A DNA stretch of 64,000 bases from the sequence record MF360958.1. One strand, 5' to 3'. Both the position numbers and the translations under genes were made by a program. Every line of letters begins with the position of its first letter. Positions within the stretch are counted from its first letter, which is position 1. Below, piece by piece: positions 1 to 64,000 of the stretch. The notes beneath the pieces were generated by a model. That model made no database searches. It was not told the origin of the DNA and saw only the letters and a list, made by a program, of their open reading frames with translations.

Positions 1-1020
1 GTTATAATTAGATGGATCAATATGAACAACTTCACTAGGGGCCATATTTTTTTTCCCAATTTTATTATCCCAATACTCGCTTCGTGATTCTTCCAATTCA
101 TACTGTTTCGTTGAACTTGGCATATGACCATTTTTCATAAGTAACTCATCTCGAAATTGTTGATTATCTTTTTCTGAATTGAAAACAACAGTAAACGCAT
201 TATTAATAACCGTAGTATAGTAAGAAAAAGGATTAGAAGAAAATAGTTCATTAAATTGAAGCCCTACACTTGATAATTGCACCAATGCATGTGTAATCAT
301 TTCATCAATGTAGGAATAATCTCTCCAATTATGCTTTTTAGAAATACGTTCTGTTAACTTCATAAAAGCTAATCCTAAACCATCATTTATTTTCCCATGT
401 TTTACATCAAATTCTTTATTACTATTATAATGAGATAATGCTACACATTGCACTTGTCCATCAACTATTGCATAATGTTTGTAGGGTGGAAAATTAACTT
501 TTTCTTTATAATCTGATACCAACATATGCTTTTTATTTTTACGAGGTTCACTTGTATAAGGAATATGCTCATAGGTAAAAACTCTTAAAACTAAATCATT
601 CTCATCAATTTCAACATTTTTTGGAAGTTCATTAACACGTTTATTACCATTTTCATATAACTTTCTATTATAATGACCTAGTTTAAGATGATTTAATAAT
701 TTTTCATCAAATTTTCCATTAAATATAACAATTTTATTATCTATATATTCAAAATCCTCAGAAGTTAATAAGTCCATATCTGATTCCTTCAGAACAGAAG
801 TTCTTCGTTTATTCTTTTTTATTCGTTTATTGTTTACTATTTGTAACATTAATTGTTCACGACATTGGTAATATAAATCATCCGCACATGCTATAAAATC
901 ATAATCCAAAAATTTTGTATTACGCCATGTTCCATCAATATACCATGTAAATGATGCCTTTGATAAATGAATATTTCTTAATATTTCTTTATTCTTTAAA
1001 TAGTGTTCTTGTTTTGCCAT
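1..1020 (-). CDS. gp55: T4 gp55-like late-transcription sigma factor (3' end runs off the window; missing from the ORF track)
   Basis: Translated by hand from ATG at 1020: MAKQEHYLKNKEILRNIHLSK...LGLAFMKLTERISKKHNWRDYSYIDEMITHALVQL...SSNPFSYYTTVINNAF...SEKDNQQFRDELL; matches the gp55 pattern (YxxNKE; Y.Y.DEM; NPF.Y.T...NAF). Frame appears open to position 1. Confidence 0.85.
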   Translation of the reverse strand, partial: MAKQEHYLKNKEILRNIHLSKASFTWYIDGTWRNTKFLDYDFIACADDLYYQCREQLMLQIVNNKRIKKNKRRTSVLKESDMDLLTSEDFEYIDNKIVIFNGKFDEKLLNHLKLGHYNRKLYENGNKRVNELPKNVEIDENDLVLRVFTYEHIPYTSEPRKNKKHMLVSDYKEKVNFPPYKHYAIVDGQVQCVALSHYNSNKEFDVKHGKINDGLGLAFMKLTERISKKHNWRDYSYIDEMITHALVQLSSVGLQFNELFSSNPFSYYTTVINNAFTVVFNSEKDNQQFRDELLMKNGHMPSSTKQYELEESRSEYWDNKIGKKNMAPSEVVHIDPSNYN

Positions 1021-1100
1021 AAAAATTATCTCCAAAATTTATTTTCATAAATACTTTTAGTTACATTATCAAATTTTATAAAAATGTCAATAAATTAGGA

Positions 1101-1108
1101 TATAAATA
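1101..1108 (+). promoter_or_regulatory. T4-type late promoter TATAAATA
   Basis: Exact T4 late consensus immediately before the baseplate operon start at 1110. Confidence 0.7.
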
Positions 1109-1109
1109 T

Positions 1110-1790
1110 ATGTCTTTTGCAAATCAATCAAATAATCTTTCGACAATGCCCATTGATAAAGTCAAACTGGTCTTTGATAAAAGTTTACGCGGTAATAATA
1201 ATCAACAATTACGCCAAATTATGCTCGGTGAAAATGCAGTAAATTCTAATAGTAATGGTGAAAAACTTATGCAACCGTTACTAGAAGATGGTGGTATAGT
1301 TTTCGATTATACCCCATCTGTAACTATAACGTATGTTACTAGTTACACACCATTAGATGTGGTTCATAGTAATTATGATTTTTATGCTTTTCAAAAAGCA
1401 GGCGTAAATGACTTTCAAATTGAAGCTCCTATTACCTCAGAAACAAGAGAGAAAGCCAACAAAACTCTTGCTATTATTCACTTTTTAAGAACTTTTAGTA
1501 AAATGAATTTTGGTATTAATGATGATATGCAAGGGTTACCTCCCCGCATACTAAGATTATTTGGTTATGGTGAATATATGATAAATAATGTACCAGTAGC
1601 TATTCGAAATTTTTCTATTGTTTTAGGTCAAGATACGAATTATGTTCAAACAGATTTTCAAACACAAGTTCCATTATCTATGACATTTTCTATTAATTTG
1701 CATATGATGCCTACACCATCAAAAATTAAAAACGAATTTAATCTTCAAGATTTTACAGCGGGAAAATTAATTAAGAAAGGTTACTTATAA
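1110..1790 (+). CDS. Baseplate/tail-tube initiator-like protein (gp48/gp54-like)
   Basis: Motifs YTPSVT..Y, VHSNY, HFLRT..KM.FG, PP..L.LFGYG..M..NVPV; first gene of a baseplate operon. Confidence 0.55.
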   Translation: MSFANQSNNLSTMPIDKVKLVFDKSLRGNNNQQLRQIMLGENAVNSNSNGEKLMQPLLEDGGIVFDYTPSVTITYVTSYTPLDVVHSNYDFYAFQKAGVNDFQIEAPITSETREKANKTLAIIHFLRTFSKMNFGINDDMQGLPPRILRLFGYGEYMINNVPVAIRNFSIVLGQDTNYVQTDFQTQVPLSMTFSINLHMMPTPSKIKNEFNLQDFTAGKLIKKGYL

Positions 1791-2083
1791 TGGCGAAAAA
1801 GAATAATACAAATCCGTATTTCCTAACACCAATAACAGAAAATTATCTTGATATTTTAGTAATGCCTCAAATTGAACATTCTCCAAATGATAAGTTTTGG
1901 ATAATTGAAAAACATTACGAATATAGACCCGATAAATTAGCTAAAGAACTTTATGGTGATGAACGATATTATTATGCATTTATGCTCCGTAATATGGATA
2001 TTATTGAAAATCCGATTTATGATTTTATTTCAGGAATTGAAATAAGATTACCCTCTTTATCAGCAGTTAAAAATTTAGGTTAA
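1790..2083 (+). CDS. gp53: Baseplate wedge subunit, gp53-like (LysM-like)
   Basis: YEYRPDKLAKELYGDERYYYAFMLRN...NPIYDF..G.EI.LP pattern; 97 aa; position in the operon. Confidence 0.75.
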   Translation: MAKKNNTNPYFLTPITENYLDILVMPQIEHSPNDKFWIIEKHYEYRPDKLAKELYGDERYYYAFMLRNMDIIENPIYDFISGIEIRLPSLSAVKNLG

Positions 2084-2086
2084 ACT

Positions 2087-3910
2087 ATGACACCAGAACC
2101 CAATCCATTATTAGATTATACAACATATACATATTCTTTAAAACTTTATGGTATTACAAAAGAAGATTTTAATAATGTAGTTAATGAAGTAAATTTAGAT
2201 CGTATTCATAAACAAAAAATGAATAAAAAAGTTGTTATCGCAGAAAGCGCAGCAACATCAATGATTATCAATGAGTTAAGAATTAAATCAACTCCAGCAA
2301 GTACCGAGGGGTCTTATATTAATGAAATTTCTTTTGATATTCTTCAAATGAAAGGTTATAGTTTAGTAGAATCTATAGTTATGGCATCAAAAATATGTGG
2401 ATGGGAATCAATGATACATGATCCTGTATTTATTTTGGAAATAAATTTTAAAGGTTATAAAAATGTTATAGAACCAGAATTGGATATTTATACAATATCT
2501 CTTCCCATTAAATTTAGTAGTGTTTCTACAACTGTATCATCTAATGGAACAACGTATAATGTTACTGCGGTTTTAAATTATGAACAACAACGTCCTGATA
2601 TAAGTACAATTCCAGAAAAAATAAGTGTTACAAAAAAGCATAGATTTGGAGATTTTATAAGTGAATTTAAAACTAAATTAAATAATAAAATTAAAGAAGA
2701 TATGCAACAAGAAGACGGAGTTATAGAAGCACATGAACATGATTTTGTGATAGATGACGAACCTTTAAGCGGCGATAATATTCCATTAAGAGAATTTGAA
2801 ATATCTAAACCTAATAATAGTGAATCACCTATTTATAATGCTAGTTTAGATAATGAAGGAGAAAACGGATTCACCGAATATAGATTTCCTAATGGAACTT
2901 CGATACCCAAAGCATTAGAAAGCGTAATTGCAACTTCAACAAGAGCACAAAAACTTTTAAATCCTGATAAGAATGATGGCATTGGCATCATGTTCAGAAT
3001 ACAACCTATAGTTGAAATAAAAAAGTTTAATAAAGCAACTGGAAGTAACTCATTAAAAGTAACATGGCATATAACTCATCAAAAAGTTCCAATTCCTACA
3101 AAAAACAATTTGAATGAAAGAGAATATTTAAATCATCTTCTCTCAATAGGTGTTTTAAGAAAAGTATATAATTATTATTTTACTGGTGAAAATGTTGATG
3201 TGACAAATGTTAATATAGATATGAAACATATCTATTTCAATAAATTATCAAAATACAATAATTTATTTATTAACCAATCAAGAAATATACCGTCATTACG
3301 TGTAGTACCTACAGAACCAAGTCTTGAAAAAGCCGTACAAGAAAAGATAAATAATAATGAAAATCATGTAGCTCCTGATAAAATTGAAAATACTGGTTCT
3401 GAAATATACTATGTTGATAATATCACAAATATTACATTTGAAACTGAAAAATATTATAACAAATTTATAAAACAATTTTCATCTTCAACATCTTCAGAAG
3501 GTTCTGCTCCTGAAGAAGGTGCAAACTCCAAGCGTTTCGATTATTATCTTACATTGCATAATATAAGAAATAGTACAAAAAATTCAATGATAACTATGGA
3601 AATGGAAATTCGCGGCGATCCATATTGGCTTAAACCAGCTCATACTGTTTATAATGAAACTACTTTTGGAAAAGATTCTAGAAAAACATTTAATCTTTTA
3701 GCATTCTTCATGGGTTATCCTAATGAGATTCAAGAAAATAATGATAATAGTGTATCATACAGAACGGATTATATGTTTTCTGGATTATATACAGTAATTA
3801 GCGTTGTATCTAATTTTAATGGCGGTAAATTTTCTCAACAATTAGAATGTACAAGAATTTCAGATATTTCAGGTTATGTTGTTGAAGACGAACTTAATAA
3901 CTCAAACTAA
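2087..3910 (+). CDS. Baseplate hub protein (gp27-like)
   Basis: C-terminal I.GDPYWL and SGLYTVISVVSNFNGGKFSQQL motifs; lies between gp53-like and gp5-like genes. Confidence 0.6.
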   Translation: MTPEPNPLLDYTTYTYSLKLYGITKEDFNNVVNEVNLDRIHKQKMNKKVVIAESAATSMIINELRIKSTPASTEGSYINEISFDILQMKGYSLVESIVMASKICGWESMIHDPVFILEINFKGYKNVIEPELDIYTISLPIKFSSVSTTVSSNGTTYNVTAVLNYEQQRPDISTIPEKISVTKKHRFGDFISEFKTKLNNKIKEDMQQEDGVIEAHEHDFVIDDEPLSGDNIPLREFEISKPNNSESPIYNASLDNEGENGFTEYRFPNGTSIPKALESVIATSTRAQKLLNPDKNDGIGIMFRIQPIVEIKKFNKATGSNSLKVTWHITHQKVPIPTKNNLNEREYLNHLLSIGVLRKVYNYYFTGENVDVTNVNIDMKHIYFNKLSKYNNLFINQSRNIPSLRVVPTEPSLEKAVQEKINNNENHVAPDKIENTGSEIYYVDNITNITFETEKYYNKFIKQFSSSTSSEGSAPEEGANSKRFDYYLTLHNIRNSTKNSMITMEMEIRGDPYWLKPAHTVYNETTFGKDSRKTFNLLAFFMGYPNEIQENNDNSVSYRTDYMFSGLYTVISVVSNFNGGKFSQQLECTRISDISGYVVEDELNNSN

Positions 3911-3934
3911 CAATTACATAGGAGTATACGTATA

Positions 3935-5365
3935 ATGCAACAAAGCAGCGATAAACTTTTTGATAAACGTAGTGAACGATTAACCGGCTTATATATGGGT
4001 CTTATTAAAGAAAATAAAGACTTTCAACGTATGGGAAGATTAGAAGTATGGATTTCAGAATTATGTAGTAAAAGCGATGACACAATTCCGGTAATTTATG
4101 CATCACCATTTGCTGGTGCAACAAATCCTGATGATACAAACCCAAATGAGTTAGAAACTTTTGATGGTACTCAAAAATCATATGGGTTTTGGGCTATTCC
4201 ACCTGATATTAACAACACAGTTTTAGTAATGTTTATAGATGGACATATATCAAAAGGTGTATGGTTTTCAGTATTATATCAACAATATATTAATAATATG
4301 ATTCCGAATATACCTGTTGATGATACATTTCAAGAAGAAAGTAAAGGCGATGGAGTGAAAAGACCTTCAGCAGAATATAATATTAATGTGAAAAATGCCA
4401 CGCAAGCAGTACAAGGAACAAAACCATATCATAAACCACATTATGAAGGAATACGCAATCAAGGTTTAAAACGTGATCCTATAAGAGGGTTTTCTCAAAA
4501 CGGAGCTAGAGCAAATAGACGTTCAAAAGTTCTAGGTATGCTTTCCCCCGGTGGGCATTACTGGACATTAGAAGACACTGAAAACGATGAAAAAATACGT
4601 TTAAGAACAAAAAGTGGTACGCAATTACTTCTAGATGAAACTAGAGGCAACGTTTATATTATCAACAAGTCTGGTAAAGGTTGGATCGAGATAGACAATG
4701 ACGGGAAAATCATGGCATATGGCGAACAAGGTATCGGTATACGTTCACAAGGTGATATTAATTTACATGCTGATAATGATATTATATTTGAAGCAGGTCG
4801 TGATATGATCACTAAAACAAAAAGAAACACACATTTTGAAAATATGTCTTTTTTTAACAAATCTAAAGATAAACACGTAGTTAATGTTAAAAATATGAAA
4901 ACAGAAAAATTAGGTCAGCATCATATTTCTGTAAAAGATGATTTCCAATTATCAAGCACAGAAGTAAAAATAGGCTGTGATAGTAAAGATGTTAATACAA
5001 AAACTTGTTCTTTAACCGCATCAGATAGTATGGAGATATTATCAAATAACACATCTTTAACAGCATCAAATGCTATGAACATCTTAGGAAGTTCAAGTTT
5101 AGTTATGTCAACAGGGGGTACATTAACTCAAACCAGTACATCTATGATTCAAAATGTTTCAGGGTTAGCTTCTCCCTCATCACCTGCTGAACCTACTAAA
5201 GTGAACATTATAGAAATACCCGATTTAGATACTTATTCTAAAAATGATATAGAACAACCTCATTCAGATAATGATCCTAAAGAGATACCTATTGAAATAA
5301 TTAATACTATTTATCCAACACATGAGCCGTGCCCTGATCATTCTTCTAAGCCTGAAAAAAGATGA
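3935..5365 (+). CDS. gp5: Baseplate central spike/hub, gp5/VgrG-like, no lysozyme domain seen
   Basis: N-terminal OB-fold pattern (G..K.N.D...GRL.VWI..; SYGFW..PPD....VLV.F), beta-helix-like repeats, terminal PTHEPC..H. Confidence 0.7.
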   Translation: MQQSSDKLFDKRSERLTGLYMGLIKENKDFQRMGRLEVWISELCSKSDDTIPVIYASPFAGATNPDDTNPNELETFDGTQKSYGFWAIPPDINNTVLVMFIDGHISKGVWFSVLYQQYINNMIPNIPVDDTFQEESKGDGVKRPSAEYNINVKNATQAVQGTKPYHKPHYEGIRNQGLKRDPIRGFSQNGARANRRSKVLGMLSPGGHYWTLEDTENDEKIRLRTKSGTQLLLDETRGNVYIINKSGKGWIEIDNDGKIMAYGEQGIGIRSQGDINLHADNDIIFEAGRDMITKTKRNTHFENMSFFNKSKDKHVVNVKNMKTEKLGQHHISVKDDFQLSSTEVKIGCDSKDVNTKTCSLTASDSMEILSNNTSLTASNAMNILGSSSLVMSTGGTLTQTSTSMIQNVSGLASPSSPAEPTKVNIIEIPDLDTYSKNDIEQPHSDNDPKEIPIEIINTIYPTHEPCPDHSSKPEKR

Positions 5366-5680
5366 TCAACAATCATCCTTAGAACAGTTATTATGATTTT
5401 GTGCAATCTTATTTTCATTAAGTCTTAATGACTCAAAAGAACTTTTGCAAATTTGATTTATTGTTTGTTTATCATAATAACTGACATGATTTGGGTTAAG
5501 ATATATCATTCCTTGATTTTGCGTATCAGTTACTAATACAAAACTACCTTTAATTTTATTGATTAAATGACCATTATTATTAATAAGAACATTATTTTTG
5601 ATGTTAATATATAATCCGTCTTCATTTTCATCAATATCTACATATTCCATTAATTTTAATAGTTTTTCATAATTATCCAT
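5366..5680 (-). CDS. Hypothetical protein (start revised to ATG 5680, MDNYEKLL)
   Basis: Directly follows the stop of the 5685-6035 gene; the ORF-track start at 5740 overlaps that gene. Confidence 0.6.
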   Translation of the reverse strand: MDNYEKLLKLMEYVDIDENEDGLYINIKNNVLINNNGHLINKIKGSFVLVTDTQNQGMIYLNPNHVSYYDKQTINQICKSSFESLRLNENKIAQNHNNCSKDDC

Positions 5681-5684
5681 AGCA

Positions 5685-6035
5685 TTACTCTTTATTATTT
5701 TTAATAATATCAATATATTGTTTTTCAAATTGATTATCAATCTTAAAAACAGTTAAAATTTCAGATGATGTTTTATCAAAAGAAAATTGTTTATCATTAG
5801 ATGTTGTTTTATAGATAGGTTCTAATTCAATTTTATTTCTCAAGCGTACTTGAGCTTTACTTCCATTACTAACGCAATGAACTATATATGGATTAGATAA
5901 TGTTATTACTGTTTTAGCAAATTCAGGATTTTGAGGTACATTATAAATACCAACATATTCTGTCATATCTCTAAATTTAATACATATAACATCACCTTCC
6001 TGCAATTGGCTTGTATTTTGTTTTTGTTGTAACAT
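5685..6035 (-). CDS. Hypothetical protein, possible Sm-like beta-barrel
   Basis: GDVICIKF...EYVG....ITLSNPYIV pattern recalls phage Sm-like domains; fold is tentative. Confidence 0.5.
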   Translation of the reverse strand: MLQQKQNTSQLQEGDVICIKFRDMTEYVGIYNVPQNPEFAKTVITLSNPYIVHCVSNGSKAQVRLRNKIELEPIYKTTSNDKQFSFDKTSSEILTVFKIDNQFEKQYIDIIKNNKE

Positions 6036-6056
6036 TTTAATATTTACTCCTAATAG

Positions 6057-6359
6057 TTATTCTTCCTCAATTTCAATTTTAAAGTTTGGGTATCCATATT
6101 GAGCCATAAATTCGTGTGCTTGATCAACTTTATTTTTAACATACTTGTAACTTGATTTAAGAACAACTTCATAACCATTATTATGTACATTATATGTAAT
6201 TTCTTTTGCATCTCCTTCAGTTTTACTAAAAATTTTAATCAACATATTTATTACTAGATTAAATGGAGTATGGTTATCATTGTAAATTACAGCAATATAC
6301 ATTTTAGGTGATGTAACTAAAAGATCGATATTTTCTTTTACACTAGTTTGATCAGACAT
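6057..6359 (-). CDS. clpS: ClpS N-end-rule adaptor homolog
   Basis: YIAVIYNDNHTPFNLVINMLIKIF...AKEITYNVHNNG matches the ClpS NDDxTP...F...A..VH..G core. Confidence 0.85.
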   Translation of the reverse strand: MSDQTSVKENIDLLVTSPKMYIAVIYNDNHTPFNLVINMLIKIFSKTEGDAKEITYNVHNNGYEVVLKSSYKYVKNKVDQAHEFMAQYGYPNFKIEIEEE

Positions 6360-6453
6360 TCTTTTCGCTCCTAATATTCTTTATCGTGATTCATCCAGAC
6401 ATTATACACAATCTGGATGAATATTCAACAACTATTATTTTAATTTTTTCCAT

Positions 6454-6714
6454 TTAATTTTCATAAAAACGACGAAGATGCTCTTGTTCTTTTTGTTTTT
6501 CTTTCTTATGTCGTGCTATAGCTTTTTTCTTTTTTCGTTTTTTCAAATCTGATGGTTTTTCATAGTACATTTTTTCTGAAAATGCTTTCAAACGCCCATC
6601 TTCATCTACTTTTTTCTTAAATTTTTTCAAGGCAGAATCGACATTATCATTTTTAACTTCTACTTTACAACCTTTAATTTTAACAGGTTCATTTTTATAA
6701 TTATTTCTTCGCAT
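6454..6714 (-). CDS. rpsU: Ribosomal protein bS21 (start revised to ATG 6714, GGAGG RBS)
   Basis: VEVKNDNVDSALKKFKKKVDEDGRLKAFSEKMYYEKPSDLKKRKKKKAIAR is the S21 signature. Confidence 0.9.
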   Translation of the reverse strand: MRRNNYKNEPVKIKGCKVEVKNDNVDSALKKFKKKVDEDGRLKAFSEKMYYEKPSDLKKRKKKKAIARHKKEKQKEQEHLRRFYEN

Positions 6715-6730
6715 TTTTCCTCCAAAGATT

Positions 6731-7945
6731 TTAATTGCTTTCTTCAATTCTATTCATTTTTTTCTGATTTTTATACTTAAAACGAGGCGATAGATCTTGA
6801 TAACTTTTATTTTTAGTAAATTGAATAGAACTAACGCCTTTTTCTTTAAGATGTTCTATATTAAATTGTATATCTTCAAGAACATTCTCAAATATTTTAC
6901 GAATTCCTCTCACACCAGTATTGCCTTCAGAAGCTTTATGTGCTATAAATTCTATCGCCTTATTATCAAAAGTCAAGTTTATACCGTCCATTTTAAATAA
7001 TTTTTGATATTGTCTCAATACACTATTATCTGGTTCTGTTATAACTCGCTTCAAATCTTCATTATCTAATTTATGAGTGTGGGTTATTACAGGAAAACGC
7101 CCTATAAGTTCAGGAATTAAACCATAAACATTGAGATCTTCATCATTTACCTCTTTATAAATTTCTTGCATATTAACATTATTTTTCTGTGTTTTATATC
7201 CTATCTTCTTTGTTTTCAATCTTTCTTCAATAATATCTTTTATATCAACAAACGCTCCACCGCCTATAAATAAAATATTAGTTGTATCAATTACAACATC
7301 TTTATCAACTTTTACTTCCTTACCTTCCAACAATTTAAGCATACTAGTCTGTACGCTTTCACCGCCTACATCTTTTCCTGAACTTGGTGATTTTGATTTT
7401 TTCTTTTTATCAAGTTCATCAAAAAATATAATTCCTTTTTCAGCAATTTTTTTGTCGTTGTTAGCCTTTTTGTAAAGCTCCACAACGGCATTATCTACAC
7501 TCTCACCCATATACCCATCTGAAGTCATTACAGAAGTATCTACAATACTCAGAGGAACGTCTATATATTCTGCTATAGTTTTAAGTAAAGCAGTTTTACC
7601 TGTCCCACTTTCACCCATAATCATTATATTACTTTTCTCAACATTTTTTTGTTCTGATTTGGGCATACGGAGTCGTTTGTAATGATTTCGTACTGCTACA
7701 GAAAGTGTTTTTTTAGCATTATATTGAGAAATAATATACTTATCAAGATAATTAACAATATCCTCAGTTGTTGGGATAGAAGATAAATTACAATTTCCAG
7801 ACATAACAGATGATACTCTCATATCATGCATTCTATCAATACAATCTCCGCAAATAAATATTGATTGTTTCTCGGTATTTTCGTTATTGATTTCCATAAA
7901 AAAATCAATATCTTGTTTTGTGTTTTTACAGCTTACGCAGAACAT
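6731..7945 (-). CDS. clpX: ClpX AAA+ unfoldase
   Basis: N-terminal CxxC...CxxC zinc domain, KSNIMIMGESGTGKT Walker A, GYMG pore loop, IIFFDELDK Walker B, IGY ClpP-docking loop, PELIGRFPV. Confidence 0.93.
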   Translation of the reverse strand: MFCVSCKNTKQDIDFFMEINNENTEKQSIFICGDCIDRMHDMRVSSVMSGNCNLSSIPTTEDIVNYLDKYIISQYNAKKTLSVAVRNHYKRLRMPKSEQKNVEKSNIMIMGESGTGKTALLKTIAEYIDVPLSIVDTSVMTSDGYMGESVDNAVVELYKKANNDKKIAEKGIIFFDELDKKKKSKSPSSGKDVGGESVQTSMLKLLEGKEVKVDKDVVIDTTNILFIGGGAFVDIKDIIEERLKTKKIGYKTQKNNVNMQEIYKEVNDEDLNVYGLIPELIGRFPVITHTHKLDNEDLKRVITEPDNSVLRQYQKLFKMDGINLTFDNKAIEFIAHKASEGNTGVRGIRKIFENVLEDIQFNIEHLKEKGVSSIQFTKNKSYQDLSPRFKYKNQKKMNRIEESN

Positions 7946-8016
7946 ATACCCTCATTTTTATTTTTTTTCTACTCCGTTAAAACTTATCATATCCATTGTT
8001 CATTCATTAATTTTTA

Positions 8017-9117
8017 TTATCTATTAATCCAACGATCATTTTTTATATTACTATTTTCTTCATTACTATTTTCTTCATTACTATTTTCTTCATAAAATGA
8101 ATATGAACCTATATTTTGTTTTTTAGGTTCGTCATTATGTTTATGATTGATAGTATCATTATTTTCAGTATTGTCATCCATTTCTTGAGATTTCGAAAAT
8201 TCTTTTTCGAAATCTTTACTAAAACTATCATTATTCGTAATATTAGTTAAATTATAAGCATCTATATGACCCTCATCAAGATTGGCTTCATTAGAATTCA
8301 TATCTCTATCATTATTAGACCTTTTTTTAAATTTTGAAAGTTTTTCATTTATTGACTTTTTTGAATATTTTTTATTATTAGTATTTTTATGAACAGATGC
8401 ATGGTTAGCGCATACTAATATTGTAACTGCAAATGGATCTAAAATAATAATAAGTAATATAATCAACAATCGAACTGCTTTATCAATAGAATCTTCACTT
8501 TTTCCATATACTGCTATAGCAAAATACTTAATAGGTCCAACTTGACTCTCTACTGATTGTTGTTTTGAATGTATATTAGCTTTATCATCTCTTAGTTGTG
8601 ATAATCTTTCTTCAATTTCTCTTATACGTTGTTTTACTGCCTCTCTTTCTTTTTTTTGTTCTTTACGTTTTTTAAGGGCTTTTGATATGTAATTAACATC
8701 CAAATATTGTTCATAAGCTTGATCAAGATTATCGATAACTTTTTCATTACGTTCAAGTTTAGTTTTTTGACGTTCAATCTTACTGTCTATACGTTCCATT
8801 TGATTTTGAACAACACTTTGATCAGTACGATGTTCTAAATAAGAACTGCTTAAAAATCCAAATACCCCTATAGAGGTCACAGCCATTACCGTTACAACAA
8901 TAAACGATAGTAAAAACTTAAATGGAATTGAAATGTATTCTTTGAACTGGTAGAAATATGAAACTAGTGCTAGTTTACCAAATTCAGTCACACTTCCAGC
9001 TATAATAATTGCTAAAGGCGTAGCTGAGAATAAGGCAACTAATCCAAATATTGAAAAATAAGCTGATATACTAGCGATACCAATAGCCGCTATAAAAAGT
9101 AATATTGTTAACATCAT
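8017..9117 (-). CDS. Conserved phage membrane protein with coiled coil
   Basis: Three N-terminal hydrophobic segments, long coiled coil, GPIKYFA...LLIILLIIILDPFAV segment, acidic low-complexity tail. Confidence 0.75.
   Translation of the reverse strand: MMLTILLFIAAIGIASISAYFSIFGLVALFSATPLAIIIAGSVTEFGKLALVSYFYQFKEYISIPFKFLLSFIVVTVMAVTSIGVFGFLSSSYLEHRTDQSVVQNQMERIDSKIERQKTKLERNEKVIDNLDQAYEQYLDVNYISKALKKRKEQKKEREAVKQRIREIEERLSQLRDDKANIHSKQQSVESQVGPIKYFAIAVYGKSEDSIDKAVRLLIILLIIILDPFAVTILVCANHASVHKNTNNKKYSKKSINEKLSKFKKRSNNDRDMNSNEANLDEGHIDAYNLTNITNNDSFSKDFEKEFSKSQEMDDNTENNDTINHKHNDEPKKQNIGSYSFYEENSNEENSNEENSNIKNDRWINR
8048..8092. repeat. 15-bp tandem repeat x3 (TTACTATTTTCTTCA), in-frame EENSN repeats
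   Basis: Three exact copies read directly. Confidence 0.9.
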
Positions 9118-9140
9118 ATATTTTCCTTACTTATTCATAC

Positions 9141-9148
9141 TATTTATG
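9141..9148 (-). promoter_or_regulatory. Late promoter-like CATAAATA
   Basis: One mismatch to TATAAATA, about 24 nt upstream of the 9117 start. Confidence 0.5.
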
Positions 9149-9171
9149 AGATAACCATATGGTTATCTCAG

Positions 9172-10533
9172 TTAAAATTTCAATTTCTTTTGAAGATCAT
9201 GTAAATCTTTAAGATATAATTGGGTACTATCTGCTTTTTTCCATTCAGCCAATTCACTTTTCTTCTCGGATAAAGTATTGTTATATCGTTCTAGGCTGTC
9301 CGTTGTTAAACTATAAATCGGCATTGAAATTAACTTTTCAATCATATCTTCTTTATAATTTTTAGTACGAAGAAGTTCAACCAATTCTGATCTTTTTTTA
9401 TCACCTACTTTAATCTTGCCTTTGATAACTTCATCAATAAATCGGATTCTCTCATTAATACTATCAATATCTTCTGTTAAGCGGTCAATATTAAATTGAA
9501 TTCTCTTATCATAAAAATATAATCTGAAATCGCAAAATTGACGGATTATTCCTTTCTCGTCATCAAATGTAGCAATTTTCATAGAATCAGCAGCAGCTTC
9601 ATCTGTAATATTGTTCATGTCATCCACTACACAAAATGTTTCAGATAACGATTTTGTAAGCTTTAGATCTTTCATAAGCCTATCATTGTCAACTGAATCT
9701 ATATAATTTTTATCAAATCGTACTTTAATATCAAATAAACTATCTGAATCGTCCGTATAAGACTTAATATGTCCTTTTTCTACTAATTTATCCAAATGTT
9801 CAATATATTTTTCATGTTTTTCGCCAATAGGAACTTCCGTTATACGGTAATCGGTATTTTTAACATGCTCGATAATACCTGAACATATATACTTGTTTTT
9901 CTGTGTTTCTTTAAAATCACCATTAAAGTCAAAAACTTTCGGTTTTAACTTATGAAAATTCTTCCCTTCAAGATGATTAATACAAGCGCGTGTAATATCT
10001 TTAGGGGAACGAGGTAAAATATTCGTATAAAACCCTACTGATACACCACTTACACCATTAACCAACACCATAGGAATGATAGGAAGATAGTAAAATGGTT
10101 CTGGATGGTCATCTTCATCTAATGATTTTGGAGTAATATCATTATCCTTAAAATAAAGATGGAATTCATCATGTAATTTTGCAAAAATATAGCGAGATGC
10201 ACCAGCAATTGGAACTAATCGAGTTCCAAACGTTCCGTTGCCTTTTAATAACATAGCGTTTTGATTGAATGGCTGAGCCATTTTTACAATAGCTTCTTCA
10301 GCAGGTACGTTTCCATGATGATATGCAGCAACACTTGGAAGTAAGCCTGCTAAAGATGATACCTTCTTAAAATTGTTTTGTGCTTCCTTTAATGCACAAA
10401 ATATAATCTTTCTCTGTACTGGTTTAAAACCATCTACGATACTAGGGATTGCTCGGTTATTGTTTGTATGAATGGAATATTCACGATAATATATGTTGAT
10501 ATAATCAGAAATTTTCATAGTATTTTGAGTCAT
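9172..10533 (-). CDS. gp52: Type II DNA topoisomerase, GyrA/ParC-like subunit (gp52-like)
   Basis: RAIPSIVDGFKPVQRKI, YHHG, GTFG...ASRY (catalytic Tyr), P.FYLPIIPMVLVNG. Confidence 0.95.
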   Translation of the reverse strand: MTQNTMKISDYINIYYREYSIHTNNNRAIPSIVDGFKPVQRKIIFCALKEAQNNFKKVSSLAGLLPSVAAYHHGNVPAEEAIVKMAQPFNQNAMLLKGNGTFGTRLVPIAGASRYIFAKLHDEFHLYFKDNDITPKSLDEDDHPEPFYYLPIIPMVLVNGVSGVSVGFYTNILPRSPKDITRACINHLEGKNFHKLKPKVFDFNGDFKETQKNKYICSGIIEHVKNTDYRITEVPIGEKHEKYIEHLDKLVEKGHIKSYTDDSDSLFDIKVRFDKNYIDSVDNDRLMKDLKLTKSLSETFCVVDDMNNITDEAAADSMKIATFDDEKGIIRQFCDFRLYFYDKRIQFNIDRLTEDIDSINERIRFIDEVIKGKIKVGDKKRSELVELLRTKNYKEDMIEKLISMPIYSLTTDSLERYNNTLSEKKSELAEWKKADSTQLYLKDLHDLQKKLKF

Positions 10534-10568
10534 ATAGTTATTACCTATAGTTTGTATATTTTTAGTTA

Positions 10569-12416
10569 TTAATTAGAAAGCCAATCTTTACGTGGTTCAA
10601 TATCTTCACCGAAAGCAATATTAAGATACTTTTCGGAATTATCATCATCTTCAACAAGACTTAAACATGGATTATTAATTAAGTATTCTTTATAATCATT
10701 TTCATCCATTGAACCAAGACCTTTTATATAATTAACTTTTTCACCTTTTTTGACGGTATAATTGCGATAATCTTCTAGACGATAAAAAGATTTTACCTTC
10801 TTTCCATTTTTAGTAATTTCAATAATAGGCGTGAACAAGATATATACCATCTTCCTTTCAAAAAGCTCAGGCCAGAATTTAAGAAAGTTGATAACTTGTG
10901 CTGTAATACAATATCCATCAATATCCGCATCGGCAGTAATATAAATTTTACTATATGGCATCTTCTTAGGGGCTGATTCGCCAATTGTTAAGCCTAAAAT
11001 ACTCATTATATCTTTACATTCATTATTTTCAACAATTTCCATTTCTTTTTTACGTCTTACGTTTATCAGCTTACCTTTTAGCGGATAGATACCATGATAT
11101 TTTTTATCTCGAACTGACATAAATGGTCCTTTTGCGCTATCGCCCTCAACAAGATAAAGAATATTTCTGGCATAATCTTTACTATTAGGAGCAATATGCT
11201 TTGGAATATTACGCTTATGCGCTTTTTTCTGTTCTTGTTTTAACTTTCGTTTATTTGCTTGTTCAATTTTCATCAACTGATTTTCGATCATTGGCATGAT
11301 TAGTTCTTCAGTGTTTACAATTTTCTTTGCCAACTTTTCAAAATCAAATCCAGCAAAATAGTCTTCAACTTCTTTACGTGTGTTTTTAAGACTTTCCTTT
11401 GTTTGACTTTCAGATTTAAAATTTGAAAAGTTCTTCATAAACACAATAGGGAAAACATGATTTTTTAATTGAGTAGTAGTAATATCCACTTTATGCTTTT
11501 TCTTTACAATAGGCTTTATATAATCACCAACTTGCTTGATGATGTAATCAATATGCGTACCACCATTGGGCGTATTCAGACCATTCACTACAGAGATGAA
11601 TTGAAACTCTTCATCATTATTTTGAGCAAAAGCAACAAACACATCCTCTTGTTGATGATATACATACTTTTTATCGAATGTATCTACATACTGTTTAGTA
11701 TTTTGATATTTAATACTTTCGCCGTTGAAAGTAAATTTAATTTGTGGATATAAAGCTGCCAACTTATGTAAACGATCCTCGATAACATTGATATGATTTT
11801 CATCAAATTGAGTTATATTATCAAATCGCTGGAAATCAGGCTCAAAATATACAGTTGTATATTGCTTACTACTACGACCTACTGTTTCTGATTTTTGTTG
11901 ATTATTGTCAAGACTTATAACTTTAATTTTCTTTTTCCCGTCAGCCGTTTCACCTTCAAATCGCTTTGAGAAAATACAAGCAGCTGTAGCACCTATACCA
12001 TGCATTCCAATTGTTTTACGTTCACTTTTACTATCATCGCTAAAGTTCGTCCCAGCATTAGTAAAAGTCCATGCGAGAACCGGATTCCACACATCATTTC
12101 CATCTTTATCTTTTACTTTAACCACAGGCATTCCAGTTCCATTATCTTTGACTTTTACATATGACGAACTCATTTCTATATCAATTTTATTAGCATACTG
12201 GAAATTTGTTTTTATTGCCACATCCACTGCGTTATCAATAATTTCATTAACACATTTTAACAAACCCGGAATGTATTCAATATCTTTATTTTCATTGAAT
12301 ACATATTGGCGAAATGTTTCTTTGGATGTTGAACCAAGATACATATTAGGTCTTTGAAGAACATGCTGTTCTGGGCTGAGATGTTGAGAGATTTGTGATT
12401 GGTAGTTACTTGTCAT
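10569..12416 (-). CDS. gp39: Type II DNA topoisomerase, GyrB/ParE-like subunit (gp39+gp60 fused)
   Basis: HVLQRPNMYLGS, EIIDNAVD, DNGTGMP, GMHGIGA GHKL motifs; TOPRIM EGDSA, PLKGK, DAD.DG, KGLGS. Confidence 0.95.
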   Translation of the reverse strand: MTSNYQSQISQHLSPEQHVLQRPNMYLGSTSKETFRQYVFNENKDIEYIPGLLKCVNEIIDNAVDVAIKTNFQYANKIDIEMSSSYVKVKDNGTGMPVVKVKDKDGNDVWNPVLAWTFTNAGTNFSDDSKSERKTIGMHGIGATAACIFSKRFEGETADGKKKIKVISLDNNQQKSETVGRSSKQYTTVYFEPDFQRFDNITQFDENHINVIEDRLHKLAALYPQIKFTFNGESIKYQNTKQYVDTFDKKYVYHQQEDVFVAFAQNNDEEFQFISVVNGLNTPNGGTHIDYIIKQVGDYIKPIVKKKHKVDITTTQLKNHVFPIVFMKNFSNFKSESQTKESLKNTRKEVEDYFAGFDFEKLAKKIVNTEELIMPMIENQLMKIEQANKRKLKQEQKKAHKRNIPKHIAPNSKDYARNILYLVEGDSAKGPFMSVRDKKYHGIYPLKGKLINVRRKKEMEIVENNECKDIMSILGLTIGESAPKKMPYSKIYITADADIDGYCITAQVINFLKFWPELFERKMVYILFTPIIEITKNGKKVKSFYRLEDYRNYTVKKGEKVNYIKGLGSMDENDYKEYLINNPCLSLVEDDDNSEKYLNIAFGEDIEPRKDWLSN

Positions 12417-12449
12417 AATTATATTTTATCCATTTAATTGTTCTAATAA

Positions 12450-12914
12450 TTAAGGTTTTAATTTAATAGATTGCAGATTGAATTGAACTTTATCAGAAAT
12501 AGAACATTGGTCAAACAATGGAACTCCATACCATGATAATGAATTAAAATCATCATAATATACTTTTGCATTAGGTTTACATTCAAGTTCAATAATATTA
12601 TCTTGAAAATGAAAATAAAGAAAATCTTTCATTTTCCTTTGAGGTTTATTTTTTTCATTATTATCTAATAATACTATGCTGTTTTTTACAAGATCTATAT
12701 GTACATAATTTTTATTATCGGTTGCTAACCCTATTAAATAAGAATCTCTATCAATAACCTCTAATTTATCAATATCTATATTTTTTTCATAATTCGTTAT
12801 AATTCCTTTTTCAATTTCAAAATAATATACATCACTATGATATGATGCTACATTAATATTATGTAAATCTTGAAATGTTGTTTTTGAAAATGAACTAAAA
12901 ATTGAACTGTTCAT
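12450..12914 (-). CDS. Hypothetical protein
   Basis: 154-aa ORF packed between uvsY and the topoisomerase gene. Confidence 0.6.
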   Translation of the reverse strand: MNSSIFSSFSKTTFQDLHNINVASYHSDVYYFEIEKGIITNYEKNIDIDKLEVIDRDSYLIGLATDNKNYVHIDLVKNSIVLLDNNEKNKPQRKMKDFLYFHFQDNIIELECKPNAKVYYDDFNSLSWYGVPLFDQCSISDKVQFNLQSIKLKP

Positions 12915-12938
12915 ATTAACCTCGTAAAATATTATTTA

Positions 12939-13409
12939 TTAATTATCTTCAAGTCCTAAATCTGCATCATCTAGTCCTGCAACCTTCATTTTAACTATAT
13001 TTGTTAATTGATAATGCTTAATTTCGAGCGATTTTGTTATTGAAGCAAACTTATTTTTAAGTAATTCAATTCTATTTAACTTATACAAAAGTTCAATAAC
13101 TTCTGTCTCACCATCAATATATTTTTCAACATCACGTGATGTTAATGATCTTTGGTAGTTTTCAAGATATTTTTTATAATACTTAGAACGTACCTTTTTT
13201 AGGTTAATTGAGAAATATTCATATATAGCATCAATCTCTTGATATTGAGCAAATCGAGTGTCTGTTATTGATGGCATCATTCGAGCTTGCTTTTCCACAA
13301 ATCCTGTAATTTTAATCTCTTTACGCGCTTGCTCTAATTCATTTTCATATTCTTCAATAAAATCGTCCAATTTATCTTCATCATTTTTAATTGTCTCAAG
13401 CCAATTCAT
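12939..13409 (-). CDS. uvsY: UvsY recombination mediator (start revised to ATG 13409)
   Basis: KYYKKYLENYQRSLTSRDVEKYIDGE...K.L..K.Y.L.NIVKM..AG pattern; GGAG RBS before MNWLE. Confidence 0.8.
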   Translation of the reverse strand: MNWLETIKNDEDKLDDFIEEYENELEQARKEIKITGFVEKQARMMPSITDTRFAQYQEIDAIYEYFSINLKKVRSKYYKKYLENYQRSLTSRDVEKYIDGETEVIELLYKLNRIELLKNKFASITKSLEIKHYQLTNIVKMKVAGLDDADLGLEDN

Positions 13410-13704
13410 AATTATTTGTTCTCCAAAATTGTTCACTTAACTGTACTATGAAAGTATTTATTGTCAATGTTCAGCGGTAATTTATTAATAGAATTGTTCT
13501 AATAGTAATTACAAAAGTCTAACCTTTCTCCTTATTATCCTAATAAGAATAAGTAAGAGTTTTTAGTAAAGTTAAATAGTAATAAATTAGTACTATATAT
13601 GGATGTAAATAAAATTTACTTATATGTACTTATGAATGACAATGAATAAGTACATCATTATTAATGAATACTATAAGTAGCTAATAAATATAGCTAAATT
13701 ATAA

Positions 13705-13752
13705 TTCTGTGACTTTGCGTCACAGAAGCGGTTTTATTAACATAAAACCGCT
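13705..13752. other. Two abutting perfect hairpins in a roughly 460-bp intergenic region
   Basis: TTCTGTGAC-TTTGC-GTCACAGAA (13705-13727) and AGCGGTTTTAT-TAAC-ATAAAACCGCT (13727-13752). Confidence 0.8.
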
Positions 13753-13794
13753 ATAACTATGCTTAACGTCCTGTTTTGATTTAAAGATGGATTT

Positions 13795-13839
13795 TATAAA
13801 TACATTGGCATTGACAGGAATTATATATAGTATTAGTAT
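13795..13839 (+). promoter_or_regulatory. Tandem late (TATAAATA) and sigma70-like (TTGACA-N17-TAGTAT) promoters
   Basis: TATAAATA 13795-13802; TTGACA 13811-13816; TAGTAT 13834-13839. Confidence 0.55.
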
Positions 13840-13905
13840 ATAACTCGTTGATCACATTACGAATTTTATAATTCCATTTATTTAAGGAATAAGGCAAAAA
13901 CCCCT

Positions 13906-14298
13906 ATGAGTTTATCAAGTGAATATATTAAATTCGCCCAGCTATCTTTTAACACCGAAACCAATAAACTTATTATTCATATAACAAAAACCAATGACAC
14001 CACATTTAGTTTAGAAATACCAGAACCAAAAGATTCACTATTCAATACAATGATTAATTTAGTAAAAATGTCTATTAGTTCTATAAACAGCAACAAAGAG
14101 CAATATTCAGAAGATCAACTTTTTGAAAGTGAATTAACACAAGAGCAATATATACAAGCCCTCCAAATAAATGAATTTTCAAATATTCAATGGGAAACAA
14201 CTTCATCAATGAATGATACTCAACGTGATGTAGATAGTATTACCGTTAAATCATTAAATGATTATACAGTTAATGAATCTTCGCAGCATTTTTATTGA
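13906..14298 (+). CDS. Hypothetical protein
   Basis: 130-aa ORF downstream of promoters. Confidence 0.6.
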   Translation: MSLSSEYIKFAQLSFNTETNKLIIHITKTNDTTFSLEIPEPKDSLFNTMINLVKMSISSINSNKEQYSEDQLFESELTQEQYIQALQINEFSNIQWETTSSMNDTQRDVDSITVKSLNDYTVNESSQHFY

Positions 14299-14336
14299 AA
14301 TAAATTGCATAAATACAATTAGATATTAATTAGAGT

Positions 14337-15053
14337 TTGGATAATATAATGAAATTTGATCAATTAACAGATGGATTACTTGAAATATTAAATTCTTTTG
14401 ATTATAGTTATACGCTATTTGATGAAGACGGAAATAAAACATCTAATCCGTATAATACACGATACATTTATGTAGACCGTCCTAATATGATGTTTATATT
14501 AGATCATTCTAATAATCGTGTTGAATTTCATAAATCTAATTTTAATTTTAAAACATTCAAAAAAATATTAAATGTGGTACGTCGATATAGTCTTGAATTT
14601 TTTATTGATCTAGTTGTCTCAAATTATAATCAAACTTTCAAACCTAAAGATTTTTCAAAAGACATTATGCGTCGTCGATATAATTTAAATCGTGAAATGG
14701 ATGCTGTTTCTGAAAATTATAAGTCTAAAACGTCTAATAAAAAGCTGCTTTCTGAATCGCATGATGGTATTACTATATATCACAAACTTGATAAAGAAGG
14801 ATTCTACAAAAGTTCTTTTATAAAAATGTTTTCAGAAACTATAAATATTAATGGTGCTAATGATAATGATTTATATTTTTTTATAGAGTCCGCTAAAAGA
14901 AATGAATTAAGCAATAAACTTGTTGAGCGAGTAATCAATGCTCGTCAGGTTTATTATCGTTTAGATGAAAAATCTAAACAGGGACTTCTGGATAGTAAAG
15001 AGAGAGAATTGTACAAGAAGTCACATGCTTTAGTTAAGAAACTTGATAAATAA
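14337..15053 (+). CDS. Hypothetical protein (possible start ATG 14349)
   Basis: CATAAATA late-like box at 14308-14315; LFDEDGN motif; no function recognised. Confidence 0.65.
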   Translation: MDNIMKFDQLTDGLLEILNSFDYSYTLFDEDGNKTSNPYNTRYIYVDRPNMMFILDHSNNRVEFHKSNFNFKTFKKILNVVRRYSLEFFIDLVVSNYNQTFKPKDFSKDIMRRRYNLNREMDAVSENYKSKTSNKKLLSESHDGITIYHKLDKEGFYKSSFIKMFSETININGANDNDLYFFIESAKRNELSNKLVERVINARQVYYRLDEKSKQGLLDSKERELYKKSHALVKKLDK

Positions 15054-15161
15054 GTTTACATAAGTACTTGACAATGCTCTTAAAATCTATAAACTATAAA
15101 TAACTTGATTGTTAAACAATCATACAAATAACTATTACGAACTCAAAGAGAGCTAAAAATT

Positions 15162-15533
15162 ATGTTTCAAGAAACTACGGTGTATAAAAGCTATTCTCAT
15201 GATCTCGAATCAAAAGCTAAACAAGCAATTGATGAAGGATCATTCGATTTTTTCCTGCGAACACTCTCTCAGCAGAAATACCATCCTCGTAACATTAACC
15301 AATTTACAGAAAAACGGTTTGAAATTGCTTACATTTTAAGTGATATGGCTGTTTTATGTGATAATGACAATGTTGCTAATTATGTAGCAGCAATTGCCAA
15401 TAAAATTCGTGATGATTCAGACAATCTTACAGAAGATGAACAGGAATATATGTCACGATTTATTAGTAAAGGTAGAGACAAATATAGTAAAACCGATTAT
15501 GTAGATCTTATCTCTATGGAAGATTCTGATTGA
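15162..15533 (+). CDS. Hypothetical protein
   Basis: 123-aa ORF, TATAAATA at 15095-15102 upstream. Confidence 0.65.
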   Translation: MFQETTVYKSYSHDLESKAKQAIDEGSFDFFLRTLSQQKYHPRNINQFTEKRFEIAYILSDMAVLCDNDNVANYVAAIANKIRDDSDNLTEDEQEYMSRFISKGRDKYSKTDYVDLISMEDSD

Positions 15534-15617
15534 AAGTTAAACCAAACTATTAAAACCATTAAATTGTTACGTTATAACATAACTAACAAAGCTATTATAA
15601 AAATGAGGTAAACAACT

Positions 15618-16628
15618 ATGGATGAACTCGATAAGCTCCGTCAAAAACTACAAAACAATCCTGCGAACCAAGAAGGCCAACGCCAAAACAACAGCAATGG
15701 TCTATATCCATTCTGGAATACACCAGTTGATACAACTGTTACATTACGTTTTCTACCTGATGCAGATGAAGATAACATTATGTTCTGGCGTGAACGTCAA
15801 ATCATTTCTATCCCTTTTGCAAGTGTTGAAGGTCATCCTGAAATGGAGGATGTGATTGTTCAAGTACCATGTGTAAAGATGTATGGTAAGAATGAAAAAT
15901 GTCCTATCAATGAAGAAACGAAAGCGTGGTGGAAAACTGATAAAGAAGATTATGCGCGTCGTTATTGGCCCAAGAAAACTTATCTTTATCAAGGATTTGT
16001 GCGTTCTTCAGGATTTGATGAAGAAAATCCTCCTGAAAATCCAATTCGCCGTTTTGTAATGAATAAAAACATTCATTCCATGATCGAAGCATCCATTCTC
16101 GATCCAGAGATGGAACATATGCCTACAGATTATGATAACGGTACGGATTTTAAAATTGTAAAACGTCAAGGTCCAAAATATGCGGATTACAGTACATCGT
16201 CTTTCGCACGTAAAGAATCACCACTAACTGATGATGAGCGCAAGGCAATTGACGAGTTTGGCCTTTATGATCTTGGATCATTCCTACCTAAGCGTCCTAC
16301 AGAAGACGAACTCAATGTGATGTATCAAATGTTTGTTGAATCACTAAAAGATTCTCAGTCTGTATTCCGTCTGGAATGGGCAAACTATTATCGCCCTCGT
16401 GGTGTAGATCTTGATATGAGCAAAGTTCCAAACGCTGGTGCTAGTGAATCTCTGAAAGGCAATGAGTCTGTTGCTAACGTCACAACAGAATCCACTCAAA
16501 AGTCTGAACCAGAACCTGAGCCAGAACCTGAACCTGCTCAAAAGGCTCCTGAGCCTGAAGCTGATAATGGCGGTGGTAGTGATACAGACGATATTGTAGC
16601 ACAACTTAAAAATAGAATTAATAAGTAA
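15618..16628 (+). CDS. gp32: Single-stranded DNA-binding protein, gp32-like
   Basis: YPFWN...LRFLPD, VQVPC..MYG..CPI, YW.KK.YLYQGFV, YADYSTS.F; acidic EP-repeat C-terminal tail. Confidence 0.9.
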   Translation: MDELDKLRQKLQNNPANQEGQRQNNSNGLYPFWNTPVDTTVTLRFLPDADEDNIMFWRERQIISIPFASVEGHPEMEDVIVQVPCVKMYGKNEKCPINEETKAWWKTDKEDYARRYWPKKTYLYQGFVRSSGFDEENPPENPIRRFVMNKNIHSMIEASILDPEMEHMPTDYDNGTDFKIVKRQGPKYADYSTSSFARKESPLTDDERKAIDEFGLYDLGSFLPKRPTEDELNVMYQMFVESLKDSQSVFRLEWANYYRPRGVDLDMSKVPNAGASESLKGNESVANVTTESTQKSEPEPEPEPEPAQKAPEPEADNGGGSDTDDIVAQLKNRINK

Positions 16629-16643
16629 TTAAGAGAAAAGAAT

Positions 16644-16669
16644 AATATCCCCACGACTGTGGGGATATT
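16644..16669 (+). terminator. Hairpin/terminator between gp32 and uvsX
   Basis: AATATCCCCAC-GACT-GTGGGGATATT followed by TT and the uvsX GGAGG RBS. Confidence 0.7.
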
Positions 16670-16684
16670 TTGGAGGATTTTATT

Positions 16685-18655
16685 ATGAGAAAACCAGTCG
16701 ATATGACAAAGTTTGCATCGTCTGTGACAAAGAAAATGAATGTAAGTCACGGCTTTAATGATCCGCATGTATGGATCAGTACCGGAAATTTCATTCTCAA
16801 TTATCTTATTTCAGGCGATTTTAATAAAGGTGTACCTTTAAGCAAAGTAACAATGTTTGCCGGAGATAGTGGGTGTTTACCAGAAGATGCTATTGTAAAT
16901 GTCCGGTTTTGCAAGAAAAATTTATTTGTAAAGAACCATGCAAAACAAATGACTGTAAAAGAACTTAAAGAACTATATAATTCAGGAGAATATGATATAG
17001 AACTGGAAACACCCGATGGTTGGCAATCTGTTACTGAGTGGTTTGATAAAGGCTTACTTGATATGGTAACTATTCAAACTGAAAATTTTTCCACTAGATG
17101 CGCTGTAAATCATCTTATTCAAAATTCTAATGATGAATGGATAAAAGCTGAAAACCTTAACGTTGGTGATAAGATACAAACGGTTATAGGTGTTGAAGAA
17201 GTTTGTAGTGTAGAATTAATGAATGAAAAAGAAAATTGTTATGACTTCACAATAGACCATCCAAATCATCGTTATTTTGGCGACGGTATTGTTTCCCACA
17301 ATAGCGGTAAATCGTTCATCGCTTCCGGTAAAATTGTTAAGAACTGTCAGGATCGCGGCATTATGCCCGTTATTTTTGATTCTGAAAACGCTTTGGATGA
17401 ACAATGGCTTAAAGACCTTGGGGTAGATACCGATCCTGAAAAACTTCTTCGTTTCCAAGTGTCTATGATTAATGATGTTGGGAAGATCATGTCTGAATTC
17501 ATTGAAATGTATCGTAAAGAATACATGGACCTTCCTAAAGAAGAACAGCCATGTTTCATGTTTATTGTGGATTCTCTTGGTATGCTTCTTACTGAAACAG
17601 ATGTTGATCAATTCGACAAAGGCGACATGAAAGGTGATATGGGTCGCAAACCTAAACAACTTAACGCACTTGTACGTAATGTAGTTAACCAAGTTGCTGA
17701 TAAAAATATTGGTGTTGTATTCACAAACCATACATATGCATCTCAGGATATATTTGACCCGGACGATAAGATAAGTGGTGGTTGTCTTGTAGCAGATACC
17801 GATATTCTCACGGATAATGGTATAAAATCTATTCAAGATTTTGAAGTAGGAGATAAAGTTCTTTCTAGTGATGGTCAATATCATGATGTAATTCAAACTT
17901 GGCATTATCAGAAAGAAACTTATGAAATAGAACTCGAAGATGGAACTGTATTTGAATGTTCTCCTGAACATAAGTTTCTTGTAAAAGATGATAATAATGA
18001 ACAAGTTTGGAAAGAGATTCAGATAATGTCAGAAAATGATGTTGTTTATACCTATTCTGAAAATAAATTAGTTTTAAAAGTAAAATCTATAACAAAAACT
18101 AATAATATTAAAGATGTCTATGATATTCAAGTTGAAGATACTGGCGAGTATATACTTGCAGATAATAACGTTGTAAGTCATAACTCAGGACAAATTTTCG
18201 CCTCATCTATTGTAGTAGCTTCTAAAAAACTTAAACTTAAAACCGACGATGAAGGTAATAAGACAAGTGAGGTAAATGGTATACGTTCAATGGTTAAAAT
18301 CATGAAGTCTCGTTACGGACGTGCTTATGAAACTGCGAAGTTGAATATTCGTTTCGATAGTGGTCTTGAACCTTATTCTGGTTGTCTTGATTATTTTGAA
18401 AAATTAGGTGTTATTCAACAAGTAGGTAATAAACTACAATATATTGATAAAGATGGTAATGAACATAAACAATTCCGTAAAAAGTTTGAAGCTGATCATG
18501 ATCTTCTTCAAAAAATTATTGATGAATGGGATTATGATAAGTATCGTCTTATTTCTTCAGAACAAGTAGAAAATTCATCTGGTCTAGTTACTGATCAAGA
18601 AAAGGAAGAACTTAAACAAGATAGTGAAGAAAAACCAGAAGATGATAATAGTTAA
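16685..18655 (+). CDS. uvsX: UvsX/RecA recombinase precursor with two inteins (about 379 aa after splicing)
   Basis: WISTGN..LNYLISG, Walker A GDSG|SGKS, FDSENALD, VDSLG, GDMGRK, FTNHTY, SS.VV; start revised to ATG 16685 after GGAGG. Confidence 0.93.
   Translation: MRKPVDMTKFASSVTKKMNVSHGFNDPHVWISTGNFILNYLISGDFNKGVPLSKVTMFAGDSGCLPEDAIVNVRFCKKNLFVKNHAKQMTVKELKELYNSGEYDIELETPDGWQSVTEWFDKGLLDMVTIQTENFSTRCAVNHLIQNSNDEWIKAENLNVGDKIQTVIGVEEVCSVELMNEKENCYDFTIDHPNHRYFGDGIVSHNSGKSFIASGKIVKNCQDRGIMPVIFDSENALDEQWLKDLGVDTDPEKLLRFQVSMINDVGKIMSEFIEMYRKEYMDLPKEEQPCFMFIVDSLGMLLTETDVDQFDKGDMKGDMGRKPKQLNALVRNVVNQVADKNIGVVFTNHTYASQDIFDPDDKISGGCLVADTDILTDNGIKSIQDFEVGDKVLSSDGQYHDVIQTWHYQKETYEIELEDGTVFECSPEHKFLVKDDNNEQVWKEIQIMSENDVVYTYSENKLVLKVKSITKTNNIKDVYDIQVEDTGEYILADNNVVSHNSGQIFASSIVVASKKLKLKTDDEGNKTSEVNGIRSMVKIMKSRYGRAYETAKLNIRFDSGLEPYSGCLDYFEKLGVIQQVGNKLQYIDKDGNEHKQFRKKFEADHDLLQKIIDEWDYDKYRLISSEQVENSSGLVTDQEKEELKQDSEEKPEDDNS
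16874..17302 (+). mobile_element. Mini-intein 1 in UvsX (143 aa), inside the Walker A loop
   Basis: Starts CLPEDA, block B RCAVNH, ends GIVSHN followed by Ser; no endonuclease domain. Confidence 0.92.
17783..18184 (+). mobile_element. Mini-intein 2 in UvsX (134 aa), at the SGG|SGQ (loop L2) site
   Basis: Starts CLVADT, block B CSPEHKF, ends NVVSHN followed by Ser. Confidence 0.92.
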
Positions 18656-18682
18656 CAAATAAGCTATATTGTTAGTTATTTT

Positions 18683-18710
18683 AAGAGCAACCATTTGGTT
18701 GCTCTTTTTT
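18683..18710 (+). terminator. Rho-independent terminator after uvsX
   Basis: AAGAGCAACC-ATTT-GGTTGCTCTT plus T run. Confidence 0.8.
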
Positions 18711-18753
18711 ATTGATTATGATAAGTTTATAGAAAATAAAAAGGTATAAAGCA

Positions 18754-19290
18754 ATGGTTATGTCAACAAAAGAACTTAATGAATCCATGGATGATTTTAA
18801 AGCGTCTATACTGGTACAAGATCCTATATTAATCGCTAATTATGAAAATGAATTAGATGAACAATTATTATATAATGTTATCCAAATAGATCCTAAACTA
18901 ATCAAATTCATGAAATATCCAAATCAAGAATTACAGAGAAAAGCTTTAACTGGACAAAATATTTCAGAATTTACTATTAACTATATCAATAATCCTACTG
19001 AAGATATCATTAAAGAATGTATAGATTATGATCCTTATAATTCATTATTGTATATAAAAAACATCCCTGAGCATCTTTTAGAATACGCGATAATGAATCA
19101 TCCTGTACTATTAGAGTTGATACGTCATCCATCTGATAAATTGCAATTATTATCTTTAGAATATTTTTGGTCAAGTAAATGGTATAGCCGTATTCTTTCA
19201 AGTTATGAACGAAGTAGTGATACTAAGTTTCACAATGAAATTAAAAAATTAAAATTAACCAAAGGCCCAATGAAGTTTGGAGATATATAG
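18754..19290 (+). CDS. Helical-repeat protein, KLKL-tail family member 1
   Basis: DP..I..I.NP.E repeats (DUF4116-like); C-terminal W...Y...FHNEIKKLKLTKGP. Confidence 0.75.
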   Translation: MVMSTKELNESMDDFKASILVQDPILIANYENELDEQLLYNVIQIDPKLIKFMKYPNQELQRKALTGQNISEFTINYINNPTEDIIKECIDYDPYNSLLYIKNIPEHLLEYAIMNHPVLLELIRHPSDKLQLLSLEYFWSSKWYSRILSSYERSSDTKFHNEIKKLKLTKGPMKFGDI

Positions 19291-19291
19291 T

Positions 19292-19639
19292 ATGTATGCC
19301 GATGAGGTTATTACAATACTCGAAGATGGTAATATAGATGCGCATATTATGGATGATGAAGTTATTTATTCATTAATCACTACTGATCCTTGTACGTCTA
19401 TGCTTATGATCAAAAATCTTAATGATGATCATAAGTATTATGCGTTGGAATGTTATCCATTCTCTATAGTGTTCATGCATGAACCTTGTGATGATTTACA
19501 ACTCTATGCTTTAGGAAACAATTGGACAGAAACTTTCTATGAATTTCTAATGAAGGAATGTGAACGGTATGATGAAGATTATTTTCATAACCGAATAAAA
19601 CGTTTAAAGTTAAAACATGGCCCATTAGTAGATTCTTGA
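19292..19639 (+). CDS. KLKL-tail family member 2 (start revised to ATG 19292)
   Basis: LQLYALGNNW...FY...FHNRIKRLKLKHGP; GGAG RBS. Confidence 0.75.
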   Translation: MYADEVITILEDGNIDAHIMDDEVIYSLITTDPCTSMLMIKNLNDDHKYYALECYPFSIVFMHEPCDDLQLYALGNNWTETFYEFLMKECERYDEDYFHNRIKRLKLKHGPLVDS

Positions 19640-19665
19640 CAAAATATAAATTAATAAGTTATAAT
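19636..19665 (+). promoter_or_regulatory. Sigma70-like early promoter TTGACA-N18-TATAAT
   Basis: Consensus hexamers read directly. Confidence 0.7.
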
Positions 19666-19695
19666 TAACTGTATAGTTAATTGGGAGATAAAGAT

Positions 19696-19995
19696 ATGTC
19701 TGATATTGGTGGAAAAATTCATAACATGCAAGAAAATCATGGAAATATCAATCAACTAATTGCACAAGTTGAAGATCAAAATACTAAGGAACTTATCAGG
19801 AAAGCCTATAAAGAAGGTTTTCGTGATGCTCGTCATCAAGCACAAGAAGTACTCATTCCTTTTGATAGTGCTGTAGATGATCTTGTTGAGATCGTAAGGG
19901 CCATTGTTGATGAGCCGATAATTAATCTACATGCATTAGGAAATGTGCCTTCTGCTTCGCAAACTCTGCATAACTTTAATCAATCGGTTAGGTAA
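19696..19995 (+). CDS. Hypothetical protein (start ATG 19696)
   Basis: GGAG RBS; coherent ORF. Confidence 0.65.
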   Translation: MSDIGGKIHNMQENHGNINQLIAQVEDQNTKELIRKAYKEGFRDARHQAQEVLIPFDSAVDDLVEIVRAIVDEPIINLHALGNVPSASQTLHNFNQSVR

Positions 19996-20008
19996 TAAAG
20001 GAAAAATC

Positions 20009-20953
20009 ATGGAACTTTCAAACAGTCTAAAAAAGCGTTTTGTAAAAGATCATAAACTTCCTATTACGGTTCTTCAGGAACCGTATTTTTCGTATTATAT
20101 CGATCTTTTAGATCCTTATTATGATACGTATAGGTTGCTATCGCAGTATAAAGATTACTGTAATCGTTTTGAAACACAGGAAGGCATTTTTGAAGATTTT
20201 CAAAATGTAACACAAACTATTATTGATTGTGTTAAGTCAACGAATGCTTATGAACTGTTCACACGGTTTGATATGAGTAGCTATCAAACATCAAACCCCG
20301 TAAGTAAAACGTCATTCTATAATGGGGATAGTCCAAGTATTCGCAACTTTCTAAGCATTGATCTCAAAAAAGCCAACTTTCAGGCATTGAAATTTTTCGA
20401 TCCTGAATTGGTTCTTGGTTATGATACATATGAGGGCTTTATTGAAAAGGCTTATGGGGATAGTATTCATCCTCATGTCAAGAACAGTAAACAAATTCGT
20501 CAGGTTATCTTTGGTAATCTTAATCCGAAGCGTCAACAAACCATTCAAAAGTACCTTATGGGTAAAATGGTTGATGTCCTAATGGATATGGGCATTACTG
20601 AAGACGATCTTATGATTTCTTCTCCTGATGAAATCATTGTTGATGATATGGATGAAACTATTGATATTGATAAAATTATTCAAAACTATCCTCATGAGAT
20701 TGAATTCCATATGGATCATTTTATGCTGTATCGCATCCATGAAGATTATAACTATTTTGTTAAAATCTATACAGATCATAGTAGACTTGATGGTGATCTT
20801 GGGGTAAACGCGAATTTTTATGAACTCAAAAATGTTCCTGCACCGCATATTGCTGAAACGATCAAGTATCTGTTCAATAAGGAAGTTAATGAATACGACA
20901 AGACATTTTACATGGAAGGTAGATTAGCACAATATAAGGATAATCTTTTCTGA
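20009..20953 (+). CDS. Hypothetical protein with polymerase palm-like motifs (start revised to ATG 20009)
   Basis: FLSIDLKKANF / KQIRQVIFGNL / SPDEIIV resemble polymerase motifs A/B/C; assignment tentative. Confidence 0.6.
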   Translation: MELSNSLKKRFVKDHKLPITVLQEPYFSYYIDLLDPYYDTYRLLSQYKDYCNRFETQEGIFEDFQNVTQTIIDCVKSTNAYELFTRFDMSSYQTSNPVSKTSFYNGDSPSIRNFLSIDLKKANFQALKFFDPELVLGYDTYEGFIEKAYGDSIHPHVKNSKQIRQVIFGNLNPKRQQTIQKYLMGKMVDVLMDMGITEDDLMISSPDEIIVDDMDETIDIDKIIQNYPHEIEFHMDHFMLYRIHEDYNYFVKIYTDHSRLDGDLGVNANFYELKNVPAPHIAETIKYLFNKEVNEYDKTFYMEGRLAQYKDNLF

Positions 20954-20960
20954 AGAACTA

Positions 20961-20986
20961 AAAAAACCGGGAATTCCCGGTTTTTT
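20961..20986. terminator. Bidirectional terminator
   Basis: Palindrome AAAAAACCGGGAATTCCCGGTTTTTT between convergent genes. Confidence 0.85.
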
Positions 20987-21006
20987 TATGATTTATGAAA
21001 TGGTAA

Positions 21007-21360
21007 TTAATCGTCTTTTTTGACCTCAACCAGAACGCCTTTATCCTGATCCATTAGATACCGCTCGCCGTGATGACGAACTTCCAGAATGTCATCAAGG
21101 TTAATACGACGATGAGCACCTTTTTTACCAACCTTTTCAATTTTGTTCATATCATAACATGTAAGAACGTTATGTTGAGCATCTTGATTTGCTCGGTTCC
21201 AAGAACCATTTGTTCCTTCATCGTTTTTAACACCTTTTGAGACACGACGGCGCGCATTCATGGTGCGTTCTTCACCGTTGGTACGCTTAATAAACCGTAC
21301 TGTGAACGTATTGTTATCATCAACAGCGTTTACGAATTCTTGAACGGTTTGAGTTTTCAT
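21007..21360 (-). CDS. Small phage protein, SH3/WYL-like fold
   Basis: FTVRFIKRTNGEERTM...YD...RRINLDDI pattern; visibly GC-richer than flanks. Confidence 0.65.
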   Translation of the reverse strand: MKTQTVQEFVNAVDDNNTFTVRFIKRTNGEERTMNARRRVSKGVKNDEGTNGSWNRANQDAQHNVLTCYDMNKIEKVGKKGAHRRINLDDILEVRHHGERYLMDQDKGVLVEVKKDD

Positions 21361-21441
21361 GGTTAAGTTTTCTCTTTCGTTGACTATGTGTATATTATAT
21401 AAAACTAGAATTTAAAAGTCAATAGGAATATTGGATATTTG

Positions 21442-21449
21442 TATAAATA
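21442..21449 (+). promoter_or_regulatory. Late promoter TATAAATA
   Basis: Exact consensus upstream of 21483. Confidence 0.65.
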
Positions 21450-21482
21450 TTATTAGAATAATTAAAAATATAATAAGGAACA

Positions 21483-22064
21483 ATGATTATTATGTCTATG
21501 AGAAAACATATTGATTTAATAGAAAATGTGCAAAATTCAACTAATACAAATCAAAAAGTATCACTTACTGAAGATGATATAAGAGAAATAACTACAGACT
21601 TAAAAAATGATTTAATGAGAGCTGTAAAAAAACTTACTAATAAAGTTTCTGAAAAACTAAATTCATTATTTAAAGGTAAATTGTTTAAAAATAAATTACC
21701 CGGCATTCCTATGAGTAAAGCAATAGATTTATACAGTATGTTTGTTGGTGAAGGTTCAAATTACGAATATTACATGCATTTAAGTGATCGTGATGTAGAA
21801 AAATTTAAAAAAGAAGTAAAACAGTATGACATGGAATATACAACTGAAGATAATATGGATTTATTTTATGGCGCTATACATGTTACTTCTGATTTGGAAC
21901 ATAGGTTTTATAGAGCGTATAAAATTCCAGTCGCAAATTATATAGGAGCTTTTGCTATAACACGCGATAAAGAAACTGGATATGCTAATGCATACGTTAA
22001 ATTATTTAAAAATGTTGATACCGGGGAAGAAGTTTCTTATGATTTTAGGTTTTTCGGTGAATAA
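21483..22064 (+). CDS. Hypothetical late protein, possible head-packaged protein
   Basis: Late promoter; N-terminal MRKHIDLIE leader. Confidence 0.65.
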   Translation: MIIMSMRKHIDLIENVQNSTNTNQKVSLTEDDIREITTDLKNDLMRAVKKLTNKVSEKLNSLFKGKLFKNKLPGIPMSKAIDLYSMFVGEGSNYEYYMHLSDRDVEKFKKEVKQYDMEYTTEDNMDLFYGAIHVTSDLEHRFYRAYKIPVANYIGAFAITRDKETGYANAYVKLFKNVDTGEEVSYDFRFFGE

Positions 22065-22556
22065 TAAGCATTTTATAGAAGTGTATACTGCCTACTGTAA
22101 AGACGAAACATTCTCCAAAGAATGCTATCCATGCTCCATATACAAACCCGTTCACAATCCATATGAAGGTTGTAAGAAGCATCATAAAACGTAGCTGTAT
22201 ACACCTGAGAACCAAAATAGACCAATGGTTCCTGTGACGCCTGTGAGAGCGGATACCCAATCGACACTTGGTATAATAAATGGAAGGATAATCGATAGTA
22301 TTATAAAAAATATACCTATCATTTTAGATTGTGTTACAAGTGAGGTAAGCACTCTTAATGATGAAAATAACATCATTGCTGCACTTATATACATTCCTAA
22401 GAGGATGAAATAGACAGCACTTATAATACACGATACACATAGAAGCGTTTTAGCATTAACGTCTGTTTTGCTGAATAATGCTAACCCTAAAATGAAAAAT
22501 CCTAGTACACCTATAAGTTCAATATAATAAGAAGCAATAATATCAAGCATGAACAT
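22045..22556 (-). pseudogene. YgjV-family inner-membrane protein, frameshifted by an apparent 2-nt (GT) insertion near 22200
   Basis: Joining the two frames restores ...FWFSG-IQLRFMMLLTTFIWIVNGFVYGAWIAFFGE, in register with YgjV G..MR...W..HN..GS..E; about 169 aa when repaired. Confidence 0.6.
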
Positions 22557-22586
22557 ACTTTACTATATTTTAACAGTATGTTCAAC

Positions 22587-22766
22587 TTATTCCTTACTAA
22601 TATAATTATTGAAATAAAATTGTAGAACGTTTCTCATTCTGGCGAGTTTAATAAAAGCAAAACGTGAAGTTTTAACCATTATTTCTGCTTCACGCAGAGC
22701 ATCTAAGTGATTTTTATTTTCTTCAATTATTTCATTACTTCCTCTTAATATATCATTAATTTTCAC
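22587..22766 (-). pseudogene. 59-aa internally deleted remnant of an ART-like array gene (below the ORF-track cut-off)
   Basis: GTG start: VKINDILRGSNEIIEENKNHLDALREAEIMVKTSRFAFIKLARMRNVLQFYFNNYISKE; family N-terminus fused to the type-B EIM.K..RF C-terminus. Confidence 0.7.
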
Positions 22767-22779
22767 ACTATACCTAAAT

Positions 22780-23679
22780 TCATTCGTTTAAAATGTATAC
22801 CTTCCAGTAATAATTAATTATCTTATCTATTCTAAATTGTGGTATCAAAACAAATTGTTCGGTTTTGATCATTATTTCCTTGTCACGAGGAATATTACTT
22901 ATATCATCTGTGATTTCAATATTCTCAATATATTCATTAAACATTTTTAAATAATCGTTAATAACAAACATAAAGCTACTATAAATGATATCGATTATGT
23001 CTTCATCATTAGTAATATGCTTTTTAATAACAGTTTTTATTTTCTTTTCCTCTAGCGAATATCGATTAATATAATCTATTAATTTATAAATATCACCCCG
23101 TAGTGTAAGTAAGAATTCATTTTTGAAAAAATCTGAATTAATATTTTTATTACTTTTAAGCATTGTTTGTCTTATTTCATTAATAATATGTTCTACATCT
23201 ATAACGTCAGATATACTATATTGAGCAGCAAAATCTCTTATATAAGGATTATAATAATATGTTGTATTCCCAACGGGTATTATATAGTACGGTTCGCCAT
23301 ATTCTAGTACCCTATGTTTATTTTTATAAGAGAATAATAAACTTCTAACTGGTTCCCCTATTTCATCTTTCGCAATACTGTTAACATAATTATGAATAAA
23401 TGGTTGTGTATCTTTTGGTGAACGTCTATATTTAAATTCATTTATTACGGGATTGTTATAAACTTTTTCTCGACCATGAAATAAATTATTTTGATTTAAC
23501 TCATCTAAAAGTTTTCCTAGTTTATTATCATATTCTTTAGAACTCGTATCTGTAGTGCTTAAACCTTTTAAATATTTTTCTATTAAAGGTTTATAATTTT
23601 GTTGAAAGAATTGAGTGTTAAATATAAACTCGTATTTTTCTTTTAGGTTATCTTCTTTTAAAATATCATTAACTTTCAT
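22780..23679 (-). CDS. ADP-ribosyltransferase-like protein, type B copy 3
   Basis: MKVNDILKE leader; LFHG; R..PKDT..IHN.VN; VRSLLF...EYGEPY; KEIMIKT.QFVL. Confidence 0.6.
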   Translation of the reverse strand: MKVNDILKEDNLKEKYEFIFNTQFFQQNYKPLIEKYLKGLSTTDTSSKEYDNKLGKLLDELNQNNLFHGREKVYNNPVINEFKYRRSPKDTQPFIHNYVNSIAKDEIGEPVRSLLFSYKNKHRVLEYGEPYYIIPVGNTTYYYNPYIRDFAAQYSISDVIDVEHIINEIRQTMLKSNKNINSDFFKNEFLLTLRGDIYKLIDYINRYSLEEKKIKTVIKKHITNDEDIIDIIYSSFMFVINDYLKMFNEYIENIEITDDISNIPRDKEIMIKTEQFVLIPQFRIDKIINYYWKVYILNE

Positions 23680-24637
23680 AACCTTCCCTTCTTTTTATTT
23701 CATCCACCACATCATCAAAAGCAAATCTATTAATAAACAATGTTTCTTTTGTATCAAGCATACATTCTGAATAAAGATAAATATCATTTACATTTTGTGT
23801 AGATTTAATAGTATCAATGTAATTTTCTTTTATATTAGTATAAAAGTAACTTTTAATAAATTCTATTATATTATTTTGTTCATCATCCATAATTTCAATG
23901 ATTAAATCTTCAACATAGCTATATAAAATAGTATCGTTCTTACTATCCGATATATTAGGTTTAAATAAATGATTATACATACCTTTAGATATAGATTGCT
24001 TAATAGTATTATAAGAAGATTGTTCCCCTTTAATAGCACGTGAATAATGATTAGAATGGAATGGTATGTAAAATTTTCGAAATGAGGAATCGTTAGAAAG
24101 GTTTGAAATAATATCATTAACATTATGAGTCAAGTATTGGTTTAGTTTGTATTTTGTCTTTGATGTGGATTTCTTGATATATTTTGTGATTTTGTAATAA
24201 ATGTCTTTATATAATTCTTTAAAATCAAGAACATTATCTTTATCATTATAAAAGTCATCTATTTGATCTGAATAGTATATTGTATAATCATATAATGGAA
24301 TAATAACATATTCGAATTCGCCATATATATTAGCTCTAGCCGGTGTTGAAGAAACGAAAAGTTTACTTCTTATTTTTGAACCAAATTCTTTCTCAGACAA
24401 TTCATTAACAATATTATGGATTGTCGGTTCGGTATCACGTGGTTTTTCTCTATCAGTAATGTCGTGTAGTGCGTAAATACCCACATCTTTATCAGTACCA
24501 TGATATAAATTTTTTCCATTGATCATATTCTGTTTGTTAATATTGTAAAATTTTGTATCTTGAATGATATCCATCACTTCATTGATTTCGTCTTTACTCA
24601 ATTTATTTTTACTTTCAAATAGTTGCTTAATTTTCAT
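23669..24637 (-). CDS. ADP-ribosyltransferase-like protein, type A copy 3
   Basis: MKIKQLFE leader; LYHGT; REKPRDT; IRSKLFVSSTPARANIYG; YSECMLD. Confidence 0.62.
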   Translation of the reverse strand: MKIKQLFESKNKLSKDEINEVMDIIQDTKFYNINKQNMINGKNLYHGTDKDVGIYALHDITDREKPRDTEPTIHNIVNELSEKEFGSKIRSKLFVSSTPARANIYGEFEYVIIPLYDYTIYYSDQIDDFYNDKDNVLDFKELYKDIYYKITKYIKKSTSKTKYKLNQYLTHNVNDIISNLSNDSSFRKFYIPFHSNHYSRAIKGEQSSYNTIKQSISKGMYNHLFKPNISDSKNDTILYSYVEDLIIEIMDDEQNNIIEFIKSYFYTNIKENYIDTIKSTQNVNDIYLYSECMLDTKETLFINRFAFDDVVDEIKRREGYES

Positions 24638-25549
24638 TGTTGGTCCTTTATATAATGTTCTAGATAATACTTACCAAGCTCAAAAAATAAATCGGTAGGT
24701 TCTTCAATTCTATTTTCCATTGCTAACAATACAAATCGATTCGTTTTTGCCATAACTTCTACATCATCAGGAATATTAGCCATGTTTTTTGTTGTATCAA
24801 CATCTTCCAGATAATCATTTAATAATTCACGTTTGTTCTCAAATATTGATTTGATATGATTAAAAGCGCCTTCAATGTATTTTTTTTTCAATATCATACT
24901 TTTTCATTCTTTTATAGATGTTTTTTAATGATTCATCAGAAAAATCATCTGTGTTTTGTTCTATATAAAATCTAATATCATTAATAAAATCAATTAATAA
25001 TCTTCGTGTTTCTTTATTTTCATGTTCATTTGAATATTTAAAAATAGCTTTAATCCAATCAGGATAGTTCAATGTATTACTTGATAAATTAAGATCAACT
25101 GTTAAATCATTAATATTTTTATTATAGAAGAATTTCGCATGATCTATTGGAAAAAATATATATGGTTCTCCATATTCTGCTGCGTTATGTATGCTATTTG
25201 TTATATAGAATAAATTTCTTATAGGTTCACCTAGTAATTGTTTTGATTCCTTATTTATATGATTATGAAATAAGACCATCGAATCTTTAGGCATTTGTCG
25301 ATAACGAAAAGTTAATATTTTGTTAGTATATTCCTCCGGTTTTTGTGAACCATGATAAAAGAGATGATCTGTTAAGTTATCGTTGAAAGATAAACTTTTA
25401 AGTTTCTTAATTAAATTATCTGAACTTAATTCTTTATCATATATCGGTTTTAAATAAGTTTGAAAATAATCACCTTCGATGATAGTTTTAAATATATCAT
25501 TAATATTGTCTTCATTATTGTTTTCTATAAGTATATCGTTAATCTTCAT
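24634..25549 (-). pseudogene. ADP-ribosyltransferase-like protein, type B copy 2, split by a +1 frameshift at an A9 run (24880-24888)
   Basis: True start MKINDILIE at 25549; FYHGS, PKDS, EYGEPY in ORF 24872-25576; EVMAKTNRFVL in ORF 24634-24897; A8 would give one 304-aa protein. Confidence 0.7.
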
Positions 25550-26510
25550 TTGTATAATCTCTAATAATATCTTCAATAATATCTGCGTATAAACTTGGTT
25601 TTAAGAATAAAGCCTGTTTTGCATCTAAAATAGATTCTGAAAAATAATCTAAATTCTCAATCTTTTGTGTAGTTTCTATTGTTTCTATATATTTTTTATC
25701 GATATTAGTAACAAAATGATTTTTTATAATTTTGTATATAGTGTCATTTAAAGAATAAATAGTATCTTTTAAAAGTTGTTCAAATAGTTTTAAAGCTTCA
25801 ATAATTTCGTTTTCTTTATCATTATCATCTATATCATCTATATCATCAGCAAAAGTATTTTTAAATAAATCTGTGATTTTACTTACTACTAGATTTTTAG
25901 GTAGTGTTCCTGTTCTTAAAATTTCTATATAATTTTGAGGACTTATTATAGATAAATCTTCAAGGAAACTATCTTTATTATCATCTATAATTTTATTAAA
26001 ATCTTTGTTGATAAGTTTTGAAATATCGTTTACATATTGATGTTTTGTTAAAGCATCATATATTTTTTCAAATATTAAAGATTCTAGTTCATCATAATTT
26101 ATAATAATGCTCAAGTCAGCATAAAGATCACGAATATTGTTTGATTGATAAATGTTATAATCTCCTAGCGGAATGATTTTATAAGTATTAATTCCATAAC
26201 TAGAAGCAATAGAATTATTAGGTGTAATGAATAGTTTATTACGTATCTTTATACCAAAATGCTGTTTAGAAAGTTCATTAACAATATCGTGAATAACAAC
26301 GTCAGTATCTTTAGGTTGGGAACGTTCTGTAATATCAATGATATCCATATTAGATAATGTTACGTCAGTACCGTGATGTAATGCATTACCATCTTTAATA
26401 GATTCAAAATTATTAGTGAAATAATTGCTGTTTACAATAAGATCTTTATAATAATAAAAGTCTTCGTTACTTATAGAATCGTTCTCTTTTAACAGATCAT
26501 TAATCTTCAT
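25539..26510 (-). CDS. ADP-ribosyltransferase-like protein, type A copy 2
   Basis: MKINDLLKE; LHHGT; RSQPKDT; IRNKLFITPNNSIASSYG; FSESILD. Confidence 0.62.
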   Translation of the reverse strand: MKINDLLKENDSISNEDFYYYKDLIVNSNYFTNNFESIKDGNALHHGTDVTLSNMDIIDITERSQPKDTDVVIHDIVNELSKQHFGIKIRNKLFITPNNSIASSYGINTYKIIPLGDYNIYQSNNIRDLYADLSIIINYDELESLIFEKIYDALTKHQYVNDISKLINKDFNKIIDDNKDSFLEDLSIISPQNYIEILRTGTLPKNLVVSKITDLFKNTFADDIDDIDDNDKENEIIEALKLFEQLLKDTIYSLNDTIYKIIKNHFVTNIDKKYIETIETTQKIENLDYFSESILDAKQALFLKPSLYADIIEDIIRDYTNED

Positions 26511-27412
26511 TATTGTTCCTTTATATAGTTTTCAAAATAATATTTTCCTAAAGGTACAAAAACATCATCTTCTGAACCAATAGTTGGTAAAAGTATAAAA
26601 CGATTAGGCTTGGCCATAACTTCACCTTCTTCGGGTATACTTGCGATACTATCCGTTTTCTTTATAAATCCTATATAATTGATAACTTTATCACGAAAGT
26701 ATTCTATACGTTTTTCAACATATCGAGCTATATAATCTGCATAATTTTCATCTAAACCAAAGTCTTGATATATTGAATAGATATACTTCTTTACTTTCTC
26801 AACAGAATCTTTTGATAATGTAATATCATCATTCTCTAATATATATTCCATTATTTGTTTTCTAAACGGCATTGTTTTGTCTGATTTTTTAATAGGTTCA
26901 TCATAAAATTCATGAAATTTAAATAAATTTTGAGCATCAAATGTTATTGTAAAATCAGATATATTAGGATTATAATAGAATTCACATTCATCTATAGGAA
27001 AAAATGCGTAGAATGAACCATACTCTGTTGCTTCTGATAATTCTTTAGTTAAGAATAAAAGACTTCTTACAGCTTCGCCTAGTTTTTCTTTGCTTAGCTC
27101 ATTAACATAGTTATGAATAAATTTAAGTGTATCTTTAGGTTGTTTGCGATATTTAAATGTTAATACTTTATTACTGTATTCTTTATCAAACATTCCATGT
27201 AATATATAGTGTTTAGATAATTCCTTCATTAAATTTTCATTATGTAGTGCTGTTTCAATAGAATTACTGTCTGAAGATTTTTCATTTTTTAAATACCTAT
27301 CATATATAGGTTTCAAGTAATTTTGAAAATAGTAACCATCAATTATTGCTTGATATAAATGATCTTTAGAATCATCTTTTGAATTTTCTTTAAGTATATC
27401 ATTAACCTTCAT
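26510..27412 (-). CDS. ADP-ribosyltransferase-like protein, type B copy 1
   Basis: MKVNDILKE; ILHG; RKQPKDT; VRSLLFLTKELSEATEYG; GEVMAKPNRFIL. Confidence 0.62.
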   Translation of the reverse strand: MKVNDILKENSKDDSKDHLYQAIIDGYYFQNYLKPIYDRYLKNEKSSDSNSIETALHNENLMKELSKHYILHGMFDKEYSNKVLTFKYRKQPKDTLKFIHNYVNELSKEKLGEAVRSLLFLTKELSEATEYGSFYAFFPIDECEFYYNPNISDFTITFDAQNLFKFHEFYDEPIKKSDKTMPFRKQIMEYILENDDITLSKDSVEKVKKYIYSIYQDFGLDENYADYIARYVEKRIEYFRDKVINYIGFIKKTDSIASIPEEGEVMAKPNRFILLPTIGSEDDVFVPLGKYYFENYIKEQ

Positions 27413-28398
27413 TTTGATTTTTTCCTTAAAATTTCCGAAACTATTTGGTTTTTAGCCGTTTTGCTAAGAAACAATACAGATTCAGAATCAATTATACATT
27501 CGGAGTGGTAATCTAATTCAGTTACATATTTTGTTTTTTCAATAGTATCAATGTAATTCGTCTGTATAGCATCTTTAAAGTGTTTATTTATAAGCTCGAT
27601 AATATCTTCTTTATTTTGAATCATTATTTTTTGCACTAACGATTCAAGTATTCCGAAAACAGAATCATCACCGCTTCCATCATCATTAGATACATAATCA
27701 TCAAGATTAATGAAATCTGTGAATAACAATTCATTGAATTTTATACTTACGAAATGAGCTAAATCATAGTAGCTTTGTTCATCGCCATTGAGGATAGAGT
27801 GATAAGTACTTGATTTATGATTAAATAAATATTTATTAAAATACTGATCTTTAACATTTTCCATATAGTTTGAAAAATTAAATTTTAATATTTCACTAAT
27901 ACTTTGTATTTCTTCATAGTTGTTGTTGATAATGCTTTGATAAACGTACTTATGAATTTTACTAGCGATGTTTTTGTATTGTGATATTTTAAAATCATCA
28001 CCATAAAAATCATCTATAGTGTTTGAATAATAGAGCTGATATGAACCAATAGGGTAAACGATATATTTAAACTTGCCATAAACCACCCCTTGGAATTCAG
28101 AAAGCGTAGTAAATAATTTGTTTCGAATTTCTATACCAAATTGTTGTTTTGACAACTCATTTGCAATATCATGTATAGCTTTATTACTATCACGTGGCTT
28201 CTCGCGATTCTTAATATCAAAGTGGCTGATATTTCCGTGATCTACTGTTGTATTATGATAAAGATTGAAATTGGTATTTTTTAGAATCGTATTTTTATTA
28301 TTTTTATAGAATTCGCTATTCATAATCAAGTCAACAGCATAATCAATTTCCTCCCGAGTTATTTTTTTATTTTCATTCAATAAATTATTGATTTTCAT
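27409..28398 (-). CDS. ADP-ribosyltransferase-like protein, type A copy 1
   Basis: MKINNLLNE; LYHNT; REKPRDS; IRNKLFTT...VYG; HSECIID. Confidence 0.6.
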   Translation of the reverse strand: MKINNLLNENKKITREEIDYAVDLIMNSEFYKNNKNTILKNTNFNLYHNTTVDHGNISHFDIKNREKPRDSNKAIHDIANELSKQQFGIEIRNKLFTTLSEFQGVVYGKFKYIVYPIGSYQLYYSNTIDDFYGDDFKISQYKNIASKIHKYVYQSIINNNYEEIQSISEILKFNFSNYMENVKDQYFNKYLFNHKSSTYHSILNGDEQSYYDLAHFVSIKFNELLFTDFINLDDYVSNDDGSGDDSVFGILESLVQKIMIQNKEDIIELINKHFKDAIQTNYIDTIEKTKYVTELDYHSECIIDSESVLFLSKTAKNQIVSEILRKKSK

Positions 28399-28428
28399 AA
28401 ATTTTTCTCCTAAATTTACATTTAATGG

Positions 28429-28436
28429 TATTTATA
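28429..28436 (-). promoter_or_regulatory. Late promoter TATAAATA driving the ART-like array
   Basis: Exact consensus about 30 nt upstream of the 28398 start, GGAG RBS between. Confidence 0.7.
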
Positions 28437-28446
28437 CCAAATATGC

Positions 28447-28475
28447 TTGCATGAGTTTATAGTTTTTGCTATGAT
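28447..28475 (+). promoter_or_regulatory. Sigma70-like promoter TTGCAT-N17-TATGAT
   Basis: Hexamers read directly; divergent from the late promoter. Confidence 0.55.
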
Positions 28476-28503
28476 ATTATCAATTCGTTAACAGGAGATA
28501 ATT

Positions 28504-28752
28504 ATGAATCTTATCGAAACGGTTCTTATTGAATTTTTTTTGGAAGATGTTGATAAGGATGAATCCGAATTGAAAGAAGAAATCGAAAATATTAATTCTC
28601 AATATAGGGAGATTGATAATTGCTTGCAGTTTGAGCCGGGCAGGCAGTATATGTGTTTAGGTCAAGACGAAATGGGAGATAATATTGTACTCGTATCTAA
28701 ATCTGGCCGGGTTTTTAAACTTCCATACGATGAAGATTATATTCAACAATAA
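28504..28752 (+). CDS. Hypothetical protein, tandem duplicate 1
   Basis: Paralog of 28817-29080 (FLED.D.DESELK.EI..INSQY..ID..LQFEP...YMCLGQ). Confidence 0.8.
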   Translation: MNLIETVLIEFFLEDVDKDESELKEEIENINSQYREIDNCLQFEPGRQYMCLGQDEMGDNIVLVSKSGRVFKLPYDEDYIQQ

Positions 28753-28758
28753 TAGTTA

Positions 28759-28788
28759 TTGACAAAATAGTATAATTTTTAGTACAAT
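28759..28788 (+). promoter_or_regulatory. Early promoter TTGACA-N18-TACAAT
   Basis: Near-identical to the promoter at 29077-29106. Confidence 0.7.
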
Positions 28789-28816
28789 GTTATTAATTCG
28801 TTAACAGGAGATAACT

Positions 28817-29080
28817 ATGAATGTTATAAAAACAGTTGCTATTGATATTTTTTTAGAAGATACAGACCGAGATGAATCAGAACTGAAAAGAGAAATTAAT
28901 CGTATTAATTCTCAATACCATGACATTGATGATTCTCTACAGTTTGAACCAGACAAAACATATATGTGTTTAGGACAAGTTGGAATAGGGGATGAGATTG
29001 TGCTTGTGTCTAATACTGGTCGAGTCTTTAAACTTCCTTATGAGGAACATTATATTATTCATCATTGGACTTTTTATTGA
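28817..29080 (+). CDS. Hypothetical protein, tandem duplicate 2
   Basis: Paralog of 28504-28752 with the same AATTCGTTAACAGGAGATAA leader. Confidence 0.8.
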   Translation: MNVIKTVAIDIFLEDTDRDESELKREINRINSQYHDIDDSLQFEPDKTYMCLGQVGIGDEIVLVSNTGRVFKLPYEEHYIIHHWTFY

Positions 29081-29106
29081 CAAAATAGTATAAATTTTAG
29101 TATAAT
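29077..29106 (+). promoter_or_regulatory. Early promoter TTGACA-N18-TATAAT
   Basis: Consensus hexamers. Confidence 0.75.
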
Positions 29107-29135
29107 TAGTTAAACCATAAACAGGAGATAGTAAA

Positions 29136-29621
29136 ATGCATATTGATCAACTTATCGAAACACTGAGTAACAGTACACGTCAAAGCCCTGAGATGAAATT
29201 TGTTATTGACTATCTTGAAGGTCAAAAATCTCAAGGTATTGGTGAAATGAGTGATGGTAAAGTTCTTGAAGTTATGAACTATGTAGCCAATCTTCAAGAA
29301 CAAACTAACATCAAACGTGTGAATGAAAGTTCGCAAGAAGTTAGTCATCATATTGCAAAACTTAAAGATCTTTCTGCGGATGATGTTCTTACAGGTTTCA
29401 TTCGAACAACACGCAAAACCGCTATTAGCTGTCTTCAACAGCAAATTGATAGTGATCAAGCTGATGGAAAATCCACTGAAATGAAGGAAGTTATTAAATA
29501 TGATCTGGAACTGGAAGAAAAGATTAGCAATCTTCCTTCCAAAGCTAAGCAAGAAATGCTTTCAGATTATGGTCATAAGCTTTTCGACGGTTTTCCATAT
29601 CAAGATAATCAGGAAAAATAA
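29136..29621 (+). CDS. Hypothetical early protein
   Basis: AGGAG RBS, own promoter, 161 aa. Confidence 0.75.
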   Translation: MHIDQLIETLSNSTRQSPEMKFVIDYLEGQKSQGIGEMSDGKVLEVMNYVANLQEQTNIKRVNESSQEVSHHIAKLKDLSADDVLTGFIRTTRKTAISCLQQQIDSDQADGKSTEMKEVIKYDLELEEKISNLPSKAKQEMLSDYGHKLFDGFPYQDNQEK

Positions 29622-29685
29622 TTAAAACTATTTACAAGGATGTAAATTTTTAGTATAATATTTGAATCGTTTGGAGGAAATAATT

Positions 29686-29913
29686 ATGGCAAAAATATCA
29701 ACAGTTGATGAACTCAAAAAAGCTCTTGAACAATATGATGACGACCTTCCTGTAGGGGGTGTCGGTCATTTTAATGAACTTCTTGAGTTTGATATTCAAG
29801 GTTTACGATATGCATATACTAATGATTGGAAACAACATCTTAAAGGCAAAGACACTAAGTCTTTTAAAATTCTTGAACTTTATATTGAAGATGCAGGGCC
29901 TGATCCAGATTGA
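29686..29913 (+). CDS. Hypothetical early protein (start ATG 29686)
   Basis: GGAGG RBS; TTTACA-N17-TATAAT at 29631-29659. Confidence 0.7.
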   Translation: MAKISTVDELKKALEQYDDDLPVGGVGHFNELLEFDIQGLRYAYTNDWKQHLKGKDTKSFKILELYIEDAGPDPD

Positions 29914-29930
29914 GGGAATTATCCCTCAAT
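29909..29930. terminator. Hairpin between convergent genes
   Basis: ATTGAGGGA-ATTA-TCCCTCAAT. Confidence 0.55.
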
Positions 29931-29992
29931 ATATTTTTTCGATTAATCTAAGAAAATGGATTTTTTATATCTTCTATTAACATTATTGAACC

Positions 29993-32077
29993 TTAATAAA
30001 CTGGTAGTGGCGGAACATAATCATCATCTTCGTCATCATCCCCATTACCTGTAATCCCCAACTGATCCATAAATTCATCATCTTCTTTCATCGTTTCCAT
30101 AGCCATTCGTATACAAATTACCATAGCCATAACCAAATCATCATGTTCACCCGTAGATGCCGCATACGTATTCCCACGACGAACAAAATGTTGCATTTGC
30201 TCAAGCAAAGGACGACTGCTAACTTCTAGTTTTTCGTTCTCAACCCAACTCTTTAAACGCATACAAGCAGTATGTTTACTTTCCTTGTTGGTATTATAAC
30301 CTTTACGGAAACGATTTCTTTGCCCCTTGCGCATTGGATTGTAGGGTTCACTCATAAAGTATCCAAAGAAATTGTCTTCACCGTACTCATCAATCAATAC
30401 CAATGGCGCTTCACCAACTGTATTGTTTTCAAGCGTCCAACGAACATTGTCTTCCTCAAATCCAGCTTCTTCAAACATATCCAATATACGTCTAAGTATC
30501 TTCAACTGTTCAGGCACATCACTTTTATTGTGCATCCATTCACCAACCTGAACCATTGTGGGGAATTCAAAAATTTGTATTGCAGAATAATCACCACCTG
30601 TACCCAAACTTGGATCATAACCAATCAGGTAAATATAATCCTTACTTAGTTCTTTGTACCAACGTATTTCGCCCTTACTTTTAGCAATTGGACTTTTCGT
30701 TTCAAGATTAGCCAGCTTTACCGCATTAATGAGTGTTTCTTCTTCTGATATGAATTCTAATTCATGCTCACGTAAGAAATATTCTTCACCGAACTGTCTA
30801 ATCTGATCGTATTTGTATTCTTCATCACGTTCAGGATGTTCATCCCATTTTACCTTCAATGCTTTAAAACCATTCACTCCAACTTCCATATCATTGCCAT
30901 AATCATCAATGGTCTTGTTCGCCAACTTCCACATGTTTGCAAATAGTGTATCATCGGTAGTAGGTGTGGTGGTGATAATACATTTACCACCTGTATTACT
31001 ACCTAAAATACCATTTTGTAAGAATGTATGGGTATGAGGAACCGTGAAATCATATGTAAAGTCTTGATAAGATTTTTCAATACGAGTTATTGTTAACCAT
31101 TGTGTTTCATACTTTTGATTACACTTAAATATTTGAATAGCTTGTTTATTCACACGATATTCATAGTTGAAATTGTTCAACATTTGAACAAATATACTTA
31201 ATGCATGTTCGTTCCATTTTGGAATAATATAACCGCGTGTTTCGATAAATCGATCCAAAGTACGTCTGGTTATGTTCATATAATACTCTGGATTGTTTTC
31301 AAAGTTACGATCTATATCATGAGGACTGACTTCAAGATCCCCTTCAATATTCATACCACGATCAATACGTAAGAACATTCCTGTGTTTAACTGTTCAGCA
31401 GGAATCATTCGTGCATTATCATTAATGTTTCTTCGACTGTATAAAGGATGATCAGGCGTAACTTCAACAATTTGACCATTTTCTAATCGTATTCGATATG
31501 TTTCAGAGGCAGGTGAAACATAACCATGAGAAACATCTTCGATACCACGTTTACCCCAAACCTTGAGATTATCAATCTCGAAATATTCACCAATAGAACG
31601 ATTTTCAAAATAATTGTCTATCTTTTCAAAACCATTGTCGGTCAGAATAATCGTGCCCGGAGCCAAGCATGAAATAGTAGGATAAATGGATGCCCAAAAC
31701 TTTGTCGCAATATTCTTACGGACGAAAGCAAATTCGTCACACTGAGATACATTCCCGCCATTGGCGTATATAGTATTTGAATCGGATTCGTATATATCAT
31801 ACGTATCTTCTAAGAAATCGTATTTTATAGAAGATATCTTTTCATAACCATTGATTGTTTCTATATATTGACCAACGGAAAGATTATAAGCAGGAATTTT
31901 TTCATTATTAATAATGAATTCGTGATCGGTAGTACAATGTATTTCACGATTGGTTTCAGTAGTAATGCGATAGGTATGTTTGTTACTGGATGGATTTTTA
32001 ATAACACCTTTAAAATTCTCCCAACCGTGTTGAGTCTCGATTTCGTATTTGTCATTTTCAATAAAAAACTGATTCAT
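29993..32077 (-). CDS. gp17: Large terminase, C-terminal half (Walker B to nuclease), preceded by a split-intein C-fragment and containing a second intein
   Basis: CDEFAFV Walker B, IITTTP, FLREHELEF, YLIGYDPSLGTGGDYSA, ENN..G, HDDLVMA; no Walker A half in the window; own CATAAATA promoter and GAGGG RBS. Confidence 0.9.
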   Translation of the reverse strand: MNQFFIENDKYEIETQHGWENFKGVIKNPSSNKHTYRITTETNREIHCTTDHEFIINNEKIPAYNLSVGQYIETINGYEKISSIKYDFLEDTYDIYESDSNTIYANGGNVSQCDEFAFVRKNIATKFWASIYPTISCLAPGTIILTDNGFEKIDNYFENRSIGEYFEIDNLKVWGKRGIEDVSHGYVSPASETYRIRLENGQIVEVTPDHPLYSRRNINDNARMIPAEQLNTGMFLRIDRGMNIEGDLEVSPHDIDRNFENNPEYYMNITRRTLDRFIETRGYIIPKWNEHALSIFVQMLNNFNYEYRVNKQAIQIFKCNQKYETQWLTITRIEKSYQDFTYDFTVPHTHTFLQNGILGSNTGGKCIITTTPTTDDTLFANMWKLANKTIDDYGNDMEVGVNGFKALKVKWDEHPERDEEYKYDQIRQFGEEYFLREHELEFISEEETLINAVKLANLETKSPIAKSKGEIRWYKELSKDYIYLIGYDPSLGTGGDYSAIQIFEFPTMVQVGEWMHNKSDVPEQLKILRRILDMFEEAGFEEDNVRWTLENNTVGEAPLVLIDEYGEDNFFGYFMSEPYNPMRKGQRNRFRKGYNTNKESKHTACMRLKSWVENEKLEVSSRPLLEQMQHFVRRGNTYAASTGEHDDLVMAMVICIRMAMETMKEDDEFMDQLGITGNGDDDEDDDYVPPLPVY
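30995..31669 (-). mobile_element. Contiguous intein in TerL (225 aa) with a shrunken endonuclease remnant
   Basis: Starts CLAPGT after YPTIS, block B VTPDHPL, ends YDFTVPHTHTFLQNGILGSN followed by Thr. Confidence 0.9.
31742..32077 (-). mobile_element. Intein C-fragment (112 aa) of an atypically split intein, ending in Gln
   Basis: No block A; has EIETQHGWENFKG, block B CTTDHEF, block F/G YDIYE...YANGGNVSQ followed by Cys. Confidence 0.8.
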
Positions 32078-32130
32078 AATTCCCTCATATATTTTCTTAT
32101 ATGAATATTTATGAATTATGAATCAGTTTT
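32065..32130 (-). promoter_or_regulatory. Perfect 18-bp inverted repeat covering the terL start codon, with a late promoter (32106-32113) between the arms
   Basis: AAAACTGATTCATAATTC (32065-32082) and GAATTATGAATCAGTTTT (32113-32130). Confidence 0.85.
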
Positions 32131-32160
32131 AATTATAAACTATAAGGTTTATTCTATATT

Positions 32161-33186
32161 TTAATCATTTACATATTTTTTACCTTTCTCTCTAAATTTA
32201 TAAAAAGGTTTCATTTTCTCAAGTAACCCGGCTCTTTCAAGAACTTTCATACTGGAATGACCAATATTGTTTTTATGGTCCTCATTAATAATATCGAAAA
32301 TGATATTAAATTCAGTCGAAGATTCTTGCTCTGTATAACCGGTCATAGTTAGCAATTCATTTTTAGTAATACTGCTTGAGTTGTTCTTTTTATTATTTTC
32401 TGATTTTGTTAGTAGTTGAAGATTGTTAACATCTCCTACACATATTGGGGATATGCTCTCATTCCATCCATTAACAATACTGAACATATGGTCAATTTGA
32501 TAACCATCGTCTTCATCTGTCATCTTGGAAAGTTTTTCACCTTTTGCTACGTAATCTTTTACATATTTAAGTAAGAATTCTATGATACGTTCATAACGTT
32601 GAAACGGTAGGGTCCACGATTGATGCCCATACTTTTCAGCTTTAGTCTGATTGCCTTTGACGATACTTTCCGAAGCAATTTGTTGATAACCGTTACGACC
32701 ATATTCATCTTTTTTGGAAAGATGGGTATTGCGTGTTTTCTCTCCCAACATATCATAGCGACGTTTACCGGTTTCGGGATCGACTTCATTCAACGTTTCC
32801 ATCTTTTTCTTATGAGAGACATCGTACTTGGACATATGGTTACCATTCTCATCTAAGACAGGATTGCCTTGATCGTCATACGCCATTTCTTTTAAACCAC
32901 CTGAAATCTTTTTACTGAGACATTCAGCTACTTTCCCTTTCATTTCGGGACACAGTTCATAGTATTCTTCCTGAGTGATTCCAAGTGTCTTTTCAATATG
33001 TGGTTTACGGATCTTAGTGAATCGTACTTGAGCGATAGGACAGATGATATAGTCGATATCTTCTTGAGAGTCAGGATGATAAAGACCATCCGCTTCGCGT
33101 TTACGCTGGCGTCTATCCAGTTCTTTTAATTTTTGAGATTGTGCTTGACGGATTTGGGTGATTCGTTGTATAGTATTCTCGTTCAT
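32161..33186 (-). CDS. Free-standing HNH-type homing endonuclease
   Basis: N-terminal DYIICPI...H..G.T.EEY..P zinc-finger-like part; C-terminal YQIDHMFSIVNG...NNLQLLTKSENNKK. Confidence 0.7.
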   Translation of the reverse strand: MNENTIQRITQIRQAQSQKLKELDRRQRKREADGLYHPDSQEDIDYIICPIAQVRFTKIRKPHIEKTLGITQEEYYELCPEMKGKVAECLSKKISGGLKEMAYDDQGNPVLDENGNHMSKYDVSHKKKMETLNEVDPETGKRRYDMLGEKTRNTHLSKKDEYGRNGYQQIASESIVKGNQTKAEKYGHQSWTLPFQRYERIIEFLLKYVKDYVAKGEKLSKMTDEDDGYQIDHMFSIVNGWNESISPICVGDVNNLQLLTKSENNKKNNSSSITKNELLTMTGYTEQESSTEFNIIFDIINEDHKNNIGHSSMKVLERAGLLEKMKPFYKFREKGKKYVND

Positions 33187-33340
33187 AAGGAATTTTCTCC
33201 TTCTTTTTCTTTGTGGACGTTGGTGAGACTTTCTTTATCGGGAAAGAAGCTCACCGCAATAATTGGTTGTCGCAAGTGATCCAAGCGACATATCCATTGT
33301 AGCAAAATCCCCTGTATAGTCAATGACTTGCAGGGGGTTT
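33187..33340 (-). promoter_or_regulatory. Promoter TTGACT-N16-TACAAT, structured leader of about 100 nt and SD-sequestering hairpin for the HNH gene
   Basis: -35 at 33318-33323, -10 at 33296-33301; stems 33268-33290 and 33222-33255; AAGGAG-AAAA-TTCCTT directly before ATG. Confidence 0.65.
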
Positions 33341-33416
33341 TTGTATGTATAAACATTGTATTGAAAAATAGGTATACGTTGTGGTATGATGAAAAAAACA
33401 TACTAAGGGTTATGAT

Positions 33417-34475
33417 ATGAGTACCAGCTTAGACGAATACTTTCAAAATAGTGATGAATCTACTCGCGAACAAATTCTTGAGAACATTATCTTTGAAAAT
33501 CATGGATATAGTAACCATGATTTAACAAAAATTAGTCTCAATAATTATTACATTAAAAAGATTATTGATGGTGATATTAATAATAATACGAGAGCGAGTA
33601 TTTTTGGCATTATTTCCTTAATGTTTGCATTAGGTGAAAGCCTATGTGATGAAACATGGAAAATGGTATTTGAGAAAAAGCCTCGTTGTTTAATGGTGTA
33701 TCCTCAAGCGCGTTCAAAACCGTTGAAAGATGATATTATTGAGTATGGTTTAAGAAAATATTATGAACATGGCGAAAAAGTCTTAAACTCTTTTCCAGAT
33801 AGTCATTGTATTAAAGAGATTTTTGAAATTCAGAAATCCGTTAATGATGAATTCTATAAAATCATTATTGATAATGAGCCGGATCTTATTCCATTTTTGG
33901 AAGATTTACCACAATCGATTATCGATTATTTTGTTAATCTGATGAATGACAATGGCTATGGTTATGATTTTTCAAACATTAACGACTATAGTGAAGATGT
34001 ACTTTGTGAAATCATAGAAGCATTTCCTTTTGCGTATATTCTTATTTCTAATCCTAGTGATGAAATTAATAAGATAATGATTGATCATAATATATTTTAC
34101 ATAAAAATTTTAAGAAATCAAACAGATAATTTCTATTCATACGTACTAGATAAAGAAATACGACGTGTGGATATTTTTAAAAGTTTTGTTAATCCTTCAA
34201 AAGAGGTTCAATATAAAGCTATTGGTATGAATCCCTCTTCAATATCGCATGTTAGCGATCCTGATGAACATTCTCAGCAATTAGCTATTGAATACAATCC
34301 TGAAAATATTGTGTATATAGATGCTCCTTATGAGCATATACTGTTAAAAGCGTTAAAAACTGAATGGAATGTGTCTGTATATGAGATTGTTTGTAATAAT
34401 ATCCAAAATTATAGTGATGAATTCAGGCATTACTTTAACAAGTTAAAACTGGAACGAGGCATTCCGGTAGGCTAA
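33417..34475 (+). CDS. Helical-repeat protein, KLKL-tail family member 3
   Basis: NPS.E.Q..A repeats; W...Y...FRHYFNKLKLERG; TTGAAA-N18-TATGAT promoter upstream. Confidence 0.8.
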   Translation: MSTSLDEYFQNSDESTREQILENIIFENHGYSNHDLTKISLNNYYIKKIIDGDINNNTRASIFGIISLMFALGESLCDETWKMVFEKKPRCLMVYPQARSKPLKDDIIEYGLRKYYEHGEKVLNSFPDSHCIKEIFEIQKSVNDEFYKIIIDNEPDLIPFLEDLPQSIIDYFVNLMNDNGYGYDFSNINDYSEDVLCEIIEAFPFAYILISNPSDEINKIMIDHNIFYIKILRNQTDNFYSYVLDKEIRRVDIFKSFVNPSKEVQYKAIGMNPSSISHVSDPDEHSQQLAIEYNPENIVYIDAPYEHILLKALKTEWNVSVYEIVCNNIQNYSDEFRHYFNKLKLERGIPVG

Positions 34476-34499
34476 TATTGCGACTATAAGAGAAATTAT

Positions 34500-35597
34500 A
34501 TGGAACATGATACGACACTTAACGATTATTTTTATTCTTGTGATGAAAAACAACGTGTGAGAATTCTTCATGATATTATTTTTGAAGATAACGGGTACTA
34601 CTGTGATGACCTTAGAAAGATTGATCTAAATGAACATTATATTAACAAAATTATCGAGTTTAACAGTACCGTATCCACGATAAACTTAATAACTACTGTT
34701 CCTGTAAGCAAACTGACTGACAATAATTTAAAGAATATATTCAAACATAACCATCGTTTCATAAAAGTATATTCTTATATATTTGAGAAACCGCTTTCCG
34801 AAGATGTTTTTCAATATGCATTACAATGTTCTTTCGATAATGGTGAAGTTATAGCAGATCATCCAGATCCAGATTATTTAGATAATGATATAAGGCGATT
34901 TATATCACTTCATGAACCTATTAGTGATGATTCAAAAAAGATTATTATTAAAAACAATATAGTATACTTACCATTTTTAGAAGGTTTGTCTGAATCTGTG
35001 AAAGAGTTTACATGTGGGTTTGTTAAAAATAACATAGATTCAAAATACGATTATAGAAATATCAATAAATTTTCTCAGGATGTTCAATGCGATATTGTAC
35101 GTCAATATCCCTATCTGTATGAACTAATTGATAATCCTAGCGAAGCTGTTAATCGAGAGTTGATTGAAGCAGATCCTTATTGGATTAGTGTTGTCAATAA
35201 TCAAACGGGTGATTTACAATTAAGGGCGCTGTATATACTTTATGGAAGTAATGGTATTATTGGTACGCCCATATTTTCTTTTTTCAAGAATCCTTGTAAA
35301 AATGTTCAATATGAAGCAGTACGGTTGGATCCAATTCAAATATCGTTGATTAAAGATCCAAATTATGATATGCAGAAATTAGCAGTTGAGCATAATCCAG
35401 ACTGTATTAAACATATCAAACATCCTTATGAAGATATTGCGCGTGTTGTATTAGATAGTGGTTATTGGAATGCTAGAATATATGATGTTATTAAAGATAA
35501 CATTCATCAATATAGCAATGAATTTAATCATTATTTTAATAAATTAAAGTTGAAATATGGTGATCCTAATAATTTCACAGAAAGATCTACTAAATGA
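34500..35597 (+). CDS. Helical-repeat protein, KLKL-tail family member 4
   Basis: Paralog of 33417; FNHYFNKLKLKYG. Confidence 0.8.
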   Translation: MEHDTTLNDYFYSCDEKQRVRILHDIIFEDNGYYCDDLRKIDLNEHYINKIIEFNSTVSTINLITTVPVSKLTDNNLKNIFKHNHRFIKVYSYIFEKPLSEDVFQYALQCSFDNGEVIADHPDPDYLDNDIRRFISLHEPISDDSKKIIIKNNIVYLPFLEGLSESVKEFTCGFVKNNIDSKYDYRNINKFSQDVQCDIVRQYPYLYELIDNPSEAVNRELIEADPYWISVVNNQTGDLQLRALYILYGSNGIIGTPIFSFFKNPCKNVQYEAVRLDPIQISLIKDPNYDMQKLAVEHNPDCIKHIKHPYEDIARVVLDSGYWNARIYDVIKDNIHQYSNEFNHYFNKLKLKYGDPNNFTERSTK

Positions 35598-35661
35598 TAT
35601 AGGTTGAATAAAGAAGATGAACAATGGTTCAAACATCAGGTTAACAAACAGAAATTAGAGA

Positions 35662-36783
35662 ATGAATTTTATGACTAATATAAGATTGCATAGAGAATTA
35701 ACCGAATTAAATAATTTTTTCAATAATAGCGATGTAATATTTCAACATTATTTTTTGGATAAAATTATTCACCAAATTGATAGTTATAAAGACGACCTAC
35801 TTTCATATGTTGATTTGAGTGATTATTATCAAAAACAAATAATTGATTGTAAGTTGTATAGATCAGATATATTCGCATCATTTAGTAATCTTAACGGTAT
35901 CTATATTGCGCATCATTTTAAAAATTTAACACAAGATAATATATGTTATATGATTGATAAGAATCCATTGCCTTCTTTTATCATACATCATGTTTCAATA
36001 AAAGATGAGAACGTGTTAAAATATTGTTTACAACGTTTTCTGAAATCTTCAAAAAATAGAAGTATTGAATACTGCTCTGATGGTATGTTTGAAAAAATTC
36101 TGCAACAACATTACCCTGTATCTGAAGATATACAACTATTAATTATACACTACTATCCTCGATTTATTATTCATTTTGATGTTGATGATCTCTACCCAAG
36201 TGTATTGAATAAGTTTTATGAAATCATGGGTAAAAAATCGAGTATTGATTTTCGAAATATTAATGATTATCAAGAAAATGCTTTATCTGGTATTGTCTTT
36301 CAATATCCTTTTATATATAAATTTATAAAAAATAAAACATATTTAATCAATAATTCGTTTATTCAAAATGATCCTGATAATATTCGATTCATTGATAATT
36401 CTAGTGAAGACTTACAATTAATGAGTGTTAGAATCAGTGGATGTATTACGTTAGATTATCATTGTAATTCGTTACGTCATATTAATAATCCGTCTGAAAA
36501 TGTTATATGGAAAGCTATTAAATCGAATACTAGATGTATAGAATATGCTATTAATCCTAGTTATGAAATGCAAAAATATTGTATCAAAAGAAATCCTTAT
36601 AGTATAGTTTATATCAAGAATACAATACCAGAAGATTTACAGTTAATTGCTCTGGAAAATTTATGGAATATAGAAAATTATAATCATATATTAAATAATT
36701 TAGGTCCGCACAGTGATTATTTCAATCATGAACTAAAAAAATTAAAGTTAAAAAATGGATATATTGAGGATGGTACTGAATAA
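35662..36783 (+). CDS. Helical-repeat protein, KLKL-tail family member 5
   Basis: LQLIALENLW...Y...FNHELKKLKLKNG. Confidence 0.8.
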   Translation: MNFMTNIRLHRELTELNNFFNNSDVIFQHYFLDKIIHQIDSYKDDLLSYVDLSDYYQKQIIDCKLYRSDIFASFSNLNGIYIAHHFKNLTQDNICYMIDKNPLPSFIIHHVSIKDENVLKYCLQRFLKSSKNRSIEYCSDGMFEKILQQHYPVSEDIQLLIIHYYPRFIIHFDVDDLYPSVLNKFYEIMGKKSSIDFRNINDYQENALSGIVFQYPFIYKFIKNKTYLINNSFIQNDPDNIRFIDNSSEDLQLMSVRISGCITLDYHCNSLRHINNPSENVIWKAIKSNTRCIEYAINPSYEMQKYCIKRNPYSIVYIKNTIPEDLQLIALENLWNIENYNHILNNLGPHSDYFNHELKKLKLKNGYIEDGTE

Positions 36784-37286
36784 TGAGTTACTTAGATGAT
36801 GTTATTTCTAAAACTTGCGAACTTGATGATATAAGTAAAATGGATGACGTTCCTTACGATCTTCAAATGAAGGTTGTAAAACAAAATCCTATGAATATTA
36901 AATACATTAAACATCCATGTGAAGACGCACAGTTTGAAGCTTTTAACCAAGACGTGGTTTCTTGCAGATATATTATAAATCCTACTGAAAACTTCCAAGA
37001 ACATGTTATCAGATGTGGTATGGTACGTTTGGCAAAACGTAATATGTTTTCGTTTTCTAGAAAATCATTAGAGCTTGCTTTTGAATTAGATCCACATTGC
37101 ATTCTGTTTTTTCAAAAGGGAACTTTTATGTCGGATGATTTACAGTTATATGCTATTAAAAATGGTTGGGAATTACGCCTTTATAACGCTATTATGGAAC
37201 AGTTTACTAGGAAAGATGAAGAAGCATTTCATAACGAAATTAAAAAATTGAAGATTGAATTTGGTCCTATGAAAAAATACACTTGA
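36783..37286 (+). CDS. Helical-repeat protein, KLKL-tail family member 6
   Basis: LQLYAIKNGW...Y...FHNEIKKLKIEFGP. Confidence 0.8.
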   Translation: MSYLDDVISKTCELDDISKMDDVPYDLQMKVVKQNPMNIKYIKHPCEDAQFEAFNQDVVSCRYIINPTENFQEHVIRCGMVRLAKRNMFSFSRKSLELAFELDPHCILFFQKGTFMSDDLQLYAIKNGWELRLYNAIMEQFTRKDEEAFHNEIKKLKIEFGPMKKYT

Positions 37287-37422
37287 CAAATAATTGTAAC
37301 AACAGTAATATATAAACTGTTCCATTTAGATATGGAACATTATAAAGTGATTTTAAAAGTTACGTCATACGTAATAGCCTCCGAAAAATCCCTAGATTCC
37401 TCCATAGTCTAGGGATTTTTTT
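37283..37422 (+). ncRNA. Candidate small RNA (promoter, two hairpins, terminator with CCUCC loop)
   Basis: TTGACA-N17-TAATAT (37283-37311); stems 37318-37339 and 37360-37374; terminator 37384-37420; no RBS-led ORF. Confidence 0.45.
37384..37422 (+). terminator. Rho-independent (bidirectional) terminator
   Basis: AAAAATCCCTAGA-TTCCTCCATAG-TCTAGGGATTTTT. Confidence 0.85.
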
Positions 37423-37530
37423 ATGTATAAACGTCTAGTTCAATATTTCTGATTTTATTAATAAATAATTATGCATATTAAGGATAATAATGCTCAAAAC
37501 ATTATTTTATTGATAAAGGAGAATAAACTT

Positions 37531-39387
37531 ATGTCAGATACAAAAAATTATGGCATTAGTGGCATTGGCAGTAATGTTGAATTGGGCAAACGTGGCAATC
37601 GATTCAAAAACGAAACTGATAAAATTTCAGTTCGTGATTTTGATGATGCTAACTTTGTTCCTATTTCAGCGGGTGATCCTGTTGGAGATAATGATCTTGT
37701 AACAAAATCATATTTAGAGCAACAGGCTTTTGATCCTACACTTAAATCACCTGATGATGGTGATTTAACAGATGGAGCAGTAACAGATTGGACGGTAGGT
37801 TCTACCACCTATTCCACAGCTATTGATGATCTTAATGGCATTCTAGGCCGTCTGGTTCCAACAGCACCCCCTGAACTTTCTACATTTACTATAAATGCTA
37901 CTAGTGGAAGCAATCAACTATTAGCTCAAAACGCTATTGATAACACAACTAATGCACCAAGTGCGGGTAGCAGTGTTTATACGGTGTTTGATAGCAGTTT
38001 CCAATCAACACAAGCAAATGGTGGAAATGGCGCATTTGGTGGTGATGTAGAAGGTGCAGATGGTAACCTATTTCTTTCAGGTGAAACAGGAACATTATTC
38101 AGTTATGTAAACGGTACTCAAGATGGCTCTATAGTTCTAGATGGAACTGATAATACTGGTACGTATGGTTCATTGGAAGTTCTTTCAGATACAGCTTATC
38201 CAGCAGATACCCCCGGATTCTATACAGCACTAAAAGCTCGTATTAACAAATCTGCGGTAAGCATTGGTTATAATGAGGCATATCTAGAACATTCGGAAAC
38301 TGGATCAACTAATACTGTTTCATGGGTTTATGATGATGTAGCAAATGCTCCTAGTATTTCTAATCAGAGTTATTCATTAGATTCCGCTGTTAGCAAACAA
38401 AGTTCTGGTATCAATCATATGACAGATGGTGATACCTTGAATGTTAGTGCTACAGTAGATAATCTTGTAGGACAAACTTACATTACTGGTACAGTATTAC
38501 GTTTTACTACCGGAGTAGGTGTTGGAACGCTTAACATGGATGCTACCCAACTTGGTACAGGTCTTACATTTCCCCTTGATGCAAATCTAGGCCCTCAAAC
38601 AACGTCAGGTAAAACGCTTTCAATAGCATCAACCGCAACGTTTGATGAAACCGATATTCAAGTACGTGCGTGGAATGCTAATGGTGCTACCGGTTCAAGT
38701 GTAGTTTCCGGCGATCCAGTACTTGTATATACTAGTGCTCTTGAAGGTGGTAACAAGCCTCACGAATCACAAATTAATGGTTCAAGTGCTGATGCATACC
38801 GTTATTATCTAGGTTCCGGTTTTACGGGTGATACGCCTAGTGGAACGTTAGATGCACCTACTACAACCAATTGGGATTCGACACAGCTTCTTAATGCTTC
38901 TGGTTATGAACATGAAGCCGTTACAGTAGCTGGTGTAGTCAAGCATGACACAACCAATTATACTACTGGTTATATCCCTGTCACAACCGGTGCTGATTAT
39001 TCCACAAAAGGAACAGATCAGTATGTAACCTATGTGTTTAACCAATCTACTCTTTCTAGTATAAGTCTTGATATTAGTGGTTCTTACAGTGGTTTATGGG
39101 TAGCACTTCCCGGAATCTCGGATGATGCGGGAATATCACCTAATGCTCTTGGTGGAAATTGGTGGGATGCTTTTGAACTATATAACGGTTCTGGTGCCCC
39201 CGGACGTACAGGCGATAGTTCTGCTGGTTGTGCTGTAGGTTCTGCGGCAAGTGGTTCCAGTGGTACGGTTAACCTAACGTTTGGCACACAATCCACAACA
39301 AACTCTACCAATAATGCGGTGATAGTACGAATTAAGCTAAATGCTGGTGACAGTATTTCAGCACTAAGTATTGGAAACACACCATAA
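37531..39387 (+). CDS. Virion structural protein (fibre/decoration-like; start revised to ATG 37531)
   Basis: AATAAATA late box at 37460; AAGGAG RBS; N-terminal KNYGISGIGSNVELGK; T/G/S/D-rich beta composition. Confidence 0.75.
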   Translation: MSDTKNYGISGIGSNVELGKRGNRFKNETDKISVRDFDDANFVPISAGDPVGDNDLVTKSYLEQQAFDPTLKSPDDGDLTDGAVTDWTVGSTTYSTAIDDLNGILGRLVPTAPPELSTFTINATSGSNQLLAQNAIDNTTNAPSAGSSVYTVFDSSFQSTQANGGNGAFGGDVEGADGNLFLSGETGTLFSYVNGTQDGSIVLDGTDNTGTYGSLEVLSDTAYPADTPGFYTALKARINKSAVSIGYNEAYLEHSETGSTNTVSWVYDDVANAPSISNQSYSLDSAVSKQSSGINHMTDGDTLNVSATVDNLVGQTYITGTVLRFTTGVGVGTLNMDATQLGTGLTFPLDANLGPQTTSGKTLSIASTATFDETDIQVRAWNANGATGSSVVSGDPVLVYTSALEGGNKPHESQINGSSADAYRYYLGSGFTGDTPSGTLDAPTTTNWDSTQLLNASGYEHEAVTVAGVVKHDTTNYTTGYIPVTTGADYSTKGTDQYVTYVFNQSTLSSISLDISGSYSGLWVALPGISDDAGISPNALGGNWWDAFELYNGSGAPGRTGDSSAGCAVGSAASGSSGTVNLTFGTQSTTNSTNNAVIVRIKLNAGDSISALSIGNTP

Positions 39388-39400
39388 GGAGGGATGAATA

Positions 39401-40465
39401 ATGGCGATTAATGATTCAAGTAAACTTGATTTTCTATGGAAAAAAATTCAGTACGGTGTGACCAATACAAGTGTTCTTGGTAAGAATGGTTATGAGGAAA
39501 TATACGGTTCGGAAGTTCCTACATATGCGAACAATATCTGGACGCAATCATCACAAATTCAAAAACCAGCTCCTAATGCGACAACTGGTGTTCATGAATT
39601 TTATGATGCTGCGAATGCTATTGAATGTACTCCCGATCCAACAGTTCCTAATAATCAAACTTGGTTGGTTACAACAACATATGGTGATACAAATACATTA
39701 ACAGGTGATTGGATTCCACCCACATTTGACGCAAGCTATCTTATACAGGTATATGCTGGCGATCCTAATAATGGTGGTGTTGCATTAAACCAAGGCACTA
39801 CTGGAGAGGAATGGGTTTTTGACTATGTGGCTGGTACAGTAACATTCGTCAATAACGTTCCTTCTAGCGTAGGTGATGCTGATAGTAGTGAACGTATCTT
39901 TGTTGTAGGTCATCGTTATGTTGGTTCTAAAGGACTAACCGGTGCAGGTGGTGCGGCAGCTTCTGAAGAAGTAGCTGACATTTCAGAACGTGATGCTCTT
40001 AATCCATCTGTTGGAACTATTGCATTTGTAGTAGATGCATCAGGCGATACTACAAATTCCGCTCATATCGGTGCAAATGAATCTGCTACCTATCTTTATA
40101 CGAGTTCTGGTTGGAGATTACTTTCAACTGAAGATTCAGCAAGAGCGGATGTAGGAACTGTAACCTATATGATAGATACGGCAACAACTAATTCTGTTGT
40201 ATATACGATTCCTGCAAATACAAGGTTAGAAGAAGCAGTAGTTGAAGTACAAACAGCTTTTGATACTACCCCTGTTATTAATGTGGGAGATAGTACAGTT
40301 AATGATCGTATTGTTGCTGATAATCTAGTGGATCTGGAAGAAATTCAGGATTATAAAGTTGAAGTAAACTATCGATACGGTTCTCAAACTGATATACAGA
40401 TAGAGTTTAATCCAAATAGTGCAACACAAGGTTTAGCATATCTTATATTAAAATGGTCATCTTAA
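39401..40465 (+). CDS. Virion structural protein
   Basis: MAINDSSKLDFLWKKIQYG N-terminus typical of T4-like jumbo structural genes; EWVFDYVAGTVTF; C-terminal beta-sandwich. Confidence 0.7.
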   Translation: MAINDSSKLDFLWKKIQYGVTNTSVLGKNGYEEIYGSEVPTYANNIWTQSSQIQKPAPNATTGVHEFYDAANAIECTPDPTVPNNQTWLVTTTYGDTNTLTGDWIPPTFDASYLIQVYAGDPNNGGVALNQGTTGEEWVFDYVAGTVTFVNNVPSSVGDADSSERIFVVGHRYVGSKGLTGAGGAAASEEVADISERDALNPSVGTIAFVVDASGDTTNSAHIGANESATYLYTSSGWRLLSTEDSARADVGTVTYMIDTATTNSVVYTIPANTRLEEAVVEVQTAFDTTPVINVGDSTVNDRIVADNLVDLEEIQDYKVEVNYRYGSQTDIQIEFNPNSATQGLAYLILKWSS

Positions 40466-40480
40466 TTTAATTTGTATTAT

Positions 40481-40510
40481 AATAAAAGGGGCTATAGAGC
40501 CCCTTTTATT
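40481..40510. terminator. Bidirectional terminator
   Basis: AATAAAAGGGGCT-ATAG-AGCCCCTTTTATT. Confidence 0.85.
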
Positions 40511-41309
40511 TTGTATAGAAAAAACAATTCCTTCCAACTTTATAGTAATTTATAAGATTTACATCCATTAACTTTATATAATTAGATAATTTATGAAAAT
40601 TATTAATTTGGTGAATACAAATATTACTGTTTTCAGATGAATTTGAAAAATCTTTAATTAAATTAGTATATTTAATTTTATTTGATGATTCCTTATCAAC
40701 TATAATAAATTCCCCCGGACCATAATTTAATACATTAGGTAATGTTTTTTCTATACATGATATAGAATAATGTGGATGAGATTGATGATTGTTTGTTAAA
40801 TGCAATTTTTCCATTTTAGGAATATAACATATAGGATATAGATTTGTTGATTCAGGCAAGTGATAATAAAGATTATCAAACAGTTCTACTATATCATCTA
40901 CCACAGCGTATGCTCTTATAAAACATCCTTGTAAATCATACATAAACAATTTAATCGGTATACAATTAATTTTAATATGATATATTCTCACATCATTGTT
41001 TATGTTTTCAATATCCTCAATAGAAAATATATCTAGTATAATATTCTCTATTTTTTTAGATCTAGTTATATTTCTATTATGATGATCACAAAAACGTATA
41101 TCTAAATAAATTAATGTTTTAGAATAATCATCATAATTTAAAACAGGTTTAGTCTGTAAATAATACATGATAATCTGTTTAAGATAATATGAATCCACAT
41201 TAAATATATGGTTAAAGAAACTATCATAATTGTAAATATTCATTTGTGATACGATCATGTATATATTTATATCATTCTTATTGACAAATACTAGAAATTT
41301 ATAATACAC
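40506..41309 (-). CDS. Hypothetical protein (true start probably downstream, about 41243-41258)
   Basis: Long AT-rich ORF; annotated start overlaps the divergent promoter. Confidence 0.5.
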   Translation of the reverse strand: MYYKFLVFVNKNDINIYMIVSQMNIYNYDSFFNHIFNVDSYYLKQIIMYYLQTKPVLNYDDYSKTLIYLDIRFCDHHNRNITRSKKIENIILDIFSIEDIENINNDVRIYHIKINCIPIKLFMYDLQGCFIRAYAVVDDIVELFDNLYYHLPESTNLYPICYIPKMEKLHLTNNHQSHPHYSISCIEKTLPNVLNYGPGEFIIVDKESSNKIKYTNLIKDFSNSSENSNICIHQINNFHKLSNYIKLMDVNLINYYKVGRNCFFYTK

Positions 41310-41310
41310 T
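41281..41310 (+). promoter_or_regulatory. Early promoter TTGACA-N18-TACACT
   Basis: Hexamers read directly. Confidence 0.55.
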
Positions 41311-41338
41311 ACAATAGATGCTTGTAAAGGAATTTATA

Positions 41339-41710
41339 ATGATTAAGAATGTATTATGGGTAGATGATATCCGCGATCCTGATGATTATGCATCTTTTAA
41401 AGGATGTGATGTTACATGGGTTAAAAATTATAATAGGGCTATAGAGGAAATTAACACAGGAATGTTTGATACGATTTGCTTAGATAATGATCTTGGTGAA
41501 GAAAAAGAAGGTGTGGATATTTTCAATTATATTGAGGAACATCTTTTTAACTATAGCTCTTTTATCCAAAATTTAAATTGTGTATATATTCACACATCAA
41601 ACACAAGCGCTCGTAAAACAATGCTATCTGCGTGTGAAAATCTTGATCGCCGTTTTGGTGTATTTATTGGGCTATTACCAAGTAAATTCAGAAATAAAAA
41701 GTTCATATGA
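41339..41710 (+). CDS. Cyclic-phosphate-processing receiver-like domain protein (start ATG 41339)
   Basis: LWVDDIRDP...WVKNY...ICLDNDLGE..G.D...IHTSN..ARK.M pattern. Confidence 0.75.
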   Translation: MIKNVLWVDDIRDPDDYASFKGCDVTWVKNYNRAIEEINTGMFDTICLDNDLGEEKEGVDIFNYIEEHLFNYSSFIQNLNCVYIHTSNTSARKTMLSACENLDRRFGVFIGLLPSKFRNKKFI

Positions 41711-42132
41711 AATATAATGGGGCTCTTGAAAATGTCAAGGAAGATCTAGATTGTGTCGATAAGGGAATATTTCTTGGAGTTTTTTATGGATATCCAGAAT
41801 GTTGTATAAAAACATTTGTACGCATGAATATAGATTTACCAAGAGATAACAATCCGTTTAGAGGAACAGGTTTTTTATGCTGTTCTCAATGTATATCAAA
41901 ACCTATCAATAATATAGTTAAGGTTATTAACAATCAACGTTATTGTAGTGTAAAATTCAGTTCTAATAAAGATGAATTGAATGATAATATGTTTCATTTA
42001 ATAGTTGATGAGAACCACCCCGAAAATTCTAAACAACTTTTTAATAAAATTAAATCAAATCCTTATGAAATTAACATTGATTGGGATAAAGTTGTACGAA
42101 TTCATAACGAAATTTATTATCTTAATTTTTAA
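41707..42132 (+). CDS. Hypothetical Cys-containing protein
   Basis: G..YGYPECCI..F...GTGFLCC..C motif. Confidence 0.7.
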   Translation: MKYNGALENVKEDLDCVDKGIFLGVFYGYPECCIKTFVRMNIDLPRDNNPFRGTGFLCCSQCISKPINNIVKVINNQRYCSVKFSSNKDELNDNMFHLIVDENHPENSKQLFNKIKSNPYEINIDWDKVVRIHNEIYYLNF

Positions 42133-42580
42133 GTGTAATATTGGGAAACTGTTCTTTAATAGCACTCATATCAACTGTCCAATTATGTTTTGAACGCTGA
42201 TTATGTTGTTGAAAACATTTCATCACATACGAATCGATTTCTTGATCAGTCATTCTATTAAGCTTTTTAATATGCCGAACTGTCTGATCAAAACGGCCTA
42301 GTTTTAACTGTAAACCAAGATGTTTTGCCTGATGGCATAATGGGCATAGAGCGATAGGACGAATAAACGTCTGAATATGATTAATGTCATCATATTCCCA
42401 TACCTCATGACATTCTACCGGGTGTTTATTACCTTTCCCATTACAAATTTCACACCGATAACTAGCATTTTTAAATGTTTCTTTTTTAACAATTTCCCAA
42501 TCCTTATTACTTAATGCTTTTCTTAAATTTTGATACCAAGAAGTTTTTGGCACAAGCTCTATTTCAAGAAATAGTTTCAT
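42122..42580 (-). CDS. HNH-family endonuclease (start revised to ATG 42580)
   Basis: ELVPKTSWY.NLR...W...RCEIC...ECHEVWEY...LCPLCHQAKH. Confidence 0.8.
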   Translation of the reverse strand: MKLFLEIELVPKTSWYQNLRKALSNKDWEIVKKETFKNASYRCEICNGKGNKHPVECHEVWEYDDINHIQTFIRPIALCPLCHQAKHLGLQLKLGRFDQTVRHIKKLNRMTDQEIDSYVMKCFQQHNQRSKHNWTVDMSAIKEQFPNITLKN

Positions 42581-42651
42581 ATAATACTCCAAAATTATAT
42601 CAAAAGTTTAACATAGCGTTATTATATTGACAATATAAATTTTCAAGTTAT

Positions 42652-42659
42652 TATAAATA
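42652..42659 (+). promoter_or_regulatory. Late promoter TATAAATA for the baseplate/tail operon
   Basis: Exact consensus upstream of 42686. Confidence 0.7.
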
Positions 42660-42685
42660 AATATTAATAATGGAGAAAATAAATT

Positions 42686-43675
42686 ATGCCCGCGCAAACT
42701 GAATGGCCTTTAATATGGACGGTATCCCCTAAAAAATATAATTTTGAAGGTACATTAGGAAAAGATAAATTAGAATTTGAAGTGCAAGCTATTCCCGATC
42801 CAAATTTTCCAGAGGAATGGAATAAGCAACATAGCAAAGGTGATTCAAGTAATTCAAATTCTAAAGGAGGACAGAATAGTACACCTATACCACCTTTACC
42901 TCCAAAACCTATTTTGGAAAAATATATTATTCATGGTGATGAACAAGATAAACAAGTATTATCTTCAGAATATTATGATTTAACTACTGAAAATGGCTTG
43001 GTAATAAGTGATGTGAGTATATCTATTTTTTTCCCTTTTCAATATATTAAATATAATAAAAATGGCCAACTTAAATCTGCTCAAATTCCCCAAGATGTTA
43101 TAGATGATAATTTTAGTTTTATTGTTGAATTTGTTCCTGATGATACAGAATCTATAGAAAAAAAAATAACTATTGAAGCTGTATCGAATTCAAGTACAGA
43201 ATTAAAGGGCACATTCTGGTTTCTTTTAAATAACGATTGGACAGAAGCTTCTAAGGTATTAAAAGATCTTGCAAAAATTAGTAAAGAAAATATAGAAAAT
43301 AAAGATTCCCCGGAAGGAGGTGATATAGAATCTACAAAAGACAATCAATCTGAAAATATTCCTTTTGATCCGGGAAGTGTTAAAGAAGAACAATATGTTA
43401 GTTTTGAAGAAAAAACTGGAATGACTTATGATGAATTGTTTCGCAAGAATAATCCTAATAAGATAAATACTGTAATAGAAGAAATAGGAAAAGAACAATT
43501 CTTAGAAAATATTAAAAAAGAATCAAAAAATAATCTAAATAATGAATTAGAAAACCCGTTACGGAATGAAGGTAGTACGGTAGATGAAATACTAAAAAAT
43601 AATACAGTACAAACTTTAGTTAAAAAATATAATTTAACACCTAATGAAGTATTAAATTATTTACGTAATATATAA
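42686..43675 (+). CDS. Hypothetical late (virion-associated?) protein
   Basis: First gene after a late promoter, GGAG RBS. Confidence 0.7.
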   Translation: MPAQTEWPLIWTVSPKKYNFEGTLGKDKLEFEVQAIPDPNFPEEWNKQHSKGDSSNSNSKGGQNSTPIPPLPPKPILEKYIIHGDEQDKQVLSSEYYDLTTENGLVISDVSISIFFPFQYIKYNKNGQLKSAQIPQDVIDDNFSFIVEFVPDDTESIEKKITIEAVSNSSTELKGTFWFLLNNDWTEASKVLKDLAKISKENIENKDSPEGGDIESTKDNQSENIPFDPGSVKEEQYVSFEEKTGMTYDELFRKNNPNKINTVIEEIGKEQFLENIKKESKNNLNNELENPLRNEGSTVDEILKNNTVQTLVKKYNLTPNEVLNYLRNI

Positions 43676-43693
43676 TCTGGAGTAATACGCATA

Positions 43694-44827
43694 ATGCGAA
43701 TGTTTGAAATTAATAAAAATGAAAATACTGTTTATTATATGATGGCTTATTCAAATCCACCAACAAAAGGTTATGAAAATATATTTGAAAAATTAAAGAA
43801 AATTGCAAAGGATTCCAATCATGTTGTTTTCTTGAGCCCTTATCAAGATGATTTTTTAAACCCTTTAAAACATCATCGAGCATTAGAATATAATATGCGT
43901 GTTTTCCCTAACGTGAAATTTTATCGTAAAGCTGATGTTAAAAATTCATTAGATGCACTGTATTATCTTTCCCAACATTATAATAATATTTATTTGGTGA
44001 CTAATGAAGAAAATATTCAACGCTTTGATCGTTTTTATGAATATGCTTCAGATTGGGGCGTATTTGAATTTGAAGTTATTGGCTTAGATACTAAGAAATT
44101 TGATGTTGAACACATGAATAAATTAGCTCGTGAACATGTTATTAATAATGATTATAAATCTTTTAAGAAAATTATTCCTAGTAATGATGAAAAGCTTTTA
44201 TCTAAATTATATTTAGAATTGCGTAAGGTGATGTTAGGTAATGATTCAGAACAAAATGAGAATGATTCAGAACAAAATGAGAATGATTCAAAACAAAATG
44301 AGAATATTGATACATCATCAGTTAATAAGATTGTGGAATTTTGTAGGAATAAAAATACAGTTTTGCCTGTTTTAAAAGAATATATGTATAAAGATAAACT
44401 TGGGAATGAATATTTAAAACTTAATGAAATAGACTCATCAATAGGTAATATTAACATTCTATTAGATAAAAATGTAGAAAATTTTTCTATTGGAAAAGAT
44501 AAAAAAACAGGAGATGTTGTTATTTTCATGAATGAAAATATTAACAAGTTAGATCGTTTATTAGAATCTAAAAAAGAATTGTTTGAAAAAACACTTAATA
44601 AAGCGGTACAACTAAAAGAAACAACAACAGCAGGTAGTATAGCAAATGTTGCTTCTGGTTTTGGTCATATTATAAAACGTCGAGATGAAGATGTATCTTT
44701 TGTAAAAAATATTAAACAGAATAATAGTTATAATTCTTTACAACAAGCTATGAAAGAATTTATTGATAAATATGGTTATATTGATTCGCAAGCTATTAAG
44801 CGAATAAAACGCGAATTAAATAATTAA
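43694..44827 (+). CDS. Degenerate cytidyltransferase-like (HIGH-family) protein
   Basis: NPPTKGY (cf. NPPT.GH), LNPL...FPNV; C-terminal LKETTTAGSIA motif. Confidence 0.55.
   Translation: MRMFEINKNENTVYYMMAYSNPPTKGYENIFEKLKKIAKDSNHVVFLSPYQDDFLNPLKHHRALEYNMRVFPNVKFYRKADVKNSLDALYYLSQHYNNIYLVTNEENIQRFDRFYEYASDWGVFEFEVIGLDTKKFDVEHMNKLAREHVINNDYKSFKKIIPSNDEKLLSKLYLELRKVMLGNDSEQNENDSEQNENDSKQNENIDTSSVNKIVEFCRNKNTVLPVLKEYMYKDKLGNEYLKLNEIDSSIGNINILLDKNVENFSIGKDKKTGDVVIFMNENINKLDRLLESKKELFEKTLNKAVQLKETTTAGSIANVASGFGHIIKRRDEDVSFVKNIKQNNSYNSLQQAMKEFIDKYGYIDSQAIKRIKRELNN
44240..44302. repeat. 21-bp tandem repeat x3 (NDSEQNE)
   Basis: AATGATTCAGAACAAAATGAG twice plus one single-mismatch copy. Confidence 0.9.
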
Positions 44828-44838
44828 CAAGGATAATT

Positions 44839-45213
44839 ATGAATGATGATATAAGAATTTATAAATCATTTAGTACAACGTCACCTAATTCTACTGAAAA
44901 TGGTCAACTTTATGATATAGATGTTATAAAGGAAGATATTAGAATATTATTATTAACAAGAAAAGGCGAATATCCTATGATGAATAACATAGGAAATATT
45001 GCTTATGATTTTATTTTTGATCCTGATTTAAATGATGCTGATAAACAAGATATAATAAGTGATATTGAAGATCAATTAGAATCTGATCCACGATTAGACA
45101 AAGTAAATGTATATATTGAAAAACAATCTACACAGCGATATATAGTTATAGTTAATGCTATAATGTTACCAATGGATCAACAAATTAATTTAGAAATTAA
45201 TTTATATGAATAA
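44839..45213 (+). CDS. gp25: Baseplate wedge subunit gp25-like
   Basis: DIDVIKEDI..LLLTRKGE.PM...G...FDP...DPRL. Confidence 0.85.
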   Translation: MNDDIRIYKSFSTTSPNSTENGQLYDIDVIKEDIRILLLTRKGEYPMMNNIGNIAYDFIFDPDLNDADKQDIISDIEDQLESDPRLDKVNVYIEKQSTQRYIVIVNAIMLPMDQQINLEINLYE

Positions 45214-45229
45214 TTAAACGGGGATATAA

Positions 45230-48200
45230 ATGAGTGAAAGTATAAGGCAAAATAACTTATTTGCGGCAGAAGATTGGAAAGTTATTTATAATGCATTTCG
45301 TAATGTTAATCTTCAAGCTTATGATTATGAGAGCATATATAATGCATTAATAGAGTATTTAAAGACAAACAATCCTGATGAGTTTAACGATTATGTGCAA
45401 CATTCTGAAATGATAGCACATATTAACATGCTTGCTTATTTAGGACAGTCTTATGCTTTCCGTATTGATTTAAATGCTAGGGAGAATTTCTTTGATACAG
45501 CACAACGTCGGGAAAGTGTTATAAAATTAGCACAGGGTTTAAGTTATAAACCAAAACGTAACCGTGCTGCACAAGGTTTATGCAAAATAACTTCTATTAG
45601 TACTACAGAGCCTGTTTCTGATAGTAACGGAAATAGTTTAGCGGGGAAAGAAATTGTATGGAATCAAATTAATAATGCAAATTGGTTTGAAAATTTTATT
45701 AGAGTTTTAAATCGTTCATTTATTTCTATAAACCGATATGGCGAGCCAATCAAAAATGATACAATTAGTGGGATATCTACTGAAATCTATGCTATTAATG
45801 AATTTAATAATAGCCCTATAGTGTATTCTTTTGATGCTAGTGTTAATGGACAAAATTATAATTTTGAAGTAACCGGAGCTGATATTAAAAATTCAGTTAT
45901 TACGGAACAAGAACCTAATCCTGAATCTTACTTTAATTTAATTTATAAAAATGATGGTCATGGTAATAATTCTGAAAATAATGGTTTCTTTTTATATTTT
46001 AAACAAGGCTCATTAAGATATAATGATTATCAATACACCGAACCTAAGCCAGATAGAGAACTAACAATAAATGAGAATAATATTAATGAAAATGATGTTT
46101 GGCTTCAAGAAATTAATAATGACGGCACCATTAAAAAATCATGGAAACAAATTCCTTCTATAGTAGGACAAAATATTGTATATAATAACATTGTTCTAGA
46201 TGAAAGAAATGTTTATGCTGTGAATACATTAAAAAATAATCAAATTAATCTTAAATTTAGCGATGGTAATTTTGGTAATGTGCCTCTAGGATTATATCGT
46301 GTTTGGTACCGCATATCAGAAAATGAAAGTTACATAATAAGACCTAATCATATTACTGATAAAACAATAACTATACCTTATATAGGTATAGATAATGAGC
46401 GTTATAATTTAACACTTAAATTTTCATTAGAATATACAATTGATAATGCTGAATCAGAAGAATCTATTGATGAAATAAAAAGAAATGCTCCGTTAAGTTA
46501 TTATACACAAGATCGTATGATAAATGGGGAAGATTATAATATCTACCCTATCACCCAATCTAATGTAATTAGAAAGATTAAATCTGTAAATCGTACACAT
46601 GCTGGGTATAGCCGTTATATAGATATAACAGATCCTACCGGTTCTCATTCCAATATTACAGTTATTGGTGAAGATGGTTATATATTTAAAGATAATTTTT
46701 TCAAAACATTATCCCAACGCATAGAATCTAACACGAATTATGATGCTATTATAAAATCTAAAATCGAACCATTGCTTAAAGATTACGGTTTTGAAAATTT
46801 TTATTATCATGATGTTAGGCAAACTATATTGAGTGATGAGTTAGATAATCTAGGAGGTTATGGTTCCGATTATTTCCAGTATGAACAAGAAAGATATGTT
46901 TGGAAATCATTACCAAAAAATGATTATAATAACACTGGCTATATTGTTGATACCTTTAGTGGTGAAAATATTCCTATAGGGGAATCATCAGGTGATGATA
47001 AACAAAAATTAATTCGTGAAAATACTAAAATATTGTTTATGAATAATTACGGGGAAGAAAAATGGACAACTATATTAAATGTAACCGATAATGGATTAGT
47101 TAATCTTAGATTTATGACAGTTGGTAATATAGAATTATCTGATAATATTCAAGATGATTGGTATATAAAAGAAGTAATACCCGGTATACGAAAAGTTTTT
47201 AATAATAGTGAAAGATTAAAAATTGAACAACAGATGAAAAATAATCGTTCATTCGGCCTTCGATTTGATTTTGTAAATAATGATTGGGTTATAATAGAAC
47301 AGGATAATATTGGTGAAAAACAGAATCGTGAAGATTATAATTTGTTAGCACCAAATTCTCCTAATGATGTAGATAATAGATGGTTAATGAGGGCTTTTTA
47401 TAATAATGATCAAGGAACAAAAAAATACTATTTTGAATTTCGATCATTACGATATATTTTTGGTAGTGATAAAGAAGTTCGATTTTTCTTTAAAAATAGT
47501 GGAAATATTATTGATTATGAAACAGGAAAATTAGTAAAAGATTATATTAGTATATTAAGTTCTAATACAGATAGGAAGAATGTGAACAATTCAACCAAAA
47601 AAGGACGTGCAGTTTTAGCACATATGTATACTTCTCCAACGCATAATAGTAATACGGAATATGATATTACAAATATAGTTCCATATAATACAAATTATGG
47701 TAATGTTCGTTTGTATACTGTAGGTAGAAAACTAATAAAAAATTGGTTTATTAGATTTGAAAATAATAGAACCTATTTAAGTATTAATGATAACCTAATA
47801 CCTGATAATACTACAACACCTTTCAAAATAACAGATATTGTTGATGTTTTTGATTTTGAACAAGAAGATACTAAATTAAAAAGAAGTTATGATTTTGAAT
47901 TGAATGATTATTTTATTAAACAGGATGGTATAGTTGATTATTCTAAAATACATGTGAAACCTTACGTAAATGAGTATGATAATATACCAGAATATCCATT
48001 AGCGTTTGAAGATATAGTAGATCTTAATAGTTATATTTTCTTTAAATCATATAAGGATTTTGATAATATCATTTATGATAGAATAGATAATAATATTAAA
48101 GTTCTTAATGATAATACTACACGTATAGAACCAAATGTTGTTTATTATTGTAATAATGATATTGAAATTAATAATATTAATGGGGATAAAATTTATTATG

Positions 48201-48955
48201 AAGAAGGTAAGTTCTATAAAGGGGATGAAAATACAAATGATGGATTACGTAAAAATAGTGCAACTGAATTGGTGAATAATAAAGATAATGACGGTAATAC
48301 ATATTCTGCCTATATAGGAAGATCATTTACTGAAAATGACCCAATGATATTCAAGTGGAGACACTATGCTAGTAGTGATCAGCGTATTGATATCAGCATA
48401 GGCAATATTATTGATATGTATGTATTAACTAGGTCGTATGATACTGCTGTAAGACTATGGCTTAAAAATCGTGAAGATATAGCGTATTTTCCTGAAGTTC
48501 CCACTTCAAATGAAATTAAAAATAATTTAGGATTTATTGAAAAAAATAAGTCTACGAGTGATCAAATTATATATGTTCCAGCACAATATAAGTTATTATT
48601 TGGTGAAGAAGCAGAACCAGAATATCAAGCGACGTTCAAGGTTATAAGATTGCCCGGAAGTAATTTAACAGATAATGAAATAAAATCTCGAATTATTGAT
48701 GCTATTAATGAGTATTTTAATATTGATAATTGGGATTTTGGTTCAGGATTTTATTATACAGAATTATCAAGTTTTATACATACACAATTAGTTGGTGAAA
48801 TAAAGTCTGTTGTAATAGTACCACGTATGGATGAATCTCGGTTTGGTGAATTATTTGAAATAAGATCCGAACCAAATGAATTATTTCTATCAACAGCTAA
48901 AGTTGACAATGTTGAAATTGTTAAGACTTATACAGATCACAATATTAGAAAATAA
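45230..48955 (+). CDS. gp6: Baseplate wedge subunit gp6-like
   Basis: YDYESI...L..Y, DLNARENFFDTAQRRESVIKLA..LSY.PKR, ESIDEIKRNAP..Y.TQDRMINGEDY. Confidence 0.88.
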   Translation: MSESIRQNNLFAAEDWKVIYNAFRNVNLQAYDYESIYNALIEYLKTNNPDEFNDYVQHSEMIAHINMLAYLGQSYAFRIDLNARENFFDTAQRRESVIKLAQGLSYKPKRNRAAQGLCKITSISTTEPVSDSNGNSLAGKEIVWNQINNANWFENFIRVLNRSFISINRYGEPIKNDTISGISTEIYAINEFNNSPIVYSFDASVNGQNYNFEVTGADIKNSVITEQEPNPESYFNLIYKNDGHGNNSENNGFFLYFKQGSLRYNDYQYTEPKPDRELTINENNINENDVWLQEINNDGTIKKSWKQIPSIVGQNIVYNNIVLDERNVYAVNTLKNNQINLKFSDGNFGNVPLGLYRVWYRISENESYIIRPNHITDKTITIPYIGIDNERYNLTLKFSLEYTIDNAESEESIDEIKRNAPLSYYTQDRMINGEDYNIYPITQSNVIRKIKSVNRTHAGYSRYIDITDPTGSHSNITVIGEDGYIFKDNFFKTLSQRIESNTNYDAIIKSKIEPLLKDYGFENFYYHDVRQTILSDELDNLGGYGSDYFQYEQERYVWKSLPKNDYNNTGYIVDTFSGENIPIGESSGDDKQKLIRENTKILFMNNYGEEKWTTILNVTDNGLVNLRFMTVGNIELSDNIQDDWYIKEVIPGIRKVFNNSERLKIEQQMKNNRSFGLRFDFVNNDWVIIEQDNIGEKQNREDYNLLAPNSPNDVDNRWLMRAFYNNDQGTKKYYFEFRSLRYIFGSDKEVRFFFKNSGNIIDYETGKLVKDYISILSSNTDRKNVNNSTKKGRAVLAHMYTSPTHNSNTEYDITNIVPYNTNYGNVRLYTVGRKLIKNWFIRFENNRTYLSINDNLIPDNTTTPFKITDIVDVFDFEQEDTKLKRSYDFELNDYFIKQDGIVDYSKIHVKPYVNEYDNIPEYPLAFEDIVDLNSYIFFKSYKDFDNIIYDRIDNNIKVLNDNTTRIEPNVVYYCNNDIEINNINGDKIYYEEGKFYKGDENTNDGLRKNSATELVNNKDNDGNTYSAYIGRSFTENDPMIFKWRHYASSDQRIDISIGNIIDMYVLTRSYDTAVRLWLKNREDIAYFPEVPTSNEIKNNLGFIEKNKSTSDQIIYVPAQYKLLFGEEAEPEYQATFKVIRLPGSNLTDNEIKSRIIDAINEYFNIDNWDFGSGFYYTELSSFIHTQLVGEIKSVVIVPRMDESRFGELFEIRSEPNELFLSTAKVDNVEIVKTYTDHNIRK

Positions 48956-48967
48956 ACAGGTAAGAGT

Positions 48968-50329
48968 ATGACAATAGCAAAAAGTCAATATTTTTATGAT
49001 AAACAGATTCGTCGTTATTTGCTTCAAGCAATTAGAATGTTCTCGGGATTTTCTGTTTATGATGGTAAAAATAACAACAATGAAGATACATTTAAAATGA
49101 TCCCTTGTACATATGCGGATATGACACGTCTTGGTGCAACCTATTTAAGTAATAATAGTCAGAATATGCTTAATAGCGCACCAAGTATGGCTATTCATGT
49201 TACTGATTTTCAACCATTGCCCGAGTATCGTCATGCACCACATTATGAAGGTAATAGTTATTTCACTCAAAAACAGAAAGACAGTAATGGTAATTATATA
49301 AATAAACCCGGTAAAAAATATCATGTTCAGCAGTTAATGCCTGTTCCTTTCTCGATGACATTGAATTTGGATATATGGACAACCAGTACTGATCAAAAGT
49401 TAGAAATTTTAGAACAATTACTGGTATGGTTTAATCCGGGTTATGAATTTCTAGTAAATTCATCACCTTTTGATATGGGGCGTGTATGTAATATTGAGCT
49501 TGAAAACATTCAATGGACTTCACGAAGTGTTCCAGAATCTACTTCTGTAGAAATTGATATCGCTACATTAACGTTTAAGCTTTATCCAATATTCATCACA
49601 AGTCCGGGAAAAATTATGCGTCAAACACTTATACATAATATTCAAATTAATAATCATCTTACTGAAGATATTTTATCCAACACATTAGATGATATTTTTG
49701 AAAATAATAATATAGAAACAAGTAATATTGTTGTATCGCCTAGTGGGTATAAACTTGAAGTTTATAAAGATAGTGGTGAATATTTTGCACGGTTAGTTAG
49801 CCCTCAGGGTTATGGAAATTGGTCAGAATTATTTGATACTTATGGAGAGGTTGTTGAGAATGAAACTTTCATAAAAATAAGACAATCAGCAGATGCGGAA
49901 GATGACCGTCATGATATATATGCTACTTATGAAAATACCGGTGATGATCAAGTAATAAAACTTAATTTTGATATTGATACATTCCGCCCTACAACAATAG
50001 ATCCAGTTAATAAGATAATAAATCCCAATAATGGTATTCCAAGTGATGCTGAAATTGGTTCTCGATACTTAATAGCTGATGAGATAACAATTGCTGATTG
50101 GGGCATCAACGCTAATATGTGGGATATTATTGAATTGAATAGCAATGGGGATTGGTTTATCGATTTTGACAGCCAGAATGAATCTGAGGTACAATATGTC
50201 AAGAATCTGAAGAGAATGGACCTTTATGTGTTTCTTCCTGAAGACAAAGAATGGATTGCAGCTGTTCTTGGTGTTTACGAGGAAGGATATTGGTTATTCG
50301 ATGTGCAAAAGGTTCAGCCTTGTCAATAA
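48968..50329 (+). CDS. gp15: Tail sheath stabiliser/terminator gp15-like
   Basis: QYFYDKQIRRY..Q.IR.FSGF; MPVPFSM...L.IWT...DQKLEILEQ....FNP. Confidence 0.7.
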   Translation: MTIAKSQYFYDKQIRRYLLQAIRMFSGFSVYDGKNNNNEDTFKMIPCTYADMTRLGATYLSNNSQNMLNSAPSMAIHVTDFQPLPEYRHAPHYEGNSYFTQKQKDSNGNYINKPGKKYHVQQLMPVPFSMTLNLDIWTTSTDQKLEILEQLLVWFNPGYEFLVNSSPFDMGRVCNIELENIQWTSRSVPESTSVEIDIATLTFKLYPIFITSPGKIMRQTLIHNIQINNHLTEDILSNTLDDIFENNNIETSNIVVSPSGYKLEVYKDSGEYFARLVSPQGYGNWSELFDTYGEVVENETFIKIRQSADAEDDRHDIYATYENTGDDQVIKLNFDIDTFRPTTIDPVNKIINPNNGIPSDAEIGSRYLIADEITIADWGINANMWDIIELNSNGDWFIDFDSQNESEVQYVKNLKRMDLYVFLPEDKEWIAAVLGVYEEGYWLFDVQKVQPCQ

Positions 50330-50348
50330 AATAAATTGAGGAAGAAAT

Positions 50349-50768
50349 ATGTCTAAAATGAAAAAGCGATCCGGTTTATTACTTTTTTACATCGCCCCGA
50401 AGTCGGGCGATGTATACTTTCGTTGTATGATCCCTTCTGATGCTAAATACGGTGGTCTTTCCCCTCAGATCCCTAAAGGGCGCATAGAGGAAAACTATAA
50501 TAAGCGCGAAACTGCTATAAAAGAGACACAGGAAGAAGCTGGTTTATTGATTCATAATTTAAAATGGGTATATCATTTTAGAGATTATGAAGACATGAAA
50601 CTCTCTATATTTTATGGTACAGTAGAAAATCCTTCTGACTTTGGTGATTGGGATTGGGAAACAGAATGGTCTGGTTGGGTTAATTTTGATAAACAATCAG
50701 AATACATTCGCGAAACACAGTATCATATATTCAAAGAAGTATATGATCATATTAAAAAGGAACACTAA
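50349..50768 (+). CDS. Nudix hydrolase 1
   Basis: PKGRIEENYNKRETAIKETQEEAGL Nudix box (K in place of the usual R). Confidence 0.8.
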   Translation: MSKMKKRSGLLLFYIAPKSGDVYFRCMIPSDAKYGGLSPQIPKGRIEENYNKRETAIKETQEEAGLLIHNLKWVYHFRDYEDMKLSIFYGTVENPSDFGDWDWETEWSGWVNFDKQSEYIRETQYHIFKEVYDHIKKEH

Positions 50769-51295
50769 TGCGATTAGATAATGTAGATAATGTAGATAAT
50801 GTAGATAGAATTTTATTTGAGAGTGATCCTGACGAAGTTCACCGTCAAGAATTGGAAAAGACCGGTTTTTGGGGGAAGAAAGGAGCGGGATGTTTGTTGT
50901 ATAGTGTACAAACAGATACCTTTTTATTTCTTCAACGTTCTGCTGTCGTAGAACAACCTCATACATGGAATCTTGCAGGTGGTGCTATAGATCCTGAAGA
51001 AAATTCCAAAAAAGCTGCAATTCGAGAGTTATATGAAGAAACACAAATTAATGTTTCGGAACAAAATACCCACCTTATTCATACCTATAAAGATGATAAT
51101 TCATCATTTGTTTTCTTCAATTTTTTAAGTGTTATTGACAATGAGCAACAACCTGTATTAAATTGGGAAAATAAGGATTACGTATGGGAAAGCATTGATA
51201 ATCATCCAGAGCCTTTACACTTTGGTTTAAAAGAATTTTTGTTTGACCAGAAAGTTCTTGAGAAAATCAAAAATATTATTGACAAGTACCAGTAA
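50768..51295 (+). CDS. Nudix hydrolase 2
   Basis: TWNLAGGAIDPEENSKKAAIRELYEETQI Nudix box; leader MRLDNVDNVDNVDRILFE. Confidence 0.88.
   Translation: MRLDNVDNVDNVDRILFESDPDEVHRQELEKTGFWGKKGAGCLLYSVQTDTFLFLQRSAVVEQPHTWNLAGGAIDPEENSKKAAIRELYEETQINVSEQNTHLIHTYKDDNSSFVFFNFLSVIDNEQQPVLNWENKDYVWESIDNHPEPLHFGLKEFLFDQKVLEKIKNIIDKYQ
50775..50801. repeat. 9-bp tandem repeat x3 (TAGATAATG)
   Basis: Encodes DNV repeats in the Nudix 2 leader. Confidence 0.85.
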
Positions 51296-51350
51296 AATCC
51301 TTACACTATAATAAGTAAACTTAACAAACCAATCAAAGAGGTAGTTAGTT

Positions 51351-51596
51351 ATGGATATCACAGCATATACTCGTGGTTACAATCATGGCATCGATACTGT
51401 TGACCGGTATATTTCTGTTCATATTGATCAGAATGAATCTTATGATGAAATCATGGCGAAATATGATGATGAAGCCGAAAAAATGCAAGAACAGGGATTT
51501 CCTGAAGACTATGTGGATGGATATGCGGATGGTTACGAGCAGCGCCTGAAAGAGTACGAAGATGGCGTTGAAGTTGGAAACGCAGTAGCTGGTTAA
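51351..51596 (+). CDS. Small acidic early protein with Y..GY..G repeats
   Basis: TTGACA-N17-TACACT (51279-51307), GAGG RBS. Confidence 0.7.
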   Translation: MDITAYTRGYNHGIDTVDRYISVHIDQNESYDEIMAKYDDEAEKMQEQGFPEDYVDGYADGYEQRLKEYEDGVEVGNAVAG

Positions 51597-51613
51597 CGCA
51601 TACCACTAGATTA

Positions 51614-51642
51614 AATACCACCTTCAAGACGAAGGTGGTATT
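51614..51642 (+). terminator. Hairpin terminator/attenuator
   Basis: AATACCACCTTC-AAGAC-GAAGGTGGTATT. Confidence 0.7.
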
Positions 51643-51678
51643 GTCGTTTCTAATAAATAAAAACTTGGAGAATATAAT

Positions 51679-54213
51679 ATGTCAGTAAAAGCAGAAAAAG
51701 CCGTTAAAAATATGAATGAACATACCATTATGATTAACAACACTCTCTATATTCCTAATAGTGAGATTGTTGATCGAAACCATAAAAAAGCAGCTACTCC
51801 AAGGGCTGTTATGCAACTCGTAGCCGAACTGGCAAACTATGGATTTCTAGTAGATGAACATCTAAAAAATACATTATTCTGTACTAAACATTCTTATCTC
51901 GTTCAAAACCGTGATATTATTCTTAACACTGCGAAATCGGCAAAAGGTGATAATGTTTCTCTCATTCCTCTTTTTGATAAATTCCCTTCTAGTACACCTA
52001 AAAATGATGAATATTATCTTCTTCGTATTATTAGCAAATTTGAAGAACTGTTTGGTATTCAAACCACAGATCGCGTCAAATTATCTTGTGGATGTTCCGT
52101 TAACAAAAATTATTTTGAGATTAATACATTTAACAAATGCCCCGTGTGTCAATGTCATGCAGAAGAGCTTTATACCGAATCAAGCAATTCTCAGGCAATT
52201 GAATCATTAGATAAAAATGATATGCCTGAACCGTTTAGGCTTACTCATTGTGATGAAGACGATCTATATGGGATGATTGAAAGTATTGTAACAAGTACTA
52301 CATCTGTTACTAAATCTTCAAAGCTGTTCTTTATAGATTACATCGCTGATTGCAATAGTTCTGCTTTAAAAGAACTATGTTCAAAATCTATTTATTTTAA
52401 GGATACACTATCTATCATTGCTTATTTTGTTGTTAATAGTCGCGATTTTGATAATAAAGAAAAAGTATCTCTATTAGATAATAATGTTACCAGTGCAAAT
52501 GATATTTTTAGAATTGCGCATACTGTTAATAATCACGAGAGCTATACTTCACAATTCAAATCTGAAAAGAAAAATATCGATATTGATAATAATAGTTTTT
52601 ATATGGTCACTGAAAATAATGACCATATTAATAAAAAATATCCTTTTAAATTTACAAATACATCACGAAAGGTTCTAATGGGTCTTCTGGATACGATCAA
52701 AAATCCTTATGAGGATATGAAATCGAATCGTGAACAATGGCTTCGAATGGCAGAACAAATTCATCCGACATCTGCGGATATGAAAAAGCGTTATTCAAAA
52801 GCAGCGTATGCATTCAAGGTACTTCGTAATGATGAGAAAACTATAAAGTCATTCAACGCAATGATTGATGGTTATTTTGAACAGCTAAAAACCGAAACAG
52901 ATGACATTAGTAACGTTATCTCCATTGCTGAAAAAGCGTTTTGTGAAACATTTACTAAGCGTCCCGGTGTAATGGTTCGTAATATGGACCGTATTCTGCG
53001 CGAGACAGATGCCGCTATGAAGCGCGTACCTAATAATGACAACAGTACTGATCTTATTGGACTCATCCTTGATAGCCTTAAAGGTCATTATCAAGATCTA
53101 GATTTCCGGGGTGTTATTAGCGCACGTGACCATTTTGCAAAGCGTATGGAAGGTGGTGAAGATTACCGAATTTTCTCACCTGCAAAAAGCTCACGTAAGT
53201 TTGTCAAAGAAAGCGAACTAGAAATACTTGATCATGATATTTGTAAACGCGCTATTGAATGTTTTGAGGATATCATTTATCTGAAACTTCGTGATAATAA
53301 AGAACACGATCCTATTGAACAATATTTTGATGGTGACTCTCATACGGGCATTTATATTGATCCAGCGCTTTATAAGGAAAAAATGCCTATCTATCTCAGA
53401 ACTGAGAAAGAAAGCCTTTATGTGATGGAGACATATTCATCAATTGATATCGATTCTAATTATGATGTTGTTCGAGCATTCACGTATTGGGATGAAAATA
53501 AAGATGCTCAAGGTGAAGATAAAGAAAAAAGTAATAACACATTCTTTGATAGTAACCGTGTTGATATTGATCTTTCCATGAAATTGTTTAGTTCAAATTC
53601 AACAAGAGTAGGTGATGTCTGTTCTTATATGGATTTAATAGGTAAAATTGTTGATATGATCCATTCTGGTGACATCCAACAAGGCCCCGGTGCAGAGTTC
53701 ATTGATATTAATATTAATTCAGCTATTAGAAATGATTGCCAATACGGCATTGGATTTATCAATTCTTATACGGGTCAGGCTTTTGATAACTATTATTGCT
53801 TTGCGGGTTTAATGTTCAGAAAATATACAGACACGAACAATAGTTCTAAACGAGAAGCTAAAGGAAAACGTTTTGATATCAATACAGTACATCATAAATT
53901 TGATATCACTGGTGGTTATAACTCAACCATTCCGTATATTCTTGATTTTAAAAATCGAAAAATGATTATTGTGAATTTTAATCAATCATTAAAAATGTTT
54001 TCTAATGTTGAAACCAATGAAAGTAACGAAAGGTTATTCCTGAATCATGCCCTTATTAATGAACGTAATAACATGAGTATTGGTAAATATATGGAATTGT
54101 TTTTAAAAGCTAAAGGGTATGAAGTTTCTAATGAAGAAGCAGACAATACATTAACTATTGATAAAACTCTTGTAGGACATGTTAATCAATTTTCTCAAAC
54201 ATGGATGAGTTAA
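51679..54213 (+). CDS. TerD-domain stress-cluster protein with an N-terminal Cys-rich motif
   Basis: CGC...CPVC; REQWLRMAEQIHP; RPG..R..D..LR; C-terminal VDIDLS...HSGDI..GP.AEFIDI...INSYTGQ.F TerD-like fold. Confidence 0.7.
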   Translation: MSVKAEKAVKNMNEHTIMINNTLYIPNSEIVDRNHKKAATPRAVMQLVAELANYGFLVDEHLKNTLFCTKHSYLVQNRDIILNTAKSAKGDNVSLIPLFDKFPSSTPKNDEYYLLRIISKFEELFGIQTTDRVKLSCGCSVNKNYFEINTFNKCPVCQCHAEELYTESSNSQAIESLDKNDMPEPFRLTHCDEDDLYGMIESIVTSTTSVTKSSKLFFIDYIADCNSSALKELCSKSIYFKDTLSIIAYFVVNSRDFDNKEKVSLLDNNVTSANDIFRIAHTVNNHESYTSQFKSEKKNIDIDNNSFYMVTENNDHINKKYPFKFTNTSRKVLMGLLDTIKNPYEDMKSNREQWLRMAEQIHPTSADMKKRYSKAAYAFKVLRNDEKTIKSFNAMIDGYFEQLKTETDDISNVISIAEKAFCETFTKRPGVMVRNMDRILRETDAAMKRVPNNDNSTDLIGLILDSLKGHYQDLDFRGVISARDHFAKRMEGGEDYRIFSPAKSSRKFVKESELEILDHDICKRAIECFEDIIYLKLRDNKEHDPIEQYFDGDSHTGIYIDPALYKEKMPIYLRTEKESLYVMETYSSIDIDSNYDVVRAFTYWDENKDAQGEDKEKSNNTFFDSNRVDIDLSMKLFSSNSTRVGDVCSYMDLIGKIVDMIHSGDIQQGPGAEFIDININSAIRNDCQYGIGFINSYTGQAFDNYYCFAGLMFRKYTDTNNSSKREAKGKRFDINTVHHKFDITGGYNSTIPYILDFKNRKMIIVNFNQSLKMFSNVETNESNERLFLNHALINERNNMSIGKYMELFLKAKGYEVSNEEADNTLTIDKTLVGHVNQFSQTWMS

Positions 54214-54286
54214 CTTTTAATAGAATGTGATTGACATTTATATAATACTTTAGTTATAATTATATTAGTTAAGTTGGAGAAGAAAC

Positions 54287-54619
54287 ATGAGCTTTTATCT
54301 TATTAAAGATTGTGATAATTCGCAATTTATAGTCGAATCTTCCAATAGTGATGAAAATCAGTTTACTGTCAAAGCTAAAGATATTACGTCTTTGAAAGAA
54401 TTAAATGATACTATTACGAATTCTGAATTTCACAATAGTGATTTTTATCGAGCCACGATTATATCTGAATTTGATATTGAACGACAAAATAAAAGTTATG
54501 AAATTGATGTTTATAATGTAAATATTATAGGATATCAAGTTGTATCTAATGGAATTATTCGCCATTCAAATTTAAGTTCTGATGAAGCCATTTCAGCAGT
54601 TGCATTTTATGCACAGTAA
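54287..54619 (+). CDS. Hypothetical early protein
   Basis: TTGACA box and GGAG RBS upstream. Confidence 0.65.
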   Translation: MSFYLIKDCDNSQFIVESSNSDENQFTVKAKDITSLKELNDTITNSEFHNSDFYRATIISEFDIERQNKSYEIDVYNVNIIGYQVVSNGIIRHSNLSSDEAISAVAFYAQ

Positions 54620-54647
54620 TTTTTTCTAAAAAAATAGTAGAAAGGTG

Positions 54648-54676
54648 TTGACGAGGGTAATATTTATAGATATAAT
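54648..54676 (+). promoter_or_regulatory. Strong early promoter TTGACG-N17-TATAAT with A/T-tract UP element
   Basis: Consensus hexamers, upstream TTTTTCTAAAAAAA tract. Confidence 0.75.
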
Positions 54677-54742
54677 ATTTACAGAATTTGAGGAAAAGCC
54701 CTCAAAAACACCTAAACCAAAATTGTACAGGAGATTGACACT

Positions 54743-55024
54743 ATGACTAACGAAACTACTACTCAAACTGTTACCGCTACTCGCCGTGGTCGTCCGCTTA
54801 GCACTAAGGGCCGTAAAGCACGAAACGCAGTACTTCGCATCCTGAACAGCGAGCAAGGCACACAGGGCGTCACTGCCAAGGACATTGCACGGCAAGGTAA
54901 AATGAGTGCTACAGCAGTGCGTAACCGCCTCAATGCGCTGGAACGTGCTGGTAAAGTGGTAAAGGTCGGTGTACGCAAAAGTGATGGTAAAGGCCGTCCT
55001 CAAGCTGTCTACGTTAAAGCATAA
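54743..55024 (+). CDS. Winged helix-turn-helix DNA-binding protein with GRP (AT-hook-like) ends
   Basis: VLRIL...VTAKDIA....MSATAVRNRLNALERAGKV...GKGRPQAVY; RRGRP; AGGAG RBS; markedly GC-richer than flanks. Confidence 0.85.
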   Translation: MTNETTTQTVTATRRGRPLSTKGRKARNAVLRILNSEQGTQGVTAKDIARQGKMSATAVRNRLNALERAGKVVKVGVRKSDGKGRPQAVYVKA

Positions 55025-55075
55025 AAGGGTTTACTCCTTCTTGCCCGGTTGGTATGCGATGATGTAGACAGTATA

Positions 55076-55104
55076 AAAAGCCCCTCACTTGAGGGGCTTT
55101 TTTA
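55076..55104. terminator. Bidirectional terminator
   Basis: AAAAGCCCCTC-ACTT-GAGGGGCTTTT. Confidence 0.88.
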
Positions 55105-56052
55105 TTATTTCCAAAATCCTGCACCTACTGTGCCGGGATCAACTGCTAGACCCCATAGAATGTCATTATTACTATCATATTTCCATAATTCATTTCCTAA
55201 GCTATTTAATTTTCGTAGTGTTTTACCAGAAGAACTGCTATAAATATTACCGTTTTGATCTACTACTACACTATGTATGCTATTAGTATGATTGGTAAAT
55301 TGCCACAATTCGTTACCTGAACTATCTATTTTACGTACTGTCTGATCAGCAGAACCACTATAAACATTGCCATTATTATCTACTGCTACTGATCGAACAT
55401 CACTAGTATGATTGGTAAATTGCCACAATTCGTTACCTGAACTATCTATTTTACGTACTGTCTGATCAGCAGAACCACTATAAACATTGCCATTATTATC
55501 TACTGTTATTGAATAAACACTACTAGTATGATTGGTAAACTGCCATAATTCATTACCTGAACTATCTATTTTACGTACTGTTTGATCAGATGAAGCACTA
55601 TAAACATTGCCATTATTATCTACTGCTACTGATCGAACACCACTGGTATGATTAGTAAATTGCCATAACTCGTTACCTGAACTATCTATTTTACGTACTG
55701 TATTATCAAAAGAACCACTATAAACATTGCCATCGCTATCTACAGCTACTGATCGAATACTATCAGTGTGATTGTTAAAATTCCATATTTCATTACCTGA
55801 ACTATCTATTTTACGTACTGTTCTATCAACAGAACCACTATAAACATTGCCATCGCTATCTACAGCTACTGATCGAATACTATCAGTGTGATTGTTAAAA
55901 TTCCATATTTCATTACCTGAACTATCTATTTTATAAACTAAATTATTATTAATATCACCAACATACACATTAGGATTTTTAATAATATCACTTAGTGATT
56001 TTTTTACTTTAACTTCTCCGTTAAATGATATATTATTTGCTTTTAGACTCAT
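55105..56052 (-). CDS. Seven-bladed WD40/PQQ-like beta-propeller, late gene
   Basis: 40-aa repeat KIDSSGNE.W.F.NHT..VRSVAVD..GNVYSGS.D.TVR; AATAAATA late box at 56079-56086; GGAGG RBS. Confidence 0.85.
   Translation of the reverse strand: MSLKANNISFNGEVKVKKSLSDIIKNPNVYVGDINNNLVYKIDSSGNEIWNFNNHTDSIRSVAVDSDGNVYSGSVDRTVRKIDSSGNEIWNFNNHTDSIRSVAVDSDGNVYSGSFDNTVRKIDSSGNELWQFTNHTSGVRSVAVDNNGNVYSASSDQTVRKIDSSGNELWQFTNHTSSVYSITVDNNGNVYSGSADQTVRKIDSSGNELWQFTNHTSDVRSVAVDNNGNVYSGSADQTVRKIDSSGNELWQFTNHTNSIHSVVVDQNGNIYSSSSGKTLRKLNSLGNELWKYDSNNDILWGLAVDPGTVGAGFWK
55200..55935. repeat. 120-bp coding tandem repeat, about 6 highly similar copies
   Basis: TTACCTGAACTATCTATTTTA recurs every 120 nt; 55321-55380 equals 55441-55500 and 55741-55800 equals 55861-55920. 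Confidence 0.95.
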
Positions 56053-56297
56053 TTTATTTTTCCTCCTTGATTTTTATGTATTTATTAAAATTTAGTAAAA
56101 ATTAGTAATATAGTTATGAGATTGTTATAAATTTTGATATAAAAGTATACGGTAATGATGATCAAATTTATGATTCAATTAATAGTTATAGCAAAGATAA
56201 TGTTTTATTTATTATAAAGCAGAAATTTTACTACAACCCCCTTTACATTGCTTTTAATTTTAGATATACTAATTTTAGTTAATCGGGAGATATAGTC

Positions 56298-56504
56298 ATG
56301 GCAAAACAGTATAATTTTCGTAAAACTTCCCATAATACTTTTAAAACCAAAATCGATGTATTTGGTAAGACTTACGATGTATCTGTTCACAAAAATGGAA
56401 CCCGGTGGAATGCTAAAGCGGAGGGTTTTTGTTCATCTTCTGGCGATACCAAACGTTTTGCAGTTGTCCATCTTGAAAAAGCCATGAAGTTTCAAGCTAA
56501 ATAG
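56298..56504 (+). CDS. Small basic early protein
   Basis: GGAG RBS, 68 aa. Confidence 0.65.
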   Translation: MAKQYNFRKTSHNTFKTKIDVFGKTYDVSVHKNGTRWNAKAEGFCSSSGDTKRFAVVHLEKAMKFQAK

Positions 56505-56525
56505 TCCTATTGAGAGGATTCTAAT

Positions 56526-57332
56526 ATGTCTAATAAAATTTTCATCTACTTTTCTGATCTTCATCTTGATGTAGGAAATCCTAATCGTCATGATCACATC
56601 TTTGAAGCTATCGAAAAAATTTCAAAGAAAAATATCAACTGTGAAATTAATATTCTTCTTGCAGGCGATCTCTGTGAAGCTAGAAACATTGATACAATGA
56701 TTTCCTTTTTTGAAACACTATCGCCCATGGTTGATCGTATCTTCTATAGTTTTGGTAATCATGAATATCATCATAATACAGTCGATACGGTTATTGATGA
56801 AACCAAGTCAATTATCTCTAAGCATTTTGATAATGTTTGCATTCTTGAGAATGAAATATTTGAAGATGAAGAATTTGTTATTATTGGGTCAGTATTTTGG
56901 ACTAATTATGATAATAACAATGTCAGATGTATGAAAATAGCAGAAGACTGTTTAAATGATTTTAATACTATTAATTGTAATACTTCAAACATTCGCCGTA
57001 TCAAACCTATTGATATCATTGGTTTACACAATCAAAGCTATTATTATATTGAAAATAGTATTAATAAGTATTCAGATACTGACAAGACAATTATCGTAAT
57101 GACTCATCACAGTCCTATCAATTGTCATAATCGTAATTTGGAAGGATTGGATTATGCATTTTGTAATGAATATGAAAATAAAATTGCCTATGGTGGTTTG
57201 GAACCCTCCTATTGGATTTTTGGTCATACGCATGTTCAATACGATCAAAATATTGGTAATTGTCGCATTTTGTCAAATGGGTTGGGATATGATCACGAAC
57301 TACATAAGAATGTTAAGTGGTTTACAATTTAA
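56526..57332 (+). CDS. Calcineurin-like metallophosphoesterase
   Basis: SDLHLD, AGD, GNHE, THH, GHTH motifs. Confidence 0.92.
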   Translation: MSNKIFIYFSDLHLDVGNPNRHDHIFEAIEKISKKNINCEINILLAGDLCEARNIDTMISFFETLSPMVDRIFYSFGNHEYHHNTVDTVIDETKSIISKHFDNVCILENEIFEDEEFVIIGSVFWTNYDNNNVRCMKIAEDCLNDFNTINCNTSNIRRIKPIDIIGLHNQSYYYIENSINKYSDTDKTIIVMTHHSPINCHNRNLEGLDYAFCNEYENKIAYGGLEPSYWIFGHTHVQYDQNIGNCRILSNGLGYDHELHKNVKWFTI

Positions 57333-57352
57333 GGCGGCGTAATACCGCCTTA
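57330..57352. terminator. Hairpin between convergent genes
   Basis: TAAGGCGG-CGTAATA-CCGCCTTA. Confidence 0.7.
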
Positions 57353-58204
57353 ATTATTTTCATCATTTAAAAATTCTTCATCTTTTTTAATCTCATTGAT
57401 GATAATTTTAACTGCTTTTTTCCATAAATCTTTATTCATTTCTTTCATTTTATAAAACACATTAGATTCAAAGTCTTCAATAATGTCAGAAAAACGTTGA
57501 ATACGTGCAGATGAATCACCAATAAAATAACGTAAAAGTTGAATTTTATCATTACGATTAAGTTTAGCATTACGTTGTAATGCTCTAATTCTATTTTTAA
57601 AAGTATTATATTCGCTTTTAATCGTAGGAAGAAATTCAGCAGCACTTGTAACATTTTTAATAGCAGTTTCCATACTACCATCAAAATTTGGCCCTGTTTG
57701 TAATTGTTTAGGATCTTTTTTACCAAAACTATTTACTTGTATATAATGCTGTAGTTCATGTTCAATTGTATTCATATATTCTTCTATTAAATATTTTAGA
57801 AATTCTTTCTTCATATCTTTATTGGCCATGAGTATTTTTAAATGTTCTATATTAATTAAGAGAGTATTTGTCTTAGTATCAAATCCTCCATAGTTGTATT
57901 TTCCGTCGGATATAAAACGAATATGAAGTTTATTAGTTTCCATATTATATTTGAAATCGTAACGAGATGTATCTATTTCTGTTTCAAAAACAACATTTTT
58001 TGGATGATCAAAATTGAAAGATTTATATAATTTAGTATATTGGGGGTTATGGTCTATATAATCCATTATACCTAAAGCTTCATTTTCATCATATCCTATT
58101 TCTGTTAAAAATGATATTATATAGGCATATAGAAATTCATTAACTGTTTCGATAAGTTTATGAGGTACATCAATCATAGATTCATATAATTTAGCCAAAC
58201 GCAT
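57350..58204 (-). CDS. HExxH zincin-like metallopeptidase with MRLAKLYE leader
   Basis: YGGFDT...LLINI...TIEHELQHYIQ. Confidence 0.65.
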   Translation of the reverse strand: MRLAKLYESMIDVPHKLIETVNEFLYAYIISFLTEIGYDENEALGIMDYIDHNPQYTKLYKSFNFDHPKNVVFETEIDTSRYDFKYNMETNKLHIRFISDGKYNYGGFDTKTNTLLINIEHLKILMANKDMKKEFLKYLIEEYMNTIEHELQHYIQVNSFGKKDPKQLQTGPNFDGSMETAIKNVTSAAEFLPTIKSEYNTFKNRIRALQRNAKLNRNDKIQLLRYFIGDSSARIQRFSDIIEDFESNVFYKMKEMNKDLWKKAVKIIINEIKKDEEFLNDENN

Positions 58205-58289
58205 TTTATTATCCTTTAAGTCCTTTACGAATTTATTTTATTAAGGTATAATTATTTATACTAATTAACAAATTTGGTGGTAAAATTTC

Positions 58290-59345
58290 ATGGGCGGTTC
58301 CTTCTCAGATACAACAGAAAGATTTGATCAGAAGACACATGATAAACTGTTTGAGATCGTTCAAAATGCTTTCTCTCAAATAGGTATGGATTGTCGGGTG
58401 ATTCCCTATCTTGAATCTAAAGAAACGTTTGGAGATGTGGATACGGTTGTAAGAATCGATAATGATGAATGCGATATCGATTCTTATACACATCAAGTTT
58501 ATGATGTCCTTAAACAACAAAATCATAATATTCGAATCGAAAATGATAATGTCGTAACAAGCGCTCCCCATTTTCGCGTATTAGTTATTGATGGTCATCA
58601 GATTGATATTAATTATATCAATAAAAATAAATCAGAAATTTATCGTATGTTTTTTGCATATAATGGTCTTAATATTATACTCAATAAAATCTTGAGTAAT
58701 AACCATATGCGTTTTTCATTGAATGGTGGGCTGAAGATTAATCTAAACACATTGTATGAAATCAATGATCCTAGTAATGATTTCTATCATTACATTCCTA
58801 TTGAAAAAGTTGAAATTGAAGATCTTATTCGTCTGGCTCAACTCGACTATAAGAAATACGAAAGAGGGTTTAAGGATTTCGAGGATATTTTTGATTGGTT
58901 TGAACAATCGCCTTTGTATACAGCAAAGATTATTACTAAATACAATCTCAATGCTAAAAAGCGTCGGGAGATCAGGAATAACCGTATTATTCGTGTAGGG
59001 TATGAACGTTATAACGATGAAGACTTTGAGAAAGAACCTGAAACGATAAGTTTTGATCGTTTTGTTAAGTTTATTGATGATAACTTCCCGAATGAAAAGG
59101 GATCACATCTTCAGATTATGGATGAAATAGTTAAAAAATTTACACTAGAGCGTGATGTGAAACGTATCCATCGTGATACAAAAGATTTCATTATTGATCG
59201 GCTCAGGAAACAGTTTCGTCCTAATATGACGAATAAAGAATTTAATTATAAGTATCTCAGCGAACTATATAAATATAATTATCTGAATGCTGATGATAGT
59301 ATTCAGACAATTATTGAAACTGTTGCTAAGCAATTTCATGATTAG
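58290..59345 (+). CDS. Pol-beta-superfamily nucleotidyltransferase
   Basis: KETFGDVDTVV (GDxD) and later QIDINYI third acidic strand. Confidence 0.7.
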   Translation: MGGSFSDTTERFDQKTHDKLFEIVQNAFSQIGMDCRVIPYLESKETFGDVDTVVRIDNDECDIDSYTHQVYDVLKQQNHNIRIENDNVVTSAPHFRVLVIDGHQIDINYINKNKSEIYRMFFAYNGLNIILNKILSNNHMRFSLNGGLKINLNTLYEINDPSNDFYHYIPIEKVEIEDLIRLAQLDYKKYERGFKDFEDIFDWFEQSPLYTAKIITKYNLNAKKRREIRNNRIIRVGYERYNDEDFEKEPETISFDRFVKFIDDNFPNEKGSHLQIMDEIVKKFTLERDVKRIHRDTKDFIIDRLRKQFRPNMTNKEFNYKYLSELYKYNYLNADDSIQTIIETVAKQFHD

Positions 59346-59355
59346 GGTATGAAAA

Positions 59356-60255
59356 ATGAGGATCGAGTCAGACTTTCAGGATTATTATGATCATTGTTAT
59401 GATCTTGGAATTATTAATGATGAGAATATAACTTTAAAACGTTATAAACAACCAATCGATACGATAGATGTTCTTAATCATGATATGATTAAGTCTTATG
59501 CTATAACTTATAGTTATTTTTTTCCTAAGAAACAAAGATTACTAGCCCAATATAAAATGCGTCATACTAATTATCATAACGCTAATTATGATATTATGAC
59601 TCATTATGGGTGGGATGGTTATTTTTTAATGTATCTTTCTGGACTCAATTGTTATATTGATACATTTCATAAAAATCCCCATCTTCGTTCTATGCTTTAT
59701 ATAGTAGGATTATGCGATTACCTCTATACTTGTGTGAGATTGCCCGAAATTTATTATGATCGTAAAATAAATACATACTATATTGTATACGATACATGTT
59801 ATTATATTAATAATAAGCGTTTTTCGGTTGAAAATCCTAAAGAAACTATTTATAAATTAAAGAAATCAGTTAATAGTGTTGAAAAACTCTTTGACGAGCA
59901 GTTTTATTATTTTGAAACAAAACAATTTGTAAATCATTTTAATACACTTATTAAAGAAGTTGATAGCAAATGGTGGCATAATCTTCCTTTTGTTAAAAAC
60001 AAACGTAAACGCTATGACGAGTTATATATCTTCAGATTTATATCCAAGTCCCCTCGTTATCACAGTAAAGCATTTGAAGATTTGAATACATCCTCATATT
60101 ACTTAAAATTGGATTATAAAAATAACCATTGGCAAGATAATAGTTCTGAATATGATTTTGGTAGTGTTTTCCCTAAACTATTAAATATGAATTTTAACAA
60201 TGTTATGGAAGATAGTACCGTTTATAAAAACATTTACGAATATGTTACAAAATAA
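59356..60255 (+). CDS. Hypothetical protein
   Basis: MRIESDFQDYYD N-terminus; 299 aa. Confidence 0.7.
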   Translation: MRIESDFQDYYDHCYDLGIINDENITLKRYKQPIDTIDVLNHDMIKSYAITYSYFFPKKQRLLAQYKMRHTNYHNANYDIMTHYGWDGYFLMYLSGLNCYIDTFHKNPHLRSMLYIVGLCDYLYTCVRLPEIYYDRKINTYYIVYDTCYYINNKRFSVENPKETIYKLKKSVNSVEKLFDEQFYYFETKQFVNHFNTLIKEVDSKWWHNLPFVKNKRKRYDELYIFRFISKSPRYHSKAFEDLNTSSYYLKLDYKNNHWQDNSSEYDFGSVFPKLLNMNFNNVMEDSTVYKNIYEYVTK

Positions 60256-60313
60256 ACTATTGACAGTTGATATGCTTGGTTTATAATTGTCTTAATAGAA
60301 AAAGAGGTAAAAA

Positions 60314-60697
60314 ATGTCAGATACAGTTATTAAACCACAACATGATTTTTTTGATTTATTAAAATATAATCTTCATCATGCTAAAGAAAATTTAGAAACT
60401 GTGATTGAATCAATTATACCTTATAATGAGCGCGTTGAAATTGATATCACGATTGAAAAAAGTAATAAAAAATGTCATAATATTATTATAGAATCAGAAG
60501 ATTTTAGTGATATATTACCTGAAAAAATGGTTCATGAAATGAAAATTATTAATTTTAGAAGTTATTGTAATTATTCTACAAATGCAGTAAAGATCCCTCT
60601 TAGTTATCAATATATAACTAATTCAGGAGAAGTGGTTTTTAAAAAACTTATTGATATTGAAATGACAAGTTCAGGATCAATTACGTTCATAAGATGA
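60314..60697 (+). CDS. Hypothetical early protein
   Basis: TTGACA...TATAAT and GAGG upstream. Confidence 0.65.
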   Translation: MSDTVIKPQHDFFDLLKYNLHHAKENLETVIESIIPYNERVEIDITIEKSNKKCHNIIIESEDFSDILPEKMVHEMKIINFRSYCNYSTNAVKIPLSYQYITNSGEVVFKKLIDIEMTSSGSITFIR

Positions 60698-61036
60698 TGT
60701 TCTTGATTCTAATGTTTTAAAAGAATCAGAAGGGGCTTTGCCTGATAACAATCCATCTTTACTCTCAAAATAAGCAAAGCCATCTTCTACTGATTTAATA
60801 CGTACTACATCACCTTTGGACATATTTTTAATATTTCCATTAAAGTCTTGGACTATTATATCACAGTTTAACTCATATAATGGATGAACCTTTATTTTGT
60901 TTTCAATTTGACTTAATTTTGTTTCAAGATGGTTGTATATTTTAAATAGTTTTCTAATTATATAATAAAGAAAACTTCCTATTGTAATAGCTGTCCCTAT
61001 CAAACTTAGTATTGTATATAATCCCATAAGATTCAC
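60677..61036 (-). CDS. Single-pass membrane protein with a possible SH3-like C-terminus
   Basis: N-terminal hydrophobic helix; KGDVVRIKSVEDGFAYF pattern. Confidence 0.6.
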   Translation of the reverse strand: MNLMGLYTILSLIGTAITIGSFLYYIIRKLFKIYNHLETKLSQIENKIKVHPLYELNCDIIVQDFNGNIKNMSKGDVVRIKSVEDGFAYFESKDGLLSGKAPSDSFKTLESRTSSYERN

Positions 61037-61137
61037 CTTTTATCAGTTTCTATCAATATTTACCATGATAACTAAAACTATTGACACAATATACAATTTT
61101 AAGTATAGTAGCGTGTAATAAATATAAGGATAGAAAT

Positions 61138-61500
61138 ATGTTTTTATTTCATAAATTAAAATCAAGCACTATCGCATCGTATTGTGTAATATTATTTGTT
61201 TGTATTGTTTTTCTTTCCTTAGTATTTCCTACCTATGCTTTCCCACAAGATGATGATTCTAGCGTCGCATTTTCTTGGGAAAGCTTTGATGAACTAACAG
61301 TTAGAAATATTTGCGAGCATGTTTCAAGTCATAATGATAAAATATATAACCGTGAGATTCTAAGAAAATCTCTTTATAAGGATAAGCGTGAAACCTTGAT
61401 CTTGTGTATTACAGAAGATCGTCAAAATTGGATGGTTTTTCGTTTCCTTGAGAGCCCGTATAATGATGACAAAACAATTGAATTTAAATCCTCAAGATAA
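61138..61500 (+). CDS. Signal/anchor-bearing hypothetical protein (start probably ATG 61138)
   Basis: Hydrophobic stretch ending PTYAF; AAGGA RBS. Confidence 0.55.
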   Translation: MFLFHKLKSSTIASYCVILFVCIVFLSLVFPTYAFPQDDDSSVAFSWESFDELTVRNICEHVSSHNDKIYNREILRKSLYKDKRETLILCITEDRQNWMVFRFLESPYNDDKTIEFKSSR

Positions 61501-61515
61501 GCTAAGGTTTAATAT

Positions 61516-62409
61516 ATGACAGATGAAAATAATAGTATTAATATTATAGATATAACCGATAAACTGGAAAATAAGCGTCAACAAGAAAAGAATGATAAGA
61601 TTATTGAACAATTTGAAAAACAACTTGATATTAGTCCCGGAGAACTTAATAGTTTGGTTAATGATACATTAGGTATTGATATTGATAATGATTCTTTAAG
61701 CGAATCTGTTCAAGAAGCAATGGATCGTGCTGAAATGTATAAGAGTTGGATGAGGAAAAAAGAAAAGGAAGACCAAGAAAAAGGGTATGATCCCCAACAA
61801 TGTTATTGTGAAGTATGCCCTGAACAAGTTCGGTCAGAATCTATTGAATATATTTATAATGACGATGGAAGTTTTTATGAAAAAAGCACAGGTCGTCAAA
61901 ATTATTGTGGTGCAGAAATTGCACAAGATTGTTTGTATAGAATGAAAGAGCCTCCTATTAATACAGTTTCTTATGGTGAGGATATACCTTCCTATAAAGA
62001 AGCATTAAATATACTGGCCCGAAATAATCTTATTGAGCCTGATGATTTTGGCGAATACAATGGAACTGATTTTTTTCGATACAAGAATGTAAAAACTTTA
62101 TGGTTTAGTTTTTGTAAATTACTAGGAAATATGGCTGGATATGATTTTGATAATGAACCTTATGAAAAATCACAATCAATTCACGCAGCTAAAGCATTTA
62201 TGGAAACTGAAATCTATGACTTTAATGATCAACAATGGCAAAAATTAAAGAAAGAATTTAAGAATCAACTTGATTATATTATGAAAAAGAATGGAATAGA
62301 TACTCAATCTAAAGAAGCTCAGGAGGATATACAATACTGTACTGATCAAATTCTCGAACAGTTTCAAGGTATTATAATGTCTATGGCAGCTAAAGATAAA
62401 ACATTTTAA
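61516..62409 (+). CDS. Hypothetical acidic protein with Cys motifs
   Basis: CYCEVC and C...C motifs. Confidence 0.7.
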   Translation: MTDENNSINIIDITDKLENKRQQEKNDKIIEQFEKQLDISPGELNSLVNDTLGIDIDNDSLSESVQEAMDRAEMYKSWMRKKEKEDQEKGYDPQQCYCEVCPEQVRSESIEYIYNDDGSFYEKSTGRQNYCGAEIAQDCLYRMKEPPINTVSYGEDIPSYKEALNILARNNLIEPDDFGEYNGTDFFRYKNVKTLWFSFCKLLGNMAGYDFDNEPYEKSQSIHAAKAFMETEIYDFNDQQWQKLKKEFKNQLDYIMKKNGIDTQSKEAQEDIQYCTDQILEQFQGIIMSMAAKDKTF

Positions 62410-62807
62410 TTATTATTTAAAAAGTCATAGGTATGACGTTGATTGGTTTTTGAAACTATATTGACATATTCTTTAAGCGCGGCTCTTAAATCTTCTTTAA
62501 CAGATTTTTTGTCGCGCTCATTTCCTTCATCGTTTAATGCAACCACATCTACTCTAACTTTATCACCATAATATTCACTTACGTTATACGTATCAATCAT
62601 TGCTTTACGATCATAATAAACGGTTATTTCGAGTGCATCAAATAAAAAATCGTAGTGAAATTTCTTTTTTAAGTCTTCTCCGTATACTTTAATATACGGT
62701 CCTTGCTTTCCACCATATAAATTTTCTTCATGGGGTTGTCGTTTTAAAACGTATTCTGCTATATTATTGATCTTCTGATCGTTGGGTTTTATATCTTCAA
62801 AAATCAT
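62406..62807 (-). CDS. Hypothetical protein, MIFE leader
   Basis: AGGAG RBS; CTAAATA late-like box upstream. Confidence 0.65.
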   Translation of the reverse strand: MIFEDIKPNDQKINNIAEYVLKRQPHEENLYGGKQGPYIKVYGEDLKKKFHYDFLFDALEITVYYDRKAMIDTYNVSEYYGDKVRVDVVALNDEGNERDKKSVKEDLRAALKEYVNIVSKTNQRHTYDFLNNN

Positions 62808-62937
62808 AATTAACTCCTACCAATATTTAGGGAATATGGATAAAAACATAAACAAACTGATATACTAGATAGTATCTATTGTAATTTTAAACAAAATTAG
62901 GTAAAATATATTTATATTAAAGCAATGGAGAATTCAT

Positions 62938-63252
62938 ATGGTTTTCAGCCTTATCAAGTCTGCACTTATAGTAATGTTGGGGATCGAAAAAAAGACTATC
63001 CGTGTCTTCCATTTAAAGAATAAAATCTGGAAAGAAATTGGTCAGTTCAGCGTTTTTGTAAACATTAATAAATATTATGAAAATAGATTTTATGAACTTT
63101 CAGAAGATCATTCTGAGGTTCTTCATGAAATGAAAGTTAAAGATCATCTTCATAAAGTAAGAGCGGTAACCGAAGACGGTAAAGTTATTACTTATAATGA
63201 GAAAAAGCTAACTGATTTTCTTCAGTCTAAAACGAATATTATCAATAATTAA
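62938..63252 (+). CDS. Hypothetical protein
   Basis: GGAG RBS; 104 aa. Confidence 0.65.
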   Translation: MVFSLIKSALIVMLGIEKKTIRVFHLKNKIWKEIGQFSVFVNINKYYENRFYELSEDHSEVLHEMKVKDHLHKVRAVTEDGKVITYNEKKLTDFLQSKTNIINN

Positions 63253-63277
63253 AAAGAATACAAAAAGTAATAAAGGA

Positions 63278-63653
63278 ATGAAAAATGGTTCCAAAATGGG
63301 TAAAACCAATAACCAAAATTTTGTAGGTGTTCCTTTTTATAAATTGAGAAAAATGTTGGAATACAAGTGCAAGTTAGGTGGAATCTGATATTATGAAACT
63401 GAGGAAAGTTATACCAGTAAGTGTTCATTTTTAGACATGGAACTAATGCGTAAAAGAGATATGTATGAAGGTAGCAGAGTAACTAGGGGCTTGTTTAAGT
63501 CCTCTAATAGTAATACGATTGATTATTAATGCCGATTTAAATGGCAGTTTAAATATAATAAGAAAAGTAGCCGGGAACGATGTATTTAAGTACAATGATA
63601 TGTCTGACTTGCTAGAGGGCTATGCCGTTAGTCCAATAAAAGTATGCATTTAA
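63278..63653 (+). pseudogene. tnpB: Truncated IS200/IS605-family TnpB (OrfB) C-terminal remnant
   Basis: Hand translation MGKTNNQNFVGVPFYKLRKMLEYKCKLGGI*YYETEESYTSKCSFLD...RVTRGLFKSS / INADLNGSLNIIRK; internal TGA at 63386 and a frameshift near 63520; absent from the ORF track. Confidence 0.85.
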
Positions 63654-63677
63654 AAACTATATAAAGAAAGGTATAAT

Positions 63678-63950
63678 ATGTTAGATTATTTTTCCAACGG
63701 TGATGAGAATGTTTTAATTAAAATGTTTGATATTGAACAGGTAAAACCAAGATTTACAAAATCTTCATTAATTTCAGATGTGAATAAAAATGCTTGCTTT
63801 TGTAAAATTGAAGATTGTGAAACCAATCAATATCATTATCAAGTATTGCAATTAAACGAAGATGGTTTGTTTAATGGTTTCCATTCGAATTTCTACACAC
63901 ACGATGAACGTTACCGAATTGTTTCATGGGGTAGACTACCGCAGGGATGA
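63678..63950 (+). CDS. Hypothetical protein
   Basis: AAGG RBS, 90 aa. Confidence 0.6.
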   Translation: MLDYFSNGDENVLIKMFDIEQVKPRFTKSSLISDVNKNACFCKIEDCETNQYHYQVLQLNEDGLFNGFHSNFYTHDERYRIVSWGRLPQG

Positions 63951-64000
63951 GATTATTCATCCCTGTTGGCATTATCTAAAAGCCATTGGGTAAACTCTAT

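What the first reader, a model, noticed from the sequence alone, without database searches (positions are those of the whole stretch)
33417..37286. Variable helical-repeat proteins sharing a conserved C-terminal docking-like domain
Seen: four tandem early genes here, plus two at 18754-19639, with divergent N-termini, varying numbers of NP.E..Q..A...P..I repeats, and in every case a tail of the form L..A(L/I)...W...Y..I...F.(N/H)..(K/N)KLK(L/I)..G. Inference: modular adaptors (variable solenoid for target binding, constant tail for a common partner), analogous to poxvirus ankyrin/F-box families. The phage ClpX zinc domain is one testable partner; anti-defence binding is another possibility.
Basis: partly seen in the sequence, partly recalled or inferred. 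Interest (0 to 1): 0.65.

Follow-up and report, generated by a model that had tools for sequence, protein, structure and literature searches.

The report
Phage repeat-protein family with shared tail
A giant salt-pond phage carries 28 diverged copies of an uncharacterised helical-repeat protein (DUF4116) that all end in the same short tail. The tail looks like the end-cap of the repeat stack rather than a proven docking site, so this is a large but fairly ordinary viral gene-family expansion.

Summary
The window is Salicola phage SCTP-2 (440 kb; window base 1 = record 186001). The six ORFs, their repeats and their shared C-terminal tail are real.

- **Size of the family.** The six are part of a much larger family. 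28 ORFs in 8 clusters carry the tail, always at the C-terminus.
- **The repeats.** The 22-residue repeat (NPSEELQLKAVKNNPYSIKYIK) is Pfam DUF4116 (PF13475). This is a function-unknown alpha-solenoid repeat that is also expanded in giant viruses.
- **The fold.** AlphaFold2 models two members as continuous helical solenoids (pLDDT 88-89; tail 94-97 in gene 206).
- **The tail.** Its first half is the last DUF4116 repeat, with Trp at repeat position 15 (hhalign 95%, E 2.6e-8). After a variable loop comes one helix, ..F..E(I)(K/N)KLK(L/I)..GP. This helix resembles the Lys-rich half-repeat that ends some other DUF4116 proteins.
- **Known docking domains.** No F-box, PRANC or other docking fold was found.
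- **Distribution.** Outside SCTP-2, the tail appears only in two uncultured relatives.

Best reading: a lineage-specific, old, fast-diverging DUF4116 expansion whose constant tail is mainly a structural C-cap. A shared docking role is not excluded. The ClpX test could not be run. "Early genes" is unverified.

The parts
33417..34475 (+). SCTP-2 gene 226, 352 aa: long-form family member (helical N-terminal region, DUF4116-type repeats, W-tail)
   Evidence: ORF; annotation; phrog_25923 E 1e-175; AF2 pLDDT 87.9, all-alpha hairpin stack; strong repeats at aa 259-302
34500..35597 (+). SCTP-2 gene 227, 365 aa: long-form member, 39% identical to gene 226
35662..36783 (+). SCTP-2 gene 228, 373-aa ORF (annotated start at 35671, 370 aa): long-form member; its stop overlaps the start of gene 229
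   Evidence: weak DUF4116 hit of 14.3 bits
36783..37286 (+). SCTP-2 gene 229, 167 aa: short-form member (repeats plus W-tail)
   Evidence: (phrog_5925 E 1e-52); weak DUF4116 hit of 13.5 bits
18754..19290 (+). SCTP-2 gene 205, 178 aa: short-form member
19277..19639 (+). SCTP-2 gene 206, 120-aa ORF (annotated start at 19292, 115 aa): minimal member
   Evidence: AF2 pLDDT 89.2, helices 22-31, 33-39, 45-54, 56-61, 67-76, 80-89, 95-109
34323..34472 (+). Tail of gene 226 (aa 303-352): variant last repeat with Trp317, loop, terminal helix F336..KLKLERG
   Evidence: tail HMM E 2e-18; helices 306-315, 319-327, 334-347
35421..35594 (+). Tail of gene 227 (aa 308-365)
   Evidence: tail HMM E 1e-16
36622..36780 (+). 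Tail of gene 228 (aa 321-373)
   Evidence: tail HMM E 1e-18
37125..37283 (+). Tail of gene 229 (aa 115-167)
   Evidence: tail HMM E 2e-19
19126..19287 (+). Tail of gene 205 (aa 125-178)
   Evidence: tail HMM E 1e-18
19481..19636 (+). Tail of gene 206 (aa 69-120 of the 120-aa ORF)
   Evidence: tail HMM E 1e-20; pLDDT 94-97 across the tail
33361..33390 (+). Sigma-70-like promoter match (TTGAAA, 18 nt spacer, TG-TATGAT) 27 nt upstream of gene 226; consensus match only
   Evidence: such sites are not enriched over shuffled sequence

Best explanation
The six genes belong to a lineage-specific expansion of DUF4116 (PF13475) alpha-solenoid repeat proteins in the jumbo phage SCTP-2. There are 28 tail-bearing genes in 8 clusters, about 5% of the gene set. 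Four further DUF4116 genes have a different architecture.

Each protein is a stack of 22-residue helix-turn-helix units. Paralogs differ in repeat number, in surface residues and in net charge. The most likely role is a set of protein-binding scaffolds aimed at different targets during infection; this part is inferred.

The constant tail is chiefly the structural C-terminal cap of the stack. It has three parts:
1. The last repeat, with Trp replacing the turn residue (Pro in the 22-residue consensus) at repeat position 15 and a lengthened second helix.
2. A variable loop.
3. A final amphipathic Lys-rich helix (E-I-K/N-K-L-K-L..G-P). This would seal the hydrophobic core that would otherwise face a next repeat.

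The tail is better conserved than the repeats. It is a single, positionally fixed element in every paralog, whereas the internal repeats are duplicated, lost and exchanged.
For: Shown:
- Identity with SCTP-2.
- 50 profile matches over the genome; 28 C-terminal tails.
- Tail-bearing paralogs pass the Pfam DUF4116 threshold (gene 522 at 31.0 bits; gene 518 at the 24.9-bit cut-off). The tail-less paralog gene 45 scores 62.3 bits. 10 of 28 members hit DUF4116 at E<=0.1, and no other family recurs.
- A profile of the six window proteins retrieves 5364 proteins through its repeat positions. Most of the top 120 hits of the broader family profile A3 carry PF13475.
- AF2 models of genes 226 and 206 are all-alpha hairpin stacks (pLDDT 87.9 and 89.2). 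The tail is a confident continuation of the stack.
- The best structural neighbours are DUF4116 proteins of giant viruses and of phage Atu_ph07.
- The first half of the tail aligns with the repeat in register 1-21 (hhalign 95%, E 2.6e-8).
- Generic DUF4116 proteins also end, straight after the last full repeat, in a Lys-rich helix.
- The P-(S/T)-E-x-h-x4-(K/N)-K-L register of the terminal helix is found at the C-termini of SCTP-2 gene 37 and of 6 of 124 generic DUF4116 proteins. It is found in 0 of 1500 internal repeats.
- Atu_ph07's four DUF4116 proteins lack the W-tail but end in a similar ..E-Y-(I/V)-K-M-(K/R)-(I/L)-G helix.
- Repeat-number change between close relatives: P0129 and P0209 share 91% DNA identity up to the distal repeats. 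They then differ by a 150-nt versus 483-nt replacement that ends 15 codons before the stop.
- The tree is star-like, with branches of about 1 substitution per site. pI ranges from 4.4 to 9.7.
Against: - The terminal helix is the best-conserved element of the family. K-L-K carries 3.8-4.1 bits per position, and mean pairwise identity is 0.40, against 0.25 for the variant repeat. This includes polar Lys, Asn and His residues, which a pure cap need not keep.
- By helical periodicity, the conserved L/I after K-L-K lies opposite the main hydrophobic face. That could mark an exposed conserved patch. This is my inference; no coordinates were available.
- Homology of the terminal helix to a repeat helix is not statistically supported (hhalign E 0.13).
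- Only about 5% of generic DUF4116 C-termini share its register.
- Target binding by the solenoid is inferred from the fold class alone. DUF4116 has no known function in the papers found here.
Confidence: 0.6

Rival explanations
1. Docking module. The tail, or at least its conserved Lys-rich helix surface, binds one shared partner. 28 different solenoid 'receptors' would then be plugged into a common phage or host machine. One candidate is the phage's own ClpXP(S) protease system. This would be a phage analogue of viral ankyrin/F-box adaptor families.
For: - Very strong protein-level conservation of K-L-K..G-P, despite saturated divergence elsewhere.
- The tail is present in every one of 28 paralogs and in at least 4 genes of uncultured relatives.
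- The phage encodes ClpX, ClpS and ClpP.
- Two rows of the BFVD fold search are F-box-annotated Marseillevirus proteins. This hints that similar solenoids may be joined to F-boxes in giant viruses (a lead only, 9-10% identity).
Against: - Half of the tail is an ordinary repeat.
- The motif lies in a confidently predicted helix that is continuous with the solenoid.
- No similarity to any known docking domain by Pfam, Foldseek, VIA-align or the ESM Atlas.
- The residues after G-P are not conserved, so it is not a C-terminal degron.
- No partner gene stood out next to the clusters in the annotation tables, where nearly everything is 'hypothetical protein'. This was not tested formally.
- No interaction test could be run.
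Confidence: 0.2
2. Self-association element. The terminal helix has an acidic N-terminal end and a basic C-terminal end. It could pair with the same helix of another family member, or stack on the N-terminal end of another solenoid. This would give homo- or hetero-oligomers among paralogs, which are often encoded by overlapping or adjacent genes.
For: - The charge pattern (D/E)(D/E)xF..E-I-K-K-L-K-L-K.
- Overlapping or abutting gene pairs 228/229 and 205/206, which is compatible with stoichiometric co-expression.
Against: - Acidic N-terminal and basic C-terminal helix ends are also the normal helix-dipole preference (my knowledge).
- No oligomer prediction could be run.
- Operon-style overlaps are common in phages.
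Confidence: 0.08
3. Targeting signal. The tail directs the proteins to a place, for example incorporation into the virion or prohead for injection with the DNA. DUF4116 repeats do occur in polyvalent proteins of mobile elements.
For: - DUF4116 is fused to ART-PolyVal (P0094) and to DUF3945 (P0002) in large proteins from metagenomes.
- A neighbouring SCTP-2 family was read by an earlier agent as capsid-targeted. That is a lead only.
Against: - Known T4-type capsid-targeting sequences are N-terminal (my knowledge).
- No T4-type late promoter motif lies upstream of the family genes.
- No virion proteome exists for this phage among the papers found.
Confidence: 0.05

Closest known systems
Pfam DUF4116 (PF13475) repeat proteins, including the multigene families of giant viruses (Klosneuvirus, Hokovirus, Catovirus, Bodo saltans virus, Mimivirus-like) and of phage Atu_ph07
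   Same: The same ~22-residue helix-turn-helix repeat (NP.E..Q..A(V/I)...g/p..(I/L).Y(I/L)). The same predicted alpha-solenoid. Multi-copy occurrence in very large viral genomes. Function unknown.
   Different: The SCTP-2 subfamily ends in a fixed unit: a Trp-bearing variant repeat, a loop and a KLKL..GP helix. That unit was absent from all but 2 of the roughly 250 other DUF4116 proteins examined and from Atu_ph07. With 28+4 genes this looks like the largest expansion among 50,697 phage records. Only 9 of those records matched a family member at all, but per-record counts are not gene counts.
Poxvirus ankyrin-repeat/PRANC (F-box-like) host-range proteins
   Same: Architecture by analogy: a variable repeat array followed by a constant short C-terminal helical element, as a multigene family in a large virus.
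   Different: No ankyrin, F-box or PRANC match. Bacteria have no SCF ligase. Here the constant element is itself partly a repeat. No partner is known.
Capping helices and cap repeats of alpha-solenoids (TPR 'solvating helix', designed armadillo/DARPin C-caps)
   Same: The terminal unit derives from the repeat. Residues facing the missing next repeat become polar or Lys. It is required at a single fixed position (my knowledge of those families; for this family).
   Different: Conservation of the polar residues is unusually high. A variable loop is inserted between the last repeat and the terminal helix.
ClpX adaptor SspB and its C-terminal ClpX-binding (XB) peptide
   Same: A short basic/hydrophobic C-terminal motif (LRVVK in SspB, from my knowledge, against KLKL here). 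The phage encodes its own ClpX with a zinc-binding N-domain.
   Different: The motif here is inside a helix with pLDDT above 90 and is followed by variable residues. It is not a disordered tethered peptide. Binding was not tested.

Membership tests
DUF4116 (PF13475) | Match to the Pfam HMM at or above the gathering score (24.9 bits) | tested here: met
   At family level. Tail-bearing paralogs: gene 522 at 31.0 bits, gene 518 at 24.9 bits. Tail-less paralog gene 45: 62.3 bits. 10 of 28 tail-bearing members hit at E<=0.1, best 9.8e-9. The six window proteins alone are below threshold (best 14.3 bits). A profile of the six retrieves 5364 proteins through its repeat positions. Most of the top 120 hits of the broader family profile A3 carry PF13475.
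DUF4116 (PF13475) | Tandem short helix-turn-helix repeats forming an alpha-solenoid | tested here: met
   AF2 models with pLDDT 87.9 and 89.2 show alternating ~10- and ~6-residue helices. The BFVD neighbours are DUF4116 proteins. An alpha-solenoid was predicted for the family in PMC8078820.
Poxvirus ANK/PRANC (F-box-like) adaptors | Ankyrin repeats | tested here: not met
   No ankyrin family hit for any of the 28 members at E<=0.1.
Poxvirus ANK/PRANC (F-box-like) adaptors | C-terminal F-box/PRANC domain that binds Skp1 | tested here: not met
   No F-box or PRANC hit. Tail-containing models match only generic helical units, with Z<=5.4. Skp1 binding is not applicable in a bacterial host.
ClpX adaptor with XB-type docking peptide | Flexible C-terminal peptide that binds the ClpX zinc-binding domain | tested here: inconclusive
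   The motif is helical at high confidence and is not at the extreme C-terminus, which argues against this.
Repeat-derived C-terminal cap of a solenoid | The cap is homologous to the repeat unit | tested here: met
   First half of the tail against the 22-aa repeat: hhalign 95%, E 2.6e-8, register 1-21. The terminal helix against the repeat is not significant (E 0.13).
Repeat-derived C-terminal cap of a solenoid | The terminal helix packs on the last repeat, with its conserved hydrophobic residues buried | tested here: inconclusive
   pLDDT is 94-97 in gene 206 and 86-93 in gene 226, with contiguous helices. Model coordinates are not returned, so burial could not be measured.
Repeat-derived C-terminal cap of a solenoid | An equivalent terminal element in other members of the superfamily | tested here: met
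   Generic DUF4116 proteins end in a Lys-rich half-repeat. The KKL register is shared with SCTP-2 gene 37 and 6 of 124 generic C-termini, against 0 of 1500 internal repeats. Atu_ph07 proteins end in ..EY(I/V)KM(K/R)(I/L)G.

The most novel reading that the evidence does not exclude
The tail is a true docking module. It would plug about 28 differently surfaced DUF4116 solenoids into one shared machine. The most attractive candidate is the phage's own ClpX/ClpP/ClpS system. That would give a bacteriophage a family of substrate adaptors for targeted degradation or remodelling of host proteins. It would be the functional counterpart of the ankyrin/F-box families of poxviruses and giant viruses.
Probability: 0.07. 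Interest if true: 0.8.

Novelty: new member of a known kind. Interest (0 to 1): 0.33.

Why it matters
DUF4116 is a widespread repeat of unknown function in bacteria, mobile elements, protists and giant viruses. SCTP-2 devotes about 5% of its genes to it, which looks like the largest such expansion among sequenced phages. Its host can be cultured.

The family therefore offers a tractable system for learning what DUF4116 solenoids bind. It would also show whether jumbo phages, like giant eukaryotic viruses, use expanded repeat families in host manipulation.

The practical value of this check is twofold. It gives the family a name. It also shows that the 'constant docking domain' is mostly the cap of the repeat array, so claims of a shared partner need direct evidence.

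Tried and rejected
- **Complex prediction.** There is no verdict of any kind.
- **AF2 with a 23-row alignment (A4).** They were used only in local alignment, local Pfam scans and scripts, as they had been before.
- **Fold searches.** The gene 226 model gave only generic armadillo, PPR, PUF and HEAT solenoids in the PDB (Foldseek, no E<=1e-3; VIA Z<=7.9). The gene 206 model likewise gave nothing specific (Z<=5.4).
- **ESM Atlas on the tail alone.** Scores were at most 0.86, with no informative family.
- **Searches for more tail-bearing relatives.** tblastn against 50,697 phage records found only SCTP-2. A word-based search with gene 229 found only itself. Pattern scans found nothing in IMG/VR or in JGI metagenomes. 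Two alignments were too diverged to give a search pattern.
- **Is the terminal helix a repeat helix A?** hhalign gives the expected register but E 0.13. A PSSM of generic caps was dominated by the NP(S/T)E start and picked internal repeats, so it was uninformative.
- **dN/dS by domain.** Not attempted. Paralogs are saturated, at about 1 amino-acid substitution per site, and no clear orthologue pairs exist. The SCTP-2-like contig has a gene-230 homologue at 67% identity, yet its family members match SCTP-2 paralogs only at 30-46% and mostly through repeats.
- **Expression timing.** No RNA run holds the locus. Promoter scans are not above background.
- **Literature.** Only 4 held papers mention DUF4116, and none gives a function. 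The jumbo-phage survey and the polyvalent-protein paper do not mention this family.
- **Conserved DNA element instead of a protein motif.** Rejected on the synonymous codon variation.


Full report
**Identity of the window.** The region 33417-37286 is 100% identical to Salicola phage SCTP-2 (MF360958.1, 440,001 bp, from a solar saltern) at 219417-223286. Window base 1 is therefore record base 186001. All genes discussed are annotated 'hypothetical protein'.

**Checking the observation.**
- The six ORFs exist exactly as listed.
- Their alignment shows invariant W, Y, F, L, K and G in the last ~45 residues, and the repeat-like NP..E..Q..A...P..I pattern before it.
- All six fall in PHROG families of unknown function: phrog_25923 for the three long proteins, and phrog_5925, 17056 and 35305 more generally.
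- A profile of the six, run over the whole phage record, gave 50 matches in 8 genomic regions.
- I fetched those regions and built a tail-only HMM. 25 ORFs matched at first and 28 after iteration. Every match lies at the C-terminus (E 1e-7 to 1e-20).
- The clusters lie at about 25.5-26.4, 48.9-52.6, 104.4-107.1, 204.8-205.6, 219.4-223.3, 343.8-345.5, 396.7-398.9 and 418.8-423.7 kb of the record.
- The tail consensus is (E/D)(D/E)lqL.AL...W....(F/Y)Y..i, then a variable stretch, then F..e(i)(K/N)KLK(l/i)..GP.
- Codons at the K-L-K-L..G-P positions vary synonymously, so the selection acts on the protein.

**What the repeats are.**
- The unit is 22 residues long, with consensus NPSEELQLKAVKNNPYSIKYIK.
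- The six window proteins are individually below Pfam's threshold for DUF4116/PF13475 (best 14.3 bits against 24.9).
- Paralogs pass it. Gene 45 scores 62.3 bits. The tail-bearing gene 522 scores 31.0 bits and gene 518 scores 24.9 bits.
- 10 of the 28 tail-bearing members hit DUF4116 at E<=0.1, and no other family recurs.
- The six-protein profile, run against 1.84 billion representative proteins, found 5364 hits. Nearly all matched through the two-repeat part of the profile.
- A word-indexed search with the broader 27-row family profile (A3) found 842 hits. Most of the top 120 carry PF13475.
- The proteins are therefore DUF4116 repeat proteins.
- DUF4116 has no assigned function in the papers found. 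The one modelling paper found predicts an alpha-solenoid (PMC8078820).

**Structure.**
- AF2 models gene 226 (352 aa) as an uninterrupted stack of helical hairpins (pLDDT 87.9, pTM 0.75). This includes the 'divergent' N-terminal two-thirds.
- Gene 206 (115 aa) is modelled as two hairpins followed by helices 67-76, 80-89 and 95-109 (pLDDT 89.2; 94-97 over the tail).
- PDB searches return only generic solenoids (armadillo, PPR, PUF, HEAT/TOG, designed repeats) below the tools' own significance guides.
- In the viral model library, after SCTP-2's own paralogs, the best hits are DUF4116 proteins. They come from Klosneuvirus, Fadolivirus, Sylvanvirus, Moumouvirus, Mimivirus LCMiAC01, Bodo saltans virus, Catovirus, Hokovirus and phage Atu_ph07.

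**Anatomy of the tail.**
- *First half.* The first 21-22 residues align with the ordinary repeat in exact register (hhalign 95%, E 2.6e-8). E4-E5-L6-Q7-L8-x-A10-(V/L)11 is kept, Trp replaces the turn residue at position 15, and Tyr20 is kept.
- *Loop and helix.* A loop of variable length follows. Then comes one helix of about 15 residues that ends in G-P.
- *Conservation.* That helix is the best-conserved element. Mean pairwise identity is 0.40, against 0.25 for the variant repeat. The K-L-K positions carry 3.8-4.1 bits.
- *Homology of the helix.* Its homology to a repeat helix is not statistically demonstrable (hhalign E 0.13, although in the expected register).
- *Three comparisons suggest it is a cap inherited from the DUF4116 superfamily:*
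  - Generic DUF4116 proteins typically stop straight after a last full repeat with a Lys-rich half-repeat such as NPSEEVKKLAKK or NPTEKVKALHKKLWES.
  - SCTP-2 gene 37 is a DUF4116 protein of a different architecture and ends in NPTEKVKELYKKLWES. Two tail-bearing paralogs keep (Q/K)PS(E/D)YL.K.VNKLKL in the same register. The register P-x3-h-x4-(K/N/H/R)-(K/R/Q)-(L/I/M/V) occurs at 6 of 124 generic C-termini and at 0 of 1500 internal repeats.
  - The four DUF4116 proteins of phage Atu_ph07 lack the W-tail but end in ..E-Y-(I/V)-K-M-(K/R)-(I/L)-G. That closely resembles ..E-I-K-K-L-K-L-x-x-G.
- *Conserved lysines.* Conserved Lys is also a feature of the ordinary repeat (K9, K12, K19, K22 of the consensus). 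The conserved lysines of the tail are therefore not by themselves evidence of a special interface.

**Distribution and evolution.**
- Outside SCTP-2, the tail was found in only two of the roughly 250 DUF4116 proteins I could inspect. These are P0129 (242 aa, ENA metagenome contig) and P0209 (353 aa, two Logan runs).
- The 6.9-kb contig with P0129 comes from an SCTP-2 relative. Its first gene is 67% identical to SCTP-2 gene 230, the gene just downstream of the finding.
- That contig carries at least four family genes. Three have visible tails, and one appears broken into three overlapping frames.
- Those tails resemble each other more than any SCTP-2 tail, and no one-to-one orthologues exist. 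This points to birth-and-death turnover.
- P0129 and P0209 are 91% identical in DNA up to the distal repeats. They then differ by a 150-nt versus 483-nt replacement, and homology resumes 15 codons before the stop. This is direct evidence for repeat-number change.
- Within SCTP-2 the tree is star-like, with terminal branches of about 1 substitution per site. Only some neighbouring genes pair up. The expansion is therefore old.
- Member pI ranges from 4.4 to 9.7. That argues for diversified surfaces rather than one common ligand such as nucleic acid.
- Pattern scans of IMG/VR and JGI metagenomes found no further tails.
- Among 50,697 phage records, only 9 match a family member at all. SCTP-2 has 18 matched places and Atu_ph07 has 12, which correspond to 4 genes there.

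**A second architecture in the same phage.** Genes 34, 37, 45 and 435 have DUF4116 repeats (eight tandem copies in gene 45) but no W-tail. They share a conserved N-terminal domain, MK(I/V)KHITQYLFES..KDAQ.KF.QEASEEEV... This matches the family an earlier agent of this scan described on another piece of the genome (s1-159008).

**How it probably works.**
- *Shown:* these are DUF4116 solenoids with a fixed C-terminal unit that is partly a repeat.
- *Inferred:* the solenoids act as protein-binding scaffolds with different specificities, and the tail caps the stack. I put this at about 0.6.
- *The docking reading* remains possible at about 0.2. The polar conservation is strong, and the phage encodes ClpX, ClpS and ClpP. 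Nothing found here positively supports it, and the planned ClpX-domain complex prediction could not be run.
- *Minor rivals:* self-association and a targeting signal.

**'Early genes'.** This is not established. There is a sigma-70-like site with an extended -10 at 33361-33390, and no T4-type late motif upstream of family genes. Promoter-like sites are not above the shuffled background, and no RNA data exist.

**Novelty and score.** The family was already clustered by PHROGs, and its repeat is a Pfam entry. I found no paper describing the SCTP-2 expansion or its tail. I class it as a new member of a known kind: a lineage-specific expansion of a known repeat family in a giant virus, with its own cap variant. 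Interest is 0.33. The adaptor-to-ClpXP reading would be far more interesting, but I give it about 7%.

**Procedural note.** I did not send those proteins to any fold or remote search afterwards.

Noticed in passing
It also has a ClpP gene about 80 kb away (PF00574, 233.8 bits). It therefore has a full ClpXP/ClpS set of its own.
   Followed up: partly
SCTP-2 record 29525-30931, 31619-32524, 37422-38756 and 346469-348415 (loci L032, L035): Four DUF4116 proteins lack the W-tail and share a strongly conserved N-terminal domain (MK(I/V)KHITQYLFES..KDAQ.KF.QEASEEEV...GYWIKQGW). Gene 45 has eight perfect-period 22-residue repeats. Gene 37 ends in the generic cap NPTEKVKELYKKLWES.
   Followed up: partly
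L036:2793-3628 (- strand), metagenome contig ERZ27266020 k141_258066: Three short overlapping ORFs (83, 81 and 83 aa) together look like one DUF4116/W-tail gene broken by frameshifts. This is either a decaying paralog in the SCTP-2 relative or an assembly error.
   Followed up: no
window 18690-18753, and SCTP-2 record about 396660-396708 (L033): The first genes of two family clusters (gene 205 and gene 480) share an upstream element, TGATAAGTTT(A/G)(T/-)AGAA...GGTATAAAGCA-ATG. At gene 205 it follows a terminator-like hairpin. It may be a shared promoter or translation-start cassette, or a remnant of the duplication.
   Followed up: no
Atu_ph07 record 175103-175753, 292230-292650, 395514-395897 and 295035-296501 (loci L040-L049): Agrobacterium jumbo phage Atu_ph07 has four DUF4116 proteins that share their own C-terminal ending, ..(V/A)(I/A)(E/D)Y(V/I/L)(K/R)(M/S)(K/R/A)(I/L/G)G... 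The 488-aa protein has a non-repeat N-terminal domain of about 300 residues.
   Followed up: partly
proteins P0094 (1710 aa), P0002 (1362 aa) and P0158 (277 aa) from the big profile search: DUF4116 repeats occur fused to ART-PolyVal (the ADP-ribosyltransferase of polyvalent proteins), to DUF3945 and to DUF7666. This links the repeat to conflict proteins of mobile elements.
   Followed up: partly
window 16670-18655 (+ strand): A 661-aa ORF reads like a RecA/UvsX-type ATPase whose P-loop (GDSG|C...HN|SGKS) and a later site (ISGG|C...SHN|SGQ) are each interrupted by an intein-like insert. I read this from the translation only.
   Followed up: no
L036:1494-2189 (+ strand): In the SCTP-2-like contig, a 231-aa protein lies between the gene-230 homologue and the DUF4116 genes. 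It is related (29-36% identity) to the tandem family at window 22780-27576 (SCTP-2 genes 213 and 216-218). The two multigene families are therefore neighbours in that relative.
   Followed up: no
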